Shown in pieces: positions 1 through 64,000 of a DNA stretch of 64,000 nucleotides. Position 1 is the stretch's first letter; every line of letters begins with the position of its first letter. The translations under genes and the position numbers were made by a program. Source of the DNA: Erysipelotrichales bacterium (GTDB lineage: Bacteria > Bacillota_I > Bacilli_A > RFN20 > CAG-826); contig JAFLUZ010000009.1 of NCBI GenBank assembly GCA_022508535.1, positions 3,480 to 67,479 on the forward strand. Reading direction: 5' to 3'. The notes beneath the pieces are model-generated. The model did no database searches. It worked only from the letters and a program-made list of their open reading frames with translations, and was not told the origin of the DNA.

Positions 1-1039
1 CTGGAGTAATCCACATACCTTTAGGATTTTTTGTGCCTTGAATTCTTTGTTTTAGCACTTCTTCAATAATCAATGCAAGATCGGCTTTTAATCTTTCATC
101 TTTTGCTTCGTTTAAGTACATATTAACGGAAACGAAAGGAGTTTGTCCGTTCGCAGTTTGTAATGTGTTAATTTGATATTGAATTGTTTGAACACCATGC
201 TTGATTTCATTCTTAAGTCTTTTTGTGACAATATCTTCCACCATCGCGTGGTACTTATTTTCATCAAAATTTATATCGTTACGATAGTCTTTTAATTCGT
301 CTAAAACATCTTCACGAATCTTTTGTCTTGATACTTCAACAAAAGGCGCCAAATGAGTAAGAGTAATAGTTTGTCCACCATATTGAGAAGATGCCACTTG
401 AGCAATAATTTGTGTAGCAATATTACAAGCAGTATGGAATGAATGAGGCTTTTCAATCATCGTTCCAGAAATTACTGTTCCGTTTTGTAACATATCTTCT
501 AAATTAACTAGATCACAGTTATGAATATGTTGGGCAAAGTAATCTGTATCATGGAAGTGAATAACACCTTGTTTATGTGCTTCTACAATATCTCCAGCTA
601 GTAAAAAACGTTTAGTAATATCTTTAGACACTTCACCAGCCATATAATCTCTTTGAGTTGAAGCAATGACTGGATTTTTATTAGAGTTTTCTTGTTTTAC
701 TTCTTCGTTATTATTTTCAATAAGAGCAAGAATACTTTCATCTGTCGTATTAGCCTTTCTTACTAAGTTTCTTTTATATCTATAAGTAATATAGGCACGT
801 GCAACTGCAAAATTACCAGAAGCCATTAAAGCATTTTCAACCATGTCTTGAATCTCTTCGACGCTTAAAGCACGACGAGATTTTTTACATTTAGCGCTAA
901 CGTTAGCTACGATTTCTTCAATTTGTACATCTGTTAATCTACTATTCTCTTTAACTGTCCCATTAGCCTTAATTATGGCAGCTTGGATTTTATCCAAATT
1001 GAATTTTACCTCTTGTCCTCCGCGCTTAATTACTTTCAT
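1..1039 (-). CDS. nrdD: Anaerobic ribonucleoside-triphosphate reductase (class III RNR), N-terminal part. The gene continues past the window start.
   Basis: Reverse-strand translation from the ATG at 1037-1039 reads MKVIKRGGQEVKFNLDKIQAAI (ATP-cone), then ...HFHDTDYFAQH...SQYGGQTITLTHLAP..., which is typical of NrdD. There is no stop codon before position 1, so the ORF track does not list it. Confidence 0.7.
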   Translation of the reverse strand, partial: MKVIKRGGQEVKFNLDKIQAAIIKANGTVKENSRLTDVQIEEIVANVSAKCKKSRRALSVEEIQDMVENALMASGNFAVARAYITYRYKRNLVRKANTTDESILALIENNNEEVKQENSNKNPVIASTQRDYMAGEVSKDITKRFLLAGDIVEAHKQGVIHFHDTDYFAQHIHNCDLVNLEDMLQNGTVISGTMIEKPHSFHTACNIATQIIAQVASSQYGGQTITLTHLAPFVEVSRQKIREDVLDELKDYRNDINFDENKYHAMVEDIVTKRLKNEIKHGVQTIQYQINTLQTANGQTPFVSVNMYLNEAKDERLKADLALIIEEVLKQRIQGTKNPKGMWITP

Positions 1040-1261
1040 AAAAACATCTCCTCAACACCAACATTATGTTCACGAATTTTAAAGTAATTAAAATTATATA
1101 TTAAGTAAAAAAACTTTCAAGATAGGCAAAATAAAAGCACACGGATTTTGCAGTTTTCAAAACAATGATTTTGAGTTTTTAATATAACATTATATTAAGC
1201 ATTTTCTTTATAGATATTTAAAAAGTACACTCATAATCACACAAAATCAAATTGTTGTAAA

Positions 1262-1304
1262 CTTTTTTTTATTGGTAAAAAAAGGCAGCGAAATTCGCCG
1301 CCTT
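1262..1304 (-). terminator. Intrinsic terminator after the lipoprotein gene
   Basis: AAGGCGGCG-aattt-CGCTGCCTT followed by a U-run on the minus strand. Confidence 0.5.
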
Positions 1305-1339
1305 AAATAGTTCAAATTACTGATAATTAGTTTTTTATA

Positions 1340-3295
1340 TTAATAATATCCAAGTGTAATACCCATTCCGAAGAAATATACTTGGAGATAATCGCCTTCA
1401 AATAATCCCATATTAACATTTGGTGGATAGAATGGTATTTTTTCTCCATTGCTAACATCTGTATACAAACCCTTATGATCTGTGAATGCATATCCTTTTG
1501 TGCCACAACCTTGAAGTATAACGTTTGCAGCAGAATTTGCTGAAACTCTATCCATAAATCCTCTAAATTCTGCGTCGGTTTCTCCAAAATCAAATGCAGG
1601 GTTATTATCAAATTGAATGCTTCCTTTAATGTTCAATACTCCTTCAGGCATTGCATCCATACTTCCATCTTTATTTACGCAAATAAGATTGATTAATTTG
1701 ATTGGCTCTCCAGCATCATCAACAATAGTAGGATCTGTTTGTAAGATTGTTCTATTAGTGTTGACTCCATACATTTGTCCAAGTGCTGCAAGATTAGGAT
1801 CTCTAAAGATAGTGTCTAATTGTTTAATTTGTTGTGCTGCTGCTACTGCACCAAATGATGAGAACCATCCTTCAGTACCTGCGACCAAACTTTCTAATTT
1901 ACAATTTTCAAATTTTGTACTTGGAACACTTTCGCTAGACTTACCAATATTGGTGTGATCTTGTAATACAACTGGACCACCTGCTCCAATCATTTCAGAA
2001 TTCTTGCCAACTAAGTTTCCGCCCCAGCTATATATAAAGCTATTGTAGTTATCGTAAGATTTACAATAATTAACAACATAATCACTATGTGCATTTTGTG
2101 TGAAGTATGTAATAAACCACGCTCTTGTAATTACATTTTCAGCCAATGCTTTCATGTCATGAGTTTTGTTAAATATTAAGCCCCCGCCCAAATCGGTATC
2201 TTCTTTTCTTTGAGCGTTTCCAAAAATATTAATATCTCTATAAGTAAATTGCTTATCATATGCTCCATTTTTTGGTTCTGCTCTGAATGCTACTGCGTGT
2301 GATATTACTAAACGTGTTTCATCTTCTTCATGATCTCTTTCCCTTTTAACTAATGGGAAACCAGTAAAGTTCAAAGTGAAGTAATTACCATATAAAGCAA
2401 AGTCTTCATCTGATGTGTCAAATTGACGTAAATACAATTCTGCATAGTCACGAAGTGAGCCTACAACGCCTTCTCCTTTAGGTAAATCCTCGTCACCTTC
2501 ATTGTAGAAGAAAACTGAAGGAACATCATTTTCTGTGACTTTTATATCATTATGTAAAACAATAGAATTTGGTTTATAATCTGGATCCAAACCATTTTCT
2601 TCTTTAAATGCTTTCCATGCTTTGCCTTGATCATTTGTTCTATTATCATAATAGCCTAATTCTTTTGGTGCATAAGCATTAAAGCCATCTACAACTTTAA
2701 CAACAATATCTGCGTAATAATCTTCATCGCCTTTTTGGCTATTTGATAATCCTTCTGGAGCAACTACAATTTTGAAAGTTTCTCCTACTGCTTCTTCTTT
2801 AAAATCAATATCACAATTTTTATTGTCAATTGATTCGACATATCTAGCAAGATCATTTTCTCCTAAAGCAACAAATGCATCGCTATCATTTTTCTTTAAA
2901 ATCTCAATTTCATATGACCATTCACTTGGAATAGCAGGCATTAGATTTTCATCTAGAAAATCCACTCTAGGCTTTACATTAAATTTGTTGTCATCACCAA
3001 CAGTGTATTCTCTTGTTCTGTCATAAAATTCTGTTTGTTTGTTTGTTTTTTCTTGTCTGTTTGTTTTAAATGTTTCAAAAGATTGTTTTTCTGATACACG
3101 CACTACAATATAAGAATGTAATGGAGCATCACTTCCTGTAGAATTTGATTGTGAATTAGAAGTAGGTGTTGATACCGATGATGGTACAGATGGTTGATTG
3201 ACGCTTTCAGATGTTGAAGTTTCGTCTCCACAACCGGTTAGTCCAAAGACTGTCCCTACCATTGCTAATCCTAATAAAAAGTTTCTTCTCTTCAT
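1340..3295 (-). CDS. Large secreted lipoprotein of unknown function (651 aa)
   Basis: The N-terminus MKRRNFLLGLAMVGTVFGLTGCGDE has a signal peptide and lipobox Cys, followed by a Ser/Thr-rich linker. An AGGAGG RBS sits at 3303-3308. It is the last gene of the ABC-like operon. Confidence 0.6.
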   Translation of the reverse strand: MKRRNFLLGLAMVGTVFGLTGCGDETSTSESVNQPSVPSSVSTPTSNSQSNSTGSDAPLHSYIVVRVSEKQSFETFKTNRQEKTNKQTEFYDRTREYTVGDDNKFNVKPRVDFLDENLMPAIPSEWSYEIEILKKNDSDAFVALGENDLARYVESIDNKNCDIDFKEEAVGETFKIVVAPEGLSNSQKGDEDYYADIVVKVVDGFNAYAPKELGYYDNRTNDQGKAWKAFKEENGLDPDYKPNSIVLHNDIKVTENDVPSVFFYNEGDEDLPKGEGVVGSLRDYAELYLRQFDTSDEDFALYGNYFTLNFTGFPLVKRERDHEEDETRLVISHAVAFRAEPKNGAYDKQFTYRDINIFGNAQRKEDTDLGGGLIFNKTHDMKALAENVITRAWFITYFTQNAHSDYVVNYCKSYDNYNSFIYSWGGNLVGKNSEMIGAGGPVVLQDHTNIGKSSESVPSTKFENCKLESLVAGTEGWFSSFGAVAAAQQIKQLDTIFRDPNLAALGQMYGVNTNRTILQTDPTIVDDAGEPIKLINLICVNKDGSMDAMPEGVLNIKGSIQFDNNPAFDFGETDAEFRGFMDRVSANSAANVILQGCGTKGYAFTDHKGLYTDVSNGEKIPFYPPNVNMGLFEGDYLQVYFFGMGITLGYY

Positions 3296-3396
3296 AAAAT
3301 TAACCTCCTAAATTTATTTTGCTGTTATATTATTTATAATATAACTTTTTGTTTTACTAAATTGTTTAGTAAAAGCATAGCGTATTTTAGCACATA

Positions 3397-3440
3397 TGAA
3401 AAAAAATGTCATCTTTTTTTATTTTGGGATGACATATATT
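3397..3440 (-). terminator. Hairpin plus U-run after the 3443-3904 gene (partial terminator or attenuator inside the operon)
   Basis: ATGTCATC...GATGACAT 8-bp stem followed by TTTTTTTT on the minus strand. Confidence 0.4.
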
Positions 3441-3442
3441 CT

Positions 3443-3904
3443 TTATTGTCGTGGTGATGACAATAGTTTTAACACCTTTCTTAAGTTGGTGCCATCAGTA
3501 GATTGTATCGTTACATAGACCATTTTTAATTCTTCATGAAATGTTATTGAAGCATTATTATTTTCATATGAACATTCTACATTTTTTGGAGCATTAAAAT
3601 AAAATTCTACCGATGCATTAGTTGCATTTTGTGGTATAACTTCACATTTTATTCCAATAGTGGTGCTATCACCAGAGAATGGAACTATATAATAATCGTC
3701 ACATCCTTGCTCAAGCTTTGCTTCTGGAGTAAGTTCAATACGTCTAACACCCTCACCTTGTATAGTGTAACTAATATCTTCAACGTAGATTGTAGGATTA
3801 TACACTTGCATTTTCCCACCAAAGAACCCGACGATAACAATAGATACAATATAGACAATACCAATAATTAAAATTACAGATTTCTTCATATTGCTATCCC
3901 CCAC
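3443..3904 (-). CDS. Small membrane-anchored extracytoplasmic protein (153 aa)
   Basis: It has an N-terminal TM helix (SVILIIGIVYIVSIVIVGFFGG) and its start overlaps the upstream permease gene by 1 bp, so it is translationally coupled. Confidence 0.45.
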   Translation of the reverse strand: MGDSNMKKSVILIIGIVYIVSIVIVGFFGGKMQVYNPTIYVEDISYTIQGEGVRRIELTPEAKLEQGCDDYYIVPFSGDSTTIGIKCEVIPQNATNASVEFYFNAPKNVECSYENNNASITFHEELKMVYVTIQSTDGTNLRKVLKLLSSPRQ

Positions 3905-6096
3905 TACTTCTCATAATAATAGGCTTTTATTCTTAGTGCAAATGAACCATATGCAAAAAGTAATAATGCCAAACCAATAATTGCTAATTTAAGTGATGCC
4001 TGGATGAATGATCCTGTTCTATTTAAAGATTCTGTAAATAGAAAATACGATATCAAGGCAATTGCAATCGACATTCCAAAAGCAAGGAGTGTTGAATTTC
4101 TTTCATTTGGATTATCAATAGAATCACCAACTGTAGCATATTGCTCATTTTGTGGATTCATAATATCCATAGTTGCACTAAAGAAGATGTGCGCGTATTG
4201 AATAAATAAAACTGCCACAGAAAGTAAAATTACATTACCTATTTCAATCCCACTAAACCTGCCAAATATTGCCAATGTTATAATAATGCTTGGTATAGAT
4301 AATACTAAGTTAAATAATAACTTTGCAACTAATGGATATATTGGATTAACTGGTTTAGTCTTTTTGATGTAACCAGCACGTCCTTCTTTACTATAAAAAG
4401 TTGCAATCATACTATTACTTGCTAATAAAGGAAGTAAAATTAATAACATATTGAATGCATATGTCATAATATCGCCACTTAATTTCGTGTTCATTGCAGC
4501 AAATATACTATTTAAGAGCAAAATTAGAATTGGAACAATAATATATACGGCCAAATAATTGCCAGAAATTTCTACTGATCTAAAGTTAATTTGAAAATCT
4601 TTATTAACAAATGTAATAAATGGTTTTCGAACTTTATTTTTCTTTTCGCGATCAATAATATTCTTATCAAACTCAAATGATTTAGTCATCATTGAGAAGA
4701 ATAAAGGTTTGGCGGTAATATAGGATATACCAATAAGTGCGCCTACTAATGCAATAACAGCTAGTAAAGAAAGCACTGTATAAAGGTTAATTTGATGTCT
4801 TATTGCCATATTAACTGGATTTCCTACCATTGCATATACAAGATATGCTAGTGGTGATAAATAAGCTTTAAATCCTGTTAAGAAATTATTAATAAAACTT
4901 CTAATGTATGGCCATTGTAATGCTAAATTAATATTTTCTGGTATCAAATTAATAATGAAAACAACTAGTGCAATTCCACATACGATGGCGATTAATATCA
5001 CGATTGTTTCAATTACAGGGAATTTTTTAAAGAATCTACTTATATACATTAATGGTATTGAAATAAGTGAGCCAATTAAAACAGGCAATAATGTAATTAA
5101 GATAAATGGTATCCATAACCAAATAAACACAACCCAAGAAACTTGACTATGTTGGAATCCCGAATAAACAAACGCCAAAATAATCGGTAGTAAGAAATTG
5201 ATATTTTTTTTCATTTCAAAAACGAAAAACACGATTAATTTAGAAAAGAACAATTGATCCGAAGTGACTGGTAATGTAACCAAAACTTTATTGTCATCAG
5301 AAAAATACAAATTTTTCATCAATCCAGCTGCACAAGAAATAATTGATAAAACAAACAATACACCTACAACCACAATCATTACATCAATTATTTCTGAGTG
5401 ATAAAACAAATTTAATAAACCACGAGAATAGTGAATTATTAGATATGCAACAACAGTTACAAGCACAAATTTTAACAAACTTAACGCAACCTTTATGATT
5501 CTTTCTTTAGTATTTTTAGTCCAAGAAAAATCTAGTTTATCTCTTAATTGCATTAACACTAAAGCTGTAAATGGTTTCTTTATTTTTCTACCTTTTACCA
5601 CTTTGACAGTTGTTTTGTTTTTTTCTATTTTCTTTATTTTATCCTGATGAATATTTTTAAAAGAATCAATCAAATACAAAATCGATGTAGCAATATAACT
5701 AACTAACGATATAAGAGTCAAAATCACTAATGCTATCTCTTTACTTTTCCATATTCCAATCGAATTCGCGCGAATAGCAACAAATATCATAAATGGCATA
5801 ATAAGAATTGTTATAGGCGCAAGCAAATTTTGCATCTTTATTGACTCTTTTTTTAGTAAGCGAGATAAGTAATAACCAAATGTCACAATTACTAACACCA
5901 TAGTAGCAATAACAATCAAAGTTTTAAAATCAAATGCTCTTTCGAATAAAAAACGATATGGGTAAGAGATACCTCTTCCTACATAGTAGAAGAAATCTTT
6001 ACCTAATAGTGTCATTCCAAATAAAACTAGTAAGAGAAAAGATAGTATGTTCAATACCATGTAGATTACAGATTTTGTTTTTAAATTGAATCTCAT
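3904..6096 (-). CDS. Polytopic integral membrane protein (730 aa), a candidate permease partner of the upstream ABC ATPase fusion
   Basis: Many hydrophobic helices run throughout the protein. It sits 36 bp downstream of the ABC ATPase gene in the same orientation. Confidence 0.5.
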   Translation of the reverse strand: MRFNLKTKSVIYMVLNILSFLLLVLFGMTLLGKDFFYYVGRGISYPYRFLFERAFDFKTLIVIATMVLVIVTFGYYLSRLLKKESIKMQNLLAPITILIMPFMIFVAIRANSIGIWKSKEIALVILTLISLVSYIATSILYLIDSFKNIHQDKIKKIEKNKTTVKVVKGRKIKKPFTALVLMQLRDKLDFSWTKNTKERIIKVALSLLKFVLVTVVAYLIIHYSRGLLNLFYHSEIIDVMIVVVGVLFVLSIISCAAGLMKNLYFSDDNKVLVTLPVTSDQLFFSKLIVFFVFEMKKNINFLLPIILAFVYSGFQHSQVSWVVFIWLWIPFILITLLPVLIGSLISIPLMYISRFFKKFPVIETIVILIAIVCGIALVVFIINLIPENINLALQWPYIRSFINNFLTGFKAYLSPLAYLVYAMVGNPVNMAIRHQINLYTVLSLLAVIALVGALIGISYITAKPLFFSMMTKSFEFDKNIIDREKKNKVRKPFITFVNKDFQINFRSVEISGNYLAVYIIVPILILLLNSIFAAMNTKLSGDIMTYAFNMLLILLPLLASNSMIATFYSKEGRAGYIKKTKPVNPIYPLVAKLLFNLVLSIPSIIITLAIFGRFSGIEIGNVILLSVAVLFIQYAHIFFSATMDIMNPQNEQYATVGDSIDNPNERNSTLLAFGMSIAIALISYFLFTESLNRTGSFIQASLKLAIIGLALLLFAYGSFALRIKAYYYEK

Positions 6097-6132
6097 AAAA
6101 TATACCTCCTATCTTTCAATAATTACTATAGA

Positions 6133-8346
6133 TTACATTTCCTCTGGGTTTTCACCAATCGTATCAAGATAGAATTGCTCTAATGTCACACCACTATCTT
6201 CGATTTCTTTAACGGTTTTTACACATTGGATTTCGCCTTTTTTAATAATGGCAATACGGTCACACAATTTTTCTACAATATCAATAATATGGGAAGAGAA
6301 GAAAACAATATTGCCTTCTTCGGCATGTTGTTTCATACATTTTTTAACTTGATAGATACTTGTTGGATCTAACCCAGTTAAAGGTTCATCAAGAATCCAT
6401 ACTTTTGGATTATGGACTAATGCAGCCATAATAGTAATTTTTTGTTTCATACCATGCGAATAGGTTTTAATTTTGTTGTCGATAGAGTGCTCTAACTGGA
6501 ATAGTTCAATATATTTTGCAAGTCGTGCATCACGATCGTCTTTGCTGACTTGATAAATATCTGCAATATAGTTTAAATATTCTCTACCACTTAATTTTTC
6601 ATATAAAGCATAATGGTCTGGTACATATCCGATTAAGCGCTTTGCTTGCACAGGCTGCTTTGCAACATCATAACCACATATGTCGATATTTCCTTCACTT
6701 ATTGGTTGAATACCAACAGTACTTTTGATAATTGTGGATTTACCTGCACCATTTGGTCCTAAGAAGCCGAATATTTCTCCACCGACAACTGCAAAGTTTG
6801 CATCATGAACAGAGTAATGCTTATTTGAGGCATACTTCTTAGAAAAATGAATTAACTCATATCTTATTCCTGCATCTTTTATCATAGGTTCTTCAATACT
6901 CCTTCCATTTAATGTTGACTCTAAAGCCAGTTGATCAACTTTTATTTTCTTTAATCTTTCAATTAATTTATTATGTGAATCTGCAATGTTGTAACATAGT
7001 TCATAAATAAACCAAACGGCAACTCCAATTAATACATACACTATATAGAATAAAAATTGATATAGTGGATGGAATTCTAATTCCAATCCAGCAATAGTAA
7101 ACTTAACCGTGCCTAACTCAAATATGTTTTCTGCCCATCGCCCTAATTTTTCAGCAATGAAAGTAGAATTTATAAAGAAATAATCCACTTCATGTCCCAT
7201 GGCAGTAAACACAACATTCATTACTAACGCTAATACGAAGTATCCAAAGAACCAAGCCATTGAATAATAAAATTGTTTAAGTTTTGGTTTTTCAAATACT
7301 CCTAACGCCACACCAAGTATTGGCATAAAGAATGCAATCGCATGGTTAAACCAGAAATGCATTATTGTTGGACTTATTGCATTAGTCCATTCGTTATAAT
7401 TAGGCATCAACATTGCAAACAAAGCGCCCGCAACATTTATGAAATAAGTAAAATAGAATAATCTTTTTGGTTTAAATATAAAGCAAATTGGCATTAAAAA
7501 CATCGCTGTATTACAAAGGTGGAATGGCCAGTTCCATGGTTGGAGTATCACATCATATTTATACGCGTACATAAAACCTGTTAAAGTGCCCAATGAAATA
7601 ATAATTAGTGAATAATCAATTATTTCACGTGGTTTATTTTTTAAAGTCGAATAAAGCACTAAAGGTATTATTACAATAAAAGCATACATAAATAATCGAT
7701 GCTCTACTGTTATATCAATTATTTTAGCCAGCGCATTAGCCTTGCCGAATAAAAACCTTGGCATAAATACCGGCATAGTCGTGATGTTTATTAAGAAAAA
7801 CATCAAGAACATTAAACCTATTTCTTTTAATGAAGACTTATCATGAAAGTCTTTGATAAAGTAATAAATAGACAACGCAAGCGCAAATCCAATTTCAAGA
7901 GGGAACATGTAAGTTAGCATAGAGGTATTTGCATGTCCTTGCATCATTGTTAATATTGGTCGAATGAAAATGATAGATAAAACGAATATCGGCATAGAAA
8001 TGAAACGAGTCATATTCTTTGCAGTCTTAAAATTAAAAAATGGTCTCAACAAAAGAATTAAAATCGCAGAAATTTCAAGCCACATTATAAGATTTGCTGT
8101 AATTCCTAAAAATGGACTCAATGGACCATTTGTGCTATGGGCATAATCCGTAAAAATTTCACCAATTTTACCACCAGATGCTTGAATGTCTTTATAGCAC
8201 ATGAATCTCACAATAAAAATCGCGATTAAAACATATGGAATTATTCTTTCAACGATAAGTTTTTCCTTTGAGGCAAATTTAAAATGCGTCAAAGCTATTA
8301 GTCCACTTATCAATAAAAACGATATTGCAAATAGCAGATAATACAT
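6133..8346 (-). CDS. Fusion protein: a roughly 480-aa polytopic membrane domain followed by a C-terminal ABC transporter ATP-binding domain
   Basis: The C-terminal domain has Walker A GPNGAGKST, signature YSHGMKQK, Walker B ILDEP and an ABC-2-like ending TLEQFYLDT. The N-terminal domain is multi-TM and carries the motif PWNWPFHLCNTAMFLMP. Confidence 0.7.
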   Translation of the reverse strand: MYYLLFAISFLLISGLIALTHFKFASKEKLIVERIIPYVLIAIFIVRFMCYKDIQASGGKIGEIFTDYAHSTNGPLSPFLGITANLIMWLEISAILILLLRPFFNFKTAKNMTRFISMPIFVLSIIFIRPILTMMQGHANTSMLTYMFPLEIGFALALSIYYFIKDFHDKSSLKEIGLMFLMFFLINITTMPVFMPRFLFGKANALAKIIDITVEHRLFMYAFIVIIPLVLYSTLKNKPREIIDYSLIIISLGTLTGFMYAYKYDVILQPWNWPFHLCNTAMFLMPICFIFKPKRLFYFTYFINVAGALFAMLMPNYNEWTNAISPTIMHFWFNHAIAFFMPILGVALGVFEKPKLKQFYYSMAWFFGYFVLALVMNVVFTAMGHEVDYFFINSTFIAEKLGRWAENIFELGTVKFTIAGLELEFHPLYQFLFYIVYVLIGVAVWFIYELCYNIADSHNKLIERLKKIKVDQLALESTLNGRSIEEPMIKDAGIRYELIHFSKKYASNKHYSVHDANFAVVGGEIFGFLGPNGAGKSTIIKSTVGIQPISEGNIDICGYDVAKQPVQAKRLIGYVPDHYALYEKLSGREYLNYIADIYQVSKDDRDARLAKYIELFQLEHSIDNKIKTYSHGMKQKITIMAALVHNPKVWILDEPLTGLDPTSIYQVKKCMKQHAEEGNIVFFSSHIIDIVEKLCDRIAIIKKGEIQCVKTVKEIEDSGVTLEQFYLDTIGENPEEM

Positions 8347-8397
8347 TTTCTACCTCCTACTAAATCTCTAGATTTAGTGTAGCCAAAAATCTAATGT

Positions 8398-8425
8398 ATT
8401 ATAGCATAAAAATATTTTTAGTCAA
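8398..8425 (-). promoter_or_regulatory. Sigma-A-type promoter of the ABC fusion operon: TTGACT-16-TATAAT
   Basis: On the minus strand the -35 TTGACT is at 8420-8425 and the -10 TATAAT at 8398-8403, with a 16-bp spacer. An 8-bp palindrome (ACTAAATC/GATTTAGT) lies at 8359-8378, between the predicted TSS and the RBS. Confidence 0.5.
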
Positions 8426-8492
8426 CATCACGTGAAGTAAGCACCATTTTCCCTATCATTTTAAGCAAAAATAAAAGATGCTTTCGCACCTT

Positions 8493-9266
8493 TTATGAAT
8501 ACATAATTTTGATAATTGCTAATACAAGTTTTCTTGGTAATATTCTTTGCAAAAATATCACTAATTTGTAAGAAAATCCTACTGCAACACGAATTGGAGG
8601 ATTCTTCCTTTTAATTACTTTTAAAATGACCTTGGATACTTTACGAGGTGAAACACCATTTAGTTCATCTTTTTCCATCTTTTTGATGGATTTTGTAGCT
8701 TTTCCTTCTTTATCATCTTTAATGACTGTTTTTCTACTTTCTGTAAAGCCTGTTTTTGTATCACCAGGTAATATCGTTGTCACTTTAATGTGACGTGATT
8801 TAAGCTCAATTGATAAGCATTCACTAAATTTATCAACTGCTGACTTACTCATTGAGTAAAAACCTTGATAAGGGATAGTTAAATCTCCTGCAACAGAGCC
8901 AACATTTATAATTTTTCCACCATCGTTAATAAGTGGAAGAAATTCTTTAGTTATTGCTATAACGCCCATAACATTAGTTTTAAATATTTTCTCAATATCT
9001 TCGTAATTGCTATCTATAATTGAGCCCGCAATTCCCATACCCGCATTATTAATTAAAATATCAATTTTGTGTTCCTTTTCTTCAATGATTTTTCTGACAT
9101 TTTCGATATTATTTAAATCTGTAACATCACATTTAAGAAAATTGAGTCCTGCAATTTGAGTGTCTCTTCTTGCAAGACCATAAACCGTAAACCCTTTACT
9201 AATTAATAATTCGGCAAGATCTTTACCAATTCCACTACTGACACCAGTAATTACAACTACTGGCAT
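8493..9266 (-). CDS. Classical short-chain dehydrogenase/reductase with a hydrophobic C-terminal tail, a candidate 3-ketodihydrosphingosine reductase
   Basis: Motifs TGVSSGIG, NNAGMG and Y-x3-K (YSMSK) are present. The C-terminal 60 aa are basic and hydrophobic (VAVGFSYKLVIFLQRILPRKLVLAIIKIMYS). The start overlaps the stop of the SPT-like gene. Confidence 0.65.
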   Translation of the reverse strand: MPVVVITGVSSGIGKDLAELLISKGFTVYGLARRDTQIAGLNFLKCDVTDLNNIENVRKIIEEKEHKIDILINNAGMGIAGSIIDSNYEDIEKIFKTNVMGVIAITKEFLPLINDGGKIINVGSVAGDLTIPYQGFYSMSKSAVDKFSECLSIELKSRHIKVTTILPGDTKTGFTESRKTVIKDDKEGKATKSIKKMEKDELNGVSPRKVSKVILKVIKRKNPPIRVAVGFSYKLVIFLQRILPRKLVLAIIKIMYS

Positions 9267-10450
9267 TATTTAATGACCTCTAACTCAACAAGAACATCTT
9301 TAATTTGTTTCATTGCATAATCTAATTGTTCTTTTGTATGTGTAGCGGTATAACTTGTTCTTAAAAGTGCAAATCCTTCTGGAGTAGCAGGAGAAACAAC
9401 AGGGTTAACATAAACTCCGCGTTCTAATAATAAGCTACAGGCTTTGAATGCTTTAAAGTCATCATATACGTAAATTGGAATAATTGGAGTATTAGAATCA
9501 ATAATTGGTACTCCCAATTTCTTTAATCCTTCTCTCATATAAGCAGATATTTCAAGCAATCTTTTTGGACGATCTGGTTCAGCTTTGATAATTCTTAAAG
9601 CCTCTAATGCACAGGCCGCACATGATGGAGTAATAGACGCTGAGAAAATATAAGGTCTAGAAGAGTGTTTTACATATTCAACTACTTCTTTTTTCGCAGC
9701 CATATATCCACCTAATGATGCTAGTGATTTTGAGAATGTTCCCATATAAATATCAACTTCATCTTCTAATCCGAAGTATTCTGCTGTTCCGCGTCCATGT
9801 TCACCTAATACGCCTAAACCATGAGCGTCATCAACCATTACTCTAGCTCCATATTTTTTCGCTAAAGCAACAATTTCAGGAAGTTTAGCAATATCTCCTC
9901 CCATTGAGAAAACACCATCTGTTACAATTAAAATTCCTTTATCACTTGGAATAGATTTTAACACTGCTTCTAAATCTTCCATATCTGCGTGTTTGTAGCG
10001 AAGCATCTTAGCATAGCTAAGCCTACATCCATCATATATAGATGCGTGATTTTCACGATCACAAACAATATAATCTCCTAATCCTGCAATTGCAGAAATA
10101 ATTCCTAAGTTTGATTGGAAGCCAGTTGAAAATGTCATAACTGCTTCTTTATGCAAGAATTCTGCTAATTCTTTTTCAAGTTGTAAGTGTAAATCTAAAG
10201 TACCATTTAAAAATCTTGAACCGGAACATCCTGATCCATATTTCTTTAAGGCCTCAATACCAGCATTAATTACACGACTATCAGATGTTAAGCCCAAATA
10301 ATTATTTGAACCAATCATCACTACATTGTGTCCAGACATCTCTACTTCGACATCTTGTCCTGAAGATAAAGCATGAAAATAAGGGTAAACTCCTTCTTTT
10401 TTAGCCATTTCAATTCTTTCCATATGATGGCATTTATCAAATAAATCCAT
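9266..10450 (-). CDS. spt: PLP-dependent alpha-oxoamine synthase, serine palmitoyltransferase-like
   Basis: Motifs NNYLGL, GSGCSGSRFLNGT, GTFSKSLASLGGY, PIIPIYV and VNPVVSPATPEGFALLRTSYTATHT match my recollection of Sphingomonas SPT (GSGTNGSRMLNGT, GTFSKSVGTVGG) better than KBL (GFGMASVRFICGT, GTLGKALGG). Confidence 0.7.
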   Translation of the reverse strand: MDLFDKCHHMERIEMAKKEGVYPYFHALSSGQDVEVEMSGHNVVMIGSNNYLGLTSDSRVINAGIEALKKYGSGCSGSRFLNGTLDLHLQLEKELAEFLHKEAVMTFSTGFQSNLGIISAIAGLGDYIVCDRENHASIYDGCRLSYAKMLRYKHADMEDLEAVLKSIPSDKGILIVTDGVFSMGGDIAKLPEIVALAKKYGARVMVDDAHGLGVLGEHGRGTAEYFGLEDEVDIYMGTFSKSLASLGGYMAAKKEVVEYVKHSSRPYIFSASITPSCAACALEALRIIKAEPDRPKRLLEISAYMREGLKKLGVPIIDSNTPIIPIYVYDDFKAFKACSLLLERGVYVNPVVSPATPEGFALLRTSYTATHTKEQLDYAMKQIKDVLVELEVIK

Positions 10451-10528
10451 AATTCAATCTCCTTTTTCTAGAAAATATATTATATAAATTTTTTATTAAT
10501 GTCTATATTCTATTTTCAATTTTTAAGC

Positions 10529-10562
10529 GCAAAAAAAATGTAACGAGTTATTAATTCGTTAC
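10529..10562 (-). terminator. Rho-independent terminator downstream of the GntR gene
   Basis: Perfect 7-bp stem GTAACGA/TCGTTAC followed by a U-run on the minus strand. Confidence 0.5.
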
Positions 10563-10659
10563 GGGGTAGATTACAATTTCATACCTTAGGTAAATTAACC
10601 TAATAAGTGTCGATTCACTATATTTATTTTATTCATTTTAAAGATAATGTCAAAACAAT

Positions 10660-11283
10660 TTATTCCATTGCACCATATGTTAAATATGTAATAGCTCTTT
10701 GATAAGATAAATCATCTTTACCAACAATAATTAGCTTATCATTAGCGATAAATGTAAAATCAGGCCCTGGAGACGTTATTGTTCTTCCTCCTCTTTTTAT
10801 GGCGACAATTGTTGCTTCCGTGTAGTTATAAAAATATACATCACCAATTGTTTGATTAATAACCCAACAATCATCATGGATAACAATTTCTTTAAATTCT
10901 ATTTCTGAATGAGTAGTAAAACTTCCTTGCTTTAATATAGCGGCTACTCTTTTAGAAATATCATCGTTTAAAAGATTTCGTTGCGCGATTAATTCGTTTA
11001 ATTCAGAAACTTGCTTTTTATGTTCATCAAGATCAGCAAATTTGGCCAAGAACTTTGTAGCATTAGATTTCGATTCAACAAAAATACCAACGCCATGTTT
11101 TACTGATACGATTTTTTCATTTGCTAAAATATTGATTGATTTACGAATAGTCTCAGAAGATACACTATACTCTCCTGATAACAAAGTTCTCCCTTTGAGA
11201 GTTTTTCCTTCTTTATAAATCCCTTTGCTTATTTTAAGTGCGATATCTTTTGCGATTAATAAATAATTTGGATCAACTTTCAT
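10660..11283 (-). CDS. GntR-family HTH transcriptional regulator with a C-terminal TrkA_C (RCK_C)-like domain
   Basis: N-terminal wHTH (LSGEYSVSSETIRKSINILANEKIVSVKHGVGIFV). The C-terminus GDVYFYNYTEATIVAIKRGGRTITSPGPDFTFIANDKLIIVG resembles TrkA_C. Confidence 0.65.
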   Translation of the reverse strand: MKVDPNYLLIAKDIALKISKGIYKEGKTLKGRTLLSGEYSVSSETIRKSINILANEKIVSVKHGVGIFVESKSNATKFLAKFADLDEHKKQVSELNELIAQRNLLNDDISKRVAAILKQGSFTTHSEIEFKEIVIHDDCWVINQTIGDVYFYNYTEATIVAIKRGGRTITSPGPDFTFIANDKLIIVGKDDLSYQRAITYLTYGAME

Positions 11284-11433
11284 AAAAACACCTCACTTTT
11301 ATTTCATTATATCAAAATAAATTTGTATTTATCATTCTTTTTATGCTCTTCTTCTAATTAAGTAGATTTTTCTATTATTGAAATTGCGTATTATATCTTA
11401 TATAATAAATCATTGAAAAGGGTGATGTCTCTT

Positions 11434-12429
11434 ATGAAACCATTTAGATACGTTTTAAAATCGTTATTTAACAATTCGGTTATTATTGAAGGTAGAAAAA
11501 GAAAGTGGATTGAATCATTTATTATATTTGTTCTTGCAATGATTATTGCTTTAATTCCTACTGTTGTAACAATTGCGTCAGTTAAAGGATCCGCATTACT
11601 TGATGCAAATTCAAATGGGGTAGATGAAGGTTTAAAATACTTCTCTGAAACCATGAATAAAAAACAAATAAAGTTTAAAATCAAAGAAGAAAACAAAGAA
11701 AAAGTTATTACCATTGAAGAAAGCGACTTCAAATGGGGAGAAAATGATAACGACACCGATGGCTATTATTTCAATAACCGCGGTGAAGATAATTACTTCA
11801 TTTATGAGCGTTACGATGGGGATAAGCGTGTCGAAAGACTAAGAGTTTATCAATTGATTAACTTGGATGCTAATGCATTTAGTGACAAAATTGAAAGCAT
11901 TAGAAACCAAAGTATTGAAACTACTCCAACTTCTTCTTTCATGGCAATTGGAAAAACAAGTAGTTATTTATGTGTTTATAGTAAAGCTTCTGAAAGTTGG
12001 GCAAGTCCAATTGCTGCTAGATTCTTAACATATGATCGTTTTGAAGATGGACAAGAAGTAATTTCTTCTTATGTTGGTGAGCATTCATTAAATAACTGGA
12101 AAGAATTTATTGATACTTCTTATACTAGTACAAAAATTACTTCCTTATTTACTCAAGTTGGAATTTACGCCGCACTCAATTTCGGAATTTCTCTATTTAT
12201 GGCTATTATGGTATTCATCATAACAAGAGGAAAGAATAATCCATATAGAGATTATAAGTTCATCGAAGCAATCAAAATTGTAAGTGTCGCTTCTTTAACA
12301 CCAAGTATAATTGCTGCTCTCATTGGATTTATTTTACCAGCATATTCTACTATGCTATTTATGGTAATTCTCGGTGTTCGTATAATGTGGTTAACTTCAA
12401 AAAATCTTAACCCTGCTATTAGAAATTAA
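11434..12429 (+). CDS. Membrane protein of unknown function
   Basis: The ORF-track frame starts at a TTG. I prefer the ATG at 11434, which is preceded by an AAAGGGTGA RBS. There are TM segments near both ends. Confidence 0.45.
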   Translation: MKPFRYVLKSLFNNSVIIEGRKRKWIESFIIFVLAMIIALIPTVVTIASVKGSALLDANSNGVDEGLKYFSETMNKKQIKFKIKEENKEKVITIEESDFKWGENDNDTDGYYFNNRGEDNYFIYERYDGDKRVERLRVYQLINLDANAFSDKIESIRNQSIETTPTSSFMAIGKTSSYLCVYSKASESWASPIAARFLTYDRFEDGQEVISSYVGEHSLNNWKEFIDTSYTSTKITSLFTQVGIYAALNFGISLFMAIMVFIITRGKNNPYRDYKFIEAIKIVSVASLTPSIIAALIGFILPAYSTMLFMVILGVRIMWLTSKNLNPAIRN

Positions 12430-12443
12430 AAACAAGGCATCAC

Positions 12444-13733
12444 TCATTGTGGTGCCTTTTCTTTATTACTTATTTCTTTATAAACATGTTTTTTATTTTC
12501 ATATGCTTTAATTAGTTTTATATTTTTCCATTGGCTGTACTTATAAACACCTACAAAGTCATACACAACTAAATTGTCATGTCCGTATTTTAAATAAAAA
12601 CTTTCATTAATGTGCGCAATATTTTCACTTTTGCTTAATATCACGACAACATCTGCCTTTTTAACTAAACCTTTTTCATCTATTGCATATTTCAATTTCT
12701 TATTTGCGCCAATTAGTTTTTTTAGATTTTCCTCATTTGAATTATCATAAACAATAATTTGCTTATCAAATCGCTTTAATAATGTCTTAATGACCTCGAG
12801 AGATAGCTTACTTATTTCGTCAAACAAATCGCTTATGCCTAAGATTCCGATAATTTCAACATTTTTTGGAATCTTATCCACTATTTGTTCTGCAAGATTA
12901 ATATTTCCTTCTTCTAAAGTTTTATTAATACCAAAATTATTTTTTAAAAAGAATTTAATATTATTACTTTCACGCAATATTTCATTACTATTACCTAGAA
13001 CAAAATTTTCGTTAATTTTAGGATATTCTAAGGTTGATAAAAGACTATTAATATTTAAATTATAGTCATTGTATAAATTGTGCATGTTCGTAAGAAATTT
13101 ATGACACATTACATTCAAAACACTTTGTGATACTCTATACATTTCTGCCTCTTCGTAGGACATAAAATACATTTTTCTGCCATCTAATAAAAATTTTTCA
13201 TAAAGCAATCGCACATTTGAATGTGTTTGTTGTGAAATCGTTCCAACAACAATTTGCTCTGGTGTAAATATATTTTCATAAACAAAATTATCAAAATTAA
13301 CATATGGCATATAAGCAATTAAAAAATTATCTTTATTACTATTTAAATATTTATCAATTGCTCTGCTTGTACCTATTGGTAATGGTGTTTTAATTAATAA
13401 TGTCGTTTTCCAAGTGACCTCGTTTTTTATTCTATCAATAAGACGATAAAAAGAATCTAAACTATACTCTTCTTTTTTATTATCTAATTCTACACTAATT
13501 AGAATTATTTCAACTCCCGATAAATCTAGCATATTGCTAGTAAAAATTATTTGATTCTTATTATTAACAACTATTTCTTTTATACGTTCATCTTTAAATA
13601 ATTTTATGCCTTTGTTTAATAAAGAAACACGAAAGGCATTGCTATCATATGCTACTACTTCATTACCAAAACTAGCAAAAAGTGCAACATTAGCAACGCC
13701 TATATCACCTAAACCAATAACCCCAATTTTCAT
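12444..13733 (-). CDS. UDP-glucose/GDP-mannose dehydrogenase family protein, divergent and apparently lacking the catalytic GGxCxPKD motif
   Basis: N-terminal Rossmann MKIGVIGLGDIGVANVALFASFGNEVVAYD. Overall collinearity with UDPGDH, but I could not find the catalytic Cys motif. Confidence 0.45.
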   Translation of the reverse strand: MKIGVIGLGDIGVANVALFASFGNEVVAYDSNAFRVSLLNKGIKLFKDERIKEIVVNNKNQIIFTSNMLDLSGVEIILISVELDNKKEEYSLDSFYRLIDRIKNEVTWKTTLLIKTPLPIGTSRAIDKYLNSNKDNFLIAYMPYVNFDNFVYENIFTPEQIVVGTISQQTHSNVRLLYEKFLLDGRKMYFMSYEEAEMYRVSQSVLNVMCHKFLTNMHNLYNDYNLNINSLLSTLEYPKINENFVLGNSNEILRESNNIKFFLKNNFGINKTLEEGNINLAEQIVDKIPKNVEIIGILGISDLFDEISKLSLEVIKTLLKRFDKQIIVYDNSNEENLKKLIGANKKLKYAIDEKGLVKKADVVVILSKSENIAHINESFYLKYGHDNLVVYDFVGVYKYSQWKNIKLIKAYENKKHVYKEISNKEKAPQ

Positions 13734-13752
13734 TTTGCCCTCATTTAACTAA

Positions 13753-14097
13753 TTAATCGCCGTAATCAGAACCGCGAGATTTGTCTTCTACAAATATATT
13801 TAAAGGATCTGTAATATCAAATATTTCCAATATGATAAAATCATCTATTCCAATGGTAAGAGGATGTTCAAAGTTACCTGTAAATATTACTTTATGATTT
13901 ACTTTAACTACGCGCTCCATTTCTTTTAAGATTCTCTCTACTTCATTTGGATGATGATCCTTAAATGAACTAAACATTGTATAAAAAATCGGTTCAATAT
14001 AAAAAACATCACCATCACTTGTTGTGTACTTACTTGAAAATGGATTTTGTTTCTCAATTTCAAATTTATATTTGTTCCATTCTTCATAATTTTTCAT
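13753..14097 (-). CDS. Small hypothetical protein
   Basis: ORF downstream of the UDPGDH-like gene. The start MKNYEEW is preceded by an AAGGTGA RBS. Confidence 0.35.
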   Translation of the reverse strand: MKNYEEWNKYKFEIEKQNPFSSKYTTSDGDVFYIEPIFYTMFSSFKDHHPNEVERILKEMERVVKVNHKVIFTGNFEHPLTIGIDDFIILEIFDITDPLNIFVEDKSRGSDYGD

Positions 14098-14323
14098 TTT
14101 AATCACCTTGTTAATTTTAAAACAAATCTCGACATAAAACAATTAATTACAATATTAGTTTTTAACACTGTCGAAATATGTCAAATTATCATATTATTAA
14201 AATTTAATTAATAAAATTTTAAAACAACATCAAAAAGTGTATAATAAATCGAAAGAGACAATGATAAGCTACAAATTGTCAGAAAGGAATTTATCAATTA
14301 GTTATTGATAGCAAGTGTATTAA

Positions 14324-17029
14324 ATGAAAAGGAAATTACTTTTAATATATGCATACATTCTATCTTTCTTATGTCCTGCTTTGATATTTTTGTTTGCTCT
14401 AAAGACTAATGGCATTTATCCTTTTGGCGATTCTACCCTTTTATTTGTAGATTCACAAGGTCAATATATATCTTTTTTAAATTATTATCGCTCAATCTTA
14501 TTAGGGGCAAATAATATTAAATATACTTTTGCTAAACCGCTCGGTGGCGATATGGTTTCCATGTTTACTTATTATTTACTCTCACCTTTTAATTTATTAT
14601 ACGTTTTCTTTGATATGAGTTCTTTGCCACTTGGTATCGCAATAGTTACTATTTTAAAAATAGGGACAATTGGAATATCAATGTATATTCTTTTAAGACA
14701 TTTAAACAAAGATAAAATTTTCTCTAGCTTAATCTTCTCTACTGCATACGCTCTATGTTCTTATGTAATTGTATATAATTTCAATTTTATGTTCTTGGAT
14801 GGAGTAATTTTTGCTCCTCTTATCATTTTAGGAATAAGTAAAATTTTTGAGGGAAAACGAAATATTTTCTATGTTATATCTTTAGCTTTAGCAATCCTTA
14901 TTAATTACTATATTGGTTTTATGCTATGTTTCTTTGCTGGTGTATTCTTTTTGTATAAATATTATGAAGTTGAACGAAATAAGGATGAAACAAAAAAGTT
15001 ATTTCAAACTTTTATTATTGGATCAATACTCGCTGGCGCTATAAGTTCATTCAGCTGGGTATCTGCAGTACTGAATATGAGTGGCGCAAAAGCTTCACTA
15101 GAAAATAGCAGTGCTTTTTCCATGCAAACCTTGTGGAAAATCGCTGATTTTAGTAAAAACTTAACTAGTAAATCTTATTTAGGAATGGACGATATTATTA
15201 ATGGTGCGCCATTAATGTTTATAGGTGTAGTAAGTTTAATTTTATGTGCTCTTTACTTTATGAACAATAAATTTAGCATTCGTGAAAGAATTTGTTCTGC
15301 TACAGTAATTGTATTATTTGTTTTTATCATGTTATTTACTTTCCCAAATAATCTTTTACATGGTGGTTCCGCTCCTACTTGGTTTACTTTTAGATATGCT
15401 TTTGTTTTTGATTTCTTTTTAATATATTTAGCTTTTAAAGAATTTAATAATCTTGAAGGATTAAAAATTCATCATTATGTAATACCTTTATTTATCTTAG
15501 CCTTAATTAGTGTCATACTAAAACTTAATGGCATTGAAACAAACGTTCTTCAAGACATTTTGATAGCAGTCGTTACTCTCGTTTTGATTATGGCATTAAA
15601 ATACTTTAAACATAAATTAGTTACTGGTGCTGTTTCAGTATTATTAGTATTAATTAATAGCTTGAATTTAAACGTTAATACCAATCACGTAATCTCCACA
15701 AATAAAGAAGCATCAGAAAACGGAAGCGGCAGCTACATAAGTTATGAAAAATACAACAAAGAAACTAGCGAAATTGGTAAAGTAATAGATTTTGTAAAAG
15801 ACTACGATGAGAGTGATGAATTTTATCGTATGGAAAAAACTTTCTATTCGCAAGCAACATATAATCTCGCTAATAACGATTCATTTATGTTTGATTATGC
15901 AGGTTTAACCCATTATTCTTCTAGTGATAAATTATCAACCAGAAACTATTTAGCTTATTATATGGGATTCCACACTAATTACAACTGGGCTTCTTATGGT
16001 CTTGGTTCTACATTAACTGCAAACTCATTAATGGGAATTAAATATATTATTGATCGTGATTATGAATATAATAGTATTCTCATTCCAAATCGCCATTTCG
16101 GTGCAAGAAATTATTTAACTCCAATTAAAGATTTTGATTCTTATTTAGGAGATCAAATACATGTCTTTGAAAATCCTTATGCACTGTCATTAGCGTATCT
16201 TTCTAAATTACCAAATAACGAGCAAAGTGAAGAAAAACACAATGTATTCCGTTATCAAAATCAAATGTTAAAGAATTTAACAGGTTTAGATTTAGGCGAT
16301 GTATTTAAACCATTAGAATTTACATTTACATATCAAAATATTGAGCCACTAGAACAAGAAAATCATTATGTATTAATTGATTTAACAAAACCAGGATATA
16401 TAAATTATGCAGTCAAATTAGATAACGAATTAAAGAAATATCCGATGTATTACTATATTAAAGATGGTTTCTCTCAATATATGTCATTAACCGATACTAG
16501 AAATTTATATTATTTCCATATGTATAATTATGCGGTTAATCCAATTGAGTATTCCCCTTATCAATCCACAAAAAATTATCAACTTAAATTAAATGAAAAC
16601 TTGTATTGGGACAATGTGGAAATAATTCCTAGTTTCTATTATGAAGATGTAGATTTATTAAAACTATATATTGCTGAATTACAAAAAAATAATGTTAGCT
16701 TAAAAAGACTTTCTTCTTCTCATTTAAAAGGAACTGTTACTTATAATGAAGATAACCCTCTTCTTATGACAAGTATTCCATTTGAGGGAAAATGGAAATT
16801 AAAAGTCAATAATAAACCAGTAAAAACATTTATCACACAAAACTTATTTGTATCTGCTGATTTAAGTAAATTAAGTATTCATAACGGAGATTCAATCACT
16901 ATCGATTTAGAATATGTTACAAACGAATATACTTTAACGATTATTCTTGGACTTATTGCCATTGGCTATATCTTCTTTATAGATTATAATTATGGCAAAA
17001 AAATTATCAGCAAATTAAAAACTAAATAG
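14324..17029 (+). CDS. yfhO: YfhO-family polytopic membrane protein (putative glycosyltransferase for cell-envelope polymer glycosylation)
   Basis: N-terminal motif FGDSTLLFVDSQGQYISFLNYYR, a multi-TM N-terminal half and a large extracytoplasmic C-terminal domain ending in a TM helix. Confidence 0.7.
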   Translation: MKRKLLLIYAYILSFLCPALIFLFALKTNGIYPFGDSTLLFVDSQGQYISFLNYYRSILLGANNIKYTFAKPLGGDMVSMFTYYLLSPFNLLYVFFDMSSLPLGIAIVTILKIGTIGISMYILLRHLNKDKIFSSLIFSTAYALCSYVIVYNFNFMFLDGVIFAPLIILGISKIFEGKRNIFYVISLALAILINYYIGFMLCFFAGVFFLYKYYEVERNKDETKKLFQTFIIGSILAGAISSFSWVSAVLNMSGAKASLENSSAFSMQTLWKIADFSKNLTSKSYLGMDDIINGAPLMFIGVVSLILCALYFMNNKFSIRERICSATVIVLFVFIMLFTFPNNLLHGGSAPTWFTFRYAFVFDFFLIYLAFKEFNNLEGLKIHHYVIPLFILALISVILKLNGIETNVLQDILIAVVTLVLIMALKYFKHKLVTGAVSVLLVLINSLNLNVNTNHVISTNKEASENGSGSYISYEKYNKETSEIGKVIDFVKDYDESDEFYRMEKTFYSQATYNLANNDSFMFDYAGLTHYSSSDKLSTRNYLAYYMGFHTNYNWASYGLGSTLTANSLMGIKYIIDRDYEYNSILIPNRHFGARNYLTPIKDFDSYLGDQIHVFENPYALSLAYLSKLPNNEQSEEKHNVFRYQNQMLKNLTGLDLGDVFKPLEFTFTYQNIEPLEQENHYVLIDLTKPGYINYAVKLDNELKKYPMYYYIKDGFSQYMSLTDTRNLYYFHMYNYAVNPIEYSPYQSTKNYQLKLNENLYWDNVEIIPSFYYEDVDLLKLYIAELQKNNVSLKRLSSSHLKGTVTYNEDNPLLMTSIPFEGKWKLKVNNKPVKTFITQNLFVSADLSKLSIHNGDSITIDLEYVTNEYTLTIILGLIAIGYIFFIDYNYGKKIISKLKTK

Positions 17030-17043
17030 CGATTATTCACTAT

Positions 17044-20000
17044 TTAGTTTTTTTCTATAAGTTGTTCCTTTTGTTTTCTTTTTTTATCGATAAATACTTC
17101 AAGTCCTATTGTTATTCCAAATAGTGCAAATCCCATTAAAGAAAGCATTAAGCCTTCTTTTAGACGTGGTGTGAAATATTCCATAACATAAGAGTTGCTC
17201 CCGCTTTTTCCAACGAATGCACAGAAACCACCTTGAGCTTTAAAAATCTTTGGTTCAGTTACTATTCCATTTTCATCAGTCATTTTAAGACTCCAGCCAG
17301 CATCATATGGGATGGTAGTAACCACTATTTTATTTTCTTTGAAATTAGTCTCAAATGTTGCTTTATTAGTAGTCATATGAACGTTTTCTAATGGGTTTTC
17401 TTTTATTTTTTCAAGACGTTTTAAGTAACTATTATAATTTTCTTCATAAACAGCAAATCCATTCATGTTCGTGTTATCGCCTTCATTAATCATAGGTTTA
17501 ACAATGATTGTTTTTGCTGGGCGATCAACATAGAATCCTCTTAAATTTTTATAATCTTGATTAATATATTGATGGTAATCAAATGTTATCATCTTTCCTT
17601 CTTCATCATATATATGCACGTAGGACAATCTATTCATTTGTAGTTTTAAACCAAGAAAACATCCCTCGTCTGATGCTTTACAGAAATTTGTTTTATCCGC
17701 AAGTTCAATAATATATTTGGTCGTATTTACCGTATATGGAGTAGAACTTCCTGTAACTCTTGTACATCCTTCTGTATTTAACAATGCATCACTAGAATCG
17801 CCAACTCCACTTGGGCAAGCATATCTTGTAACTGATAATTGAGGATTAATATATAACTTACCTGAGGCCTTACCATAATTATTAATAGGAAACTCTTTTA
17901 GAAGCTTTAATGTTTCTTCATCATATTCATTTTCTTCTGAAAAACCATCCTCATTCACATCATAAAGAATTGCCCCCGACATTAATGCTTCTTCATTTTT
18001 AATTACCTGCATGAAATCATTAACTAAATAACCACTTGATGACGCACCATCATTACGCGATCTCTGTTGCCAATAAACATAAGAATAATTACTACCATAA
18101 TGAATATAGTTCTCTACTGAGTCAATATTAATAGGAATTATATTATCAAAAGCATAACCTAACTCAATAAAGTTTTTATTTTCAAAAACAGAATGTAACG
18201 ATGAAGATAAATCTTCCCGATATTCAAAACCAAAAGGCACATTATACATTGATTTATCATTAATAACTTCATTTTTAATTACTGTACTAAAGTCGGAATT
18301 TTTTACAATATAATATTTAACTCCTAAAAATGCATCAAGATTTACAAGTTTTTCATGTGCTCCCATGGTCCATGTATCACGTGAATATAAGATTCGCGTC
18401 CAATTTAAGAAATCTTTGAGATTAGAATTGTATAAAGAATGGAAACCTCCAACACCATTATAGTTTTCTCTCATCCCTAGATTGTTCGTAGAATCATTTG
18501 CAGTAGTATTAAACACTCTAAAATATGTATCATCCACGTTATTAATTTTCTTAACTACTTCTACTTCATCCGCAAAATTATCTGGTCCACCCGCTAAATA
18601 TTGATATTTTGTCTTTTGTCCAAATAAAGTGAAATTACCTACAATCAATACTTCAATAGATAACATAATCGGGAGTATTTGTTCAAATCTCGGTTTCTTA
18701 AATGTACCACGTACTATAAAATAACAAACAATTACATAAATAAATTGATAGATGATAATAGCAAGAGTTTCTTTAATATCATGGACTCCATATTGATTAT
18801 CTAATGCCGTTAAGACTGTAAAGGTCATACAAGTAATAATAAACAAGACCGATATATCAAAATACCATTTAGGATACTCTTTTAAATCTTTATAACTTAA
18901 TGCTACATAAGCAATTAATGCAACAACAACAAATAATTGCCATCTTCCATAATCTACAGTAAAGCCATGAAATAATTGATAGGCAAATGGAGTAAATAGC
19001 ATTATCCCCATTCCAATAATAGCGATAATGTGCGAAATTTTCTTTTTTCTTACACTTTCAATTACAGCAGGTACAACCATTAAACTTAAAGGTGTATAGA
19101 TAAATAGACTTGAAAGAGTATTATCGTATCCCGTATTGCGATATAAAAGTGTATTAAAATCACTAACCACAGGGAAAAAGTATGTTGCTAGTGGATAGTA
19201 TCTTTTCTTTGTTGAATTAAAATCAAACAGTAATTTCCAAAGTTCTTCTAGATTCTTTTCAGTAAAAGCGGTTTTTAAAGATTCAAGATATGTCGCACTT
19301 TCTACTCTTCCTGCTTCTTGTACAGCATTTAAACATGGAAGTAAGATTAATGCACACATCATTAAACCCACTGCAAAACCAAATACTCCTAAACCAATAA
19401 CAATAAAATTATCTTTGATGTTACGTTCTTTAATAGTTTGAAAGTATCTAAATGCCGCATACATAACACCTGCAAAACAACTAACAACTAAAAAGAAATA
19501 GTTTGCCAATCCCAAAACAAATAATGAAAGCATTAATGTAACCGGTCTTTTTTCTTTGATAGTTTTTTCAATACCAAGTAGCACCAACGGGAACATTACA
19601 ACTACTTCCATAAAATGATTAAACCACATATAGTATAAGTTCCAACCACAGAAAGCATATGCAATAGCAAAAACACGTGCTGTTTTTTCATCTGCGCCTA
19701 AATATTTGATATATGCTCTAAAAGTCAAACCAGCCAAAGCCATCTTTACGATCATCAAAAGAGCTAAGCCTTGCGGAATTAAAGTTCTTGGACAAAGAAG
19801 AATTGGTAAAAAGAACGGATTTAAAAAGTAGTAAAAACTATTCGCTCCAATATTATTTACACCAAGAACAGTATTTGAATCCCAAAGTGGGAATTCACCA
19901 GTTTTAATAAAATGCCACCAGTCATCATAACCGTTTGTATAAAATGGGATTTGTTGTTGGACATAATCTCCACCTAGTGGAATAGTGCCATTTTCCATTA

Positions 20001-20130
20001 CTAATACAATTATAGACATCAAAAAAGCTAAGCCTACTAAAAATAAAAAGTAGTAAAAAAGACTTTTTTCATTCTTCAAAAATGAAAATTTATTTTTTAT
20101 TGAGTTCCAAAAATTTTGCATGAGACTCAC
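17044..20130 (-). CDS. YfhO-family polytopic membrane protein (second, convergent paralogue)
   Basis: Motif GGDYVQQQIPFYTNGYDDWWHF and the same domain layout. Its stop is 14 bp from the stop of the first YfhO. Confidence 0.7.
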   Translation of the reverse strand: MSLMQNFWNSIKNKFSFLKNEKSLFYYFLFLVGLAFLMSIIVLVMENGTIPLGGDYVQQQIPFYTNGYDDWWHFIKTGEFPLWDSNTVLGVNNIGANSFYYFLNPFFLPILLCPRTLIPQGLALLMIVKMALAGLTFRAYIKYLGADEKTARVFAIAYAFCGWNLYYMWFNHFMEVVVMFPLVLLGIEKTIKEKRPVTLMLSLFVLGLANYFFLVVSCFAGVMYAAFRYFQTIKERNIKDNFIVIGLGVFGFAVGLMMCALILLPCLNAVQEAGRVESATYLESLKTAFTEKNLEELWKLLFDFNSTKKRYYPLATYFFPVVSDFNTLLYRNTGYDNTLSSLFIYTPLSLMVVPAVIESVRKKKISHIIAIIGMGIMLFTPFAYQLFHGFTVDYGRWQLFVVVALIAYVALSYKDLKEYPKWYFDISVLFIITCMTFTVLTALDNQYGVHDIKETLAIIIYQFIYVIVCYFIVRGTFKKPRFEQILPIMLSIEVLIVGNFTLFGQKTKYQYLAGGPDNFADEVEVVKKINNVDDTYFRVFNTTANDSTNNLGMRENYNGVGGFHSLYNSNLKDFLNWTRILYSRDTWTMGAHEKLVNLDAFLGVKYYIVKNSDFSTVIKNEVINDKSMYNVPFGFEYREDLSSSLHSVFENKNFIELGYAFDNIIPINIDSVENYIHYGSNYSYVYWQQRSRNDGASSSGYLVNDFMQVIKNEEALMSGAILYDVNEDGFSEENEYDEETLKLLKEFPINNYGKASGKLYINPQLSVTRYACPSGVGDSSDALLNTEGCTRVTGSSTPYTVNTTKYIIELADKTNFCKASDEGCFLGLKLQMNRLSYVHIYDEEGKMITFDYHQYINQDYKNLRGFYVDRPAKTIIVKPMINEGDNTNMNGFAVYEENYNSYLKRLEKIKENPLENVHMTTNKATFETNFKENKIVVTTIPYDAGWSLKMTDENGIVTEPKIFKAQGGFCAFVGKSGSNSYVMEYFTPRLKEGLMLSLMGFALFGITIGLEVFIDKKRKQKEQLIEKN

Positions 20131-20194
20131 TTCCTTGAAGTAAGTCTATTATAAACAATTTTTTTAATTTTATAAATTAAAAAACTAATATTAT

Positions 20195-20632
20195 TTAAAA
20201 ATCTTGCATATGATAGAAATTATTATCAATTTGTCCATATAAATTATTCAAATTATACATTTTTGCATATATATGCTTATACTCATTATCGCCAGCAATA
20301 TTTTTGTCATACTGCAAATTATTAAATGTTTCATAGGCTTTTCTCTCTTGATAAAAACTTCTTTTTACATAGAGATTATAAATATTTTGCATGTGCTTTC
20401 CATTCAAATTAGTGCTTTTGATAATTGATGTAAAATTTCGATATGCCTGAGACAAAAGAACTGATGCCATTTTTAAATTTTGTGTAAAATTAATGAACAT
20501 TTTCGAATTTTTATATGTTCCAATGCTTGAACAAATTTTTACATCACTAAATAATGAACGATATTGGCTGGTCAACGCTTCAAAAAGCCAAGAAGTATGT
20601 ATTATTATTTTATTTCTTTCTCCATCATTCAT
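20195..20632 (-). CDS. Hypothetical protein
   Basis: ORF with a 4-bp overlap onto the upstream lipoprotein gene. It is the last gene of the murA operon. Confidence 0.35.
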   Translation of the reverse strand: MNDGERNKIIIHTSWLFEALTSQYRSLFSDVKICSSIGTYKNSKMFINFTQNLKMASVLLSQAYRNFTSIIKSTNLNGKHMQNIYNLYVKRSFYQERKAYETFNNLQYDKNIAGDNEYKHIYAKMYNLNNLYGQIDNNFYHMQDF

Positions 20633-21294
20633 AATCGATATCCTTCTAAACTCTTAACAATATAATCATTAACATCTAATGCATCAGTTTGATATATTTC
20701 TTCATTAATTCCCACAAGTGAGATATATTTGACATTTTTTAATTCTGTCATTTCGATTAATTCGTTATTTATTTGCCTAATGACACTATTAAAAAGTATT
20801 TGTTCTGGCTTTTCAAATAAGTAATCGTTATATGCGGAAAGCAATACTATTTCTGCTTTACTATTGATATCACTTATTCCTTCTATTGTGTGATAAATGT
20901 GATATTGATAAACTTCCAATTGTTTTTCTAACAAATCATTATCATAGTCTAAAATATTTTTAGATACATCAATAGTCATAGAAGGTAAAAAATCTTGAAT
21001 TCCCACATTTATAATAAAGAGATCAGCTTTTTCTGCTACTGAAAAAAATGGATGTTGCTTTCCATCTAAATAATATGAGGCATTTGAATCTACAATTTTA
21101 AACAATTCTCCAGATTGCATTTTTGAATGGGCAAAGTATCCTACACTTTTCCTATTTAAAGAATTAGTAATCTTTAAAACCAATTCATCAGAAAAATCAC
21201 CCAAAGGAACAAAATATGTATTTTTGTCACACGAAGTTAAGTTGGTCAATAGTAAAGGTGCTAATAAAAGCAATAATCTACGTTTTGTTTTCAT
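20629..21294 (-). CDS. Lipoprotein of unknown function
   Basis: MKTKRRLLLLLAPLLLTNLTSCDKN has a signal peptide and lipobox. It lies 3 bp downstream of murA. Confidence 0.5.
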   Translation of the reverse strand: MKTKRRLLLLLAPLLLTNLTSCDKNTYFVPLGDFSDELVLKITNSLNRKSVGYFAHSKMQSGELFKIVDSNASYYLDGKQHPFFSVAEKADLFIINVGIQDFLPSMTIDVSKNILDYDNDLLEKQLEVYQYHIYHTIEGISDINSKAEIVLLSAYNDYLFEKPEQILFNSVIRQINNELIEMTELKNVKYISLVGINEEIYQTDALDVNDYIVKSLEGYRL

Positions 21295-21296
21295 AT

Positions 21297-22571
21297 TTAG
21301 TTTTCTCCAAAGTCTTCTAAACCAAGTTCAATATTGGCATGAATTTTTCTTAACTTTTTAATCATATTTTCATATCCCCTATTTATATATTCTAATCCTC
21401 TTACAACTGTCTCTCCTTTTGCCATAAGTCCTGCCAAAACCAAAGAAGCTGCACCTCTTAAATCTTTTCCACTTACTACCAAACCCTTTAATTCTTTAAC
21501 CCCATGAATAATAATATTCATATTTGTTACATTTATATTTGCTCCCATTTCGTTTAATTCTTTAATATGTGCAAATCTATTAGTGTATATGCTTTCTATA
21601 ATTACTGATGTCCCTTCATTGACTGATAAAAAAGACGTTAAAGGCTGTTGTAAATCTGTAGGAAAACCCGGATAAGGCGCAGTAAGTACTATTATGCCTT
21701 TTTTTATTGTGCTCTTTCTTACAATTAGCTCTGATTTATTTTGAATTTCATAATTAACTTCGAGTAAATCAAATAAATCTAATAAAGATTGTATATGTTC
21801 TTTTATAACATTCTTTATTGTTAATTCTTTTGCAGTGGCTGCTCCAATAAGAGCATATGTTCCTACCTCTATTCGATCTGGAATATTATAAAATTCTGTT
21901 CCATGTAAATCTTTTCCACCTCTAATAATGAGTGTTGAAGTTCCTAATCCCTCGATAGACGCTCCCATTTTAATTAGGAATTTATTTAATTCTGTAATTT
22001 CTGGCTCAATTGCGGCATTTTCAATGATAGTTTTTCCTTTAATTTGAATTGCAAGTAATACCGCATTTATAGTCGCACCAACTGAAATTTTATCAAATAC
22101 AATATGTCCCGAATGTAAATTTGAGCCATCAAAGTAATATGAATTATTTTTTATTTCAAATTTTGCTCCAAGTTGTTCAAATGCTTTTATGTGTAAATCT
22201 ATTGGCCGTTCTCCTAAACGGCACCCGCCTATACTCTTCGCCTCTAATTTTTTATACATTCCCAATAAAACAGAATAAAAGTAATACGAAGCGCGGAGTC
22301 TTTCCATCGCAGTCATATCTAAATCACGATATTTTACATTACTTGAATCAATAATAAGAGTATCCTTATGATATTGCACACATATATCCAGAGTCTCTAA
22401 AATCTCAATTAGATTATACACATCACTAATTGGCGGAATATTATGAATTACAACAACATCTCTTGCTAAAATTGAGGCTGGGATAAGTGCCACACAAAGA
22501 TTTTTGCTTCCCGATATTTGGACGGTACCATTTAATAATTTTTGTCCCTTTATTCTAATAACTTCTTCCAT
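21297..22571 (-). CDS. murA: UDP-N-acetylglucosamine 1-carboxyvinyltransferase
   Basis: MEEVIRIKGQKLLNGTVQISGSKN followed by EPT-family repeats. The start at 22571 has a GAGAGGGA RBS; the ORF track extends it to 22586. Confidence 0.85.
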   Translation of the reverse strand: MEEVIRIKGQKLLNGTVQISGSKNLCVALIPASILARDVVVIHNIPPISDVYNLIEILETLDICVQYHKDTLIIDSSNVKYRDLDMTAMERLRASYYFYSVLLGMYKKLEAKSIGGCRLGERPIDLHIKAFEQLGAKFEIKNNSYYFDGSNLHSGHIVFDKISVGATINAVLLAIQIKGKTIIENAAIEPEITELNKFLIKMGASIEGLGTSTLIIRGGKDLHGTEFYNIPDRIEVGTYALIGAATAKELTIKNVIKEHIQSLLDLFDLLEVNYEIQNKSELIVRKSTIKKGIIVLTAPYPGFPTDLQQPLTSFLSVNEGTSVIIESIYTNRFAHIKELNEMGANINVTNMNIIIHGVKELKGLVVSGKDLRGAASLVLAGLMAKGETVVRGLEYINRGYENMIKKLRKIHANIELGLEDFGEN

Positions 22572-22705
22572 TGTTGTCCCTCTCAATAAAATTTATGAGG
22601 GATACTAGGCAAAAATGATTTTTTCTATTCTACTAATGACTATCAAAAAAGTGACTTGTGTTATTGCAAGTCACTTTAAATGGTTTTAATAATGCTGAAC
22701 CTTAA

Positions 22706-23191
22706 TTATTCGCGTGGTTCATCAATAGTTGCTGTAATAGATTCTGTTGTAGTTTCTACGATAACAGGATGTTTTAAGCACATTGAAATAATGATAAGGA
22801 CCAATGGTGCAACAAATAATATTATTACAATTATACTGCTACTTAATATCATAAGAGTGCTAATTCCGAGTAAAACTGCTAAAGCAATTTGGAGTCCTAA
22901 TCTCTTTCTTACTACACCATATTTTATAGGTGATTTTGTTAATAATGCTCCAATTACAATAATTGCAATTGACAATATAATAACAAAGATAATGACTGTC
23001 TTTAATGCTTGTATAGCCATTTCTATTTCTGCTTGTGTGTAATTATATCCAGCCTCAGCAAGTGCTTCATTTAATAATTCCAAATTATTGAATACTGAAA
23101 ACATCAACAAGCATAACAAAGTCATAATAGATCCTAATACAATTGAGTATATTGCAGCTATTTTTTCTAATTTTCTTTTTGTTTGATTCAT
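22706..23191 (-). CDS. Small 4-TM membrane protein
   Basis: Hydropathy pattern. Paralogous in topology to the adjacent 23303-23740 gene. Confidence 0.45.
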   Translation of the reverse strand: MNQTKRKLEKIAAIYSIVLGSIMTLLCLLMFSVFNNLELLNEALAEAGYNYTQAEIEMAIQALKTVIIFVIILSIAIIVIGALLTKSPIKYGVVRKRLGLQIALAVLLGISTLMILSSSIIVIILFVAPLVLIIISMCLKHPVIVETTTESITATIDEPRE

Positions 23192-23302
23192 TTTTTATTC
23201 CTCCTAAATTTATTTATTAATATTATGCTAGCACTTATAATAGCAAAAAACAATAAATTCACACTAATTTAATATTAATAAAAAAATAGACCGCTGACAA
23301 TG

Positions 23303-23740
23303 TCAGCAGTCATTTTCAATCTTTGAATTATTATTCGTTTTACTTTTTAAAAGCATTGAAATAATTATAAGCACTATAGATACAAGATAAATAAGAATCC
23401 AGATAATTTGTTTTAATCTAATCCCATGATAAATCATCAAAACTATCGACAAAACTATCAAAGAAATTTGAAAAACCAAGGTATTTGTGGATTTCCAATT
23501 TTTTATTGATGCCACTAAAAGTAGAATTGCTCCAAAAACTAACGCAATTGCTAAAGAAAACAATTCAATTCCAAAACCTTTAAATAATGTCAAGATATTA
23601 AGGAGTCTTGGATCAGTTATTTGAGTTTCTTCCTCTATTGTTTTTAATATAAGCACTGAACTTACTAATGATAAATATGCTCCGGCAACTAAAGAAAAAA
23701 TAGAAGCGATTATATTTAATGTTTTTTTGATTTTTTTCAT
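23303..23740 (-). CDS. Small 4-TM membrane protein (paralogue)
   Basis: Hydropathy pattern similar to that of 22706-23191. Confidence 0.45.
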   Translation of the reverse strand: MKKIKKTLNIIASIFSLVAGAYLSLVSSVLILKTIEEETQITDPRLLNILTLFKGFGIELFSLAIALVFGAILLLVASIKNWKSTNTLVFQISLIVLSIVLMIYHGIRLKQIIWILIYLVSIVLIIISMLLKSKTNNNSKIENDC

Positions 23741-23750
23741 ATTCTTTCTC

Positions 23751-24710
23751 CTATTTTCTTTTAAGTTGTTTTTCTTTTATTCCAAACATTGAAACAAATT
23801 CTGCCGGCATTTTCGCTTCAAATTTCATCATTTTTTTGCTTATCGGGTGAATAAACTCTAAAGAATATGCATGAAGACCTAAACGATTAAGTGGATTCTT
23901 TGTTGCACCATATCTATCATCACCAATAATGTTGTGACCTAAATCTTTCATATGCACACGAATTTGATTTTTTCTTCCTGTTTCAATATTGACATCTAAA
24001 AGAGAATACTCCGAAATTTCTTTTATTACGCGATAGTTAGTAATAGATTCTTTTCCATCTCCTGGTTTTCTAGAAGAATACATCAAATTAGTTGATGCCT
24101 CTCTTAACCAAGATCTAATTCTGCCTTCTTTTTCTTTTAAACTTCCTTCAATTATTGCGTAATATCCACGATATTTTACGATATTATTCCATCTATCTTG
24201 GAGTAAATCCCTTAATTTTTCATTTTTGGCAACAATTAACACTCCAGATGTGTCTTTATCAATACGATGAACAACATATATTCTATTACGAGGATTCGTT
24301 AATCTAACATGATCCATAAGCAAGCGATACGCGGTCAATTCTTTTTCTCGATCACTTGCAATAGATAATAATCCAGATGGTTTGTTTATCGCAATTAACT
24401 CATCGTCTTCATAGATAATATCGAGCTTTTCTTTTGGGTTTGTAATTTTTCTTACAGGAGCAGGTGATACCATTACTATATCTCCTGCTGATAAAACAAA
24501 ATCATATTGTGTAACTGGTGCTCCATCAATAAGAACTTGGCGATGTGTTAAAAGCGATTTAACGTTATTACGAGATTGGCCTTTTAAAGTTATAAGTAAA
24601 AATTCTAAAAGAGTTGTGCTTTCTTTTACTTTATACTCTTTTAGTTGTGTTCTTTTATTATATGGAAGATCCTTGATACTATTTCTTTTTTTACGACTAG
24701 ATTTTACCAT
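23751..24710 (-). CDS. rluD: RluA-family 23S rRNA pseudouridine synthase (RluD-like, with an N-terminal S4 domain)
   Basis: S4-like N-terminus, catalytic region HRIDKDTSGVLIVAK and C-terminus LHAYSLEFIHP. Confidence 0.8.
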   Translation of the reverse strand: MVKSSRKKRNSIKDLPYNKRTQLKEYKVKESTTLLEFLLITLKGQSRNNVKSLLTHRQVLIDGAPVTQYDFVLSAGDIVMVSPAPVRKITNPKEKLDIIYEDDELIAINKPSGLLSIASDREKELTAYRLLMDHVRLTNPRNRIYVVHRIDKDTSGVLIVAKNEKLRDLLQDRWNNIVKYRGYYAIIEGSLKEKEGRIRSWLREASTNLMYSSRKPGDGKESITNYRVIKEISEYSLLDVNIETGRKNQIRVHMKDLGHNIIGDDRYGATKNPLNRLGLHAYSLEFIHPISKKMMKFEAKMPAEFVSMFGIKEKQLKRK

Positions 24711-24719
24711 AATTTACTT

Positions 24720-25430
24720 CTACTCCTCTTTTTGTGCTTCAATATAAGCTTTAATGCTATCGCCTAATGCCCCAATTGTTTTAAGTGGTAATAAAAATAC
24801 TTGCCTTACTTTTGATGCTTTAAGTTTATCGATAAATGACTCTTTTAATTTTTCATAATGAATAATAATTTTTGTTTCTTTTGCGTGTCTTTTGATGATT
24901 GTAGCAAGATGAAGCGAATAAGCGAAATCCACTATTATTGCCCCAATAATTATACCTACTACAAATGAGAAAGCAATATTATTAGTAAACCACGATACCC
25001 AAGATATAACAATATCGTGGATGAAAATAATATATATTGCAGCAATTGTTGCCCAAAAAAACGTAAACATTGGACAAATAATACCTTGAATATTACATTT
25101 GCGATTAGAATAATCCCAAAGTTTGATATTAAGACCTTTAATAAAAATTATTCCTGCTAAATATTCGATTAATGTCATAACAATGGTCATAATTAAAACC
25201 ATTATAATTATTTGCAACCATTCTATATTTGTAATAAAAGAAAGATTTATATTCGCTAAACCAAAAAGGCCACATAGGCCAAAGCCGTAAAGTGGAAGAT
25301 ATGGTCCAACTAAAAATCCTGGATTAATCCATCTCTTGGCTGTAAAAATTCTTCTAAAAAGAAGTTCAATTACCCAACCAATAGTTGATCCAACTATAAA
25401 CAAAAATGATATAACTAAAAAGTATTCCAT
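24720..25430 (-). CDS. Integral membrane protein
   Basis: Multiple TM helices, with a 2-bp gap to the downstream gene. Confidence 0.45.
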   Translation of the reverse strand: MEYFLVISFLFIVGSTIGWVIELLFRRIFTAKRWINPGFLVGPYLPLYGFGLCGLFGLANINLSFITNIEWLQIIIMVLIMTIVMTLIEYLAGIIFIKGLNIKLWDYSNRKCNIQGIICPMFTFFWATIAAIYIIFIHDIVISWVSWFTNNIAFSFVVGIIIGAIIVDFAYSLHLATIIKRHAKETKIIIHYEKLKESFIDKLKASKVRQVFLLPLKTIGALGDSIKAYIEAQKEE

Positions 25431-25431
25431 T

Positions 25432-26583
25432 TTAATTTCCTTCTTTTAAAATATCTTTCAGTAACTGCGGTTTAACTTCATAACTAGAATCAGGTTTAAT
25501 TGATATAATTAATCCACCACGATAATCATCCTTATACTTTATTGTTGGATAGGCACGATAATCAATTGAATGCCCATAATAAAAATCAATACCTTGATAT
25601 TTTAACGCTAAAGAATTCATGTGATCATGTCCAAAGAATATAGCTCTAGTTGATTCATAAGAAACCATTTTGTCAAACATTCCACTAGTATAATTCGGAC
25701 AAGAAATACCCTCATCATTTTGTCCAAATAAATATGTTACTTCATCACTTTCTTGCTCATATAATTCAAAAGCTTGTTTATATTCATATGGTGGGATATG
25801 AAAAAATGCCAAAGAAGAAATATCACTATAATTTTTAAATCCTTCTTGTGCCTTTAAATTATTTAATTTATGCACATACCAATATACTGTAATAGGGTTA
25901 AAATTTGAGTATCCCGATAAAAAAGATGTGTTATCCCAATATGATCCCGAGTCCATTAAAAAAATAGCATTATTAAGAGTATTGTCATGATTTCTTATTT
26001 CAAAAACTTGTGAAAGACGCCCATGCTTTAATTCAACAGCACTATCTTCTTGGGCATAGCAATATGGATTTGCTTGAAATATTTCATTAATATCTTTTTC
26101 TGTGCCAGATGCAAATACTTCTGTATCATGATTTCCAAATTCATATAAAAATGGAACTTGCATCTTTTCAAAAAACGAACTCAAAACTGTAGCTGCTTTA
26201 ATATTATCATTTGAACCAAAAAGACGCATTGGATAAACGATATCACCCGTGTAAATAATTATATCTGGTCGGACATAATTAACCATTTCATATACAGCTT
26301 TTAATGCCTTTAGATCTAGATTCTTTCCAAATTTTGCACCAACAAAATGAACATCTGATAATTGAAGTATTTTAAAATCAGTATTTTCTTCATTAAAAAC
26401 TTTAACATTCTCACCATTAACATCAAATTTTAGTTTGCGTGTAGGAATAGGCTCTATTGAATTAATATAATCTTCTTGATAATTAGTAGGGTCGTTACCA
26501 AATTGCGCAATTAAAAGTAATGGAATAAGAACTGCAATAATTCCACTCATTGATAGTAAAATAATTTTCTTTCTCTTTTTCAT
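25432..26583 (-). CDS. Calcineurin-like metallophosphoesterase with an N-terminal membrane anchor
   Basis: Motifs LSDVHF, GDIVYP, GNHD and GHDH. Confidence 0.6.
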   Translation of the reverse strand: MKKRKKIILLSMSGIIAVLIPLLLIAQFGNDPTNYQEDYINSIEPIPTRKLKFDVNGENVKVFNEENTDFKILQLSDVHFVGAKFGKNLDLKALKAVYEMVNYVRPDIIIYTGDIVYPMRLFGSNDNIKAATVLSSFFEKMQVPFLYEFGNHDTEVFASGTEKDINEIFQANPYCYAQEDSAVELKHGRLSQVFEIRNHDNTLNNAIFLMDSGSYWDNTSFLSGYSNFNPITVYWYVHKLNNLKAQEGFKNYSDISSLAFFHIPPYEYKQAFELYEQESDEVTYLFGQNDEGISCPNYTSGMFDKMVSYESTRAIFFGHDHMNSLALKYQGIDFYYGHSIDYRAYPTIKYKDDYRGGLIISIKPDSSYEVKPQLLKDILKEGN

Positions 26584-26618
26584 TACTCTTTCTCCAAAAT
26601 TTTATATTTGTTCAATAT

Positions 26619-28145
26619 TTAAATTTTATTAATTTGAACATTAATTGTTCCGTTACTTATTTCTCCTACTGTAACACGATAGCCAACTTTGTTTCCATCA
26701 TTAAATGTATTGTTTCCGTTTGCAAAATACGCCTTTGTCGCCTCAAAAGTATCTCCAGTTGTCCATAAGGTTGAATTTCCATCGATTTTAATTGAATTTC
26801 GTGAAGTACTTGTTCCAGCCGATAAAGTGTTTTTACCTCCTTTATCAATAAGATGTAAATAACGGATGTAGTTATTAGGGTTTTGTTTTTTTGTTAAATA
26901 TTGATAATCTATCGAATTAGATGCTCCTACAAAGCAATATGCATTCTCGACAAAATCATCGATATATTGTGAGTTGATAACATATCCTTGTCTATTTAAT
27001 TCAAATTGCACCAATCTTGCATCCACATGATAAATACGTAATCCTGAATAATCATACATTTTGTTTCTTGTATCATAGGCATAACGCGAATCTTGATAGT
27101 TAGCACCTTCTGGTGTATAAAATTCTATTAAGATATATTCATCAAAAACCGAACCATTCCATGTATTCTTAATTAATATAGCGTCATCATACAGTGCTGA
27201 TGATCGAAGATATAGTTCACATGAATCAGTGACAACATATGGATTAATCCATCCAAGTGCCATTTTTGAATAAATATTGTGATCACCAATATTATAAGAT
27301 TGCATATCACGATCTCCCGCACAATCCCAAGGTTGAGTAGAATCATAGCAATAATAATCATCTAAGCCTAAAAGATGTCCGGTTTCATGAATATACGTAT
27401 GAGCTTCAAGGCCAGTTGGAGCTAGAAGTGCATCATAAGTATCATTCATAAATGTATAACTTGCCCACATATAATTATTAACCTTAGGTACATTAATATT
27501 ACTTGAAGTTTCTGTATAATAACACCAAGCCCAATATGCGGTTGAACTAGCAGTTGAATATGCATTAGAATACACAAACACCGTTGCATCTAAATAACCA
27601 TCTTTGTCTTGGTCATATTCTTTTCTTTTGCTTGAAGAAACAATACTGCTTTTATCAAATAAATCAGCAATAATCTCCGATGCTCCTTCAGCATATTTAT
27701 TTAATTGTTGTACAGTATAATCATTTACTTTCAATACGTCTGTTACTTCACCAGTAATATGTAATTTTCCATAACTAGATTCCTCAAAAAAACTAGAAAC
27801 TGAGTGCCAACTAGTATCAGATGCTTCACCAAAAAAAACTTTTTCGACATTGCTAAGCATTTTGTTTGTCCATGCAGTTGCATCTTTTAATTGGACAGGA
27901 ACAACAAGTATTTTCTGTTCACCAGTAGAATTTAAAGTGTTCCACCCAAGTTGTTCATTATTATCGCGTAAAGTGTATTTCACTTGACTGCTTTTATAAT
28001 AACCCTCTCCCCAACTTGGTGCTGGATCTATAATGCTATAATCTTTACTTATACTTTGATTATGACTGATATAAAAATTATTAATTTCACATCCAGTTAG
28101 TAACATTGCAACCAAAGGGAATAATAGCAATAATTTGTTTTTCAT
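26619..28145 (-). CDS. Lipoprotein zinc metalloprotease, M6 (InhA)-like
   Basis: Signal peptide plus lipobox LLTGCE. HETGHLLGLDDYY resembles the M6 motif HEXXHXXGXXDEY. Confidence 0.5.
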   Translation of the reverse strand: MKNKLLLLFPLVAMLLTGCEINNFYISHNQSISKDYSIIDPAPSWGEGYYKSSQVKYTLRDNNEQLGWNTLNSTGEQKILVVPVQLKDATAWTNKMLSNVEKVFFGEASDTSWHSVSSFFEESSYGKLHITGEVTDVLKVNDYTVQQLNKYAEGASEIIADLFDKSSIVSSSKRKEYDQDKDGYLDATVFVYSNAYSTASSTAYWAWCYYTETSSNINVPKVNNYMWASYTFMNDTYDALLAPTGLEAHTYIHETGHLLGLDDYYCYDSTQPWDCAGDRDMQSYNIGDHNIYSKMALGWINPYVVTDSCELYLRSSALYDDAILIKNTWNGSVFDEYILIEFYTPEGANYQDSRYAYDTRNKMYDYSGLRIYHVDARLVQFELNRQGYVINSQYIDDFVENAYCFVGASNSIDYQYLTKKQNPNNYIRYLHLIDKGGKNTLSAGTSTSRNSIKIDGNSTLWTTGDTFEATKAYFANGNNTFNDGNKVGYRVTVGEISNGTINVQINKI

Positions 28146-28293
28146 TTATGGACACCTCTTAATTGTTATTATACTATAATAACAAAGTTTTTTTCATATT
28201 TGTTTTATTTTTTACTTTTGATTGTGATAAACCAATAATTTAATCACACAATTTATTAACCATTTATAAAAAAAATAGCACGAAAATGCTATT

Positions 28294-28776
28294 TTATTTG
28301 TGGTATGTTTCATTATTTAAAATTTTAAATGCTCGATAAATCTGTTCAAGAAGAATTATTCTTGTCATCTGGTGTGTAAAAGTCATTTTTGACAAAAGAA
28401 GTCTTTCATTCCCTCTTTTTCTGACATTTTCACCTAATCCTAATGACCCACCAATAACAAACGTGAGAGAACTTTTTCCATTTGTCATAAGCATATCAAG
28501 ATGTTTAGCAAAATCTAATGAATCATATTCTTTACTTTCTTTAAAATCAAGAAGAATAACATATTCATTCTCTTTTATTTTTGATAATATTTTTTCTCCT
28601 TCTTTTTCTTTAACCATTGCATCTAAGCTATCGTTTGAGTTTTTAGCAATTGTTTCATCACTTACTTCAAAAATTTCTAAACAACAATATGGTTTTAAAC
28701 GCTTAATATACTCGTTTATAGCTTCTACAAAAAAAGATTCTTTAATCTTTCCTACAGTTATTAATTTAATTTTCAT
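28294..28776 (-). CDS. rlmH: 23S rRNA (pseudouridine1915-N3)-methyltransferase
   Basis: MKIKLITVGKIKESF... is the SPOUT RlmH family. The start ATG overlaps the upstream stop (ATGA). The ORF-track start at 28824 is an artefactual upstream extension. Confidence 0.8.
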   Translation of the reverse strand: MKIKLITVGKIKESFFVEAINEYIKRLKPYCCLEIFEVSDETIAKNSNDSLDAMVKEKEGEKILSKIKENEYVILLDFKESKEYDSLDFAKHLDMLMTNGKSSLTFVIGGSLGLGENVRKRGNERLLLSKMTFTHQMTRIILLEQIYRAFKILNNETYHK

Positions 28777-29528
28777 ACAATTACTTTTCCACCAGATAAA
28801 GATTCCCTTTGATATGCCGCACAAATTTTAATACTGCTTATATTACCATATCTTGAATTTAAAATTTCTTTATATGTGTTTAACGCAACTTCATGAGTAT
28901 TTGCTTCTTCAGACAAATGCATTAATACTAATTCTTTCGTGTTTTCGCCAATAATTTCCGACATATACATGGCGGAATCTTCATTAGATAAATGACCATT
29001 ATCGCCAATAATTCTCATAATTAATTGTGCAGGTCTATTTGTTTCAAAAAGCATTTTTACATTATGATTACTTTCAATGCATACGTAATCAGGATTTTTC
29101 ATATAGCTTAAATTTCTTTCTGAAATATAACCTGTATCTGTCATATACACTAATTTTTCATTATCTGCCTCTAATATAAAACCAATTGGATTCGTTGCAT
29201 CATGCGAAGTCGCTAATACTGTTACTTTAAAACCAGCAATATCATAGGTCTCATAAATATTTAAAATATTCTCTTCTGGCACATCATATGTGCCTTTTGC
29301 ACAATAAATTAATTCACGATTAAAGAAGCATGCACCTTTAATGTGATCTGTATGTTCATGCGTGATGAGTAAAGCCTCAATATCTTCAAAACGCAAAGAA
29401 TATTTACTTAATTGTTCTTTTTCATATTTTAAAGTAACACCCATATCAATTTGAAGAAGTCTTCCATCATTAGTTTGGAAAACAGCGGAGTTTCCTTTTG
29501 ATCCACTCGCTAAAATATAGTAACGCAT
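28773..29528 (-). CDS. MBL-fold metallo-hydrolase (WalJ/YycJ-like)
   Basis: HEHTDH motif, and a conserved position between dnaB and rlmH. Confidence 0.7.
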   Translation of the reverse strand: MRYYILASGSKGNSAVFQTNDGRLLQIDMGVTLKYEKEQLSKYSLRFEDIEALLITHEHTDHIKGACFFNRELIYCAKGTYDVPEENILNIYETYDIAGFKVTVLATSHDATNPIGFILEADNEKLVYMTDTGYISERNLSYMKNPDYVCIESNHNVKMLFETNRPAQLIMRIIGDNGHLSNEDSAMYMSEIIGENTKELVLMHLSEEANTHEVALNTYKEILNSRYGNISSIKICAAYQRESLSGGKVIV

Positions 29529-29532
29529 TTAA

Positions 29533-31002
29533 TTATTCATCCTTTAAATCTTCATTCAAATCTTGGATTTTTCCTGCTTTTAAGGCATCCAATTTTCTTC
29601 TTTGTTCATCTGTAAGTTCTGAGAACAATTGATATGATTTTTGGAATAGCAATGTCATAACATCTGTTTGACCATTTCTATTCTTAGCAAGGTTTACTCT
29701 AACTAATTGGGCAGTACTAGGAGATGACTTTTCATCTTTTTCTTCTTGGTCTTCTTTTTTTGCCCCTTCTTTTTTCTTTCTTTGTCCATCTGGGCTTAAT
29801 AAAATAATTAAATCTGCATCTTGCTCAATTTGGCCAGATTCTCTTAAATCTGCCATAGTTGGCTCGCCTTGTTCTTCTGCTTTACGATTTAATTGACATA
29901 AAACTATTACAGGAACTTTTAAGGTTCTTGCTAGTTGCTTTAATTTACGTGAATAGTCTGCTACTTCGTTTTGACGATTTTCTCCCTTTGATTTATCACT
30001 AGATGTAATCAAGCCGATATAATCTATTAAAACCATTGATAAATCGTTATGATTATTTTGCAATTTACGGGCTTTTGAAATCAAGTCAGCCATTTTAATA
30101 TTTGGCGAATCATCAATATATAACTTTAAGTTTGCCAATCTATTAGCGCTTGTTTTAATTTTTAAACGGTCTTCTTTATTAAGATATCCCGTCATAATCT
30201 TATTTAATTCCACACCAGAATCTATTGCAAGCATTCTTCTTGCAAGTGTATCTCCAGGCATTTCAAGAGAGAAAAAAGCGACTGTTTTACCGGTGTTCCT
30301 CGCAGCAGTAAGAGCAAAATTTAATGCTAATGCTGTTTTACCAACAGAAGGTCTTGCAGCCAAAATAATCATATTCTCCTTTTGGAAGCCATTGGTTAAG
30401 TTATCTAATCTTCTAATACCTGTAGTGATACCAATAAGATGATCCTCTCTAGTTTCTTTATAGGTCATTAAATCTTGATTAACTCTTTGAACATATTCAT
30501 TCAAACTAATAAATTCTGCAACTCTTCTTTGCTCTACAATTGAAGCAATTTCATCGCCAGAATGTGCGACAAAGTCAGAGACTGTTCCTTCAATTCCTTT
30601 GTTGTATTTATCCTTAATATCTTCCATCTTTATTAGAAGAGAACGCAAAACCGCACAATCTTTAAGCATCTTTATATAGTGCTCTAAGCTTGTTAACCCT
30701 ATGGCGTTTTCACTAAGATCTTTTAAGTAATCAACACCTGCAATTTCTTGCTTTTTCATGTTTTCTAATTCGTTATAGACTGTAACAACATCGACATTAT
30801 TTTGATTATCATTTAATCTTTTTATTGCCTGAAAAACCACTCTATTTGCAGCGTTCTTTTCATAAAAATCATCTTCTACTAAAGAACCCAAACAAGTAAT
30901 TAAAGCCTGTTCGGAAATTAACATTGCACCTAAAAGTGATTTTTCCACTAATATATCATTTGGTAACTTATACTCCATTAATTCCCACCTACTTTGCTTC
31001 AC
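29533..31002 (-). CDS. dnaB: Replicative DNA helicase
   Basis: DnaB N-terminal domain, Walker A AARPSVGKTA and RecA-like C-terminus. Confidence 0.9.
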   Translation of the reverse strand: MKQSRWELMEYKLPNDILVEKSLLGAMLISEQALITCLGSLVEDDFYEKNAANRVVFQAIKRLNDNQNNVDVVTVYNELENMKKQEIAGVDYLKDLSENAIGLTSLEHYIKMLKDCAVLRSLLIKMEDIKDKYNKGIEGTVSDFVAHSGDEIASIVEQRRVAEFISLNEYVQRVNQDLMTYKETREDHLIGITTGIRRLDNLTNGFQKENMIILAARPSVGKTALALNFALTAARNTGKTVAFFSLEMPGDTLARRMLAIDSGVELNKIMTGYLNKEDRLKIKTSANRLANLKLYIDDSPNIKMADLISKARKLQNNHNDLSMVLIDYIGLITSSDKSKGENRQNEVADYSRKLKQLARTLKVPVIVLCQLNRKAEEQGEPTMADLRESGQIEQDADLIILLSPDGQRKKKEGAKKEDQEEKDEKSSPSTAQLVRVNLAKNRNGQTDVMTLLFQKSYQLFSELTDEQRRKLDALKAGKIQDLNEDLKDE

Positions 31003-31447
31003 TTACATGTACTTTAATATCTGCTACTACGCCTTTATACAATTCATTTTTAAGAATTGTTATTCCTAATGTATTTACTGTTTCTTTATCAACGAATTTC
31101 TTTTTATCAATTATAATGTTGTATTGTTTTTTCAGCGCTTCAACAATTTGCTTTGAAGAAACCGAACCAAAAAGTTTTCCGTCTTTTCCCGAGTTTACTG
31201 CAAACTCCAAAGTTATGGATTTTAATCTTTCTCTTAGAATTTCAGCTTCTTTTTTTAATTTTTCATCTAAAAGACGAGCATCTTCCTTTTGTTTATCTAA
31301 AATCTCCACACTACGTTTTGTGGCAATGACACCTAATCTTCTAGGCAAAAGAAAGTTATTCGCATATCCATCACTAACTTCAATTGTTTGACCTTTTTTA
31401 CCTACATTTTTTACATCTTGTAATAAAATAACTTTCATGATAATCAC
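30989..31447 (-). CDS. rplI: 50S ribosomal protein L9
   Basis: MKVILLQDVKNVGKKGQTIEVSDGYANNFLLP. Confidence 0.9.
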   Translation of the reverse strand: MIIMKVILLQDVKNVGKKGQTIEVSDGYANNFLLPRRLGVIATKRSVEILDKQKEDARLLDEKLKKEAEILRERLKSITLEFAVNSGKDGKLFGSVSSKQIVEALKKQYNIIIDKKKFVDKETVNTLGITILKNELYKGVVADIKVHVSEAK

Positions 31448-31449
31448 TC

Positions 31450-33465
31450 CTATTTAACAGTTCTTACATAACTAATATATTGGTCTAATGTTTCCAATAA
31501 TTTTGCATTAACTTCTTCAATAGTCATATTTTCAAAGCTAGCAGCAGCCATAGCAAAGTGTCCGCCACCACCGATTTTTTCCATTAATGATTGAACATTT
31601 ATTGTTCCATCACTTCTTGCAGAAATTCTAACTTCTTTTTCACTTGTTCTACCAATAACAAAACAAGCGTTAACACCCTTAATTTGTAATGTTTGGTTTG
31701 CAACTTTTGCAAGTGTTGCTGGTTCAATAATATCTCTTTGATCAGCAAGAGATACAACAACACCAAAATGTGGAGTTGAAGAATTATTCATAATCTTTGT
31801 CTTTAAAGTATATTCTTCAAATTCATCTTTTAAGAAACTATCCGCTAAAGTATTGTCCGCACCATATTCTTTTAAAAGCATAGAAGCCGCAAATGTGCCA
31901 ATACCCGTTGTTTTAGTTCTAAAGAAATTCGTATCCAAATATATACCTGCTAACATAAATGTAGCATAGTCTGCAGGTAATTCAATTTTAGGATTAACTG
32001 AGGAATATTGAATTAATTCTGTGATCAATTCACTTGCTGATGAAGCTGATGGTTCAATATAACTAAATGCAGCATTTTCAATAAATTCTCCTGCACGTCT
32101 ATGGTGATCGATAACCGCAATGGTATTAGCCTCGTCTAATAGTTTTGGACATAGTGTCATTGAAGGTTTATGAACATCAGTAACAATTACTAAGGTATTA
32201 GCTTTTAATTTGTCCATAACATCATGTGGTGTAACCATAATTTTATTAATATCATCACGTGAGAAAAGAGTGGTGATAGCGTTCTTTGTCTTTGATTCAG
32301 TTGATTTAGGATCAAATACAATAGAAGCTGGTTTTTTAAGGCAATCACAAATCGCCTTAATTCCTAAAGAAGAACCCATAGAATCTAAATCACTATCTTT
32401 ATGTCCCATAATAATAACGTTTGAAGAACGGTTAATAAATGAAAGTAATGTATCAGCATTAACACGGGCTTTAACTTTATTGTGTCTTTCTTGCGCTTCA
32501 GATTTTCCGCCATAGAATGCCAAATCTTCACCATACTTAGAAACTACAACTTGGTCACCACCACGAGACATTGCAATATCAATTGTAGATGCTGCCATTT
32601 CGTTCAATTTAACAACATCCGGATAACCATGGGCGAATCCCATTGATAGTGTCAAAGGAGTCTCTTGATGTAAACTCAATTCACGAATCTTATCTAAAAT
32701 CGAGAATTTATCAATATCTCTCATTATTTCAAAATCTTTATAAAATAAGAAAACCATATATGCATCGGTACGATATCTTCTAAGCAGAGCATTATGTCTA
32801 GCAGCAAAATCGTTAATTGCCTTACGAACATCTGCTACTTGATCTGAACTTTCATCAATATTAATAGAAACATCAGAATAGTTATCAAGCATAATGTAGC
32901 CAATAACTGGAGCATGATCTTGCGAATAATTATAGTAAGATTCTGCTAAAGTAATATCTTTAAAAATGTATAGCATTGCATCCTTTAAAAACTTTACTTC
33001 ATAGACATGACTATTAACTTCAATCTTAATAGTTTCTTCTGGATCATTGACTTCTTTTAATTGACGTAATCTTGGTTGCCAATCAAAGATATTATTATCC
33101 ATGATATTTATTTGGCGATCAGAGAATAACTCATTAGTCCAAATTATTGTATCTGTGTCATCTACGACAAGAAGACCTATCATACCAAAGTTATAAGCTT
33201 CTTGCACGTCAGAGCCTATTAGATGTGCTGCTTTTAAATCTGTGCTATATCTTTTCTTGCCAATTATTTTAAATACAATAATAAAAGCAATAGTGTTAAT
33301 CAAGATTATGACAAAAGTAGCAATCAATATAATTATGATATCTACAATATCCTTTAAACCCCAAATGTTATAGAACCACAAAGTGAAAAAACCAGTGAGT
33401 ACTAATAATTCGATCAACAATAAAGTGACAATTCTAAATTTCAATGATTTAATAGTTTTAAACAT
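31450..33465 (-). CDS. gdpP: Cyclic-di-AMP phosphodiesterase GdpP (TM, PAS, degenerate GGDEF and DHH-DHHA1 domains)
   Basis: Two N-terminal TM helices, a DHH motif (IMGHKDSDLDSMGS), a DHHA1 C-terminus (GGGGH), and the conserved yybS-gdpP-rplI-dnaB synteny. Confidence 0.85.
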   Translation of the reverse strand: MFKTIKSLKFRIVTLLLIELLVLTGFFTLWFYNIWGLKDIVDIIIILIATFVIILINTIAFIIVFKIIGKKRYSTDLKAAHLIGSDVQEAYNFGMIGLLVVDDTDTIIWTNELFSDRQINIMDNNIFDWQPRLRQLKEVNDPEETIKIEVNSHVYEVKFLKDAMLYIFKDITLAESYYNYSQDHAPVIGYIMLDNYSDVSINIDESSDQVADVRKAINDFAARHNALLRRYRTDAYMVFLFYKDFEIMRDIDKFSILDKIRELSLHQETPLTLSMGFAHGYPDVVKLNEMAASTIDIAMSRGGDQVVVSKYGEDLAFYGGKSEAQERHNKVKARVNADTLLSFINRSSNVIIMGHKDSDLDSMGSSLGIKAICDCLKKPASIVFDPKSTESKTKNAITTLFSRDDINKIMVTPHDVMDKLKANTLVIVTDVHKPSMTLCPKLLDEANTIAVIDHHRRAGEFIENAAFSYIEPSASSASELITELIQYSSVNPKIELPADYATFMLAGIYLDTNFFRTKTTGIGTFAASMLLKEYGADNTLADSFLKDEFEEYTLKTKIMNNSSTPHFGVVVSLADQRDIIEPATLAKVANQTLQIKGVNACFVIGRTSEKEVRISARSDGTINVQSLMEKIGGGGHFAMAAASFENMTIEEVNAKLLETLDQYISYVRTVK

Positions 33466-33498
33466 ACAATCACCTCAATAATAATTATTATACATTAA

Positions 33499-33536
33499 AT
33501 AAAATAAAAAGGGTCATATATTTGAAAATATATGAC
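33499..33536 (-). terminator. Rho-independent terminator after yybS
   Basis: Perfect 10-bp stem GTCATATATT/AATATATGAC followed by a U-run on the minus strand. Confidence 0.55.
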
Positions 33537-33608
33537 ATTTTATAAAATTAGTTATTTTTTTATTTAGAGCTCTATTCGTTTTTACATTAACAAAATGTCA
33601 AAGATTTT

Positions 33609-34544
33609 TTACTTTGAATTCAGAGAAAACTTTGGTCTAATCGAATCAATAAAGCCAATTATTACCAACAAAATAGGCATAAATATTAAAATTAAGAATG
33701 TAACAACCAACAAATATCTTCGTTGCGTTCTAGCAAAATACATACTCATTACTACCACTGCTTCAATAATATAGGCAAGCGATAGCATTACTAAAATATT
33801 TAGTCCTATTGTAACAAGAAGTTGAACTAAACCAAATGTTTCATAATCAATTAAATTATTTATAAAAAACAAGCTTATTAAAGATAGTGGAAGAAAAATA
33901 TATGTCACAATTGCTGGGACTTTTATATTTAAAGCCAAAACACTTCCGCCTAAATTTATTTTTAAAATTCTTTGTGCCAATAATGTGATAATAAGATAAG
34001 ACAATATAGCTTCCATTATGCTATTAATAGCGATAATTGATGGAAAAATACTAACAAGTATGGCCAACAACGCATTATTAAGTATATCATTACTAATACC
34101 AAATTGGCTGAATATATCTAATATACTATTTGCAAAGGCTGCCATATCTTCTAAAATAGTATAACCAAATAAGGCCTTCGAAAAAATAACTGTTGTTAAT
34201 AAATTAACTATCAATGAGCCAATAAACATAATAGCGACTTTTAGTCCCAATTTATGTGGGAATTTGTTTATCGTAACTATATAAATTATTGAAACAATAG
34301 CAGATGGTAAAACATATAGCAATCCAATTAGCCAATTTATTATCAAGCTTATAAATACTATGGCAATCGCGGGCAAAATTGCTTTTTTATAATCATGTTT
34401 TAAACCATATAAAGTAATAGGCACAGGCAAAACAAATGCAAAATTAACAATTAAAAGTCCACCAGTTAAGTGATCAATCAAAAGCAATACTGCCATAACT
34501 GCCGCAATCATTGCGGCATCAGTTATATATCTTGTTTTTTTCAT
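33609..34544 (-). CDS. yybS: YybS-like polytopic membrane protein (DUF2232)
   Basis: Multi-TM protein in the conserved position upstream of gdpP. Confidence 0.55.
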   Translation of the reverse strand: MKKTRYITDAAMIAAVMAVLLLIDHLTGGLLIVNFAFVLPVPITLYGLKHDYKKAILPAIAIVFISLIINWLIGLLYVLPSAIVSIIYIVTINKFPHKLGLKVAIMFIGSLIVNLLTTVIFSKALFGYTILEDMAAFANSILDIFSQFGISNDILNNALLAILVSIFPSIIAINSIMEAILSYLIITLLAQRILKINLGGSVLALNIKVPAIVTYIFLPLSLISLFFINNLIDYETFGLVQLLVTIGLNILVMLSLAYIIEAVVVMSMYFARTQRRYLLVVTFLILIFMPILLVIIGFIDSIRPKFSLNSK

Positions 34545-34560
34545 ATGTGCCTCCTTTAAC

Positions 34561-34596
34561 TAAAAATAAAAGGCTTCCTACTATTTTGGAAGCCTT
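34561..34596 (-). terminator. Rho-independent terminator after rpsR
   Basis: AAAGGCTTCC / GGAAGCCTTT stem followed by a U-run on the minus strand. Confidence 0.55.
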
Positions 34597-34611
34597 TATA
34601 AGCATAACAAA

Positions 34612-34839
34612 TTACTCAACTGTATATGGTAATAATGCCATAAAGCGTGCATTTTTAATTGCAACAGCTATTTCTCTTTGGTGTTTCGCACATGTACCTG
34701 TTGTACGACGTGGTGAAATCTTTCCGTTTAAAGAAATATAGTGTTTGAGCATTTCTACATCTTTGAAATCAATTTTTGCTTCTTTGTTTTTGCAAAAATT
34801 ACAGACCTTTTTTCTAGGTCTCATTTTCTTATAACCCAT
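34612..34839 (-). CDS. rpsR: 30S ribosomal protein S18
   Basis: Full-length bS18 sequence: [75 protein letters not shown]. Confidence 0.9.
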
Positions 34840-34867
34840 AATAATACCGACCTTTCTTTTAATTTAA

Positions 34868-35311
34868 TTAGAATGGTAAGTCATCATCAGCGATGTCTAC
34901 CGTATTTAAATTATTATTATCGTTTGTCGAGTCCACAATTGTATCTTCAGGGAAAACAGGATCAAGTGGTGCGTTTTCAACATTAACAGATTTAGGTTCT
35001 AAGAATTGAACCGAATCGCATACCACTTCAAATATTGATGTGTTTTTACCTTCTTTATTCACATATGTGCGTTGTGTTAAACGACCTTCAACGCCAACGA
35101 GCGATCCCTTATGTGTGAATTTTGAAACCATCTCTGCAGTATTGTTCCAAGCAATACATGGAATAAAGCTAGCGCTTTTTTCTCCATTTTGGTTTTTACC
35201 GCGATTATCAACTGCAACAGTGAAGGATACAACAGGTGTGTTATTTTGAGCGGTTTTTCTTAATTCTGGATCACGAGCTAAACGTCCTACTAAAACTACA
35301 CGATTAATCAT
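34868..35311 (-). CDS. ssb: Single-stranded DNA-binding protein
   Basis: MINRVVLVGRLARDPELR... OB fold with an acidic tail ending DDDLPF. Confidence 0.9.
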   Translation of the reverse strand: MINRVVLVGRLARDPELRKTAQNNTPVVSFTVAVDNRGKNQNGEKSASFIPCIAWNNTAEMVSKFTHKGSLVGVEGRLTQRTYVNKEGKNTSIFEVVCDSVQFLEPKSVNVENAPLDPVFPEDTIVDSTNDNNNLNTVDIADDDLPF

Positions 35312-35329
35312 TTGATTTGTTCTCCTTAG

Positions 35330-35617
35330 TTAGTCTTTGTCAACGACAATAATGTGACGAATAACGTTGTTGTCAATCTTGACTAAACGATCGAATTCTT
35401 TAGTTGCAACAGTTTCTGCTTCAACTTTTAAGACAACATAATAACCTTTCATTTGGTCTTTAATTTCGTATGCTAATTCACGGAGTCCCCATTCATTAAC
35501 ATCGTTAACTTTTGCACCATTGTCAGTTAAAATCTTGCTTAACTTTTCGATTTCATTCTTACGATCTTCTTCGCTAAGTTGTGGCATAAGAATATACATA
35601 ATTTCGTACTTGCGCAT
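35330..35617 (-). CDS. rpsF: 30S ribosomal protein S6
   Basis: MRKYEIMYIL... and rpsF-ssb-rpsR synteny. Confidence 0.9.
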   Translation of the reverse strand: MRKYEIMYILMPQLSEEDRKNEIEKLSKILTDNGAKVNDVNEWGLRELAYEIKDQMKGYYVVLKVEAETVATKEFDRLVKIDNNVIRHIIVVDKD

Positions 35618-35700
35618 TTAGTACACCTCCCTATGGTCTATCTGGCTATTTAAAATAGCAGAGAGCATTTTTGATAGCCTTCACACTATCGATAAGATTA
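35618..35700 (-). promoter_or_regulatory. Possible structured rpsF 5' leader (S6:S18 autoregulatory element)
   Basis: On the minus strand GGCTATC...[GCTATTT-taa-AATAGC]...GATAGACC form nested stems immediately upstream of the rpsF RBS GGGAGG. Confidence 0.3.
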
Positions 35701-35834
35701 TATCTTATCAACTAGCAAAAGTAAAGAAAGATTTTTATCATTGCCGCCTATAAATAATATAGTAGCCCAAATTGCGAAAACGAATTATTAATTAACAATT
35801 AATCCAAAATGCTAAAAATAAAAACCGGGCCTTA

Positions 35835-37889
35835 TTAAACCCGATTTTTGTTATTTATATCATTCATTATCACATCGAGAATCATTCGCTTGATATACCT
35901 AGCCCCCGAGGTCTTAACTTTCTCCTCATTTAAAGACAACTTTTCTAAAATATTTAAAGTTGTATCATCACTTAAATCGCGATTACATGCGTATTTTTTG
36001 CATATTTCCTTTGATGTTTCTAGGTCTATATAATTAAATTCCACAATTGATGTTATCCGATTTAAGAATTCGTTTCTAAAGAATGCAAGAAGATTTTTAT
36101 ATGTATTATTTCCTACATTTCCTGACTCGTTTTGTCCAATATTGAAATTCATTTTGCTATCGTAATCCTCATGCCCAGCATTACTTGTCATAATAAAGAT
36201 CACATTATGGCAATTTATAATATTGTTGTGTGAATCTATAAAATATCCTTCATCAAAAATATTTAAAAAGAAATCCAATACTTCAACACTAGCTTTATCA
36301 ACTTCATCTAATAAAACTACACAGTTAGGATGATTTTTAATTTTTCTAACAAAACTAGTTAAATTTTCACTATCTTGATATCCCGGTGCTGCTCCAATTA
36401 ATCTATTAATAGACGTGTGGTCTTGAAAGCAAGCCATATCAAGTTTTATTAGACGCTCTGCACTTTGATAGTATTCTTTTGCAATTATCTTCGCACATTC
36501 GGTCTTACCAACGCCACTCGGTCCTACAAAAAGCATTGTTGCTAGTGGTGTATTTTCATTATTAAGTCCATATTCAACGCTAAGTAATGTTTTATAAATC
36601 GTTTCAATGGCTTTGCTTTGTCCATATATTTCTTTTTCCAACTCTTTTTTTACTTTTAGAGCTTTTGGTTCTTTAGTAATCGATACGTTATAGAATTTTT
36701 CAATCATTTTATTGATGTCATTTTTTGTTAGTTGCTTATCCGACATTACACAACTATTATCTAAAATATCTAAAGCTTTATCTGGAAAGGATTGATTAGG
36801 AACAAACTCCTCAGCCATTTCAACGATATATTTGGTCATCTCATCGTCAATTGTGATTTTATAATAGTCTTCATAAATTGGTTTCAAATTAGTTAGTATA
36901 TCAAGCGTTTCTTCTTTACTAGAAGGATCAACAAAGATAATTTGGAACCTTCGATTTAATGCTTTATCTTTTAAAAAGATATTATGATATTCATCACTTG
37001 TTGTTGCCCCAATGATTTGAATATCCCCACGTGATAAATATGGTTTAAGAATGTTACTTGCGTCAATAGCGCCTTCTGCACCACCAGCTTTTATAATATT
37101 ATGGATTTCATCAATAAAAATAATTGCATTTCCATCTTCGTTTACATTCTTAATAATCTTTTTTAGTTTATCTTCAAATTCTCCTCTATATTTTGTTCCA
37201 CCAACAACAGAGGCAATGTCTAATTCATATATTCTCTTACTTTCTAAACCTGGTACTTTGTTATCAGCAATTAATCGTGCTAATTCTTCTACAATTGCAG
37301 TTTTCCCAACCCCAGGTGCACCAACTAAGATTGCATTTGGTTTATTTCGTCTTCTTAATGCTAAAATTAATTGTTGTAGTTCGTTTTTTCTCCCAATCAA
37401 AGGATCCTTTTTAATTTTCGATAAATCATGTAAATCAATTATTTTATCCAATTCACTATGTTTTTTTTGATTTTTTATTAGTGTTGCTAATAACATCGCA
37501 GAATCTACATGGTTTTTATTAAATATTTCTTTACAAATTCCAGTCAAATTCTTCAAAAAAGAAATAAGCATTACATTTACTGACACTTTATCTTCTTTAT
37601 ATTCTTTGCTAATAGTCTGAGCTTCATCTAATAATTTTTTGAAGCTATCGTCATATTCCATAAAGAAAATATCTTGCTTCTGTTCGGCTTCGAAATATTT
37701 AACATCATTGACGACGCTTTTAAAGGTAATACCATACTTTTTAAGCATGACCGTCATTAGATTGTCTGGTATTTTTAAAACTGCTAATAAAAAATGTTCA
37801 CTACCGATAGAGTTATGTGATAAATCAAAAGATAACGACTCGGCAGAAGATATAACTCTTTGTGCTTCAAGGCAAAATTTTTCAAGCAT
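35835..37889 (-). CDS. Clp/Hsp100-family ATPase with two AAA+ modules and a Clp_N N-terminal repeat (compact ClpC/ClpE-like, 684 aa)
   Basis: AAA1 Walker A GAPGVGKTA and Walker B IIFIDEIH. AAA2 Walker A GPSGVGKTE and Walker B VVLLDEVDKA. Confidence 0.75.
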   Translation of the reverse strand: MLEKFCLEAQRVISSAESLSFDLSHNSIGSEHFLLAVLKIPDNLMTVMLKKYGITFKSVVNDVKYFEAEQKQDIFFMEYDDSFKKLLDEAQTISKEYKEDKVSVNVMLISFLKNLTGICKEIFNKNHVDSAMLLATLIKNQKKHSELDKIIDLHDLSKIKKDPLIGRKNELQQLILALRRRNKPNAILVGAPGVGKTAIVEELARLIADNKVPGLESKRIYELDIASVVGGTKYRGEFEDKLKKIIKNVNEDGNAIIFIDEIHNIIKAGGAEGAIDASNILKPYLSRGDIQIIGATTSDEYHNIFLKDKALNRRFQIIFVDPSSKEETLDILTNLKPIYEDYYKITIDDEMTKYIVEMAEEFVPNQSFPDKALDILDNSCVMSDKQLTKNDINKMIEKFYNVSITKEPKALKVKKELEKEIYGQSKAIETIYKTLLSVEYGLNNENTPLATMLFVGPSGVGKTECAKIIAKEYYQSAERLIKLDMACFQDHTSINRLIGAAPGYQDSENLTSFVRKIKNHPNCVVLLDEVDKASVEVLDFFLNIFDEGYFIDSHNNIINCHNVIFIMTSNAGHEDYDSKMNFNIGQNESGNVGNNTYKNLLAFFRNEFLNRITSIVEFNYIDLETSKEICKKYACNRDLSDDTTLNILEKLSLNEEKVKTSGARYIKRMILDVIMNDINNKNRV

Positions 37890-38042
37890 ATTTTCTCTCC
37901 TAAAATAATTTTATGTTAACGCTCTTTAATTTTTGCCAATATATTTTATTTTATACAAAATAAAAAACAAAAAAAATATCGAACAAAGGTTAAATATAAT
38001 AATGCTAAATCAATGTGTAACTCAGCATATATAAATCACTTA

Positions 38043-39479
38043 TTATTTTTTACGATTTGATAGTAGTTTCCTAATAAGAGTTAATTGGTTTAGTTTATCA
38101 TCAACATCGCTATAAGTATTGAGTTCATTTTCAACATAATCATATTCGCGCAAAACTTCTTCTGATTTTAGTAATTCATATTTACTACACATATCAATAT
38201 AATTGATTTTTGCTATAAAGTATTCATATGACAAGGCATTCCTTACTGTCACATTAAACTTCGCATTTTTTAACCATCGTTCTCTAGTTTTTATAGCTTT
38301 TTTATAATATTTCGTAGCTTCTTCTGTATTTTTTTGCGCCGCATACGTTCTTGCGATATTATAGGTTAAAAAACCAGTCCACATTTGCATCGACATGTCT
38401 ACTCTATTAACATATTCTAATGCTTTATTAAATGAATCTTGTGCCAATTGCAAATATGTATCATTATTTTTCAATCCTGATAACCTTAAGTATGTTAATC
38501 CAAGGTAATCATAATATACAATTATTATTAAAGGGTTTAATTCAACTGCTTCAGGAATCCCTTCAAACAAAAAATCATCAAGCAAATTTTCATATAATTC
38601 CGTAATTTCAGTAAAATTGTTTCTTTTAATACGAGTATATTCAATAATATTTGACGCAAGATTTTTAGTAAAATTTAAAATATCTGTCCTGCCATAGTAA
38701 TTAATATCAGATTCTTTATAATTTGATACAAGTAATGCGGTATTTGTCATAAAGTTATTAACTTCTTGAATCCGTCCAAAGATCGGTAAAAATCCTATTC
38801 TTTCAAAAAGATATATGCATCTTTCATCAAAATGTGGTAAACTCGCGCATTCGTTATACCAATGCGTCAATATTTCAGAAAAAAAACTTACTCCATCTTT
38901 AGAAGTTTGGTTATCATCAACAAATATATTTTCATAATCTACATAATATTCTTTTCGTGTAAACAATCTATCGTATTGTGGTATTTGCTCTAAATTGATG
39001 TTACCACCAATCGAATTCTTGCTAAATTGCAGCAATTTAGAGATTATATCATCTATAACTGTTTGAAAATTAGACGCATTAAATTGTCGAATTTCAAGGC
39101 TGTTTATATCAGATGGTAATTCTATACTTTCAGAATGAATATCAAAATCGCTCAGAATAAGGCACCTTTCTCTCCCAAGTTGAACCAAAGCCATTCCGAG
39201 TTCAAATATAACATTTTGTCTCAATCTATATTTGGTGCCGAATTCCGTGCTTAAACAATCATCGGCGGTTAAAAAAGCAACGCAAAATTCACTTTCTTTA
39301 AACAAACTTATGACATTTGATAGTAATTCTGTTGTCAATATACTATCCATTATAATTTTTGATGAAAGTGGATATCGCTCAATTTCGGAGAAACTTTCAA
39401 TCTTACTGTTTAATACATCGGCATATTTTCTACCACTGCCACCATAAATAATTGAAACAGTTTTGTACTTTCGTATCAT
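38043..39479 (-). CDS. Stand-alone protein with an N-terminal TIR-like domain (PF10137/CAP12-type) and C-terminal TPR-like repeats, a candidate defence or signalling effector
   Basis: N-terminus VSIIYGGSGRKYADVLNSKIE...EFCVAFLTADDCL...RQNVIFELGMALVQLGRERCLIL matches my recollection of the PF10137 TIR-like core (FxL...DD...R.NV.FELG...LGreR..il). The C-terminal third is helical TPR-like (AQDSFNKALEY...EEATKYYKKAIKT). It has its own flanking AT-rich intergenic regions. Confidence 0.55.
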   Translation of the reverse strand: MIRKYKTVSIIYGGSGRKYADVLNSKIESFSEIERYPLSSKIIMDSILTTELLSNVISLFKESEFCVAFLTADDCLSTEFGTKYRLRQNVIFELGMALVQLGRERCLILSDFDIHSESIELPSDINSLEIRQFNASNFQTVIDDIISKLLQFSKNSIGGNINLEQIPQYDRLFTRKEYYVDYENIFVDDNQTSKDGVSFFSEILTHWYNECASLPHFDERCIYLFERIGFLPIFGRIQEVNNFMTNTALLVSNYKESDINYYGRTDILNFTKNLASNIIEYTRIKRNNFTEITELYENLLDDFLFEGIPEAVELNPLIIIVYYDYLGLTYLRLSGLKNNDTYLQLAQDSFNKALEYVNRVDMSMQMWTGFLTYNIARTYAAQKNTEEATKYYKKAIKTRERWLKNAKFNVTVRNALSYEYFIAKINYIDMCSKYELLKSEEVLREYDYVENELNTYSDVDDKLNQLTLIRKLLSNRKK

Positions 39480-39569
39480 TAATAGCGCCTCCTTTAATAG
39501 GGTAACTCATCTTTAACATCTTATCACGAACATATACTCATTTCAATTTAAGTGTTAATCGATAATCTA

Positions 39570-39602
39570 TAAAAAAATAGGATAGTCAATACTATCCTAT
39601 TA
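39570..39602 (-). terminator. Rho-independent terminator after lysS
   Basis: AATAGGATAGT / ACTATCCTATT stem followed by a U-run on the minus strand. Confidence 0.55.
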
Positions 39603-39622
39603 ATTGTTTTTTGTTGTTTATT

Positions 39623-41125
39623 TTAATCAATTGGTTTCATGCAAGGGAATAAAATAACTTCACGGATTGACGATTGTTCAGTTAATAACATAACTAATCT
39701 ATCAATACCCATTCCGACACCACCACATGGTGGCATACCATATTCTAATGATTCAACAAAGTCTACATCCATTTGACTTGCTTCATCATTACCAGCATCT
39801 CTTTCCTTTAATTGTTCAATAAATCTATTCTTTTGATCAATTGGGTCATTTAATTCAGTATACGCATTCGCGAACTCGTGTCCACCAATGTATAATTCAA
39901 ACCTTTGAACAAATCTTGGGTCTGTTGTATCAATTTTAGTTAATGGAGAAATTTCTACTGGATGACCACATAAGAATGTTGGTTGAATTAGTTTAGATTC
40001 ACAATATGTTTCAAAGAAAGCATTGATGATATGTCCTATTGTAAAGTGTTTTTCAACAGGAACATTGTGCTTTTTAGCAAATCCAATAGCTTCATCAAGT
40101 GTATAATTATTTTCTTTAAAATCTACGCCTGTTTCTTGCTTAATCATTTCACACATTGTTACGACTCTAAATGGTTTAGATAAATCAATCTTTTCTCCTT
40201 CAGGATCAAAGATATTCATAAATTCAGTCTTATTTGCAACTGTTTCAGCAGCGTATCTAATCATGCCTTCAGTAATTCTCATCATTGAAGATAAATCACC
40301 ATATGCTTCATATAACTCAATTGTAGTAAATTCTGGATTGTGAGTTAAATCCATACCTTCATTTCTAAATAATCTGCCAATCTCGTATACTTTTTCTAGT
40401 CCACCAACAATCAAACGCTTTAATGGTAATTCCGTTGCAATTCTCATATAGAAATCTTTATTTAGAGCGTTATGATGGGTTACGAATGGGCGAGCAGTTG
40501 CCCCACCTTGAATTGGTTGAAGTACTGGAGTATCAACTTCCATAAATCCTAAATCATCACAATACTTTTGAATAGCACGAATAATTCTTGGACGCATTAA
40601 TGCAATTCGCTTTGCTTCTTCATTCATTATTAAGTCAACATATCTTCTTCTATAACGTTCTTCTTTATCTGTTAATCCATGAAACTTTTCAGGTAAAGGA
40701 CGCAAAGCTTTACTTAAATGAGTATATTCTAAACATTTAACAGTTGGCTCGCCTGTTCTTGTTAACATTACAAGACCTTTGACACCAACAATATCGCCAA
40801 CATCAGCCATCTTGAATAAGTTATATTGATCTTCACCTACTGTATCAATGCTAATGTAAACTTGTTGCTTTCCTTTAACATCTTGAATAGCAAAGAAACT
40901 TGCTTTTCCCATTTTACGAATAAACATAATTCGTCCAGCAATAGATACATGCAAGTCTAATTCTTTAACTTGTTCTTCCGTTAAACTAGCGATTTTGTCT
41001 TTAATATCTTTTGACCATTCTGTACGATCATAAGCTTGTCCAAAAGGATCAATATTAAGTTCTTTTAACTTCTCTACTTTTTGTCTTCTTACTATTTCTT
41101 GATCATTTAATTCTTTTTCTTCCAT
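39623..41125 (-). CDS. lysS: Lysine--tRNA ligase (class II)
   Basis: OB-fold N-terminus and class II motifs (e.g. GGLEKVYEIGRLFRNEG). The ATG at 41125 has a GAGAGGTG RBS. Confidence 0.9.
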   Translation of the reverse strand: MEEKELNDQEIVRRQKVEKLKELNIDPFGQAYDRTEWSKDIKDKIASLTEEQVKELDLHVSIAGRIMFIRKMGKASFFAIQDVKGKQQVYISIDTVGEDQYNLFKMADVGDIVGVKGLVMLTRTGEPTVKCLEYTHLSKALRPLPEKFHGLTDKEERYRRRYVDLIMNEEAKRIALMRPRIIRAIQKYCDDLGFMEVDTPVLQPIQGGATARPFVTHHNALNKDFYMRIATELPLKRLIVGGLEKVYEIGRLFRNEGMDLTHNPEFTTIELYEAYGDLSSMMRITEGMIRYAAETVANKTEFMNIFDPEGEKIDLSKPFRVVTMCEMIKQETGVDFKENNYTLDEAIGFAKKHNVPVEKHFTIGHIINAFFETYCESKLIQPTFLCGHPVEISPLTKIDTTDPRFVQRFELYIGGHEFANAYTELNDPIDQKNRFIEQLKERDAGNDEASQMDVDFVESLEYGMPPCGGVGMGIDRLVMLLTEQSSIREVILFPCMKPID

Positions 41126-41174
41126 TGATAACACCTCTCAACGCTTTCACATTGTAACAAATATTTTATAATAT

Positions 41175-42155
41175 TTAAAGCATACTTGCTTTAATATCTT
41201 CCAAAATTTTCTTTAAATCCGAAAATGTCTCCATCTCTGTCGCTAATTTCAAGCGATTTTGCTTTGTATTTGGATAACCTTTTAAGAAATGTGGAGCAAT
41301 TCCTCGTAATTCGTGAATCGCTACATATTCACCTTTTAAATCAACTAGCATCTTTGCATAACCTTCTAAATAATTCATTTGATCATTGATTGTTGGATTA
41401 TCTAATCTTTCTCCTGTTTTAAAGAAATGATCAATTTGTTTAATTAAATATGGATTTCCTAATGCTCCTCTTGCCACCATTATTCCATCAGCGTTTGTAA
41501 TTTTTTGTGCACTTATTGCATCATCTAAAGTAAAAATGTCACCGCTTATAACTAATGGTATATTCATAATGTTTTTAATGTTTTTAATGCGTTCATAATT
41601 TGCTTTACCAGAATATAGTTGATTCCTAGTTCGAGGATGTATAGCAATAAGAGCTACACCTGCTTTTTGAAGCGTTAAAACAATTTCTTCAACATTAATT
41701 GAGCTATCATCCCAGCCAATTCTAATTTTTGCTGTCACTGGCTTACTAGATGCTTTAACTAACATAGACATCATTTCAAATAATTCATCTTTTCTCTTTA
41801 GCCATGCAGAACCAGCACCGGTTTTTGTCACTTTAGGAACCGGGCATCCAAGATTGACATCCAATATATCATAATCTATTCCTTGATTTTCTATAATTTT
41901 TAGTGCTTCAAGTAATGTATCCTTTTTCCCACCGAAAATTTGGATAGCAACCGGTCGTTCCATTTCTGAAGTTTCTAAGTACTTATACGTAACTTTATTT
42001 TCATAAATTAACCCGCAATCACTGACCATTTCTGTATATGACAAAGCAACTCCAAATTTTTTCATATATTCACGGTATGCAATATTTGTGATACCTGCCA
42101 TTGGAGCTAATATGACATTTCCTTTAAGTTCAATACTTCCTATTTTCATACTCAA
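41175..42155 (-). CDS. dusB: tRNA-dihydrouridine synthase
   Basis: VILAPMAGITNIAYRE...NLGCP is a Dus-family TIM barrel. Confidence 0.85.
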   Translation of the reverse strand: MSMKIGSIELKGNVILAPMAGITNIAYREYMKKFGVALSYTEMVSDCGLIYENKVTYKYLETSEMERPVAIQIFGGKKDTLLEALKIIENQGIDYDILDVNLGCPVPKVTKTGAGSAWLKRKDELFEMMSMLVKASSKPVTAKIRIGWDDSSINVEEIVLTLQKAGVALIAIHPRTRNQLYSGKANYERIKNIKNIMNIPLVISGDIFTLDDAISAQKITNADGIMVARGALGNPYLIKQIDHFFKTGERLDNPTINDQMNYLEGYAKMLVDLKGEYVAIHELRGIAPHFLKGYPNTKQNRLKLATEMETFSDLKKILEDIKASML

Positions 42156-42169
42156 AAAAAGGAAAGGGA

Positions 42170-44146
42170 TTAGTCCTTTCCTTCTCCATTATCTTCTGGA
42201 TTTGATTCTTCAGCAACTTCAGAATTTTCAGAAGGTGTTTCTTCGGATTTTAAATGACGATGTTCAAGTAAATAAGTAATTTCTTCTGCTGTAATTGTTT
42301 CTTGTTTTAACAACGTTTCAGCAATTAATGTAACATCATCAATATGTGCTTCAAGAATCTCACGCGCTTTCATATGTGCTTCATCAATGATTTTACGTAC
42401 TTGTGTATCAATTTCATAAGCAATTTGTGTTGAGAAATTCTTTTGTGTATTGTTATAATCACGTCCTAAGAATACAGAACCTGTATCTGTTTCATATTGG
42501 ATTGGACCAAGTGGAGACATACCAAATTCAGTAACCATACGACGAGCAATTTTAGTTGCCATTTCAATATCATTACTTGCACCTGTAGAAACATCTTTAA
42601 AGAATATTTCTTCTGAAGTACGTCCACCTAAGTAACCAACAATTCTTGCAATAAGTTGATTCTTAGTTAAATTGTAATGATCGGTTTCAGGAGCCATACG
42701 AACATGTCCACCTGTTCTTCCACGAGGAATAATTGTAATTTTTTGAACTTTATCAGAATAGTCTAAGAATAAACCAATAACTGCGTGTCCTGCTTCATGG
42801 TAAGCAACTGTTTTCTTTTCAAGTGGATCCATTGCTCTAGAGCCTTTTGCAGGTCCAACATAACGGCGATCAATAGCTTCATCAATTTCTTTAATGCCTA
42901 TAATATTTTTATGTTCACGTACTGCCAAAATTGCAGCTTCATTTAATACGTTTTCTAAATCAGCACCAGAGAAACCAACTGTTCTTTTTGCTAAATCATC
43001 AAAATTAACTTCTGGATCAATTTTCTTATTACGTGCGTGTACTTTTAGGATTTCTTCACGGCCTTTACGATCTGGTAAATCAACAGTGATTTGTCTATCA
43101 AAACGACCGGCACGTAATAATGCAGGGTCTAAGACGTCATCGCGGTTAGTAGCAGCAATAACAATAATACCAGCATTATCGGAGAATCCATCCATTTCAA
43201 CAAGTAATTGGTTGAGGGTTTGTTCACGTTCATCGTTTCCGCCACCCATACCAGCACCTCTTTGACGACCAACTGCATCAATTTCATCGATGAAAACTAA
43301 GCATGGAGCGTTTTTCTTTGCATTTTTAAACATATCTCTAACACGGCCAGCACCAACACCGACGAACATTTCAACGAAGTCAGAACCAGAAATTGAGAAG
43401 AATGGTACTCCTGCTTCACCAGCAACAGCTTTTGCTAATAAAGTTTTACCTGTACCAGGTGGGCCTACTAAAAGGACACCTTTTGGCATTTTTGCACCAA
43501 ATTCTGAATATTTCTTTGGATTCTTTAAATAATCAACCAATTCAACTAATTCAGCTTTTTCTTCATCTGCACCAGCGACATCAGTAAATTTGACTTTTGA
43601 TGAATCGACTAATCTTGCTCTAGATTTATTAAATTCCATAGCCTTATTATTAGAGCTATTTACTGAATTACTCATACCTCTAAACATTAATATACAAACA
43701 ACTGCAGTTCCTGCAATTAACAAAATTGTTGGTCCCCAGCTTTCAATCCATGATGTTTGATAAGCATCTACAACAGAGTAATTGTCACCTACAACGAAAT
43801 AAAATTCCTCTGTTTCTTCATTAGTGTCTTTATCAATCTTATGTCTATCATTAATTGCGCTATGGATATCGCTAAGTGCTACATCATCTTTAGGCAATGT
43901 GCATTCAAAGGAAATCGTTTTACCCTCTTCATTTACATACTTTCCAGTAAAAACTGTTAAAGTGCTTTTAGGGGTTTCGTTCAATTCAGTAATATTTTCT
44001 TCACCCACAAATCGGGCAAAATCACCAATTGCAATGTTTTCAGTTTTACTACCTCCGAAAAGGAATAATGATCCTATGATAACAATTATTATTCCAACAA
44101 ATATATACGGAAAAATAAAGCTTAGGATGTTCTTACTTTTTTTCAT
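42170..44146 (-). CDS. ftsH: ATP-dependent zinc metalloprotease FtsH
   Basis: Two TM helices, AAA ([17 protein letters not shown]) and protease domain HEAGHA. Confidence 0.9.
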
Positions 44147-44231
44147 ATAATTACCTCCTTTTTATATGTTTCTAATATTTATAATATTAGTTTATGTCAA
44201 TATCATGCTATAAAGTATTATATATAAACAA

Positions 44232-45467
44232 TCATTTTTTTACAATAAAATTTTCATGCGATACTAATGATTGGTCACCATAATATCGAATTATGTATAC
44301 TAACTCGTTATTTTTGTTAAAAATAAGTGGCCATCTACTTCTTAATTCCTGTGGCATTTTCCAATCAATAAATAATCTAGATACTTTTTTAGGTATATTG
44401 TTTATAAAACTCATATCACCTGAGCGATAGTTTCTAATTGTGATTGGAAAATCATCCATTTTAATACGAAGTGTTTGATAATTTGATGTTAAATCTAAAG
44501 TAAAATACTCATTATCCAATTTAGTGGGTTCCTCCATAATATAAATATAGTTATCCACTTTTAAATTATTGGCAATTTTTAAGAAATTATAATCTTTTAC
44601 AATACTTTTATTATTATTAAGAGATATAACAATATTTGGTTTACTTGAATTAATTGCTTTAAAGATTTCTTCAGCGTACTTGAATGATACTTTACATGAG
44701 GCATTATTAACTTCCAAAAACAAATTTAGCAATATTGCCCATGAGCGCATATCAAGTTCGGCCAAATTTTTCGCACATATTCTATTTTCATCATCAATAT
44801 ATTCTCTTAATTTATTTTTCAAGTTTAAAAATTCCTGATTTTTGAAATCAATTTTTGCTTTGAGTTCTAATTTTTCTAACTTTGTCATATGCTCAATTGT
44901 ATTATGTCGAATTTTATTTCTTGTATAATCATCACTCAAATTCGAAACATCAATAGAAAATGGAATATGATTTTGCGCACAATACTCATATAATTCTTTT
45001 TTTGTATAATTAAGAAGTGGTCTAATAAGTAAGCAATCGTGCATTTTAGTTTGTGTTTTAATTCCATAATAATCTACAATTACGCGTCTTGTTTCTTGCA
45101 TTAAATAAGTTTCTAATAAATCATCTAAATGGTGTGCTGTTAATATAGCGTGCAAATTGTTTTCTTTTAAGCATTTAGCAAAGAATTCATATCGAATATC
45201 TCTTGCCCATGCCTGGAAATTTCCTTGACATTTTTCAATTTTATACGTATCAAGAGAATAAAATTTAATTCCATTTTGCAAGCAATACTCCCTTAATGAT
45301 TGTTCCTCAAAAGTAGATATATCTCGCTTATGATAATTTACATGTGCAACTTCAAAATTAAAATTATCTTTTAAAAGCATATCAAAAAGCGCCATAGAAT
45401 CTGGACCATAAGAACAGGCTAAAAGGTACTTTTTGCTTTTATCTAAATTTAGCACATCAATCACCAT
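44232..45467 (-). CDS. tilS: tRNA(Ile)-lysidine synthetase
   Basis: PP-loop variant LLACSYGPDSMAL, the TilS substrate domain, and its position upstream of ftsH. Confidence 0.75.
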   Translation of the reverse strand: MVIDVLNLDKSKKYLLACSYGPDSMALFDMLLKDNFNFEVAHVNYHKRDISTFEEQSLREYCLQNGIKFYSLDTYKIEKCQGNFQAWARDIRYEFFAKCLKENNLHAILTAHHLDDLLETYLMQETRRVIVDYYGIKTQTKMHDCLLIRPLLNYTKKELYEYCAQNHIPFSIDVSNLSDDYTRNKIRHNTIEHMTKLEKLELKAKIDFKNQEFLNLKNKLREYIDDENRICAKNLAELDMRSWAILLNLFLEVNNASCKVSFKYAEEIFKAINSSKPNIVISLNNNKSIVKDYNFLKIANNLKVDNYIYIMEEPTKLDNEYFTLDLTSNYQTLRIKMDDFPITIRNYRSGDMSFINNIPKKVSRLFIDWKMPQELRSRWPLIFNKNNELVYIIRYYGDQSLVSHENFIVKK

Positions 45468-45478
45468 TACTAATCATA

Positions 45479-47608
45479 TCATAATATCTGTATTGTGATA
45501 ATAGTGGAATCATCGCCAAATTTACATTTATCGTTCAAAATATTGAAAATATTGCGAGCCAAATTGTTCATATCGCCTTCATTGTTAATTAGAAGTATCT
45601 TGTTATCTATTTCTACTCTTTCTCCAATACCATCCGTAAGTAAAACAAGAATATCGCCTTTTTCGAATTGAAAATTAGTGCTTTGGTAAGTGCAATCAGA
45701 TACAATGCCTAAAGGAAGATTATGGCCTGCAATAGGAATTATTTCTCTATTTCTCACAACATATGATAAAAAGGCACCCGCTTTTATGAATGTTCCTTTT
45801 AAAGATGAAAGATTTAATTTAAAGAAATCCATAGTAGAATAGTTATCACTAGTATTTTTCATTAGCATTATATTATTCAAATCATTTACCATATCAGCAT
45901 ACCCCGTTGATAATTTGAGATGTGTTTGTATGGCAGAAAGCAAATATTTTGAACATTCTTCAGCTTGTTTGCCATGCCCCATTCCATCGCATAAACATAC
46001 GAATAGTTCTGTACCATTGTTATTAATAAAATAGTTATCGCCATTATAAGGCGGAATAAACGCTTTACTCACTATACCAATATCGTATTTGGCATTATGG
46101 ACTGCTTGATATATTATGGTAATTGTCGAGGTTAACACATTTTGTGGTTTAATTATTTTGTTATACTTAGTATCTGTATTTTGTTCGATGAAATCATCAA
46201 AAGCCGCCATATTGTCCTCATAATTTTCTAAATTAAACACGACATAGATATCATTATTTTTCATATATAATTGATAGTAATGTAAATTGGATTCAATTAT
46301 TTTTCTTTCAATTGAATTTTGATTTTGGTAATTAAACTTTATTGTGCATTTTTTCAATGGCGATTCAATAGATTTTACTAAAAATTTATATCTTTTATTT
46401 GCATCTATAAACTTTGCGTAATACATTTTTTCGCTTTTATACACTTTATAATATGTTTCAATTGCTAATGTAAGTTTATATGGAGTTATACATGTTTCAG
46501 AAATTATTTTTTTGTTACTTGAAGATATTTTTTCATCAAATAATGATGCTAGATTATTTTTTAATTTGCAAAACTGATAATGCTCACATTGTGCACAAGT
46601 ACTAGAGCGTATGTTATGTAAAGCATGATCAAAAGGATCCTTGATATTCTCTTCCTTTGTTACATCAATAAGCGAAACGTAATTTCTAAGCGCCTCAATC
46701 TGCCCATTAGTGTATGCTAAATAATTTTTTTCACTATATAAAAAACTCAGTTTTGTTGGGGCGAACAATTCAAAAAATGCCGAAGTATTTTCTTTGTTTA
46801 AAGATAAAGCAATAATAGCTGTTATAATGGTTAAATATAGGGATATATTTAGATAAATTGGAGTTGGGGCGAAGAGAAGCAAAATAACTGAAGAAACTAC
46901 ATAAAGTGGGATTTCAAATCTTTTAATAGTAAACACTAATACAAGAGGAAGAAATAATGCAGTCAATGTCAAAAATGAGTAATCTAAAAATATTGCACAA
47001 TATATACATGATAAAAAGATTGATAAAATTCCCACTTCATTTTTTAATTTTAATGCAACTAGAAGCAACACCATTCTTAAAGTTAATAATCCTGTAGGCT
47101 CAAAAAACGTACCCATTATAGCAAAAAACATCAAAATTATTGATTTACTCAAAGAAGATGCTTTTTTTTCATTACTATTTATCTCATACCAAAAATCCTC
47201 AATAGATTTTATTATAGCAATTTGAAATATCGTATTAATAATTAATAAAACAAGATTTTCTAAGGAAAAATTGATGAATAATATTCCAATAAGACAAAAG
47301 AAATTAAGAATTATTATAGGCGATAATCGTTGTTCTGGTTTTCTAAATAAATAAGAAAAAAGACAAGTTATAAATAGGAAAGAAACACCGACAATTGCAA
47401 TCTCTAAAGCATAGGCCTTTTCAATTGCGAAAGATAAAATGAGCATTGCACACAAGTTAAATAAATAACTTTTTAACCCTTTGTAAAATGAAAAATACAA
47501 TGCAATCAGCATAAAAGGATTAATCGAAAAAGAGCGATTAAATAATACAGAAATCAAAGATAATAATAATAAAAAAACATAAGTCCATCTATCAATACTT
47601 TTTTCCAT
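45479..47608 (-). CDS. spoIIE: Stage II sporulation protein E-like: a roughly 10-TM N-terminus with a C-terminal PP2C phosphatase
   Basis: Polytopic N-terminus, a C-terminal CDGMGHG PP2C motif, and a conserved location between divIC/yabQ and tilS. Confidence 0.7.
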   Translation of the reverse strand: MEKSIDRWTYVFLLLLSLISVLFNRSFSINPFMLIALYFSFYKGLKSYLFNLCAMLILSFAIEKAYALEIAIVGVSFLFITCLFSYLFRKPEQRLSPIIILNFFCLIGILFINFSLENLVLLIINTIFQIAIIKSIEDFWYEINSNEKKASSLSKSIILMFFAIMGTFFEPTGLLTLRMVLLLVALKLKNEVGILSIFLSCIYCAIFLDYSFLTLTALFLPLVLVFTIKRFEIPLYVVSSVILLLFAPTPIYLNISLYLTIITAIIALSLNKENTSAFFELFAPTKLSFLYSEKNYLAYTNGQIEALRNYVSLIDVTKEENIKDPFDHALHNIRSSTCAQCEHYQFCKLKNNLASLFDEKISSSNKKIISETCITPYKLTLAIETYYKVYKSEKMYYAKFIDANKRYKFLVKSIESPLKKCTIKFNYQNQNSIERKIIESNLHYYQLYMKNNDIYVVFNLENYEDNMAAFDDFIEQNTDTKYNKIIKPQNVLTSTITIIYQAVHNAKYDIGIVSKAFIPPYNGDNYFINNNGTELFVCLCDGMGHGKQAEECSKYLLSAIQTHLKLSTGYADMVNDLNNIMLMKNTSDNYSTMDFFKLNLSSLKGTFIKAGAFLSYVVRNREIIPIAGHNLPLGIVSDCTYQSTNFQFEKGDILVLLTDGIGERVEIDNKILLINNEGDMNNLARNIFNILNDKCKFGDDSTIITIQIL

Positions 47609-47674
47609 AATTTTTCCTCGTACTTATCTTAATATATGCGAGGTAATTTTAATGTCGAAAAAAAGTAGCTTTCG

Positions 47675-47914
47675 CTACTTTGAGTATTCTATAATTGTTT
47701 TTTCGTCATAGACTGTATAATTATCGATAGTATAGATATCGTATATATCATCATCCGGGTTAGCTAATTCTTGTTCTATTTTTTCCTTTTCTTGAGTTAA
47801 AGCAATATTATGGTTATGCTTATTTAAAAGCACAATACCCATTGTCAAAATCAATCCAAAGGAAACCACAGTTATTAAAATGGAAATTAAATTACGCATT
47901 TTTTTTGATTCCAT
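47675..47914 (-). CDS. DivIC/FtsB-like septum-formation initiator (small bitopic coiled-coil protein)
   Basis: A single TM helix followed by LTQEKEKIEQELAN, in the position of divIC in the Bacillus cluster. Confidence 0.4.
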   Translation of the reverse strand: MESKKMRNLISILITVVSFGLILTMGIVLLNKHNHNIALTQEKEKIEQELANPDDDIYDIYTIDNYTVYDEKTIIEYSK

Positions 47915-48293
47915 GTTTTTTCCTCCTTTTTGACTTTGTTTTATTATAAAATCTTTTAGCTTTGTTGTATAGAGATTTTATAAATTTTGATATTACTTTT
48001 ACAAGTTTATTAAAGTAAGGCGTAATTCTCGGAGAATAAAACTTTTGATATATAAAACACCCAATTAAAAGTGCTAATGGATAAAATATATTTAAAATAC
48101 CATCACATATCGCAACTAAAAACAAGTGATAGAGATATGCTAGCAGAATAAACAAAAGCGTTTCAAATGGAAGTCTAATGATACTCTTTTTTAATTTATA
48201 AAAGAAAGCGTTAAAAAGCGACCACAGGCATAAAAAAAGCATTCCTAAAACTATTGATCCTAGGAATACTTGAAATTGTTGACTAATGTCCAT
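47892..48293 (-). CDS. yabQ: YabQ-like small sporulation membrane protein
   Basis: Membrane protein immediately downstream of yabP with overlapping start and stop. Confidence 0.4.
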   Translation of the reverse strand: MDISQQFQVFLGSIVLGMLFLCLWSLFNAFFYKLKKSIIRLPFETLLFILLAYLYHLFLVAICDGILNIFYPLALLIGCFIYQKFYSPRITPYFNKLVKVISKFIKSLYNKAKRFYNKTKSKRRKKHGIKKNA

Positions 48294-48580
48294 TACTTAA
48301 ACAATTTCGCAAAAATATTTTCTTTGCTTGAAGTCGATTTGCCTTTATTCATAAAATGCACACTATCAATAGTGCCTTTAATTGTGATTATTCCTTTTTC
48401 CATATTCATATTTCCTAGCTCTAGATCAGATCCAGTAACATGCAAGTATCCTAAAGTAGTATCAAGTAAAAATTCTTTAGAATCAAAGCTATCTAGCTTA
48501 GTAATACCTTCAAGATCTAATGTTTTACGATCTCTAATCACAATTAAATTTCTTGCTTGCTCATTTTCCATAAAAAACAC
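48293..48580 (-). CDS. yabP: Sporulation protein YabP
   Basis: LIVIRDRKTLDLEGITKLDSFDSKEFLLDTTLGYLHVTGSDLELGNMNMEKGIITIKGTIDSVHF matches the YabP family pattern. Confidence 0.65.
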   Translation of the reverse strand: MFFMENEQARNLIVIRDRKTLDLEGITKLDSFDSKEFLLDTTLGYLHVTGSDLELGNMNMEKGIITIKGTIDSVHFMNKGKSTSSKENIFAKLFK

Positions 48581-48591
48581 CCCAATAGATG

Positions 48592-48864
48592 TTATGCAAA
48601 ATCTTTGGGGTTTATTACTTTATCTTCTAATATTTCATACATTTCATCAGCATCATCTTTTTTTGTTACTGGATTTAAGGCTAAAACCTTAATTGTTAGC
48701 TGATGTTGTCCTAAAGTTAATCTAACTATATCGCTAATCTTAACTTCTTTAGATGGTTTAGCTTTTAAATCATTAATATAAATTACACCATCTTCTAAAA
48801 TTTCTTTTGCGACTGTTCTTCTTTTTATTAATCTTGTAAGTTTTAAATATTTATCTATTCGCAC
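48592..48864 (-). CDS. S4-domain RNA-binding protein (YabO/Hsp15-like)
   Basis: MRIDKYLKLTRLIKRRTVAKEILEDGVIYINDLKAKPS is an S4 fold. Confidence 0.65.
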   Translation of the reverse strand: MRIDKYLKLTRLIKRRTVAKEILEDGVIYINDLKAKPSKEVKISDIVRLTLGQHQLTIKVLALNPVTKKDDADEMYEILEDKVINPKDFA

Positions 48865-48887
48865 TGTTTCTCACCAAGTACATTTTA

Positions 48888-49406
48888 TCATACTTTAAGC
48901 ATACTCATTATAATATTTCGAAAAATCAATATAATTTTATTTTGATATTCGTTTACAGACGCGACACCCAAAATAACAATTCCTCCTAATAACTCAGAAT
49001 TTTTAGCCATTGGATAAACAACATAGTTCATGCTTTCACCAACTCTTGCAATAGTTTGACTAAAAAGTGCCACGTTTTTGCGCTCATTTAAGGCATTGAA
49101 CAAACTATGACTGATACTTTCTCCTTCATAGTAAGTATTCTTTTCGTTAGATACTGCCAATATCTTTTCGTTACTACACAATAATACTGGTAAAGTAATT
49201 TCCTTTTCCAAATTAATAATAAGTTTTTTTGTTATTTCATCTACACCTTGAAATGAGCTAAATTTACGCACAATTAAATCAGATTCGTTATCAAGAATTA
49301 ACTCAACGCGATCTCCTTCATTAATTTTAAGTCTATTTCTAATTCCTTTTGGTATAACAATCCTTCCTAATTCATCTATTCTTCTTAATACTCCTAATGG
49401 TTCCAT
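48888..49406 (-). CDS. spoVT: Stage V sporulation protein T-like regulator (AbrB-type N-domain plus a GAF-like C-domain)
   Basis: MEPLGVLRRIDELGRIVIPKGIRNRLKINEGDRVELIL is a SpoVT/AbrB swapped-hairpin domain, in the position immediately downstream of mfd. Confidence 0.7.
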   Translation of the reverse strand: MEPLGVLRRIDELGRIVIPKGIRNRLKINEGDRVELILDNESDLIVRKFSSFQGVDEITKKLIINLEKEITLPVLLCSNEKILAVSNEKNTYYEGESISHSLFNALNERKNVALFSQTIARVGESMNYVVYPMAKNSELLGGIVILGVASVNEYQNKIILIFRNIIMSMLKV

Positions 49407-49454
49407 AAAATAAAACACCTCATAAGGTATTATTAACCAAAAGAGGTGTTTTTA

Positions 49455-52400
49455 TTATTGATTTGCAATGTTTTTTCTTAAATCAGACACTATTTGAATG
49501 ATGGTTTGCAGTTGCTCAAACCATTTGTCGCTTTTTGTAAGACGTATTCTAATTTGTTTTTCTCGGTATGTGACCTTGATATATCTTAAGAAATCACTGA
49601 GCATTTTAAATAAATATACTCCTATTCCATCAATGTTTGAAAACTCTTTAGAAAGTAGCAAGTCTACAAAATCATGTTGTTCTATAAGTGTATCAAAAGC
49701 CGAATCATTATCGATTACAAATAACATCTGTCGTTTATCAAATAACAATTTGACACTATTAGGTAACCTACCATAGATGTCTCGCACTTTTTCTTTTAAG
49801 ACATTTAATTCATCAAGAGATTTTACATTATCTATTTCTTGATATAAATCTATTTTGTCAATCTTATCGACATATTCATTTGGTAAATATGCATCTACAG
49901 CAACATTTCCTTTGGATTCCTTTTTTGAACTAATTATACCTGTCGTTTTTTCACTTATGGTTTCTTGAAGCAAAGTCATATACATGTCAATTCCTACTGT
50001 ATCAATGAATCCGGCTTGTTCTGGGCCAAGAATGTCTCCTGCTCCACGAATTAATAAATCACGTTGAGCGATCTTATATCCACTTCCTAATTCAGTAAAA
50101 TCCGTTATAGCTTTCAATCTCTTTTGAGCTTTTTCATTTAAAACTTTATTTTGCTTATATAACAAATACGCATAAGCAATTTTATCCCCACGACCTACAC
50201 GTCCTTTAATTTGATAAAGTTGAGCTAATCCAAATTTATCTGCATCCTCAATAATAATCATATTAACATTAGGAATATCGATACCTGTTTCAATAATTGA
50301 TGTACAGACTAAAACATCTATATCACCATTATAAAAGTTAAGCATTATATCTTCTATGCTATCGCGATCCATTTGACCATGTGCAACACCGACTCTACAT
50401 CCTTTTATTGCTTTTTCTATTTTCAATGCTTTTGAGTAAATTGTTGAAACATTATTATGCAAATAGAATACTTGCCCTTTTCGCGATAATTCTCTGGATA
50501 TTAATTCATAAACAACATCATCTTTTTGAGGAATCACATAGGTTTGAATTGGAATTCTACTCTCTGGTGGAGTGTTTATTTGTGATAAAGATCTAATGCC
50601 CAAAAGTGACATTTGCAATGTTCTAGGTATTGGTGTTGCAGTAAGTGTCAAAACATCAATATTCGTTTTTAATTCTTTTATTCTTTCTTTTTGTTCTACT
50701 CCAAATCTTTGTTCTTCATCAACAATAAGCAATCCCAGATTCTTGAATTTCAATTCTTTAGATAAGATACGATGCGTTCCTATTATCAAATGAACTGATC
50801 CATCTTCGACAACTTTTTGGAAATATTTTTGCTTAGATTCATCCACAAGACGAGAAAACACTGCAATTTTAACATCAAAAGCCCCAAATCTTTCTTTTGC
50901 CCGTTCATAATGTTGTCTGGCCAATAGAGTTGTCGGACATAGTATCGCAACCTGTTTTCCACTTAAAATAGCTTTAAATGCCGCACGAAAAGCAATTTCG
51001 GTTTTTCCAAATCCAACGTCACCACAAAGTAGTCTATCCATTGGTTTACTACTTTCCATATCTTTTTTTATTTCTCTAAGACATCTTTCTTGATCTGGAG
51101 TTAAAGCATGCGGAAATTGTTGCTCAAATTCATATTGGATTTCATCATCTTTTTCAAATGCAAACCCTTTAACTTGTTCACGGTCTGAATAGAGTTTGAA
51201 TAATCTATCAGCCATATCATTTATTCTTTCTTTAATTTTTTTCTTAGTTTTTTCCCAATCGTTAGATCCTAATTTGTTTAATTTAGGCGCAACCCCTTCA
51301 CGACCAGAAAACTTTTTAATTAATCTGAATTGCTCAAGTGGAACATATAAAACATCTGTACCTGCATATTGAATGTGGATAAAGTCACGATGGATTTTAT
51401 CAATTTCCATTGTGACAATATCAATAAATCTACCTACACCGTGCTGTTCATGAACAACATAATCACCTGGTTCTAAATCTTGTTCTGATTTAAGTGCAAT
51501 TGCTTCTTTAAAACGATTTGTAAATTTAGAATTCTTGATTTTAAAACTAAATAATTCTTTTGATGTTAAAAACACTAATTGCCCTTTAATTAATTCAAAG
51601 CCCTCATCTAAAAGACCAATCATAACTCCTACTTGTTTCTTTGGAATCTTGAAATTATTCAATTTATCATATTCAATATTGTTTGTTTCCAAGCTTGAGC
51701 AGATAAGTTCAAATTGTTGTTTGTTATCTAGGCTCACTATCACTTTATTACCAGTATAAATATATTTGTTAATCATATCAAATGCTTGATTCAAATTGAT
51801 TGCTGCACCAGCAATTGAAGAAATTTGAAGTAATTCTGAATCTTTTTTATTCCCAAACTCATGAACATTAACTTTGTTTTTACACTTTTTAATAATTTCC
51901 TCAAAATTTTGATATATCGAAATGGCTAGCAAAGATTTTCCACTCTTATATTCACTCATTAAATAATTTGTTGCTTCATCGAACAACAATCTACTAGAAG
52001 CGATAACTTGTTCCTCGTTTGCCAAAACAATTTCTGAATCTTTTGTGTAATCAATTAAAGAGTAATGGTGACTTTGTAAAAAACTATAATATTTTTGTGT
52101 CTTTTGAATATTCTTATTTATTTTTATATCCTCAACAGCTTCTTTTATCGCACCATTGAAACAATCTATTAAATTTGTAGAAAGTTGTTTCTTTTCCAAA
52201 TCAGCCTGAAATAGCATCTTTTTTCCAATGTCATCCAATTCATTTTGTGTAAATAACAATTCTGTCGCTGGCAAAACACTGATATTATTTATTGCTTGAA
52301 ATGACGACTGATTATCCAAAGAAAAATATCTTATTGACTCAATTTCATCATCAAACAACTCTATACGAATTGGATAATCACAATTTACAGAAAATATGTC

Positions 52401-52928
52401 TAAAATATCTCCGCGACTAGCAAATTGTAGACTGTGGTCTATTTTATGAACATTTGTGTATCCCATATTTACCAATTTTTGCTTAATGTCTAGTAAATCT
52501 ATTTTTTCGCCAACACCGAATTTCAAAGTATATAAATCAAATGTTTCTGGTGATGGTAGGTATTTCATTATCGCACTAGCGTGTGTTACCAAAACATAGT
52601 TTTCTCTATTTCTTAATTCATTTAATATATATATTCTTTGTGCAATCATTTCTTTTGATACTGCTAATGACTCACTTCTGAGCATTTCATCAACAGGATA
52701 AAATAAACAATTTTCTTCACCGATAATATTCGAAATGAAGTCATATGTTCTTTGTGCATTATATAAATTTGAAGTAATAATGGCTATTTTGCATGGCTTA
52801 TTTTCATATTTTGCACATACTAAAAGACTAGTACCAACTACATCATCTGTAACAAACTCTTTGCAGGTACCATCTATATATTTTTGTATAGCCTGATAAT
52901 CTTTTAGTATAGAAATTAAGTCTGACAT
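49455..52928 (-). CDS. mfd: Transcription-repair coupling factor
   Basis: 1157 aa with an RNAP-interacting domain and superfamily-2 helicase motifs (GDVGFGKTE, DEEQRFGV). Confidence 0.9.
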   Translation of the reverse strand: MSDLISILKDYQAIQKYIDGTCKEFVTDDVVGTSLLVCAKYENKPCKIAIITSNLYNAQRTYDFISNIIGEENCLFYPVDEMLRSESLAVSKEMIAQRIYILNELRNRENYVLVTHASAIMKYLPSPETFDLYTLKFGVGEKIDLLDIKQKLVNMGYTNVHKIDHSLQFASRGDILDIFSVNCDYPIRIELFDDEIESIRYFSLDNQSSFQAINNISVLPATELLFTQNELDDIGKKMLFQADLEKKQLSTNLIDCFNGAIKEAVEDIKINKNIQKTQKYYSFLQSHHYSLIDYTKDSEIVLANEEQVIASSRLLFDEATNYLMSEYKSGKSLLAISIYQNFEEIIKKCKNKVNVHEFGNKKDSELLQISSIAGAAINLNQAFDMINKYIYTGNKVIVSLDNKQQFELICSSLETNNIEYDKLNNFKIPKKQVGVMIGLLDEGFELIKGQLVFLTSKELFSFKIKNSKFTNRFKEAIALKSEQDLEPGDYVVHEQHGVGRFIDIVTMEIDKIHRDFIHIQYAGTDVLYVPLEQFRLIKKFSGREGVAPKLNKLGSNDWEKTKKKIKERINDMADRLFKLYSDREQVKGFAFEKDDEIQYEFEQQFPHALTPDQERCLREIKKDMESSKPMDRLLCGDVGFGKTEIAFRAAFKAILSGKQVAILCPTTLLARQHYERAKERFGAFDVKIAVFSRLVDESKQKYFQKVVEDGSVHLIIGTHRILSKELKFKNLGLLIVDEEQRFGVEQKERIKELKTNIDVLTLTATPIPRTLQMSLLGIRSLSQINTPPESRIPIQTYVIPQKDDVVYELISRELSRKGQVFYLHNNVSTIYSKALKIEKAIKGCRVGVAHGQMDRDSIEDIMLNFYNGDIDVLVCTSIIETGIDIPNVNMIIIEDADKFGLAQLYQIKGRVGRGDKIAYAYLLYKQNKVLNEKAQKRLKAITDFTELGSGYKIAQRDLLIRGAGDILGPEQAGFIDTVGIDMYMTLLQETISEKTTGIISSKKESKGNVAVDAYLPNEYVDKIDKIDLYQEIDNVKSLDELNVLKEKVRDIYGRLPNSVKLLFDKRQMLFVIDNDSAFDTLIEQHDFVDLLLSKEFSNIDGIGVYLFKMLSDFLRYIKVTYREKQIRIRLTKSDKWFEQLQTIIQIVSDLRKNIANQ

Positions 52929-52939
52929 TTTATTAACCT

Positions 52940-53491
52940 TTAATTATATTTTGACATTGCAGAGTGAAAATCTTTTTTTAATATCTCTTTTAAAGCATTT
53001 ACCGCTTTATCTTGTGCTTCATCAATTAAAACTTGTTCATCTTTGCTAGGTTTACCCAAAACATAATCTATTATTCCATATGTTGGCTCACCTATTCCAA
53101 TTCTAATTCTTTTAATTTGGTCGGTTTTTAATAAATCAATGATGTTTTGCATACCTTTTTGTCCGCCACTAGATCCGCTTAATCTTAAACGGATTTTACC
53201 AGGACTAAGTGCTAGATCATCATAAATAACAATTACATCTTCTATGTCTATTTTAAAATAATTAATAAACGCTAATACACTTTGACCTGACAAGTTCATA
53301 AATGTTTGTGGTTTCAGTAAATAAATATCTTCATCATAAAATTTGGTTCTACAAAACAAACCTTTAAAATCAGATTTATCAATGTCGACACCTAAAGAGT
53401 CAGCAAATTTATCGATTACTTTAAATCCCATATTGTGTCTTGTATTTTCATATTCTCTTCCAGGATTACCGAGTCCTACTATTAATTTCAT
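52940..53491 (-). CDS. pth: Peptidyl-tRNA hydrolase
   Basis: MKLIVGLGNPGREYENTRHNMGF. Confidence 0.9.
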   Translation of the reverse strand: MKLIVGLGNPGREYENTRHNMGFKVIDKFADSLGVDIDKSDFKGLFCRTKFYDEDIYLLKPQTFMNLSGQSVLAFINYFKIDIEDVIVIYDDLALSPGKIRLRLSGSSGGQKGMQNIIDLLKTDQIKRIRIGIGEPTYGIIDYVLGKPSKDEQVLIDEAQDKAVNALKEILKKDFHSAMSKYN

Positions 53492-53632
53492 GTAATTTAC
53501 ATCCTCCTTAGTCCTAATGATTATAGCATAAAGGAGTATTACAAATAAACGGTTTAGAACTCTATAAATTTAAATTATACGCATTATAACAAAAAAACAG
53601 CATATAGCGATTAACTATATACTGTTCTATTT

Positions 53633-53965
53633 TTATTTTTTTGGTGTAAAAGTTACACATTTTGCACCAACACTTTTATTGTCTACATGTATTTCATGTG
53701 CATTACATTCACCAAAATTCCAGTAATCACACGCTTCTTCATTACAAAGAATATGGTGCATATCATGTTCTGTGCCTAATCCAGTATCACACGCAAATTC
53801 ATACTCAAATTTAGCTTGATTGCTATTTTTATTTGTTTTATGGTCGAAAGATTTACAATAAGCTTCATTAGAAATTTGAATTACATCCTTTACACAATGT
53901 CTGCAATAATTATTGCGGCATATCTCTTCGTCACATTTTAATCTTTGCATATATAATCTCCTCAT
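53633..53965 (-). CDS. Cys/His-rich small protein with two DUF1540-like repeats
   Basis: Two repeats of the C..C..C...C..F.PK pattern (CDEEICRNNYCRHC... and CNEEACDYWNFGECNAHEIHV...CVTFTPKK). Confidence 0.45.
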   Translation of the reverse strand: MRRLYMQRLKCDEEICRNNYCRHCVKDVIQISNEAYCKSFDHKTNKNSNQAKFEYEFACDTGLGTEHDMHHILCNEEACDYWNFGECNAHEIHVDNKSVGAKCVTFTPKK

Positions 53966-54031
53966 ATGTAGTTTGGTTAAAATTGTGGAATTATATGCAA
54001 TGAAAGTATATAATTTATAAGAGGTCTAGAT

Positions 54032-54946
54032 ATGAAAACACAAATTAAAAGTTTTAAAGATTTTCTAATTATTGCATTAAAAGGATTAGTAGTAGGTATA
54101 GCTATGTTAATCCCTGGTATTAGTGGTGGTACATTAGCTTTATCTATGGGAGTATACGAAGACATAATTGAAAGTGTCGCAGGAATTAGAAAACATTTTA
54201 AAGATTCAATTATATTTTTAATTCCATTTGCTATTGGGGCATTGTTAGGTTATATAGCTTTAGTAAAATTAGTTGCATTAGGCCTAAAATATATTCCAAT
54301 TCCAACAATAACATTATTTGTGGGATTCATCATTGGAAGCTTACCTTCAATATATAAAAATGTTAAAGGCGAAAAAATTACACCTACAAATATCGCTTGT
54401 TTTATTGTTGCTCTGATTTTAGCAGCAGGATTAGGATTATTATCTCACCATTTAGGCTTGGCAGTTGATTCTAGTAATTTAACTGTTGGATCATATATAT
54501 TGATTATTGTTGGTGGCGCTTTTGCCGCTTTCGCACTTGTTGTTCCTGGAATTTCTGGCTCTGCAGTCTTATTAGCACTAGGCCTATATGAATTAATTGT
54601 TATAAACTCCATCCCAGGTATATTAAAATTTGAATTTGCTAGTAATTTACTTGTTGTTGCAATATTTGCTATCGGAGCACTAATCGGGCTAATCGGTATT
54701 GTATTTTTAATGAAATATTTATTAAAAAATCATAAGGTTCCAACATTCTTTGCTATTTTAGGTTTTATTGTTGGTTCAATTTTCTCTGTATACTACAATC
54801 ACGATGTATTCAGTAATAACTATTATGGTGTCTTATTAGATAATCCTTGGCAATTCGCTTTAGTAGCAGTCATGCTTATAATTGGAATTGCACTTGCTTT
54901 AATCATGGATAAAGTAGGATCAAAACACGAAATTGAAAAGAAATAA
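54032..54946 (+). CDS. DUF368-family membrane protein (candidate undecaprenyl-phosphate translocase, PopT-like)
   Basis: The MLIPGISGGTLALSMG motif is duplicated later as VVPGISGSAVLLALG, which is typical of DUF368 inverted repeats. Confidence 0.65.
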   Translation: MKTQIKSFKDFLIIALKGLVVGIAMLIPGISGGTLALSMGVYEDIIESVAGIRKHFKDSIIFLIPFAIGALLGYIALVKLVALGLKYIPIPTITLFVGFIIGSLPSIYKNVKGEKITPTNIACFIVALILAAGLGLLSHHLGLAVDSSNLTVGSYILIIVGGAFAAFALVVPGISGSAVLLALGLYELIVINSIPGILKFEFASNLLVVAIFAIGALIGLIGIVFLMKYLLKNHKVPTFFAILGFIVGSIFSVYYNHDVFSNNYYGVLLDNPWQFALVAVMLIIGIALALIMDKVGSKHEIEKK

Positions 54947-54952
54947 CTTAGT

Positions 54953-55651
54953 ATGAGACTAGATAGATATTTAGCAAACGCCGGTGTTGGCACAAGAAAA
55001 GAAGTAAAACAACTTATTAAATCAGGAAGAATTAAAGTTAACGATACTTTGGTGCGTGAATCAGATTTTTATGTTGATTTTAGTTCTAATATATCTTTAG
55101 ATGACAAAAAAATTGATTATAAAGAATTTTATTATCTTTTATTAAATAAACCTAAGGGTTATATTTCTGCAACTGCAGATGATTATCACGAAGTAGTGGT
55201 AGACTTGCTCCCAGAATATAAAAAATATGGCATTGCACCTGTCGGAAGACTTGATTTAGATACAACTGGAGTTATGTTATTAACAAATCACGGAGCTCTT
55301 GCTCATGCACTCTTATCACCAAAAAAGCATGTAGATAAAACATATATTGCTGAAGTAAATCATAAACTAGATGTTTCACTTGTTAATAAATTTAATGAAG
55401 GCATTACCTTAGAAGATGGATATACTTGTTTACCTGCCAAATTAGAAATATTAGATGATACCCACGCCAAATTAACAATACATGAAGGAAAGTTCCACCA
55501 AGTTAAAAGAATGTTTAAAATATTTGGTTATGAGGTAATAAATTTAGATCGACAAAGTTTTGATATCTTGACACATGATTCACTTGCGATTGGCGAATAT
55601 CGCGAATTAACAACCGAAGAAGTAGAGCACTTACTTTCATATATAAAATAA
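54953..55651 (+). CDS. rsuA: RsuA-family rRNA pseudouridine synthase (S4 plus catalytic domain)
   Basis: MRLDRYLANAGVGTRKEVKQLIKSGRIKVN and catalytic GRLDLDTTGVMLLTN. Confidence 0.8.
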   Translation: MRLDRYLANAGVGTRKEVKQLIKSGRIKVNDTLVRESDFYVDFSSNISLDDKKIDYKEFYYLLLNKPKGYISATADDYHEVVVDLLPEYKKYGIAPVGRLDLDTTGVMLLTNHGALAHALLSPKKHVDKTYIAEVNHKLDVSLVNKFNEGITLEDGYTCLPAKLEILDDTHAKLTIHEGKFHQVKRMFKIFGYEVINLDRQSFDILTHDSLAIGEYRELTTEEVEHLLSYIK

Positions 55652-55656
55652 ATACA

Positions 55657-55688
55657 AGGATAGGTATTGATGCCTATCCTTTTTATAT
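55657..55688 (+). terminator. Rho-independent terminator after rsuA
   Basis: AGGATAGG / CCTATCCT stem followed by TTTTT. Confidence 0.6.
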
Positions 55689-55699
55689 CACTTATTTCA

Positions 55700-55728
55700 T
55701 TGAAAACTATAAACGCATATGATATATT
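55700..55728 (+). promoter_or_regulatory. Near-consensus sigma-A promoter driving the GC-rich RNA element: TTGAAA-17-TATATT with an extended -10 TG
   Basis: The -35 TTGAAA is at 55700-55705, the spacer is 17 bp ending in TGA, and the -10 TATATT is at 55723-55728. Confidence 0.5.
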
Positions 55729-55735
55729 CGATATA

Positions 55736-56015
55736 TGAATATGAGTCGGTACGTAGTGCTACAAGTTTGGCACATCGATTCGGTTACTAGTTGGCTATCT
55801 TGTGTAGCCAAGCACTAGAAGCAAGTGCTACTAGTAACTAAATATTCATTGTCGTGCTTCACATCAACGGCATTATAGGTTGACGTCCCATTACGAGGAG
55901 TGTAAAACTAGCAAAGGCACATTTAAATTACTAGACCTTATAAGGACGGATGAGATTGTGGTGTAAAAACCGGCGATCGTTGCTATTGAATGATAGAAAT
56001 ATCATTCTTTTTTTT
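55736..56015 (+). ncRNA. Candidate stand-alone structured small RNA (about 280 nt) of unassigned family
   Basis: GC is about 45%, against about 28% for the surrounding genome, and no ORF of 60 aa or more is present. It has its own promoter and an intrinsic terminator (GAATGATA-gaaa-TATCATTC plus T8 at 55988-56015). Nested helices include GTTACTAGT...ACTAGTAAC enclosing the hairpins TTGGCTA/TAGCCAA and GCACT/AGTGC. Confidence 0.4.
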
Positions 56016-56101
56016 CGCTTTTAGAAGACACAATAAATTGTTCACTGATGTGCATACTTTTTTTAATTAAATCACAAAATATATTAGCATTTATTGCACA
56101 C

Positions 56102-56150
56102 TTGACAAAATTCCATATGTCACTTGACAATTTTCCAATTGACAATTGGT
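56102..56150 (+). promoter_or_regulatory. Three direct repeats TTGACAA(N2-3)TTCCA upstream of the XRE regulator gene, either operator sites or stacked -35 elements
   Basis: TTGACAA occurs at 56102, 56124 and 56139. The first two are followed by TTCCA after 2-3 nt (ttgacaaaattcca, ttgacaattttcca); the third reads ttgacaattggta. Confidence 0.4.
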
Positions 56151-56189
56151 ACTTTGCAATCAACAATAAAGATATAATAATGACATGAG

Positions 56190-56684
56190 GTGATTAACAT
56201 GGAACTAGGAAAAAACATTGCGACAGCACGTAAACAAAAAAACATGTCGCAGGAAGAACTAGCAAATCATTTAGACGTTTCAAGACAGTCTATTAGTCTA
56301 TGGGAAACAGATCAAACTACTCCTACTCTTGATAAATTAGAAGCGATGTGTTCCCTATTAGATGTTTCTATGGATATGTTGATGGGCCGTGTAGCAATGA
56401 CACAACCCGTCGCACAAATAACAATAGAAGAAAGAAGAGAAAAGCAACAGCGTGAAATACTTATGAAATTTGATAAAGCAAGTTTCATATTGGCTTGTAT
56501 ATCTACTGTTTTGTGGATTGTTGTTCCATTCGGATTATTATTGTCTGCGTTAAGCATAATATTTTCCGCAGTAGTCATTCGTAGAAAAGAGAAAAAATTT
56601 GCTCCCTACTCTTTAGCAATCAGCATCATATTCTTCATAGCAAGTATTGTTCGAATCGCTGAAATGGGCGTCATTCATTTATAA
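56190..56684 (+). CDS. XRE-family HTH regulator with two C-terminal TM helices (membrane-tethered)
   Basis: N-terminal HTH_3 (LGKNIATARKQKNMSQEELANHLDVSRQSISLWE), with hydrophobic segments at residues 100-160. Confidence 0.65.
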   Translation: MINMELGKNIATARKQKNMSQEELANHLDVSRQSISLWETDQTTPTLDKLEAMCSLLDVSMDMLMGRVAMTQPVAQITIEERREKQQREILMKFDKASFILACISTVLWIVVPFGLLLSALSIIFSAVVIRRKEKKFAPYSLAISIIFFIASIVRIAEMGVIHL

Positions 56685-56701
56685 CATAGGAGGATTTACA
56701 T

Positions 56702-57493
56702 ATGAAAAAGATAACATCATTTTTACTTATAGCATTATTTGGATTTAGCCTTGCTTCTTGCGGTGGTAATGGCGGTTATTACGGAGGAGACGATGGACAA
56801 ACCAACAACGGTGGACCAGGTGTAGATGGTGATGGAAACCAAGTTGTTGTCGATACCGGTCATAAGATTATTTATACTGTCAATTATACAATTCATAGTG
56901 ATGAAATGCAGAATGTGATTAAAGACATTAATGCTAAAGTCTATTATTTTGAAGGATATATTTCTTCCTCTACTCAAGAAACAGATTCTTACGCGGACTT
57001 TGTTTATAAAATTCCAACAGGCCACTTGAATGAGTTCCTTGATTTTGTTGATTCAAATGAGGGTATCGGTAGCAAACGCATCACTACTGAGGATGTCACA
57101 TCCACCTATAATGCCATTCAAGCTCAAATTGATACTTTGGAAGCTTCTAAAGCTGCATATGAGCGCATGTTGGCTGAAGATAATCTATCACTTGATAGTA
57201 TCATGAAAATACGTAGTTATATTGATGAGATAAATACACAATTAAAAATACTCTACAATAAGAGAGATGGTTATGATGCAGTATTAGATTACTCCACTGT
57301 AAAAATTCATTATTATCAAAATAATGTTGAAGTCAAAAACAACTCCTTCCTTAGTGATTATCCAGAGTTTCTTGCTAGATTAGGTCTAGGCATTGTTTCA
57401 TTCTTCGCTTATTCCGCCCCATTCTTAATAGCCGCAGGAATTGTATGTCTCATTATTTATCTCGTGCGTCGAAAAAAATTAAAACAAGAGTAA
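56702..57493 (+). CDS. Lipoprotein with a coiled-coil region and a C-terminal TM anchor (DUF4349-like architecture)
   Basis: Lipobox LASCGG, a Gly-rich linker, a coiled-coil (IQAQIDTLEASKAAYERM), a C-terminal TM helix and an RRKK ending. It starts 18 bp after the XRE gene. Confidence 0.5.
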   Translation: MKKITSFLLIALFGFSLASCGGNGGYYGGDDGQTNNGGPGVDGDGNQVVVDTGHKIIYTVNYTIHSDEMQNVIKDINAKVYYFEGYISSSTQETDSYADFVYKIPTGHLNEFLDFVDSNEGIGSKRITTEDVTSTYNAIQAQIDTLEASKAAYERMLAEDNLSLDSIMKIRSYIDEINTQLKILYNKRDGYDAVLDYSTVKIHYYQNNVEVKNNSFLSDYPEFLARLGLGIVSFFAYSAPFLIAAGIVCLIIYLVRRKKLKQE

Positions 57494-57513
57494 AAATAAT
57501 TCAAGTGCGAACT

Positions 57514-57564
57514 ATACCCCAAAACCCTAGACAAATAGGGCAAGGGGTATTTTTATTTTTTTTA
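57514..57564 (+). terminator. Rho-independent terminator (compound hairpin) after the 56702-57493 gene
   Basis: ATACCCC...[CCCTA-gacaaa-TAGGG]...GGGGTAT followed by T-rich TTTTTATTTTTTTT. Confidence 0.55.
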
Positions 57565-57666
57565 ATATTTTAAATGAAATTATATTTCATTTGTGTTAAG
57601 ATATTTCCGTAGCATTAAACCGTGCTAATATGAATTAGCAAGGTAATTTATTTAGGAGGAAAAACA

Positions 57667-60303
57667 ATGCAAGAAAAAAAGTATGTTTATCACTTTAAAG
57701 AAGCTCATGGTTTAGGTAAAGAACTTCTTGGTGGTAAGGGTGCTGGCTTAGCAGAAATGACCCACATTGGAGTCCCAATTCCACAAGGTTTTACAATCAC
57801 AACTGAAGCTTGCACACTTTATTATGAAAGCGGAAAAACACTTCCAGAATTTTTAGTAAAACAAGTTCACGAAGCAATTAAAGCCGTTGAAAAAGAAACA
57901 GGAAAATCATTTGGTGGAGACAAGAACCCATTATTAGTTAGTGTTCGTTCTGGTGCTCGTGTCAGTATGCCTGGTATGATGGATACAATCCTTAACTTAG
58001 GTTTAAATGATAAGACTGTTGAAGTTTTAGCAAAAGAAACAAATAACGAAAGATTTGCTTACGATAGTTATCGTCGTTTCATCTTAATGTTTACAAACAT
58101 TGCTAAAGGTCATCCAAGAACAGCAATGGATAAAATGTTAGATGAATTAAAAGAATCAAAAGGTTATAAATTAGATACTGAAGTTACAGCTGATGAATTA
58201 AAAGCTTTAGTAGCAAAATATAAAGCATATTATAAAGAAACATTCGGCGAAGACTTCCCAGCAGATCCATATGTTCAATTAATTGAAGCAGTTACAGCTG
58301 TTTTCCGTTCATGGGATAACCCACGTGCTAACGTTTACCGTATGATGAACTCTATTCCATATTCATGGGGTACTGCAGTTAACGTCCAATCAATGGCATT
58401 CGGTAACAAAGGTGAAACATCTGGTACAGGTGTTGCTTTCTCACGTGACCCAGCTACTGGCGAAAACAAAATTTCAGCTGAATACTTACCAAACGCACAA
58501 GGTGAAGACGTCGTTGCAGGTATTCGTACTCCATTACACATTGATGAACTCAATGCTCGTATGCCAGACGTTTATAGACAATTCGTCGAAACCATTAAGA
58601 AAATGGAACACCACTACAGAGATATGCAAGATATGGAATTCACTGTCGAAGATGGTAAACTCTATTTCTTACAAACACGTAATGGTAAGAGAACTCCTGC
58701 AGCAGCTTTAAAAATCGCTTGTGATTTGGTTGATGAAGGATTAATTACAACAGATGAAGCTATCTTAAGAATTGATCCAGTTTCATTTGATAAATTATTA
58801 TTACCAGCATTTGATAGAGATGATTTAAAGAATGGTGTTGTCATTGCTGAAGGTTTAGCAGCTGGTCCTGGTGCAGGTACTGGTAAAATTGCTTTCACAG
58901 CAGAAGAAGCTGAAGCAAGACACGCAGCTGGTGAAAAAGTTATCTTAGCACGTGCTGAAACATCTCCAGAAGACATCGTCGGTATGGTCGCCGCTGAAGG
59001 TATCTTAACAATGCGCGGTGGTATGACATCTCACGCAGCTGTTGTTGCTCGTGGTATGGGTAAATGCTGTGTCTGTGGTTGTAAAGAAGCTTTAATCGAC
59101 GAAGAAGCAAGAACACTTACAATCGATGGCAAAGTATATACAGATAAAGATACACTTTCATTAGATGGTTCTACAGGTAAAGTCTACCTTGGAGACATTA
59201 AGAAAGTTATGCCAGATTTATCAGCAGGTTACTTCGGACGTTTAATGAAATGGGTCGATGAAGCTCGTACATTAAAAGTTCGTACAAATGCTGATACACC
59301 TCGTGATGCAAAACAAGCAAAAGAATTTGGTGCAGAAGGTATTGGCTTATGCCGTACAGAACACATGTTCTTTGATAAAGATAGAATTTTCTCAATGAGA
59401 AAAATGATCTTAGCAGATACAGTTGAAGAACGTAGAGCTGCATTAGCAGAATTAGAACCAATGCAACAATCTGACTTTGAAGCATTGTATGAAACAATGG
59501 GAGAAATGAACGTTAACGTACGTTTATTAGATCCACCTCTACATGAATTCTTACCAACAGAAGAAGATAAGATCGAAGAATTAGCTAAAGCAACAGGTAG
59601 AACTGTTGAACAAGTTAAAGCTCGTATTGAATACTTACACGAATTCAACCCTATGATGGGTCACCGTGGTTGCCGTTTAGCAGTTTCTTATCCAGAAATG
59701 TGCGAAATGCAAACAACAGCTATTATCAAAGCTGCAATCAACGTTACTAAGAAGACTGGCTTAAAGATTGAACCAGAAATCATGGTACCACTCGTCTTAG
59801 AAGTTAAAGAACTTAAGTTTGTTAAGAAGATCATTACAGATACAGCAGATAGATTAATCGCTGAAGCTGGTGTTAACATGAAATACCATGTTGGTACAAT
59901 GATCGAAATCCCACGTGCTGCATTACTTGCAGATGAAATCGCTGGTGAAGCAGAATTCTTCTCATTTGGTACAAACGACTTAACACAAATGACATTCGGA
60001 TTCTCCCGTGATGATGCTGCTAAGTTCTTACCAGACTATTACGAACACAAGATCTTTGAAGAAGATCCATTCAAGACACTTGATCAACACGGTGTTGGTA
60101 AATTAGTCGATATGGCAGTCAAAGCTGGCCGTTCAACAAGACCTGAATTACACGTCGGTGTCTGTGGTGAAACAGGTGGCGAACCAAACTCAATCGAATT
60201 CTACCACAAGGCTGGATTAGATTACGTTTCATGTTCACCATTCCGTGTACCAGTTGCTCGTTTGGCTGCTGCACAAGCTGCTATTAAAAATCCTAAAAAA
60301 TAA
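57667..60303 (+). CDS. ppdK: Pyruvate, phosphate dikinase
   Basis: 878 aa with the PEP-utilising-enzyme phosphohistidine region GGMTSHAAVVARGMGKCCV and a TIM-barrel C-terminus. The RBS is AGGAGG. Confidence 0.95.
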   Translation: MQEKKYVYHFKEAHGLGKELLGGKGAGLAEMTHIGVPIPQGFTITTEACTLYYESGKTLPEFLVKQVHEAIKAVEKETGKSFGGDKNPLLVSVRSGARVSMPGMMDTILNLGLNDKTVEVLAKETNNERFAYDSYRRFILMFTNIAKGHPRTAMDKMLDELKESKGYKLDTEVTADELKALVAKYKAYYKETFGEDFPADPYVQLIEAVTAVFRSWDNPRANVYRMMNSIPYSWGTAVNVQSMAFGNKGETSGTGVAFSRDPATGENKISAEYLPNAQGEDVVAGIRTPLHIDELNARMPDVYRQFVETIKKMEHHYRDMQDMEFTVEDGKLYFLQTRNGKRTPAAALKIACDLVDEGLITTDEAILRIDPVSFDKLLLPAFDRDDLKNGVVIAEGLAAGPGAGTGKIAFTAEEAEARHAAGEKVILARAETSPEDIVGMVAAEGILTMRGGMTSHAAVVARGMGKCCVCGCKEALIDEEARTLTIDGKVYTDKDTLSLDGSTGKVYLGDIKKVMPDLSAGYFGRLMKWVDEARTLKVRTNADTPRDAKQAKEFGAEGIGLCRTEHMFFDKDRIFSMRKMILADTVEERRAALAELEPMQQSDFEALYETMGEMNVNVRLLDPPLHEFLPTEEDKIEELAKATGRTVEQVKARIEYLHEFNPMMGHRGCRLAVSYPEMCEMQTTAIIKAAINVTKKTGLKIEPEIMVPLVLEVKELKFVKKIITDTADRLIAEAGVNMKYHVGTMIEIPRAALLADEIAGEAEFFSFGTNDLTQMTFGFSRDDAAKFLPDYYEHKIFEEDPFKTLDQHGVGKLVDMAVKAGRSTRPELHVGVCGETGGEPNSIEFYHKAGLDYVSCSPFRVPVARLAAAQAAIKNPKK

Positions 60304-60329
60304 TAGCAAACTCAAAATTTAAGTAAAAA

Positions 60330-60358
60330 AACCATTCCTTTTATAGGATGGTTTTTTA
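60330..60358 (+). terminator. Rho-independent terminator after ppdK
   Basis: AACCATTCC / GGATGGTT stem followed by TTTTTT. Confidence 0.6.
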
Positions 60359-60407
60359 TTTTTATAAGGTAACTATTTTCTCGCAATTCACTTACAAAAT
60401 TGAAATA

Positions 60408-60442
60408 TAAAAAACGCAAGTCAACAAGTCTTGCGATTTTTA
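60408..60442. terminator. Bidirectional intrinsic terminator
   Basis: CGCAAG-tcaacaagt-CTTGCG flanked by an A-run upstream and a T-run downstream. It serves the minus-strand gene 60443-60823. Confidence 0.5.
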
Positions 60443-60823
60443 TTAATCATTAAAGCGGTGTACAGTGGCAATATGTGAAATTCCAACTAGGAAATTTGTA
60501 AATTGCACGAAAGTTTGATTTGATTCGTATTCACCTAATACTCCTTTAAATACACCGCATTCAAATTCTAAATTGAAAAGTCTACATATTTTCTTGATTT
60601 TGTCTGAATATTCTTGCATATCTACACCCATATTCTCAAGATATTTTACTGTATTCCCGTTATCTGTTATTAAAAATAGTCCAGTTTCATCCTCGCTAAT
60701 AAAAAATGAAGAAATATGATCATCGTTATAAAATTTGAACGGTAAAGCAACCTCAAATCCATTGTCACATTTTGCATATTTTATTTCTTCATTATATTTT
60801 TTTAAAAATTCTTCAATATTCAT
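60443..60823 (-). CDS. Hypothetical cytoplasmic protein (126 aa)
   Basis: ORF with a terminator immediately downstream. No recognisable motif. Confidence 0.4.
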   Translation of the reverse strand: MNIEEFLKKYNEEIKYAKCDNGFEVALPFKFYNDDHISSFFISEDETGLFLITDNGNTVKYLENMGVDMQEYSDKIKKICRLFNLEFECGVFKGVLGEYESNQTFVQFTNFLVGISHIATVHRFND

Positions 60824-61047
60824 ATGCCATAACCTCCTATAAATCAGTGTTTTTTCTATAAATCTAAAATCTTTTCAATCTTAATCATACATACATTTTC
60901 TACATCTTTATATTTGCAATTGTACCATAATTCATCCAATCTATGATATAAAGTTGAAAACTTTAAATAAAAAAGCTCATTCAATTTAATTGATTCATAA
61001 TTCATATGTTACTATAATTATAGTGGTTTGAAAGCAAGGTTAAAATC

Positions 61048-61608
61048 ATGGAAGAAAAAAACATAGTAGCCTTCAATGCTTTAGAGCGTTTGAAAGAAGG
61101 AAATAAGATTTACATTAATTCGATGAAAAGTATAGGTGATACTTCGCCAGATAAACGTTTATACACAAGCAAAAACGGACAACATCCTTTTGCAGTAATT
61201 GTGAGTTGTTCTGATTCAAGAGTAATTCCTGAAAGCATCTTTTCAGCAGGAATTGGTGATTTATTCGTAATTCGTGTTGCTGGAAATGTTATTGATGAAG
61301 TTCAATTGGGTAGTATTGAATACGCTATAGAGCATCTCTGTTGTAAGCTTATTGTTGTTCTTGGTCATACTGGTTGTGGTGCGGTTGGTGCGGCTCTTCA
61401 AGAAAATAGTGGTTACGTAAAACATATCACTGACGAAATAAAACACGCTATTGGTGATGAAAAAGATATGGTAGAAGCATCTATTCTAAATGTGAAACAT
61501 AGTGTATCTAAGATTAAAGAGCATCTAAACATAGAAAAAGACTTGCTTGTTACAGGCGCTTTATACCACACTGAAAGTGGTGTTGTTGATTTTGATGATA
61601 AGTTATAA
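61048..61608 (+). CDS. Beta-class carbonic anhydrase
   Basis: The zinc-ligand motifs CSDSR and HTGCG are both present. Confidence 0.8.
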   Translation: MEEKNIVAFNALERLKEGNKIYINSMKSIGDTSPDKRLYTSKNGQHPFAVIVSCSDSRVIPESIFSAGIGDLFVIRVAGNVIDEVQLGSIEYAIEHLCCKLIVVLGHTGCGAVGAALQENSGYVKHITDEIKHAIGDEKDMVEASILNVKHSVSKIKEHLNIEKDLLVTGALYHTESGVVDFDDKL

Positions 61609-61637
61609 ACATATAGCAATTTGAGGTATTAAATATT

Positions 61638-62165
61638 ATGAAAAAGAAAATGATTGTAATTACTTTAATTTCTTTTATTCTCCTATTGGCGTTCGGAATA
61701 TCCTATTATTTCACACATAACGCTGTTCTTTTTTCGTTAGCGATAACTTTTGGAACGTGTTTTTATCATCTTGCTATACGCCTAATTGTTGGACTTGGAA
61801 TGAATTCCATCTTCCATAACAAGATGAATTATAATAAATGGTGGTTCAAAGAAAGAAAATTCGAATCAAAATTATATAGTTTCCTTCAAGTCAAAAAATG
61901 GAAGAAGCATCTTCCAACTTTTGATTCAAAGACATTTGATATAAAAGAACACTCTTTCGAAGAAATTTTGCAAGCAACTTGCCAATCTGAAATAGTGCAC
62001 GAAATTAATATGGTTTTAAGTTTTGTGCCTATAGTATTCACTATTTGGTTTGGATCATTAGCGGCCTTTATTATCACATCAATTCTCGCATTTTGTTTCG
62101 ATTGTTTATTTGTAATAATTCAAAGATATAATCGCCCTAGATTAAGACGTTTACTAAAAAAATAG
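61638..62165 (+). CDS. Membrane protein of unknown function
   Basis: TM helices at the N- and C-termini, 29 bp after the CA gene. Confidence 0.4.
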   Translation: MKKKMIVITLISFILLLAFGISYYFTHNAVLFSLAITFGTCFYHLAIRLIVGLGMNSIFHNKMNYNKWWFKERKFESKLYSFLQVKKWKKHLPTFDSKTFDIKEHSFEEILQATCQSEIVHEINMVLSFVPIVFTIWFGSLAAFIITSILAFCFDCLFVIIQRYNRPRLRRLLKK

Positions 62166-62287
62166 ATAATTGCAATACTTTTTCATTGTAAATAAAGGTG
62201 TTGCCTATAATAAAAGTTTCAAAGTTGAATATATTGACATACTAACTGAAGGTTGTTATATTTCAAATATAAGGAGATAATTTAAAT

Positions 62288-62539
62288 ATGTCATCATTTT
62301 CAAGTCAAGAAGTTGCTTTAATAAAAAAGGTAAGAAATTGGGCTGAATACCAAAGCTATGATTCACGCCGAAATTATTTTTATAGAGTTCTTAACGAAAT
62401 TGGTCGTAACCCTTCCAGTCATAATATAAAACTCGCCTACTCAATTGCTCAAAATCTAGTATTAGATGAGAGTGATTTAGTAGATATGATGTGTGATGTG
62501 TGGGGAATTTCCGAGAGCGAAATTTATAGATGCGTTTAA
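62288..62539 (+). CDS. Small hypothetical protein (83 aa)
   Basis: ORF with an AAGGAGA RBS. Confidence 0.35.
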   Translation: MSSFSSQEVALIKKVRNWAEYQSYDSRRNYFYRVLNEIGRNPSSHNIKLAYSIAQNLVLDESDLVDMMCDVWGISESEIYRCV

Positions 62540-62745
62540 TAAACGCATCTTTTTTAAATTAATTCTTTGTGTTTTATAAATTTATTTGCGAAATAGATAA
62601 ATATAATAACTTGCTAAATTATTGCATGTTTTTTATATTAATTAACATAACACAAAATTAATACATCCATCTAAATTTATGTAAACACTCATGTTGACCT
62701 TATGATATAATACGTTAACAAGTCCATAGCATATGAGGTGAAATA

Positions 62746-63435
62746 ATGAATGCGATAGATACAGAAAAATATAAAAAATGGCGAGCAAAATGTCAAAAAT
62801 TTTTTTCAGACAAATATAGGAATCCAGATCTTGATCACACAAAAAAACTTATAGATGGTTTCTATGTTACATTCCAATCCTTTGAAGGAAAGACTAGAGA
62901 TTGCAACTTATATTTAAGCAAAAATACATTATTTAATAAAAATGGCAAAGAAATATTCGTGTGGTACAACTTAGATAGTAGTGCTGATTTCGCAACTTTA
63001 TTTATGCATTCAAACGGCATGCACTACTTAGTTTTTCGTATTGATCTCTATGGATATGGTGTTTATGAACTAGAAAGTGGCAAGGAATTATACTACATAC
63101 CATCAGAAGCTTATCCTGATAATGGCGAAATTGATGAAACTTTTATTTGGACTGACGCTGATTATGATCCAAATAGTAATTTATTAGCTGTATGCGGATG
63201 TTATTGGGCTTGCCCAACATCTACCATTATTGTGGACTTCTCAAACCCATTAACTATACAACCTCATAACTCTTGGTTTGATGTGCGAAATATCATTAAT
63301 CTTGGAAATGAAAATTACCCGCATATTGACCTGGTTGGTTGGAAAAATGGCATATTGTCCCTACAAATTGAAGATCAATCTAATATTGTGTGCCTAAACG
63401 CAAAAGAATTACAAAATAAAATTCGCAAAAGTTAA
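62746..63435 (+). CDS. Hypothetical protein (229 aa)
   Basis: ORF with a GAGGTGA RBS. No recognisable motif. Confidence 0.4.
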   Translation: MNAIDTEKYKKWRAKCQKFFSDKYRNPDLDHTKKLIDGFYVTFQSFEGKTRDCNLYLSKNTLFNKNGKEIFVWYNLDSSADFATLFMHSNGMHYLVFRIDLYGYGVYELESGKELYYIPSEAYPDNGEIDETFIWTDADYDPNSNLLAVCGCYWACPTSTIIVDFSNPLTIQPHNSWFDVRNIINLGNENYPHIDLVGWKNGILSLQIEDQSNIVCLNAKELQNKIRKS

Positions 63436-63561
63436 TTTTAAACCACCCATTTTTAAAATGTTCTTGTGTATAATTTTAATTAAAAGATAATACATCCATT
63501 TGTGGTGATTCATATTCAAAAACAAAACTACAAATTTCATTATACTATCCAATTTGCATTT

Positions 63562-63590
63562 TTACTAAAAAAGGCTACTTATGTAGCCTT
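63562..63590 (-). terminator. Intrinsic terminator after the MazG-like gene (bidirectional hairpin)
   Basis: AAGGCTAC-ttat-GTAGCCTT with T-runs on both sides. Confidence 0.5.
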
Positions 63591-63591
63591 T

Positions 63592-63924
63592 TTATTCTTC
63601 TGTATTTCTATTGATTGAATCATTTGTAGTAAATCCATTCGGATATCGCTTTTTTAATTTATCAATATTCATTTGGAAAATATCTTCTAAATCATATCCT
63701 ATAGCAGTAGCGGTTTCTGCCAAATACCAAGCAATATCGCCTAATTCATTAGCCAAGTGTTCTTTATCTAATTCGTGCCCTTGCGCTAAATGTTTTTTTA
63801 CTATATCGATAGCTTCACCAGACTCACCACATAATCCCATTACACCATTTATAAGAATTTCTTTATCGTCTAACTTAGGATTTAAAGTAGTCATTGCTAG
63901 TTTTTGATATTCATTAATTTTCAT
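63592..63924 (-). CDS. MazG-like nucleotide pyrophosphohydrolase (YpjD-type)
   Basis: The EExxE-type motif ELGDIAWYLAE is in an all-alpha fold. Confidence 0.7.
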   Translation of the reverse strand: MKINEYQKLAMTTLNPKLDDKEILINGVMGLCGESGEAIDIVKKHLAQGHELDKEHLANELGDIAWYLAETATAIGYDLEDIFQMNIDKLKKRYPNGFTTNDSINRNTEE

Positions 63925-64000
63925 ATATTAATATCCCTTTATATCACTTTTGTCAAATAGACATTTAAGCCCATTTTTTCTAATTTTCTATATTCTTTTT

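Follow-up and report, generated by a model that had tools for sequence, protein, structure and literature searches.

Can a Gram-positive spore former make its own sphingoid bases? The question is raised by two adjacent genes, encoding an alpha-oxoamine synthase (AOS) and a short-chain dehydrogenase/reductase (SDR), in a 64-kb stretch of DNA (the window, 64,000 nt in full) from an Erysipelotrichales metagenome-assembled genome (MAG). An original prediction had read them as a candidate sphingoid-base pathway, formed by a serine palmitoyltransferase (SPT) and a 3-ketodihydrosphingosine reductase (KdsR) in a spore-forming Firmicute. That label is consistent with the name of the source and with the spoIIE, yabQ and spoVT homologues present in the same window. 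We verified both open reading frames on the minus strand, each with an ATG start, and the elements of the locus are as follows:

8471..8496, minus strand: intrinsic-terminator-like hairpin and T-run closing the operon (terminator scan)
8493..9266, minus strand: classical SDR, KdsR-like, 257 aa (Pfam, NCBIfam, family alignments, AlphaFold2, Foldseek)
9264..9268, minus strand: TAATG stop/start overlap, the translational coupling junction (sequence reading)
9266..10450, minus strand: AOS, SPT-like, 394 aa, with PLP lysine K241 (Pfam, NCBIfam, PDB, active-site mapping, tree)
9277..9280, minus strand: GAGG Shine-Dalgarno sequence of the SDR, within the 3' end of the AOS gene (direct sequence reading)
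10459..10464, minus strand: AAGGAG Shine-Dalgarno sequence of the AOS, 8 nt ahead of its start codon (direct sequence reading)
10477..10505, minus strand: candidate sigma-70 promoter of the AOS-SDR operon, TAGACA ... TATAAT/TAATAT (consensus scan)
10660..11283, upstream of the AOS: protein of 207 aa with GntR HTH and TrkA_C domains (Pfam)

The overlap between the AOS stop and the SDR start, which had been pointed out in the original prediction, was borne out: the stop codon TAA (9268-9266) and the start codon ATG (9266-9264) have one base in common, and the SDR ATG is preceded, at 10 nt, by the GAGG Shine-Dalgarno sequence. The AAGGAG sequence of the AOS is unchanged in the two closest relatives of the locus (L001 and L002), and comparison of these with the window showed that the candidate promoter block, to which we attribute a promoter function by inference, is the best-kept part of the intergenic region between the GntR/TrkA_C gene and the AOS. 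At the other end, the hairpin has an 11-pair stem, a loop of 4 and a T-tail; the terminator scan gave five terminator-like sites in the region versus 0.8 expected from shuffles. Pfam matches to Aminotran_1_2 (PF00155, E=2.4e-58) and adh_short (PF00106, E=3.6e-42) exclude chance open reading frames, and the GC content of the locus (0.32) agrees with that of its flanks. From these features, the AOS and SDR genes form their own transcription unit, bounded by a predicted promoter, which is conserved, and a predicted terminator.

In NCBIfam, the AOS gave its best score with NF047600 (CFB-type SPT), at 540.9 bits, which led by 122 bits and lies under the curated equivalog cut-off of 640 bits. The scores given by other families were 418.9 (BioF/Kbl-related), 417.6 (KBL), 385.9 (BioF), only 345 (alphaproteobacterial SPT), 277 (ALAS) and 208.8 bits (CqsA-type), and the cut-offs were missed for KBL (NF005394 and TIGR01822, with 417.6 vs 460 and 343.4 vs 493, respectively) and for BioF (TIGR00858, 385.9 vs 426.45). 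Among proteins in the PDB, the SPT from Sphingobacterium multivorum (SmSPT, 3A2B) gave 421.9 bits, followed by alphaproteobacterial SPTs (around 300), the Thermus AOS (298), KBL (at most 291), cysteate acyltransferases (244.5 and 229) and CqsA (116 bits). All the SPT-type motifs quoted in the original prediction were found in the AOS (GSGCSGSRFLNGT, GTFSKSLASLGGY, PIIPIYV and VNPVVSPATPEGFALLRTSYTATHT). Besides, GSGxxGSRxLNGT, GTFSKS and FSAS occur both in the AOS and in the three SPTs of solved structure, with other residues at these sites in KBL, BioF and the Thermus AOS, while the KBL-type motifs GFGMASVRFICGT, GTLGKA and FSNS are missing, as are those of BioF.

The AOS aligns with SmSPT over 388 positions without gaps, at 49% identity. 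Using the contact roles described for SmSPT (PMC10196870), the PLP- and L-serine-binding set is identical throughout (N52, Y54, G80, S81, H138, S185, D210, H213, T241, S243, S273, A274 and R367, in SmSPT numbering), and F83, F114, A212, K244 and F272 are also kept; the Schiff-base lysine K241 of the AOS aligns with K244 inside GTFSKS. Differences include Ser76 in place of A79, the equivalent of C133 in human SPTLC1, and Ile in place of M271. In a neighbour-joining tree, the only kind built, with few reference sequences and SulA and CapB left out, the Firmicute AOS clade grouped with SmSPT in 180 of 200 bootstraps, with SmSPT plus the alphaproteobacterial SPTs in 186 of 200, and with Kbl in none of the 200. 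By profiles, PDB comparison, active-site mapping and tree, the AOS belongs with the serine palmitoyltransferases and, as originally predicted, not with KBL or BioF.

These data bear on two metabolic alternatives. The pair could be catabolic, with KBL (glycine C-acetyltransferase) followed by a dehydrogenase, given that kbl and tdh adjoin in a like manner in E. coli, that the KBL profile does match the AOS and that a relative is labelled '8-amino-7-oxononanoate synthase' in one source. But the KBL score falls short of its 460-bit cut-off and is 123 bits under the SPT profile, tree and motifs separate the two families, identity to E. coli Kbl is 38%, and tdh was not found in the 64-kb window; we regard this reading as highly improbable. 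That same label, from JGI, and membership of the same superfamily would suit an 8-amino-7-oxononanoate synthase (BioF) in biotin synthesis; this is hardly credible in view of the sub-cut-off profile score, the 30% identity to E. coli BioF and the lack of its motifs, and bioA, bioB and bioD were not found nearby.

The substrate deserves more caution, as amino-acid and acyl-chain specificity of the AOS are not readable from sequence. The same chemistry could act on another amino acid (glycine, alanine, threonine or cysteate), or on an acyl chain that is shorter or modified, with the SDR reducing the ketone, and would then yield a non-canonical amino-alcohol lipid instead of sphinganine, for example a 1-deoxysphingoid base or one resembling capnine. 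SPTs take Ala and Gly with low efficiency (PMC10196870, PMC10191378), related Bacteroidota AOS enzymes use cysteate (PMC9304779), the site occupied by Ser76 contacts the substrate side chain via water, and the AOS scores under the SPT equivalog cut-off. Yet the residues of the serine-hydroxyl network (N52, G80, S243 and the PLP-phosphate ligands) are all kept, and position A79 is variable in genuine SPTs (A, T or N). As for cysteate, the position of Lys281, a marker of SulA where Spt has Ala (PMC9304779), is Ala271 in the AOS, cysteate acyltransferases score 180-190 bits under SmSPT, and a cysteate synthase was not found adjacent. We consider a different substrate unlikely, and a sphinganine-type long-chain base the most likely product predicted for the operon.

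The best NCBIfam family for the SDR was NF049977, KdsR from Bacteroidota, with 228.5 bits compared to 185.8 for the next one; the alignment runs end to end (residues 3-256 onto 5-267 of 267), and the score is under the curated cut-off of 400 bits. Hence neither gene is named by NCBI, as both proteins fall below their NCBIfam cut-offs. All 28 AOS-linked SDRs matched KdsR, the best with E=7e-80 vs 1.3e-61 for the next family. The cofactor motif TGVSSGIG, NNAG and the residues Ser124, Tyr137 and Lys141 are invariant or nearly so in these 28 proteins and in 72 family members, and NADPH is suggested as the cofactor by a conserved Arg33 that follows strand beta-2. It should be noted that SDRs are promiscuous in 3-keto reduction, and that sequence is a poor guide to this activity (PMC11211663). 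Regarding the catabolic KBL pair, this 257-aa classical SDR argues against it too: threonine dehydrogenase families were absent from the top 25 of the 223 NCBIfam families that matched it, and its predicted structure resembles SDRs that handle steroids and lipids.

The last 60 residues of the SDR had been described as a basic and hydrophobic membrane tail. The composition was right, with 14 K/R vs 3 D/E and a hydrophobic stretch at the end, and the membrane anchor was not supported. The most hydrophobic 19-mer of the protein has a Kyte-Doolittle mean of 1.52, against our rule-of-thumb threshold of about 1.6 for a membrane span, and contains two Arg, two Lys and a Pro. In the AlphaFold2 model (run with database homologues; pLDDT 90.5), the C-terminus forms a strand and two helices in a helix-turn-helix arrangement with pLDDT 77-93, and the conserved basic-hydrophobic helix pair corresponds to residues 231-256. 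Foldseek returned 17beta-HSD1 (TM 0.86-0.89) and 3M1A as the best full-length matches of the model, both soluble or peripheral, non-transmembrane SDRs with lipophilic substrates. Hydropathy, model and structural matches speak against a transmembrane tail of the type found in the eukaryotic KDSRs FVT1/Tsc10. As modelled, the C-terminus is a conserved helix pair within a 17beta-HSD-like fold with no transmembrane segment, which probably forms the entrance for a lipophilic substrate and may bind the membrane surface without spanning the membrane.

The original prediction presented the pair in a single Firmicute, and such a one-genome oddity it is not: it is part of a tight family present in numerous uncultured genomes. 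A scan of species-representative genomes for the AOS matched 438 stretches, and the best 80 of them, with 72-95% identity, all come from uncultured MAGs of Clostridia, Bacilli or Acholeplasmatales. In these best 80 of 438 loci, the KdsR-like SDR was the only recurrent neighbour of the AOS. It adjoins the AOS in 26 of the 80, or in 22 of the 63 flanked on each side by 1.2 kb or more, in either gene order and mostly with no more than 28 nt between them; around two thirds of the AOS loci lack an adjacent SDR. L001 and L002 repeat the overlap geometry of the window, and in L020, L091, L092 and L093 the two genes overlap or abut as well. Reciprocally, three out of five distant SDR homologues lie directly downstream of an AOS with 69-75% identity. 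Across classes, the AOS is 72-79% identical and the SDR 35-50%, suggesting lateral transfer, and the pair has probably spread in part by this means among uncultured gut and digester Firmicutes.

We clustered 841 neighbouring proteins from the best 80 of 438 loci. The families obtained were housekeeping ones (UDG, S20-like, IleRS, MscS, SufB-like), and beyond them a DegV and a membrane+HAD protein recurred in a few loci each; DegV, of a fatty-acid-binding family, precedes the AOS-SDR pair in four loci and lies directly before the AOS in a fifth. Genes for a ceramide synthase, a kinase or head-group addition were not linked in the window or in these loci. This last result would suit a cassette for a secondary metabolite or signal rather than for a membrane lipid, making an aminoketone or amino alcohol signal or antimicrobial in the manner of CqsA/LqsA or pyrrole precursors. 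AOS enzymes are known in such roles, CqsA is among the PDB hits and the Thermus AOS is promiscuous. Against it, CqsA-type profiles score far lower than SPT, the surroundings are housekeeping in most loci, and PKS, NRPS or other biosynthetic genes were absent from the recurrent neighbour families of the best 80 of 438 loci. In addition, 72-95% AOS identity across classes points to a core function under strong constraint, and we find a signal cassette very unlikely.

The GntR/TrkA_C gene is directly upstream of the AOS, as had been noted, forms a separate transcription unit and may be a dedicated regulator. Among the best 80 of 438 loci, L001 and L002, the closest relatives, are the only ones where it adjoins the AOS. 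The 209-nt spacer between both genes stayed without an Rfam match at gathering thresholds and gave no pertinent one at E<=1, its fold z-score is -0.77, and its hairpins fall within a window-specific insert, which led us to reject a riboswitch or attenuator. Since the insert is missing from L001 and L002, the hairpins are probably the terminator of the GntR gene. Downstream, a YwaF/TMEM164-ABC fusion and permease were evaluated as a pathway partner (acyltransferase or exporter) and also rejected, in the sense of a conserved partner: the unit has its own near-consensus promoter past the SDR terminator, its linkage to the AOS is confined to L001, which is near-identical, and distant genomes have the same three-gene module elsewhere.

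Profiles, PDB comparison, active site, tree and gene linkage uphold the candidate sphingoid-base pathway. We give a probability of roughly 0.7 to the reading that AOS and SDR form a bicistronic, self-contained operon that synthesizes a sphingoid long-chain base. Both enzymes are most similar to those that open the sphingolipid synthesis of Bacteroides, at its first and second steps. By homology, the PLP-dependent AOS would act first as an SPT, condensing L-serine with a long-chain acyl thioester, probably an acyl-ACP in a Firmicute, to give 3-ketodihydrosphingosine and CO2. The coupled SDR would then, by homology and gene linkage, reduce the 3-keto group to yield sphinganine (dihydrosphingosine). 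The one-base overlap could keep both enzymes in fixed proportion and limit the build-up of the keto intermediate. Later steps, N-acylation to ceramide and head-group addition, are not encoded by the operon. Because of the sub-cut-off scores, and with no ceramide synthase found, the function of the pair is one that we infer.

Sphingolipids of gut bacteria influence the immunity and lipid metabolism of the host; at present they are credited almost wholly to Bacteroidota. To our knowledge, Firmicutes are not recognized as makers of host-active sphingolipids. In the literature on Firmicute or Gram-positive sphingolipid synthesis, we found no report of a Firmicute SPT. Sphingolipids were reportedly described in Acholeplasma axanthum decades ago; a limited literature search on them gave nothing useful, and this AOS clade might be their genetic basis. 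The odds are about even, in our judgement, that sphingoid bases are made by a large group of Firmicutes from gut and digesters, almost all of them uncultured, through a Bacteroidota-type, laterally shared SPT; the group would include Christensenellales/Caccovivens-type Clostridia, Erysipelotrichales, Acholeplasmatales and other Bacilli, often, with that same even chance, with the SPT in an operon with its own KdsR. If this is true, Gram-positives add to the pool of host-acting bacterial sphingolipids, and surveys of Bacteroides spt underestimate it. Metagenomic studies count Bacteroides spt only (e.g. bioRxiv 10.1101/2021.12.01.470820), and in a study with many labelled sphingolipids, E. coli and B. 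thetaiotaomicron were the only species where serine palmitoyltransferase was detected (bioRxiv 10.1101/2025.09.11.675017). An SPT-KdsR operon conserved across many Firmicute species would mean a second major phylum of potential producers, and a two-gene cassette is compact and easily tested by heterologous expression. Tight linkage of SPT and reductase is also independent genomic support for the bacterial sphinganine (reduce-first) route, which has been hard to establish in Bacteroidota because the reductase genes are scattered and promiscuous (PMC11211663). If another substrate is used, the operon would define a new class of Gram-positive amino-alcohol lipid.

By comparison with known systems, the AOS is closest to the S. 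multivorum SPT (3A2B/8GUH; NF047600), with the same length, the ungapped 49% alignment, the signature motifs, a sister-group position in the tree, and the PLP lysine, His138, Asp210, His213, Arg367 and serine-binding network kept. It differs in falling below the 640-bit cut-off, in the A79 to Ser and M271 to Ile changes, in belonging to a Gram-positive spore former and in being in an operon with a reductase. E. coli kbl-tdh shares the arrangement of an AOS gene directly followed by a dehydrogenase gene, but not the sequence (38% identity to Kbl, other motifs, 0/200 tree grouping), and Tdh is a zinc medium-chain dehydrogenase instead of an SDR. In Caulobacter, CerR belongs to the NDUFA9/epimerase-like reductases instead of the classical SDRs. 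The Spt-bCerS-CerR ceramide pathway of that bacterium (PMC11087976, PMC10191378) likewise begins with an Spt-type AOS and includes keto reduction; unlike here, it acylates first and reduces afterwards through CerR, the alphaproteobacterial SPT profile gives only 345 bits, and a bCerS-like gene was not found linked to the pair. An AOS-then-SDR logic is also seen in the sulfonolipid enzymes of gut bacteria, SulA/CapB and 3-ketocapnine reductase (PMC9304779, PMC11211663). The AOS departs from SulA/CapB by its Ala at the Lys281 site and by PDB scores of 229-244 bits for cysteate enzymes vs 422 for SPT. In Bacteroides, judging by the locus tags (SPT BT_0870, KdsR BT_0972), the reductase is presumably unlinked to spt. 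The SDR resembles the B. thetaiotaomicron KdsR BT_0972 (NF049977; PMC9278070) from end to end, C-terminal tail included, and is likewise a classical SDR with a Ser-Tyr-Lys triad and a Gly-rich cofactor motif, at 228.5 bits against the cut-off of 400. Related 3-ketocapnine reductases are described as unclustered (PMC11211663), whereas here, unlike in Bacteroides, the AOS and SDR genes are translationally coupled.

The two genes lie where the original prediction had placed them, both on the minus strand, and every motif it quoted was found in the translation:

9266..10450, minus strand: alpha-oxoamine synthase (AOS), 394 aa; Pfam Aminotran_1_2, E=2.4e-58
8493..9266, minus strand: short-chain dehydrogenase/reductase (SDR), 257 aa; Pfam adh_short, E=3.6e-42

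As predicted, stop and start overlap: the AOS stop codon TAA (9268-9266) and the SDR start codon ATG (9266-9264) share one base, with a GAGG ribosome-binding site 10 nt upstream of the ATG. The pair is a self-contained bicistronic operon, since it has its own promoter-like block, a terminator-like hairpin and a following gene with a separate promoter. Upstream of AOS, a TAGACA...TATAAT promoter-like element and an AAGGAG ribosome-binding site make up the only stretch that L001 and L002, the nearest relatives, have in common with the window; the remainder of the 209-nt spacer between the GntR gene and AOS is a window-specific insert with hairpins. The terminator-like hairpin and its T-run (8496-8471) lie directly 3' of the SDR gene, and the next gene has a near-consensus promoter with extended TG (TTGACT-16-TATAAT, 8425-8398). 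The GntR/TrkA_C regulator expected upstream of AOS is indeed there, in a transcription unit separate from the operon, as are the downstream transporter genes:

10660..11283, minus strand: GntR HTH and TrkA_C protein, 207 aa, upstream of AOS
6133-8346, minus strand: fusion of a YwaF/TMEM164-family membrane domain and an ABC ATPase, 737 aa
3904-6096, minus strand: polytopic permease, 730 aa; ABC-2 match sub-threshold only
3443-3904, minus strand: third ORF of the downstream module, 153 aa

The spacer insert holds two hairpins at 10530-10605 (minus strand), TTAGGT..ACCTAA and GTAACGA..TCGTTAC, then T8, all missing in L001 and L002. This is probably the terminator of the GntR gene; no Rfam match was found for the insert, and its folding energy is unremarkable. 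Divergent from the GntR/TrkA_C gene is a 338-aa membrane protein without a family match (11413-12429, plus strand, TTG start), and among the best 80 of 438 loci with an AOS homologue, L001 and L002 are the only ones to keep both beside AOS. The three-gene module immediately 3' of the operon (3443-8346, minus strand, own promoter) also occurs in distant contigs, twice beside DegV-FakA, PAP2 and TetR genes and not beside AOS or SDR, and over 100 database clusters show its fusion architecture. Since human TMEM164 acts as a lipid transacylase, a role in lipid remodelling or export is conceivable for the module.

The reading with the best support, to which we give a probability of roughly 70%, is that the pair is a sphingoid-base operon, in which the AOS, resembling serine palmitoyltransferase (SPT), would convert serine and a long-chain acyl thioester to 3-ketodihydrosphingosine, and the coupled SDR, resembling 3-ketodihydrosphingosine reductase (KdsR), would convert this to sphinganine. 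The analysis shows the structure of the genes, their family placement, the conservation of the active site and the linkage; we infer the substrates, cofactor, acyl donor and product fate.

The top NCBIfam family for the AOS was the CFB-type SPT model, with 540.9 bits, below its 640-bit equivalog cut-off. Lower scores were given by a BioF/Kbl-related subfamily (418.9), glycine C-acetyltransferase (KBL, 417.6), betaproteobacterial SPT (412.1), 8-amino-7-oxononanoate synthase (BioF, 385.9), alphaproteobacterial SPT (345.4), ALAS (277) and the CqsA type (209); a signalling aminoketone as the product is unlikely. Among PDB sequences, the Sphingobacterium multivorum SPT (SmSPT, 3A2B) was the best match with 421.9 bits (49% identity over 388 residues, no gaps), followed by alphaproteobacterial SPTs (~300), a promiscuous Thermus AOS (298), KBLs (at most 291) and cysteate acyltransferases (244 and 229). 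Of the residues that contact PLP and L-serine in SmSPT crystal structures (PMC10196870), N52, Y54, G80, S81, F83, F114, H138, S185, D210, A212, H213, T241, S243, K244, F272, S273, A274 and R367 are identical, and the only mapped positions changed are A79 (Ser) and M271 (Ile). Lys281 of cysteate acyltransferases, a proposed marker of sulfonolipid versus sphingolipid enzymes (PMC9304779), is Ala in the AOS.

The motifs GSGxxGSRxLNGT, GTFSKS and F(S/T)AS are common to the AOS and all three solved SPTs, and differ in E. coli Kbl, E. coli BioF and the Thermus AOS. In a neighbour-joining tree of the window AOS, 17 Firmicute homologues, the three SPTs, the Thermus AOS and E. coli MG1655 Kbl and BioF, the Firmicute clade grouped with SmSPT in 180/200 bootstraps, with all SPTs in 186/200 and with Kbl in 0/200. 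Family scores, active-site mapping, motifs and tree thus agree with the prediction of an SPT-type enzyme, and the tree, which was the check that the prediction had called for, excludes a KBL or BioF placement within the limits of a sparse reference set. Both families do match the AOS at lower scores; KBL/Tdh-like catabolism is unlikely, and so is BioF activity.

For the SDR, the top NCBIfam family was the Bacteroidota KdsR (NF049977; 228.5 bits against a cut-off of 400, residues 3-256 onto 5-267 of 267), ahead of a second-best family with 185.8 bits. All 28 SDRs adjoining the AOS clade match KdsR (best E=7e-80, versus 1.3e-61 for the next family). The TGxSSGIG, NNAG and Ser-Tyr-Lys motifs and an Arg following strand beta-2 are retained in the family, as is a C-terminus with the consensus ...KKKNPPxRVxVGFxYKLLxFLxKILPxR...Y. 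This end had been predicted to be a tail anchor, a reading contradicted by its hydropathy (Kyte-Doolittle mean of 1.52 for the most hydrophobic 19-mer, with two Arg, two Lys and one Pro inside), by the AlphaFold2 model (pLDDT 90.5; a strand and two short helices) and by the best full-length structural matches, human 17beta-hydroxysteroid dehydrogenase 1 (TM 0.86-0.89) and the SDR 3M1A (TM 0.83). We read it as the kind of lid over a lipophilic substrate that is typical of this SDR subgroup, and it may bind the membrane surface. Several unrelated SDRs of one genome can reduce 3-keto long-chain bases, an activity poorly predicted by sequence (PMC11211663), so the KdsR assignment rests mainly on gene linkage. 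The main rival, the same chemistry on a different substrate, seems to us improbable.

A scan of species-representative genomes gave 438 stretches encoding relatives. The best 80 (AOS identity 72-95%) are all from uncultured MAGs, labelled Clostridia, Christensenella/Christensenellaceae, Candidatus Caccovivens, Eubacteriales, Acholeplasmatales, Bacilli or Erysipelotrichales; their sources are anaerobic digesters and the guts of rabbits, ruminants, chickens, mice and humans. After clustering the 841 neighbouring ORFs of these 80 loci, the sole recurrent AOS neighbour was the KdsR-like SDR, adjoining in 26/80 (22/63 where both flanks reach 1.2 kb or more): it precedes AOS on the same strand in 19 (gaps of 11-60 nt, at most 28 nt in 17), follows AOS in four, where its start overlaps or abuts, and is on the opposite strand in three. 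Reciprocally, for three of five distant SDR homologues on long contigs (47-56% identical), the gene immediately upstream is a 69-75%-identical AOS, and the SDR start overlaps or abuts it. Adjacency is kept across classes whichever gene comes first, which argues for a shared pathway. When Bacilli MAGs are compared with Clostridia MAGs, the AOS is far more similar (72-79% identity) than the SDR linked to it (35-50%), and the AOS tree is discordant with taxonomic labels, which hints at lateral transfer of AOS among gut Firmicutes.

The remaining neighbours are housekeeping genes, except for a DegV fatty-acid-binding protein, a membrane protein with a HAD domain and, at some loci of Clostridia, a second SDR paralogue. 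Neither the window nor these best 80 of 438 loci showed a linked gene for a ceramide synthase, a kinase or head-group addition. The pair is extended to DegV-SDR-AOS in the Clostridia loci L006, L015, L026 and L034 (about 6100-11200), followed in L006 and L026 by the large membrane protein with its C-terminal HAD hydrolase domain. The second, divergent SDR, with the same C-terminal tail, lies just upstream of the AOS-linked one in L021, L038, L041, L042, L043, L062 and L065. These genes may provide further steps (fatty-acid supply, a second reduction, a phosphatase).

The window, an ordinary piece of low-GC Firmicute chromosome, carries pth, mfd, spoVT, yabQ, spoIIE, tilS, ftsH, lysS, ssb, gdpP, rplI and dnaB; the record 'MAG: Erysipelotrichales bacterium' holds an identical protein, and the locus and its flanks have the same GC content. 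Hence the genes are part of the spore-former's chromosome and not of contaminating Bacteroidota sequence. The predicted spore-forming lifestyle is backed by three genes in the canonical mfd-spoVT...spoIIE-tilS-ftsH neighbourhood (45479-49418, minus strand):

45479-47608, minus strand: spoIIE, sporulation gene
47892-48293, minus strand: yabQ, sporulation gene
48888-49418, minus strand: spoVT, sporulation gene

Elsewhere, amid housekeeping genes, a candidate anti-phage defence gene (38043-39479, minus strand) encodes 478 aa that combine TPR repeats with a CAP12/Pycsar-type TIR effector domain. A 175-aa CrtO-like membrane acyltransferase (glycosyl-4,4'-diaponeurosporenoate acyltransferase family) lies at 61638-62165 (plus strand), and no carotenoid genes were seen within the 64-kb window. 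A cell-envelope glycosylation cluster (12444-20130) includes:

12444-13733: diverged nucleotide-sugar dehydrogenase-like gene
14324-17029, plus strand, and 17044-20130, minus strand: two large, convergent YfhO-family membrane proteins

No earlier description of a Firmicute SPT turned up in literature searches. Acholeplasma axanthum was reportedly found to contain sphingolipids in the 1970s, and the AOS clade in Acholeplasmatales MAGs would fit this. The interest of the pair lies in its breadth across the gut microbiome and its ease of testing. The closest known systems are the Spt and KdsR of Bacteroidota (BT_0972, PMC9278070); in contrast to these, the host here is a Gram-positive spore-former, both proteins score below the curated family cut-offs, and the two genes are operonic and translationally coupled.

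Follow-up and report, generated by a model that had tools for sequence, protein, structure and literature searches.

The gene at positions 38043 to 39479 (minus strand) of the 64-kb window, the whole stretch of DNA that was analyzed, encodes a protein, here called TIR-TPR, that joins an N-terminal TIR domain of the CAP12/Pycsar clade to a C-terminal TPR-like helical repeat module. This gene was acquired horizontally and lies as an insertion between the core genes lysS and clp. On balance, we favor the view that it is a self-contained, single-gene conflict module, most likely one of abortive-infection phage defense, in which a TIR NADase is coupled to a TPR-like sensor.

The open reading frame is complete in the list of open reading frames (478 residues and a stop codon, ATG start) and has exactly the position and strand assigned to it in a sequence-only reading of this DNA. 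The motifs quoted in that reading are all present: VSIIYG at residues 8–13, FLTADD at residues 69–74, and RQNVIFELGMALVQLGRERCLIL at residues 87–109. There are ~170 full-length homologs of 39–97% identity in gut and rumen Firmicutes, and the family spans Erysipelotrichales, Clostridia, Lachnospiraceae, and Oscillospiraceae at 40–58% identity. The public names of its members are generic, and the literature yielded no paper describing it. A dN/dS of 0.10, with the strain in locus L056 as the reference, shows that the gene is functional and that purifying selection acts on it. The GC and GC3 contents are the same as those of the neighboring genes, and no compositional anomaly with respect to the host was found.

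The TIR domain comprises residues 1–152 (39024..39479, minus strand). A Pfam search matches residues 50–130 to PF10137 with a score of 51.6 bits (gathering score 24.7, E = 1.1e-13), and the PADLOC models TIR-effector (CBASS-TIR), PycTIR, and PDC-S35 match residues ~51–150 only. Neither PF08937 nor PF13676, which had also been proposed as search models, gives a match in the protein at E ≤ 1. In SfSTING, the NADase site consists of R78, N80, and E84, together with D110 donated in trans (PMC9402430). These residues align with R87, N89, E93, and D124 of TIR-TPR, which form its predicted pocket, with D124 acting in trans, and which are invariant in 115 homologs; the catalytic glutamate that had been sought in the FELG helix lies there, as E93. 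The R-x-N-V-V-F-E and L-P-x-D motifs carrying these residues are aligned by profile and fold matches to solved structures of TIR-STING and PycTIR. In members that are only 17–30% identical, N89 is retained in 53 of 55 sequences and E93 in 53 of 54, and position 124 is occupied by Asp in 47 and by Asn in 8. The PF10137 model also matches 48 of 60 distant family members. Judged from these residues, the TIR domain is probably the NAD+ glycohydrolase of the protein. Because its active site would be completed only by D124 from a neighboring TIR domain, the enzyme is predicted to be silent until TIR domains pack together.

A linker of residues 153–195 (38895..39023, minus strand) follows, with few secondary-structure elements in the structure model and the lowest column conservation in the protein (mean 0.49, vs 0.66 for the TIR domain). 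The remaining residues, 196–478 (38046..38894, minus strand), form the C-terminal module, the presumed sensor and oligomerization domain. Pfam TPR models all score below their gathering values for this module (TPR_12, 26.2 vs 30.1; TPR_10, 25.5 vs 27.5; TPR_8, 25.4 vs 25.7; TPR_1, 22.3 vs 27.8). In the structure model, its fold is clearly that of a TPR-like solenoid. The model is confident and has a defined two-domain arrangement (pLDDT 90, pTM 0.89). Pfam and structural matches thus agree with the original domain assignment, a PF10137-type TIR domain plus a TPR-like domain, and the absence of a P-loop also stands, as no Walker A motif and no NTPase Pfam match are found.

The TIR head is the more conserved of the two domains (57% pairwise identity vs 42% for the sensor module). 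Near-universal residues of the module are E226, R227, Y325, L328, W367, N374, R377, R399, W402, and E419, and several are kept across the superfamily (R377 in 59 of 60 sequences, E226/R227 in 56 of 60, and E419 in 56 of 60). Polar and aromatic residues conserved in this way would be expected of a module with a conserved small ligand or a structural interface, more than of one that tracks variable phage proteins in an arms race. The module is rare: 1.84 billion proteins contain 205 representatives of it, and in those 205 it is not found on any recognizable effector other than a CAP12/Pycsar-type TIR domain; one variant of 794 residues has an unannotated N terminus.

The genes that bound the slot are lysS (39623..41134, minus strand), upstream, and a ClpC-type double-AAA+ ATPase gene (35835..37889, minus strand), downstream. 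The former is placed by synteny, and its product is 100% identical to the NCBI protein "lysine--tRNA ligase [Erysipelotrichales bacterium]". The latter is assigned by the Pfam matches Clp_N, AAA, AAA_lid_9, and AAA_2, and its orthologs, of 67–98% identity, lie in conserved synteny. DNA alignment with the empty-site locus L096 shows similarity ending just past the lysS stop codon and returning ~78 nt before the start codon of clp. These points delimit, to within about 10 nt, a lineage-specific inserted or replaced segment of ~1.65 kb (37968..39622, minus strand), which runs from the lysS stop to the conserved leader of clp. At this slot, the TIR-TPR gene is present only in the window and in loci L056 and L100, which belong to the nearest strains, with a LysS identity of at least 96%. 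In four contigs of relatives, which have the entire gene order in common with the window, the slot is empty and lysS directly adjoins clp. Other relatives carry different cargo, an FMN/FAD oxidoreductase gene in two contigs and a gene for a 158-residue lipoprotein-like protein in two.

The empty-site relatives were found by protein-database searches with Clp and LysS; in a metagenome scan with Clp, the relatives recovered were all at most 47% identical, and none had lysS upstream. The slot, empty or variously filled among relatives, thus behaves as the hotspot for acquired genes that the sequence-only reading had suggested. The link drawn there to the rrn operon and ctsR-mcsA-mcsB of Bacillus has nothing demonstrable behind it, as close relatives simply have a lysS–clp gap of 91–288 nt. 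A conserved core gene at this position is ruled out: the gene is absent from relatives with conserved gene order, and tblastn with the window neighbors places neither lysS nor clp beside any of 26 homolog loci. No integrase, transposase, or repeat is found at the insertion. An origin in a prophage, plasmid, or virus is unsupported, the phage, plasmid, and BFVD collections containing no full-length TIR-TPR copy.

The gene has expression signals of its own: a terminator hairpin after lysS, a promoter-like site with a TG-extended −10 element, and a ribosome-binding site. The hairpin (39576..39601, minus strand), identified by a terminator scan and in the sequence, resembles an intrinsic terminator, with an 11 bp stem followed by a T run, and would end the lysS transcript. 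It lies within the lineage-specific segment; L056 and L100 share it, and at this position the empty-site relative L096 carries another hairpin. The promoter-like site, TTGAAA-17-TAAGAT (39518..39546, minus strand), comes from a consensus scan and is a pattern match only, since 20 such sites occur in the region against a shuffled expectation of 14.4 ± 4.9, a number that is not clearly higher. The ribosome-binding site AAAGGAGG (39488..39495, minus strand), read from the sequence, precedes the ATG by 8 nt. The gene lies directly upstream of clpC, and the intervening terminator is weak (hairpin z = −1.4). The flanks, 143 nt on one side and ~75 nt of lineage-specific DNA on the other, contain no open reading frame, and a scan of the whole window with Rfam at gathering thresholds returns no RNA family. 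The flanks had been singled out as AT-rich, and at 19.6% and 25.9% GC they prove ordinary against the mean of 24% for intergenic DNA of the window.

The gene also stands alone, as first described. No partner gene adjoins it, and no cyclase or CBASS, Pycsar, or Thoeris component is found among the other 42 window proteins scanned. The loci of the homologs are unrelated to each other, and their neighbors are mostly housekeeping genes. In an all-against-all clustering of 411 neighbor open reading frames, every family is confined to at most 4 of 25 loci, and ten operon-like neighbors have no common theme; a conserved partner gene is therefore rejected. Tandem paralogs are likewise rejected, since the family HMM matches no neighbor open reading frame; in locus L057, the second PF10137 gene encodes a different protein. 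Enrichment in defense islands is not seen, as PADLOC models match only a handful of 99 neighbors. One close homolog lies in a defense-type island, together with a DUF4062-STAND protein and a second protein of PF10137.

Structural comparisons place TIR-TPR closest to CBASS Cap12 (TIR-STING, e.g., SfSTING; PDB 7UN8 and 9LMQ/9LMR), which belongs to the same Pfam family, PF10137, and provides the best Foldseek matches. The catalytic helix, R-x-N-V-V-F-E, and the L-P-x-D loop, with its Asp acting in trans, align residue for residue, and the two proteins probably share the logic by which clustering assembles the NADase site. In contrast to Cap12, TIR-TPR has no STING domain by Pfam or by fold, its sensor being the TPR-like array, and no CD-NTase is found in the window or beside the homologs. 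The NCBIfam Cap12 equivalog model NF050171 scores 34.8 bits, below its cutoff of 450. The Pycsar effector PycTIR (PDB 8JSJ) has a TIR domain of the same clade, matched in the TIR part only (profile E = 2e-8; PADLOC PycTIR E = 5e-8). PycTIR carries an N-terminal cyclic-nucleotide-binding part, a C-terminal TIR domain, and an adjoining pyrimidine cyclase gene, whereas TIR-TPR has an N-terminal TIR domain, a helical-repeat partner, and no cyclase. The best PADLOC match, PDC-S35 (E = 1e-13), also arises through the shared TIR domain. Its models have 231–278 positions with the TIR domain in the C-terminal half, and TIR-TPR matches them with residues 58–149 only, positions 129–205 of the 231 in one model corresponding to residues 58–134 rather than to a full-length match. 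The literature holds no paper that names PDC-S35.

The nearest architectural precedent is Escherichia coli TIR-II (Nat Commun 2024, PMC11350192), a validated single protein that carries TIR and TPR in one polypeptide. According to its description, no TIR system is more abundant than TIR-II, and ~30% of the homologs carry an ATPase (PMC11350192). Compared by description only, the TIR-TPR family is instead small (205 representatives), belongs to Firmicutes, has a TIR domain of the CAP12/Pycsar type, and never includes an ATPase; its size, its host range, and the absence of variants with an ATPase are indirect arguments that it is not TIR-II. Precedent for a one-protein NADase sensor is found in SpbK of Bacillus subtilis ICEBs1, in which the TIR domains are clustered, and thereby activated, by a phage portal (PMC12847820). 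SpbK and DSR2, the α-solenoid of which is described as binding the tail tube protein, resemble TIR-TPR in that a single gene encodes an NADase head and a nonenzymatic sensor domain. Their sensor domains are unrelated, however; SpbK has a C-terminal TIR domain, which is not reported to belong to PF10137, and the NADase of DSR2 is SIR2. In STAND, Avs, and TIR-NLR proteins, a central NACHT or NB-ARC P-loop NTPase occupies the place that is taken in TIR-TPR by the short linker, residues 153–195.

TIR chemistry and a TPR protein also occur together in BcTir/BcTpr and in Thoeris VII/VIII (ThsB and the TPR effector ThsI), where the TPR protein is proposed to perceive cADPR. Those systems have two genes: the TIR protein makes the signal, and the TPR protein carries a nucleoside-processing or glycosidase domain of its own at the N terminus. 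In TIR-TPR, by contrast, the two domains are fused, there is no partner gene, and the TIR domain is of the effector clade, so that the two-gene layout of these systems is not found here. No ThsI or BcTpr entry appears among the PDB fold matches listed. The best fold matches of the C-terminal module are the RRNPP peptide receptors NprR, PlcR, Rap, and AimR, but they are only 6–12% identical to it, and TIR-TPR has neither a helix-turn-helix or phosphatase output nor an adjacent pro-peptide gene. LGN, KLC, and APC subunits score almost equally, and the resemblance may perhaps be just that of a generic TPR superhelix.

From these comparisons, we infer the following mechanism. The TIR domain would be a latent NAD+ glycohydrolase with a pocket of R87, N89, and the catalytic E93, and a neighboring TIR domain would insert D124 in trans to complete the active site, as in TIR-STING. 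The TPR-like array would take the part played by STING, SAVED, or cNMP-binding domains in CBASS and Pycsar effectors, such that binding of a trigger, most likely a phage protein or peptide produced in infection, would drive TIR clustering or filament formation. The clustered TIR domains would then deplete NAD+, and the infected cell would be stopped. The patchy presence of the gene, its autonomous signals, and the lack of a common neighbor across loci count in favor of a mobile, autonomous module, and the homolog in a defense-type island counts in favor of defense. Against the defense reading stand the housekeeping neighbors and the missing defense-island enrichment. Direct sensing has a further point against it, as the characterized PF10137 TIR domains are all second-messenger-activated effectors, not direct sensors.

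This last point lends itself to another reading, which is possible if rather unlikely: that the protein is an orphan ligand-gated effector, in which the module binds a diffusible small molecule, made by the genome or by a phage, or a short peptide, and the TIR NADase is the output of a split system. The ligand could be a cADPR-type or cyclic-nucleotide signal, as proposed for ThsI of Thoeris VII/VIII, or an RRNPP-like short peptide. TIR-STING and PycTIR, which make up the characterized PF10137 TIR domains, are both activated by second messengers, and TPR proteins belong to TIR signaling in BcTir/BcTpr and Thoeris VII/VIII, with cADPR perception presumed for ThsI. The charged and aromatic residues kept superfamily-wide suggest one conserved ligand pocket, and by fold the module comes closest to NprR, PlcR, Rap, and AimR, all of which are peptide receptors. 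A split system is, however, hard to square with a gene gained alone, which would have to rely on a separate signal generator. A cyclase, a ThsB-like TIR protein, and a CD-NTase are all absent from the window, no neighbor recurs at the 25 loci, and the operon-like neighbors share no theme. The flanks of 75 and 143 nt are too short for a pro-peptide open reading frame.

It is unlikely that TIR-TPR has a role outside defense, as an accessory regulator or an NAD+- or nucleotide-linked enzyme of gut Firmicutes physiology. Such a protein might control NAD+ under stress or by growth phase, or produce signaling nucleotides, with the TPR module docked onto a host protein. The mostly housekeeping neighborhoods, with little defense or mobile-element signal, the strong purifying selection, with good conservation along the whole length, and the host-like composition are all consistent with it, and the position upstream of clpC, with a weak terminator between, may allow co-transcription with a stress gene. 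These features must be set against the patchy occurrence among near relatives, the different location in every lineage, and the one homolog within a clear defense-type island. In addition, the PF10137 clade consists of immune effectors only, in the systems characterized to date, and the residues that make up an NAD+-destroying active site are conserved as a set.

We consider it very doubtful that the C-terminal module is a true RRNPP-like peptide receptor that gates the TIR NADase by a short peptide, which may come from a phage, as an arbitrium-type communication peptide or an encoded micro-protein, or from the host, as a quorum signal. The fold neighbors, the superfamily-wide conservation of Asn, Arg, Trp, and Glu in the repeat helices, the restriction of the family to Firmicutes, and the lack of any other effector pairing may be compatible with such gating. 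Least probable, and quite improbable in itself, is a selfish toxin, addiction-type module, or antibacterial effector with its NADase checked in cis by the helical domain and no part in phage defense: NADase toxins are common in bacterial conflict, the gene spreads alone without partners, and the confident inter-domain packing predicted by the model (pTM 0.89) would be compatible with autoinhibition, but no signal peptide, secretion-associated domain, immunity gene, or antitoxin is found nearby, and the TIR clade and architecture resemble those of immune effectors, not secreted toxins.

To our knowledge, CAP12/Pycsar-type TIR domains have so far been known only as outputs of cyclic-nucleotide signaling. 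Their permanent connection to a helical-repeat module in one gene suggests that this effector clade is also used for direct, messenger-free sensing. Few defense systems have been tested in gut and rumen Firmicutes, and the TIR-TPR family found there is compact, well conserved, and described by a high-confidence model. The lysS–clp slot offers natural, isogenic-like comparators in sister lineages in which it is empty or holds other cargo. Once found, the trigger would extend the TIR immune toolkit by a new sensor specificity and would show how TIR domains are clustered without STING, SAVED, or STAND scaffolds. If the TIR domain were indeed gated by a peptide, gut Firmicutes would have a direct link between peptide sensing and NAD+-depletion immunity, of a kind not described before.

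The gene at 38043–39479 on the minus strand of the window is a single ORF with an ATG start, and its 478-residue product comprises an N-terminal TIR domain (residues 1–152), a linker (153–195), and a C-terminal module of TPR-like helical repeats (196–478), the presumed sensor. It lies between lysS (39623–41134) and a ClpC-type double-AAA+ ATPase gene, clp (35835–37889), both likewise on the minus strand, and appears to be equipped for expression on its own, with a terminator hairpin after lysS (39601–39576, minus strand), a promoter-like site with a TG-extended −10 element between this hairpin and the TIR-TPR start (39546–39518, minus strand), and a ribosome-binding site, AAAGGAGG, 8 nt 5′ of the ATG. 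The only hairpin between the gene and the clp leader is weak (z = −1.4), so read-through into clp is possible. The gene has a GC content of 29.1% and a GC3 of 0.215, equal to those of neighboring genes. AT-rich flanks, noted in the sequence-only reading, are uninformative because their GC contents (19.6% and 25.9%) are near the window-wide intergenic mean of 24%.

The TIR-like domain proposed in that reading is borne out by a match to Pfam PF10137, the CAP12/Pycsar effector TIR (51.6 bits versus a gathering score of 24.7, E = 1.1e-13). The motifs on which the proposal rested, VSIIYG, FLTADD, and RQNVIFELGMALVQLGRERCLIL, are found at residues 8–13, 69–74, and 87–109, respectively, and the protein has no Walker A motif, in agreement with the claim that a P-loop is absent. 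As visualized by cryo-EM, the NADase pocket of SfSTING is composed of R78, N80, and the catalytic E84 and is completed by D110 of the opposing TIR (PMC9402430). These residues align with R87, N89, E93, and D124 of the TIR-TPR protein, which are invariant across 115 family members and are kept in superfamily members of just 17–30% identity; the anticipated catalytic Glu is thus E93. Judged by its sequence, which displays each testable feature of membership, the protein belongs to the PF10137 TIR family.

A profile of module residues 155–478, searched against 1.84 billion representatives, retrieves only 205 proteins, nearly all 475–540 residues long with the module starting at approximately residue 150–200. 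PF10137 is scored by 48 of 60 distant module members and another effector domain by none; short distant members show apparent N-terminal truncation. Because the TIR is the only recognizable effector with which it is seen, the module is not a shuffled, general-purpose sensor. In one module variant, represented by the 794-residue protein P0353 (members P0411 and P0412), an N-terminal region of ∼362 residues lacks a Pfam match and Ser stands in place of the catalytic E93; this region may represent another type of head domain or one that has lost activity. Mean pairwise identity is 57% for the TIR versus 42% for the module, in which a polar/aromatic constellation is kept superfamily-wide: E226, R227, Y325, L328, W367, N374, R377, R399, W402, and E419.

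Comparison with a series of known systems, from Cap12 to PDC-S35, places the protein in none of them. Unlike Cap12 and TIR-STING, the TIR-TPR protein has neither a STING domain nor a CD-NTase, and it scores 30–35 bits with the NCBIfam Cap12 equivalog models, so far below their cut-off of 450 that it is not a Cap12 orthologue. In contrast to PycTIR, there is no cyclase and the domain order is reversed; in contrast to Thoeris and BcTir/BcTpr, the domains are fused in a single gene. The protein lacks the NTPase of STAND/Avs proteins, as well as the output domain and pro-peptide gene of RRNPP receptors. The resemblance to PDC-S35 is confined to the TIR part: the PADLOC CBASS TIR-effector, PycTIR, and PDC-S35 models all match the same ∼100 residues and leave the rest unmatched. 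Escherichia coli TIR-II is an experimentally validated single protein with TIR and TPR domains (PMC11350192). Indirectly, family size, host range, and the lack of ATPase variants suggest that the TIR-TPR protein is not its homologue.

An NCBI MAG labeled 'Erysipelotrichales bacterium' encodes a protein with 100% identity to the window LysS, and the Clp and LysS orthologue series lead to contigs of increasingly distant relatives. The lysS–clp slot contains the TIR-TPR gene in the window and in two relatives, L056 and L100 (LysS identity of 99% and 96%), and is empty, with a gap of 91–288 nt, in L096, L097, L098, and L099 (94%, 91%, 85%, and 87%). The L056 copy is 97% identical with unchanged boundaries; of the L100 copy, only the first 90 residues are on the contig (91% identical), with upstream signals as in the window. 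Other relatives have a 686-residue FMN/FAD oxidoreductase (Oxidored_FMN/Pyr_redox_2) in the slot (L101 and L102, LysS identity of 90–91%) or a 158-residue lipoprotein-like gene without a Pfam match (L103 and L104, GCA_947625975.1, 90%). In all four empty-site relatives, gene order otherwise follows the window over each contig's reach (spoIIE-tilS-ftsH-dus-lysS-clp-rpsF-ssb-rpsR-DUF2232-gdpP-rplI-dnaB; L097 starts inside lysS). DNA similarity to L096 ends directly past the lysS stop codon and restarts ∼78 nt 5′ of the clp ATG, delimiting a lineage-specific segment of approximately 37968–39622. The TIR-TPR gene was inserted into this variable slot, and neither an integrase or transposase nor a flanking repeat accompanies it. 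The suggestion of a hotspot holds in that slot contents vary among relatives; its tie to the Bacillus rrn/ctsR arrangement finds no support. The slot (37890–39622) is polymorphic among related Erysipelotrichales (L096–L104), and no mobility gene or repeat accounts for the turnover. Between the window and L056 genes, dN/dS is 0.10 (33 synonymous and 15 non-synonymous differences), indicating purifying selection and a functional gene in both strains. On small counts, the insert (window versus L056:1448–2884) has a dS of 0.13, roughly half the values for clp (0.25) and lysS (0.22) on either side; the two copies may share a younger ancestor than their flanks, as could arise, for instance, through recombination or a sweep.

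Public data hold ∼170 full-length homologues of 471–500 residues and, a near-identical strain aside, 39–58% identity, recorded as 'hypothetical protein', 'TIR domain-containing protein', or 'nucleotide-binding protein'. Nearly all hosts are gut or rumen Firmicutes, with MAGs labeled Clostridiales, Oscillospiraceae, Acutalibacteraceae, Lachnospiraceae, Ca. Faecicola, Bacilli, and 'Mollicutes', and Butyrivibrio sp. AE2032 as the one cultured isolate; Wenzhouxiangella and one Acidobacteria MAG are rare outliers. No full-length copies were found in phage, plasmid, or viral-structure collections. The window neighbors are absent from 25 of 26 homologue loci, the remaining one adjoining rpsF-ssb-rpsR, and clustering of 411 neighbor ORFs yields families that each occur at 4 or fewer of 25 loci. 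Genes beside homologues are chiefly housekeeping, PADLOC matches are scattered, and ten operon-like neighbors share no common theme.

The genes around one close homologue (57% identity; L057 and L058, arranged alike) form a defence-type island that includes a second PF10137 protein and a protein of the DUF4062-STAND type. In L057 (4077–16500), that different PF10137 protein (446 residues) is immediately upstream of the homologue; four unannotated genes follow (365, 157, 153, and 297 residues, with the reading frames of the first two overlapping or abutting), and further on are the 1249-residue DUF4062-STAND protein, a 92-residue RyR-domain protein, a 679-residue unknown protein, and an S8 peptidase. 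The Wenzhouxiangella homologue (L022:3375–7982; 29% identity), the only proteobacterial full-length one, is 19 nt downstream of a 1535-residue protein with TrkA_N and RyR domains. RyR domains may therefore recur near the family, as seen at these two loci.

Elsewhere in the window, synteny with L097:8931–9686 and L099:15283–16044 places a conserved metallo-beta-lactamase-fold gene at 28773–29528, between dnaB and a SPOUT methyltransferase gene. The relatives' copies weakly match Pfam Anti-Pycsar Apyc1 (PF23023), which is noteworthy because the window TIR belongs to the Pycsar/CBASS clade; for a core gene, this is probably a cross-match from one MBL-fold family to another. A search of window 1–64000 yields no Rfam match at or above the gathering score, despite the density of translation and replication genes (rpsF, rpsR, rplI, lysS, pth, and tilS). 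At the window edge, a 651-residue ORF (1340–3295, minus strand) encodes a large unannotated protein with no Pfam match at E ≤ 1e-8 and no PADLOC match.

The best-supported reading is that the TIR-TPR protein would be a one-gene sensor-effector, with a clustering logic that follows those of TIR-STING (PMC9402430), of SpbK, whose TIR domains are clustered by the phage portal (PMC12847820), and of DSR2. The TIR would be a latent NADase whose active site requires D124 from a second TIR; binding of a trigger to the helical module would cluster the TIRs, and the resulting NAD+ depletion would abort infection. What the sequence data establish are the identities of the domains, their exclusive pairing, conserved catalytic residues, an autonomous gene, its insertion, and purifying selection on it; enzymatic activity, its switching-on by oligomerisation, the part played in defence, and the trigger are inferred. 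Three points weaken a role in defence: the lack of defence-island enrichment, the highly conserved sensor residues, and the messenger activation of, to our knowledge, all characterized PF10137 TIRs. These points keep two alternatives in play: a serious one, in which the protein is a ligand-gated 'orphan effector' responding to a peptide, a cNMP, or a molecule akin to cADPR, and a lesser one, a regulatory role outside defence. As a putative one-gene sensor-effector, the protein appears new in that an effector-clade TIR is hard-wired to a dedicated, TPR-like putative sensor in an uncharacterized Firmicutes family; though unsurprising, it is a clearly delimited candidate that lends itself to experiment.

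What the first reader, a model, noticed from the sequence alone, without database searches (positions are those of the whole stretch)
55700..56015. Autonomous GC-rich structured RNA gene of about 280 nt with no family assignment
The 540-bp gap between rsuA and the XRE gene contains a discrete transcription unit. It has a near-consensus promoter (TTGAAA-17-TGaTATATT), a body at about 45% GC in a roughly 28% GC genome, nested helices (GTTACTAGT...ACTAGTAAC enclosing TTGGCTA/TAGCCAA and GCACT/AGTGC hairpins, plus a repeated AGTGCTAC), and its own intrinsic terminator 170 bp before the next start codon. It contains no ORF of 60 aa or more. I could not match it from memory to SRP, 6S, tmRNA, RNase P, T-box or common riboswitch consensus sequences.
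Basis: seen in the sequence. Interest (0 to 1): 0.65.

Follow-up and report, generated by a model that had tools for sequence, protein, structure and literature searches.

The report
Lineage-restricted candidate small RNA gene
The gap after rsuA in this uncultured Erysipelotrichales genome holds what looks like a real but narrowly distributed ~280-nt small-RNA gene of unknown role: an ordinary kind of object, and a new family only in the sense that nothing known matches it.

Summary
They are a near-consensus extended -10 promoter, a body richer in GC than its surroundings (41% against 30%, not 45% against 28%), nested perfect helices, and a weak hairpin followed by eight U. No Rfam 15 family matches.

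Only the first 115 nt (55735-55849) are unusually structured (z = -5.5, three-way junction, 45 bp). The next ~135 nt fold no better than shuffled sequence.

The element occurs only in this organism and one close relative (L122). Between these two it is about four times more conserved than flanking non-coding and four-fold sites (6/281 against 26/323, p = 0.0008). Both promoter hexamers are intact, and all three substitutions in helices keep pairing on the + strand only.

A sister species (L082, RsuA 90%) keeps only a ~65-nt remnant, inside a short promoter-hairpin-U7 unit. More distant relatives lack the element entirely. No copies were found in phages, plasmids, IMG/VR or JGI metagenomes. The 27-codon ORF changes only by amino-acid replacements, so it is not a peptide gene.

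Best reading: an orphan, dispensable, independently transcribed sRNA. Its 5' end is locked in a stable domain, and a single-stranded 3' region is the likely effector. Expression and function are untested.

The parts
55700..55728 (+). Sigma-70-type promoter: -35 TTGAAA (55700-05), 17-nt spacer, extended -10 TG (55720-21) plus TATATT (55723-28).
   Evidence: One search gives a 10/12 match with TG. One search shows that sites of this quality are rare in the window (10 observed against 4.3 expected). In L122 all 5 substitutions in 55700-55734 fall in the spacer or between the -10 element and +1; none falls in the hexamers or the TG.
55735..55849 (+). 5' domain, 115 nt: a three-way junction of six gap-free helices (45 bp).
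- P1: 55735-42 / 55842-49
- P2: 55743-50 / 55774-81
- P2b: 55756-61 / 55768-73
- P3: 55782-91 / 55830-39
- P3a: 55792-98 / 55804-10
- P3b: 55811-16 / 55824-29
The predicted +1 (55735, inferred) is the first base of P1.
   Evidence: Searches give the MFE fold and pair probabilities. One search gives -43.6 kcal/mol against -25.3 +/- 3.3 for shuffles (z = -5.5, 0 of 300). One search shows 100% of cells paired in both sequences, with 3 one-sided changes that keep pairing. G-U pairs make the fold specific to the + strand.
55850..55872 (+). Small hairpin: 6 bp (UGUCGU/ACGGCA) with an 11-nt loop.
   Evidence: Searches give pair probabilities of 0.63-0.78. The fold is not better than shuffles. The one substitution in L122 (55862) lies in the loop.
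55869..55935 (+). Largely single-stranded core, and the only part with a counterpart in sister species L082 (6762-6828). The best local alignment is a 55-nt ungapped block, 55879-55933, at 67% identity; reading it about 10 nt further to the left by eye gives ~66% over 65 nt. I propose this as the effector (partner-binding) region.
   Evidence: local score 30 against 19.2 +/- 2.7 for shuffles, with 3 of 500 shuffles at least as high. In L082 the core sits in the 40-nt loop of a perfect 13-bp hairpin followed by U7. The effector role is inferred, not tested.
55936..55987 (+). 3' spacer with a weak bulged hairpin (about 55953-55976).
   Evidence: It is identical in L122 and deleted in L082.
55988..56015 (+). 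Intrinsic terminator: stem GAAUGAUA/UAUCAUUC, loop GAAA, then U8.
   Evidence: Sequence. Stability is -8.1 kcal/mol. There are 0 substitutions in L122. The consensus scanner did not call it because the stem has only 2 G-C pairs.

Best explanation
This is an independently transcribed, non-coding small RNA of about 280 nt that is restricted to one shallow lineage of uncultured Erysipelotrichales.

Proposed mechanism:
- Transcription starts about 7 nt after an extended -10 promoter.
- The first nucleotides are immediately locked into P1 of a very stable 115-nt three-way-junction domain. I infer that this domain protects the 5' end from degradation and/or binds a protein.
- The following ~135 nt are poorly structured. 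They include the ~65-nt core that is the only part kept in the sister species. I infer that this stretch contacts the RNA's partner, either an mRNA or a protein.
- A weak hairpin followed by U8 ends the transcript 183 nt before the separately promoted XRE-DUF4349 operon.

The RNA is dispensable over short evolutionary distances, so a regulatory or accessory role is more likely than a core one.

Shown here: the anatomy, the constraint relative to flanking sequence, structure-compatible substitutions on the + strand, the absence of coding signal, and the absence of any known family match. Inferred: transcription, the role of each domain, and action in trans.
For: - Promoter. It is a 10/12 match with TG, rare in the window. 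Its hexamers are untouched in L122, while 5 of the other 21 positions in 55700-55734 changed.
- Structure. The 5' domain has z = -5.5. The + strand folds 17 kcal/mol better than the - strand.
- Constraint, window against L122. The element plus terminator has 6/281 substitutions. This compares with 11/83 in the upstream intergenic region (IGR), 11/183 in the downstream IGR, 4/57 at XRE four-fold sites and 52/264 at DUF4349 third positions. Fisher one-sided p = 0.0008 against all flanking neutral-like sites, and p = 0.013 against downstream-only sites.
- Helix substitutions. The three are G.U to A-U, C-G to U.G and A-U to G.U. All remain paired in + strand RNA but would give mismatches on the - strand. 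The other three substitutions lie in loops.
- Coding. The 27-codon ORF shows S4N, C23R and H27C with no synonymous change. Six-frame Pfam gave nothing.
- Family. No Rfam family matches.
- Sister species. L082 keeps a promoter-like site, a hairpin and U7 around the homologous core.
Against: - There is no expression data.
- Only two distinct full-length sequences exist, so there is no two-sided covariation. Three wobble-compatible transitions have about a 1-in-4 chance of occurring under neutrality.
- XRE is also little diverged between the window and L122 (2.7%), so part of the low divergence could come from a recent recombination tract rather than selection. Against the whole downstream IGR the contrast is only p = 0.03.
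- The terminator is weak.
- The element is absent from species with 73-90% identical RsuA, so any function is not needed there.
- No outlier target was found among 53 translation-initiation regions in the window.
- Perfect, bulge-free helices are also what a young palindromic insertion would show.
Confidence: 0.5

Rival explanations
1. A young, essentially neutral insertion or expansion of palindromic DNA that happens to carry promoter- and terminator-like AT-rich signals. It may be transcribed as noise but has no selected function.
For: - It is found in only two near-identical lineages. It is absent or reduced to a remnant in the nearest relatives at the same locus.
- The helices are perfect, with no bulges, as expected for something recent.
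- There is no two-sided covariation.
- Promoter-like sites at the scanner's looser threshold (9 of 12 matches) are as common in this 1-kb region as in shuffles: 6 against 5.3.
- The low divergence could partly reflect a recombination tract shared with XRE.
Against: - Divergence in the element is 2.1%, against 6-13% in the intergenic DNA directly next to it. The change in rate is sharp at the predicted +1.
- The hexamers and TG are conserved while the spacer varies.
- All helix substitutions keep pairing, and only on the + strand.
- A 10/12 site with TG is rare in the window.
Confidence: 0.2
2. A cis-acting element rather than a free RNA. Either it is a promoter-leader-terminator module that insulates or attenuates transcription entering the XRE-DUF4349 operon, or it is the orphaned leader (riboswitch- or T-box-like) of a gene that was lost from this variable slot.
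For: - It lies directly upstream of the XRE operon and on the same strand.
- The terminator is weak (-8.1 kcal/mol), so read-through is plausible.
- The rsuA-ppdk interval is a slot whose content differs between relatives: an FGGY kinase gene, tiny ORFs, XRE-DUF4349, or nothing.
- L082 has a shorter promoter-hairpin-U7 unit at the same place.
Against: - XRE has its own promoter/operator block. That block is about 90% conserved in four lineages, including L124, which lacks the element.
- XRE-DUF4349 cassettes elsewhere have upstream gaps of only 143-225 bp.
- No riboswitch or T-box model scores even at E < 10.
- Reading the sequence shows no upstream segment complementary to the 5' arm of the terminator that could form an antiterminator.
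- The 5' domain has almost no unpaired junction nucleotides that could form a ligand pocket.
Confidence: 0.12
3. A small-protein gene or a dual-function RNA. Candidate products are the leaderless 27-aa ORF (55735-55818), the 28-aa TTG ORF (55880-55966), and a 24-aa ORF (55950-56024, MRLWCKNRRSLLLNDRNIILFFRF).
For: - The ATG lies exactly at the predicted +1, which fits a leaderless mRNA.
- AAGGA lies 3 nt before the ATG at 55950.
- The single change in the TTG ORF is synonymous.
- In a related species the same slot carries tiny peptide ORFs.
Against: - The 27-aa ORF has 3 replacements in 27 residues and no synonymous change, whereas XRE stays 97% identical at the protein level.
- The ORF start is buried in P1.
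- The TTG ORF has no usable Shine-Dalgarno sequence.
- The 24-aa ORF runs through the terminator hairpin and the U-tract.
- None of the peptides is hydrophobic or toxin-like.
- Six-frame Pfam gave nothing, and gene callers called nothing here.
Confidence: 0.06
4. A non-autonomous mobile or repeat element, for example a MITE- or PATE-like element or a single-stranded-DNA hairpin site. In that case the nested palindromes act at the DNA level.
For: - Presence or absence at one locus differs between close relatives.
- It has nested perfect inverted repeats, including the palindromic ACTAGT core.
- It has higher GC than its surroundings.
Against: - There is no second copy in the 64-kb window.
- There are no hits in phages or plasmids.
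- Six seed scans of IMG/VR gave only chance seed-length matches, and two JGI metagenome scans gave none.
- No convincing terminal inverted repeats or target-site duplication could be defined against L124 or L082.
- No transposase or recombinase gene lies nearby.
- The wobble-type substitutions fit RNA rather than duplex DNA.
Confidence: 0.07

Closest known systems
Orphan trans-acting sRNA genes of Bacillota that have their own sigma-A promoter and intrinsic terminator, such as Bacillus subtilis SR1 and RoxS/RsaE. This comparison is from general knowledge, not from a test.
   Same: Stand-alone intergenic unit. Size is in the 100-300 nt range. The 5' end is structured, there is an accessible single-stranded stretch, and the unit ends in a Rho-independent terminator. 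Distribution is narrow.
   Different: No sequence or covariance-model similarity to any Rfam sRNA family. It has no C-rich or anti-SD seed motif. No target has been identified. Its distribution, two close lineages, is much narrower than that of RoxS or SR1.
GC-rich intergenic 'orphan' structured RNAs found in AT-rich Bacillota by GC/IGR-length screens, such as the raiA motif RNA (Rfam). The comparison with the screen type is from memory.
   Same: It was flagged by the same signature: a long IGR with raised GC in a low-GC genome. It has its own promoter and terminator and multi-stem architecture.
   Different: The Rfam scans, which covered every family in release 15, returned no match in this region even at E < 10. 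Only 115 nt are structured. There is no broad phylogenetic distribution and no covariation support. The junctions are almost free of conserved unpaired nucleotides.
T-box leader RNAs (RF00230)
   Same: Length of about 250-300 nt, a 5' multi-helix domain followed by a terminator, and a Bacillota host. The GGTGTAAAAACCGGCG stretch looks superficially like a T-box sequence.
   Different: No model hit at E < 10. No antiterminator alternative to the terminator. No amino-acid-related gene downstream; XRE has its own promoter.
phi29-type pRNA three-way-junction RNAs (Rfam family; the structural resemblance is recalled from memory).
   Same: A ~115-120-nt RNA built around a three-way junction, with the 5' and 3' ends paired in one helix.
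   Different: No model hit. No phage genes nearby, and no match in phage collections.

Membership tests
Any Rfam 15 family (including 6S, SRP, tmRNA, RNase P, riboswitches, ribozymes, raiA, OLE, pRNA) | Score at or above the family's gathering threshold | tested here: not met
   There were 0 matches in the whole window. In 55600-56250 the lowest E-value was 1.7, and the highest score was 22.5 bits against a gathering score of 44; those hits rest on terminator-like hairpins. ARAGORN found no tRNA or tmRNA.
Housekeeping RNA (6S / SRP / RNase P type) | Conserved in related genomes | tested here: not met
   At the syntenic site it is absent or reduced to a remnant in L082, L083-85, L115, L118-121, L124 and L001. 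Copies elsewhere in those genomes could not be searched.
6S RNA | Rod-like fold in which the 5' and 3' ends pair around a central bubble | tested here: not met
   The 5' end pairs locally (P1 closes at nt 115), and the 3' half is unstructured.
T-box leader | T-box covariance-model match, plus an antiterminator that competes with the terminator | tested here: not met
   There is no RF00230 hit at E < 10. No upstream segment is complementary to the terminator's 5' arm (reading).
T-box leader / riboswitch | A regulated gene in the same transcription unit immediately downstream | tested here: not met
   The next gene is 183 nt away, behind its own promoter/operator block. That block is conserved in lineages that lack the element.
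Stand-alone bacterial sRNA gene (generic class) | Own promoter | tested here: met
   The site is a 10/12 match with TG. Such sites are rare in the window. The hexamers are conserved in L122 while the spacer varies. This is a prediction only.
Stand-alone bacterial sRNA gene (generic class) | Intrinsic terminator at the 3' end | tested here: met
   An 8-bp stem (-8.1 kcal/mol) followed by U8, invariant in L122. It is weak.
Stand-alone bacterial sRNA gene (generic class) | No conserved reading frame | tested here: met
   The 27-codon ORF has only non-synonymous changes. Six-frame Pfam gave nothing. The power of this test is low, because it rests on six substitutions.
Stand-alone bacterial sRNA gene (generic class) | A discrete transcript is detected | not testable with these tools
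   No RNA-seq or Northern data are available.
Stand-alone bacterial sRNA gene (generic class) | An identified target or partner | tested here: inconclusive
   A duplex scan against 53 translation-initiation regions in the window gave a best energy of -28.9 kcal/mol, against a shuffled-sRNA null of -30.1 +/- 3.0. The rest of the genome was not available.
Structured RNA with evolutionarily supported fold | Compensatory (two-sided) covariation in helices | tested here: inconclusive
   Only two distinct sequences exist. There are 0 two-sided changes, 3 one-sided changes that keep pairing, and 100% of cells are paired.
Type I toxin mRNA | A short hydrophobic (transmembrane) ORF with a ribosome-binding site | tested here: not met
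   None of the small ORFs is hydrophobic. This contrasts with the 25-aa peptide in L083/L085.
MITE / repeat element | Multiple copies, with terminal inverted repeats and a target-site duplication | tested here: inconclusive
   There is a single copy in the 64-kb window and none in the other collections. Insertion boundaries could not be defined. The rest of the genome was not searchable.
Retron / DRT / bridge-RNA-type ncRNA | An adjacent reverse transcriptase or recombinase gene | tested here: not met
   The neighbours are a VCA0040-like gene, rsuA, XRE, DUF4349, ppdk and a carbonic anhydrase gene.

The most novel reading that the evidence does not exclude
The 115-nt three-way-junction domain is the founding member of a previously undescribed class of structured RNA, for example a dedicated protein-binding scaffold or a catalytic/processing module. 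It would be coupled to a single-stranded effector arm. The mini-version in the sister species (core presented in a hairpin loop) would show that the arm is the conserved functional unit.
Probability: 0.08. Interest if true: 0.55.

Novelty: new member of a known kind. Interest (0 to 1): 0.28.

Why it matters
If the RNA is transcribed, it adds one more lineage-specific sRNA to a clade of uncultured gut Erysipelotrichales in which no sRNAs have been described.

The pair made of the full-length form and the 70-nt remnant in the sister species would be a compact example of how sRNA genes are born, trimmed or lost in a variable chromosomal slot.

It does not bear on any long-standing question. Its narrow distribution makes it a poor candidate for a new widespread RNA class.

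Tried and rejected
- Known RNA family. Rfam at gathering thresholds on the whole window, and in E-value mode on 651 nt, gave nothing. ARAGORN gave nothing.
- Conserved syntenic RNA downstream of rsuA. nhmmer and blastn against 80 rsuA loci from GTDB genomes, plus closer relatives from Logan, ENA and NCBI, gave only chance seeds. A covariance model of the 5' domain found nothing in 95 + 14 loci.
- Remnant of the FGGY kinase gene that occupies this slot in relatives. This idea came from a recurring 19-nt blastn match. tblastn with three FGGY proteins found nothing better than E = 0.8 in a four-sequence database, so I rejected it.
- Other pseudogene. Six-frame Pfam at E < 10 gave only one sub-threshold zinc-finger hit at E = 0.07.
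- Homology to the tiny-ORF unit in species C. The local alignment score equalled the shuffle mean.
- Phage, plasmid or mobile origin. blastn against phages and plasmids and six IMG/VR seed scans gave only chance seed-length matches. There is no second copy in the window.
- Wider distribution. Two JGI metagenome pattern scans gave 0 hits. One tolerated the differences between the window and sister species L082 in the 3' core; the other was a loop-anchored spaced seed in the 5' domain.
- Link to the XRE-DUF4349 cassette. The cassette occurs without the RNA in L124 and L125-129.
- Target prediction within the window gave no outlier.
- A target-site duplication against L124 could not be established.
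- A literature search for Erysipelotrichales sRNAs returned nothing relevant.
- One call failed because I gave wrong coordinates, and one script timed out.

Full report
OBSERVATION

The window comes from an uncultured Erysipelotrichales MAG. The identification rests on RsuA being 100% identical to an NCBI MAG protein.

Between the rsuA stop codon (55651) and the XRE-family gene (ATG 56199) lies a 547-bp gap. The rsuA terminator is at 55656-55681. The gap then contains, in order:

- a promoter: TTGAAA, 17 nt, TG-a-TATATT, at 55700-55728. It is a 10/12 match with an extended -10 element.
- a body of raised GC content.
- an 8-bp hairpin (55988-56007) followed by eight T (56008-56015).

Promoter matches of this quality are rare. 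There are ten on both strands of the 64 kb, against 4.3 +/- 2.4 expected.

GC is 41.4% for the body and 38.8% with the terminator included. The window mean is 30.4%. The element is in the top 2% of 280-nt windows.

No ORF reaches 60 aa.

ANATOMY

The unit folds better on the + strand (-79 kcal/mol, z = -3.0) than on the - strand (-62 kcal/mol, z = -1.8). The signal is concentrated in the first 115 nt.

- 55735-55849 folds at -43.6 kcal/mol, against -25.3 +/- 3.3 for dinucleotide shuffles (z = -5.5, 0 of 300).
- 55850-55985 has z = +0.7, and z = -0.6 with the terminator included.

The 5' domain is a three-way junction of six uninterrupted helices, 45 bp in all. P1 is formed by the very first transcribed nucleotides. 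Its junctions contain almost no unpaired residues.

The terminator is weak, at -8.1 kcal/mol with two G-C pairs.

KNOWN FAMILIES

Rfam 15 gives no match at gathering thresholds anywhere in the window. It gives nothing with E < 1 in 55600-56250. The listed hits rest on terminator-like hairpins. ARAGORN finds nothing.

DISTRIBUTION

- A Logan contig (L081) is identical to the window.
- A second lineage, L122 (XRE 97% identical at the protein level), carries the full element.
- The sister species L082 (RsuA 90%) has the same gene order, rsuA-XRE-DUF4349-ppdk, but a 267-bp gap. It lacks the 5' domain and the terminator. It keeps a ~65-nt stretch homologous to 55869-55935. The core of this stretch is a 55-nt ungapped block at 67% identity, with a local score of 30 against 19.2 +/- 2.7 for shuffles (3 of 500 shuffles at least as high).
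- In L082 that stretch forms the 40-nt loop of a perfect 13-bp hairpin followed by T7. The hairpin lies downstream of a promoter-like TTTATA-17-TATATT site.
- Other relatives have different content in the slot and no similarity to the element. L083-85 (RsuA 85%) have tiny ORFs. L001 and L118-121 (65-73%) have an FGGY kinase gene. L115 (73%) has only a short gap before the next gene. L124 has the XRE cassette without the element.
- More distant XRE-DUF4349 cassettes sit in unrelated contexts, with upstream gaps of 143-225 bp. The RNA is therefore not part of that cassette.
- No copies were found elsewhere in the window, in phage or plasmid collections, in IMG/VR, or in JGI metagenomes.
- A covariance model of the 5' domain finds only the two known copies.

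EVIDENCE FOR SELECTION

Substitutions between the window and L122, by region:

| Region | Substitutions |
|---|---|
| Element plus terminator | 6/281 (2.1%) |
| rsuA-terminator IGR plus promoter region | 11/83 |
| Downstream IGR | 11/183 |
| XRE four-fold sites | 4/57 |
| DUF4349 third positions | 52/264 |

Fisher one-sided tests give p = 0.0008 against all flanking neutral-like sites. They give p = 0.013 against downstream-only sites (56016-56097 plus XRE four-fold sites), and p = 0.03 against the whole downstream IGR.

Within 55700-55734, all five changes avoid the -35 hexamer, the TG and the -10 hexamer.

Of the six changes in the element, three are in helices and all three keep pairing:

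- 55745: G.U to A-U
- 55813: C-G to U.G
- 55814: A-U to G.U

The last two would be mismatches on the complementary strand. The other three changes lie in loops.

This supports a + strand RNA under constraint, but the evidence is thin. There is no two-sided covariation. The three wobble-compatible transitions have about a 25% chance of occurring under neutrality. XRE is also little diverged, so a shared recombination tract could contribute to the low divergence.

CODING

All four substitutions inside the leaderless 27-codon ORF are non-synonymous (S4N, C23R, H27C). The other two mini-ORFs lack convincing ribosome-binding sites or run through the terminator. Six-frame Pfam is empty. An FGGY-pseudogene origin was tested and rejected.

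INTERPRETATION

The best-supported reading (confidence about 0.5) is a stand-alone, non-coding sRNA gene of recent origin or rapid turnover.

- The stable 5' three-way-junction domain sequesters the 5' end. I infer a role in stability and/or as a protein platform.
- It is followed by a long accessible region, whose core is the only part kept in the sister species. I infer that this is the effector.
- A weak terminator ends the transcript.

Rivals, with my confidence in each:

- a functionless young palindromic insertion (0.2)
- a cis-acting leader, insulator or orphaned leader (0.12)
- a mobile or repeat element (0.07)
- a small-protein or dual-function gene (0.06)

No target was detectable within the 64 kb available.

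COMPARISON AND NOVELTY

The element works like, and is most simply filed with, orphan trans-acting sRNAs of Bacillota. It meets the predicted-promoter, predicted-terminator and non-coding criteria. The defining criteria of a detected transcript and an identified target remain untested.

It is not a member of any Rfam family. It fails the tests for T-box or riboswitch leaders, 6S or other housekeeping RNAs, type I toxins, and retron-like ncRNAs.

It is a new family of a known kind with very narrow distribution. Its interest is modest.

Noticed in passing
L083:2908-3405 and L085:3432-3950 (the rsuA-ppdk gap in species with 84-85% identical RsuA): There are two tandem tiny ORFs with Shine-Dalgarno sites: MMQ(S/F)IYIQPAYGWINS (16 aa) and MDCLSLIALILILIFLLCDRASKKD (25 aa). 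The second is hydrophobic with a charged tail and is identical in both loci. They are followed by a strong terminator. The unit resembles a type I toxin or small membrane peptide. It is unrelated in sequence to the window element.
   Followed up: partly
window 56098-56198: The XRE promoter/operator block has three direct TTGACA-containing boxes (CACTTGACAAAAT / CACTTGACAATTT / AATTGACAATTGG). It is about 90% conserved in the window, L122, L082 and L124, while the rest of the intergenic region is not. It is probably an autoregulatory operator array.
   Followed up: partly
window 56199-57493; L082, L122, L124, L125-L129: An XRE-family HTH protein, about 160 aa, is always paired with a DUF4349 protein. 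Reading the window protein, its C-terminal third looks hydrophobic and possibly membrane-spanning; this was not tested. The pair is a conserved two-gene cassette that appears in several unrelated chromosomal contexts. Its function is unknown.
   Followed up: partly
window 55652-57666 and the syntenic loci: The rsuA-ppdk interval is a variable slot. It holds a reverse-strand FGGY kinase gene (L001, L118-121), only a short gap (L115), tiny ORFs (L083-85), or XRE-DUF4349 (window, L082, L122, L124).
   Followed up: yes
window 57667-60303 against L082:8629-11265: ppdk is 96.8% identical at the nucleotide level between the window and L082 (91% at four-fold sites). rsuA, 2 kb away, is 82% identical (45% at four-fold sites). 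This indicates a mosaic or recombination history, or exceptional codon constraint on ppdk.
   Followed up: no
L122:59-90, equivalent to window 55656-55681: The left arm of the rsuA terminator hairpin is disrupted in L122 (AAGGATAGG becomes ACGTGTAGA) while the right arm is intact. In that lineage rsuA transcription may read into the element's promoter region.
   Followed up: no
window 55783-55791, 55829-55837, 55905-55910, 55926-55934: A CTAG-centred motif recurs four times (GTTACTAGT, ACTAGTAAC, AACTAGC, ATTACTAGA). The fourth copy could in principle compete with P3 for its 3' arm. The T-to-C change at 55928 in L122 weakens that alternative pairing, so I did not pursue it.
   Followed up: partly
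window 56108-56081 (- strand): A promoter-like site faces leftwards from the XRE operator region: TTGTCA, 16 nt, TG-TAATAT, a 9/12 match. It could drive a transcript antisense to the whole element. It is no better than chance expectation for this AT-rich region, and its -10 element is altered in L122.
   Followed up: no
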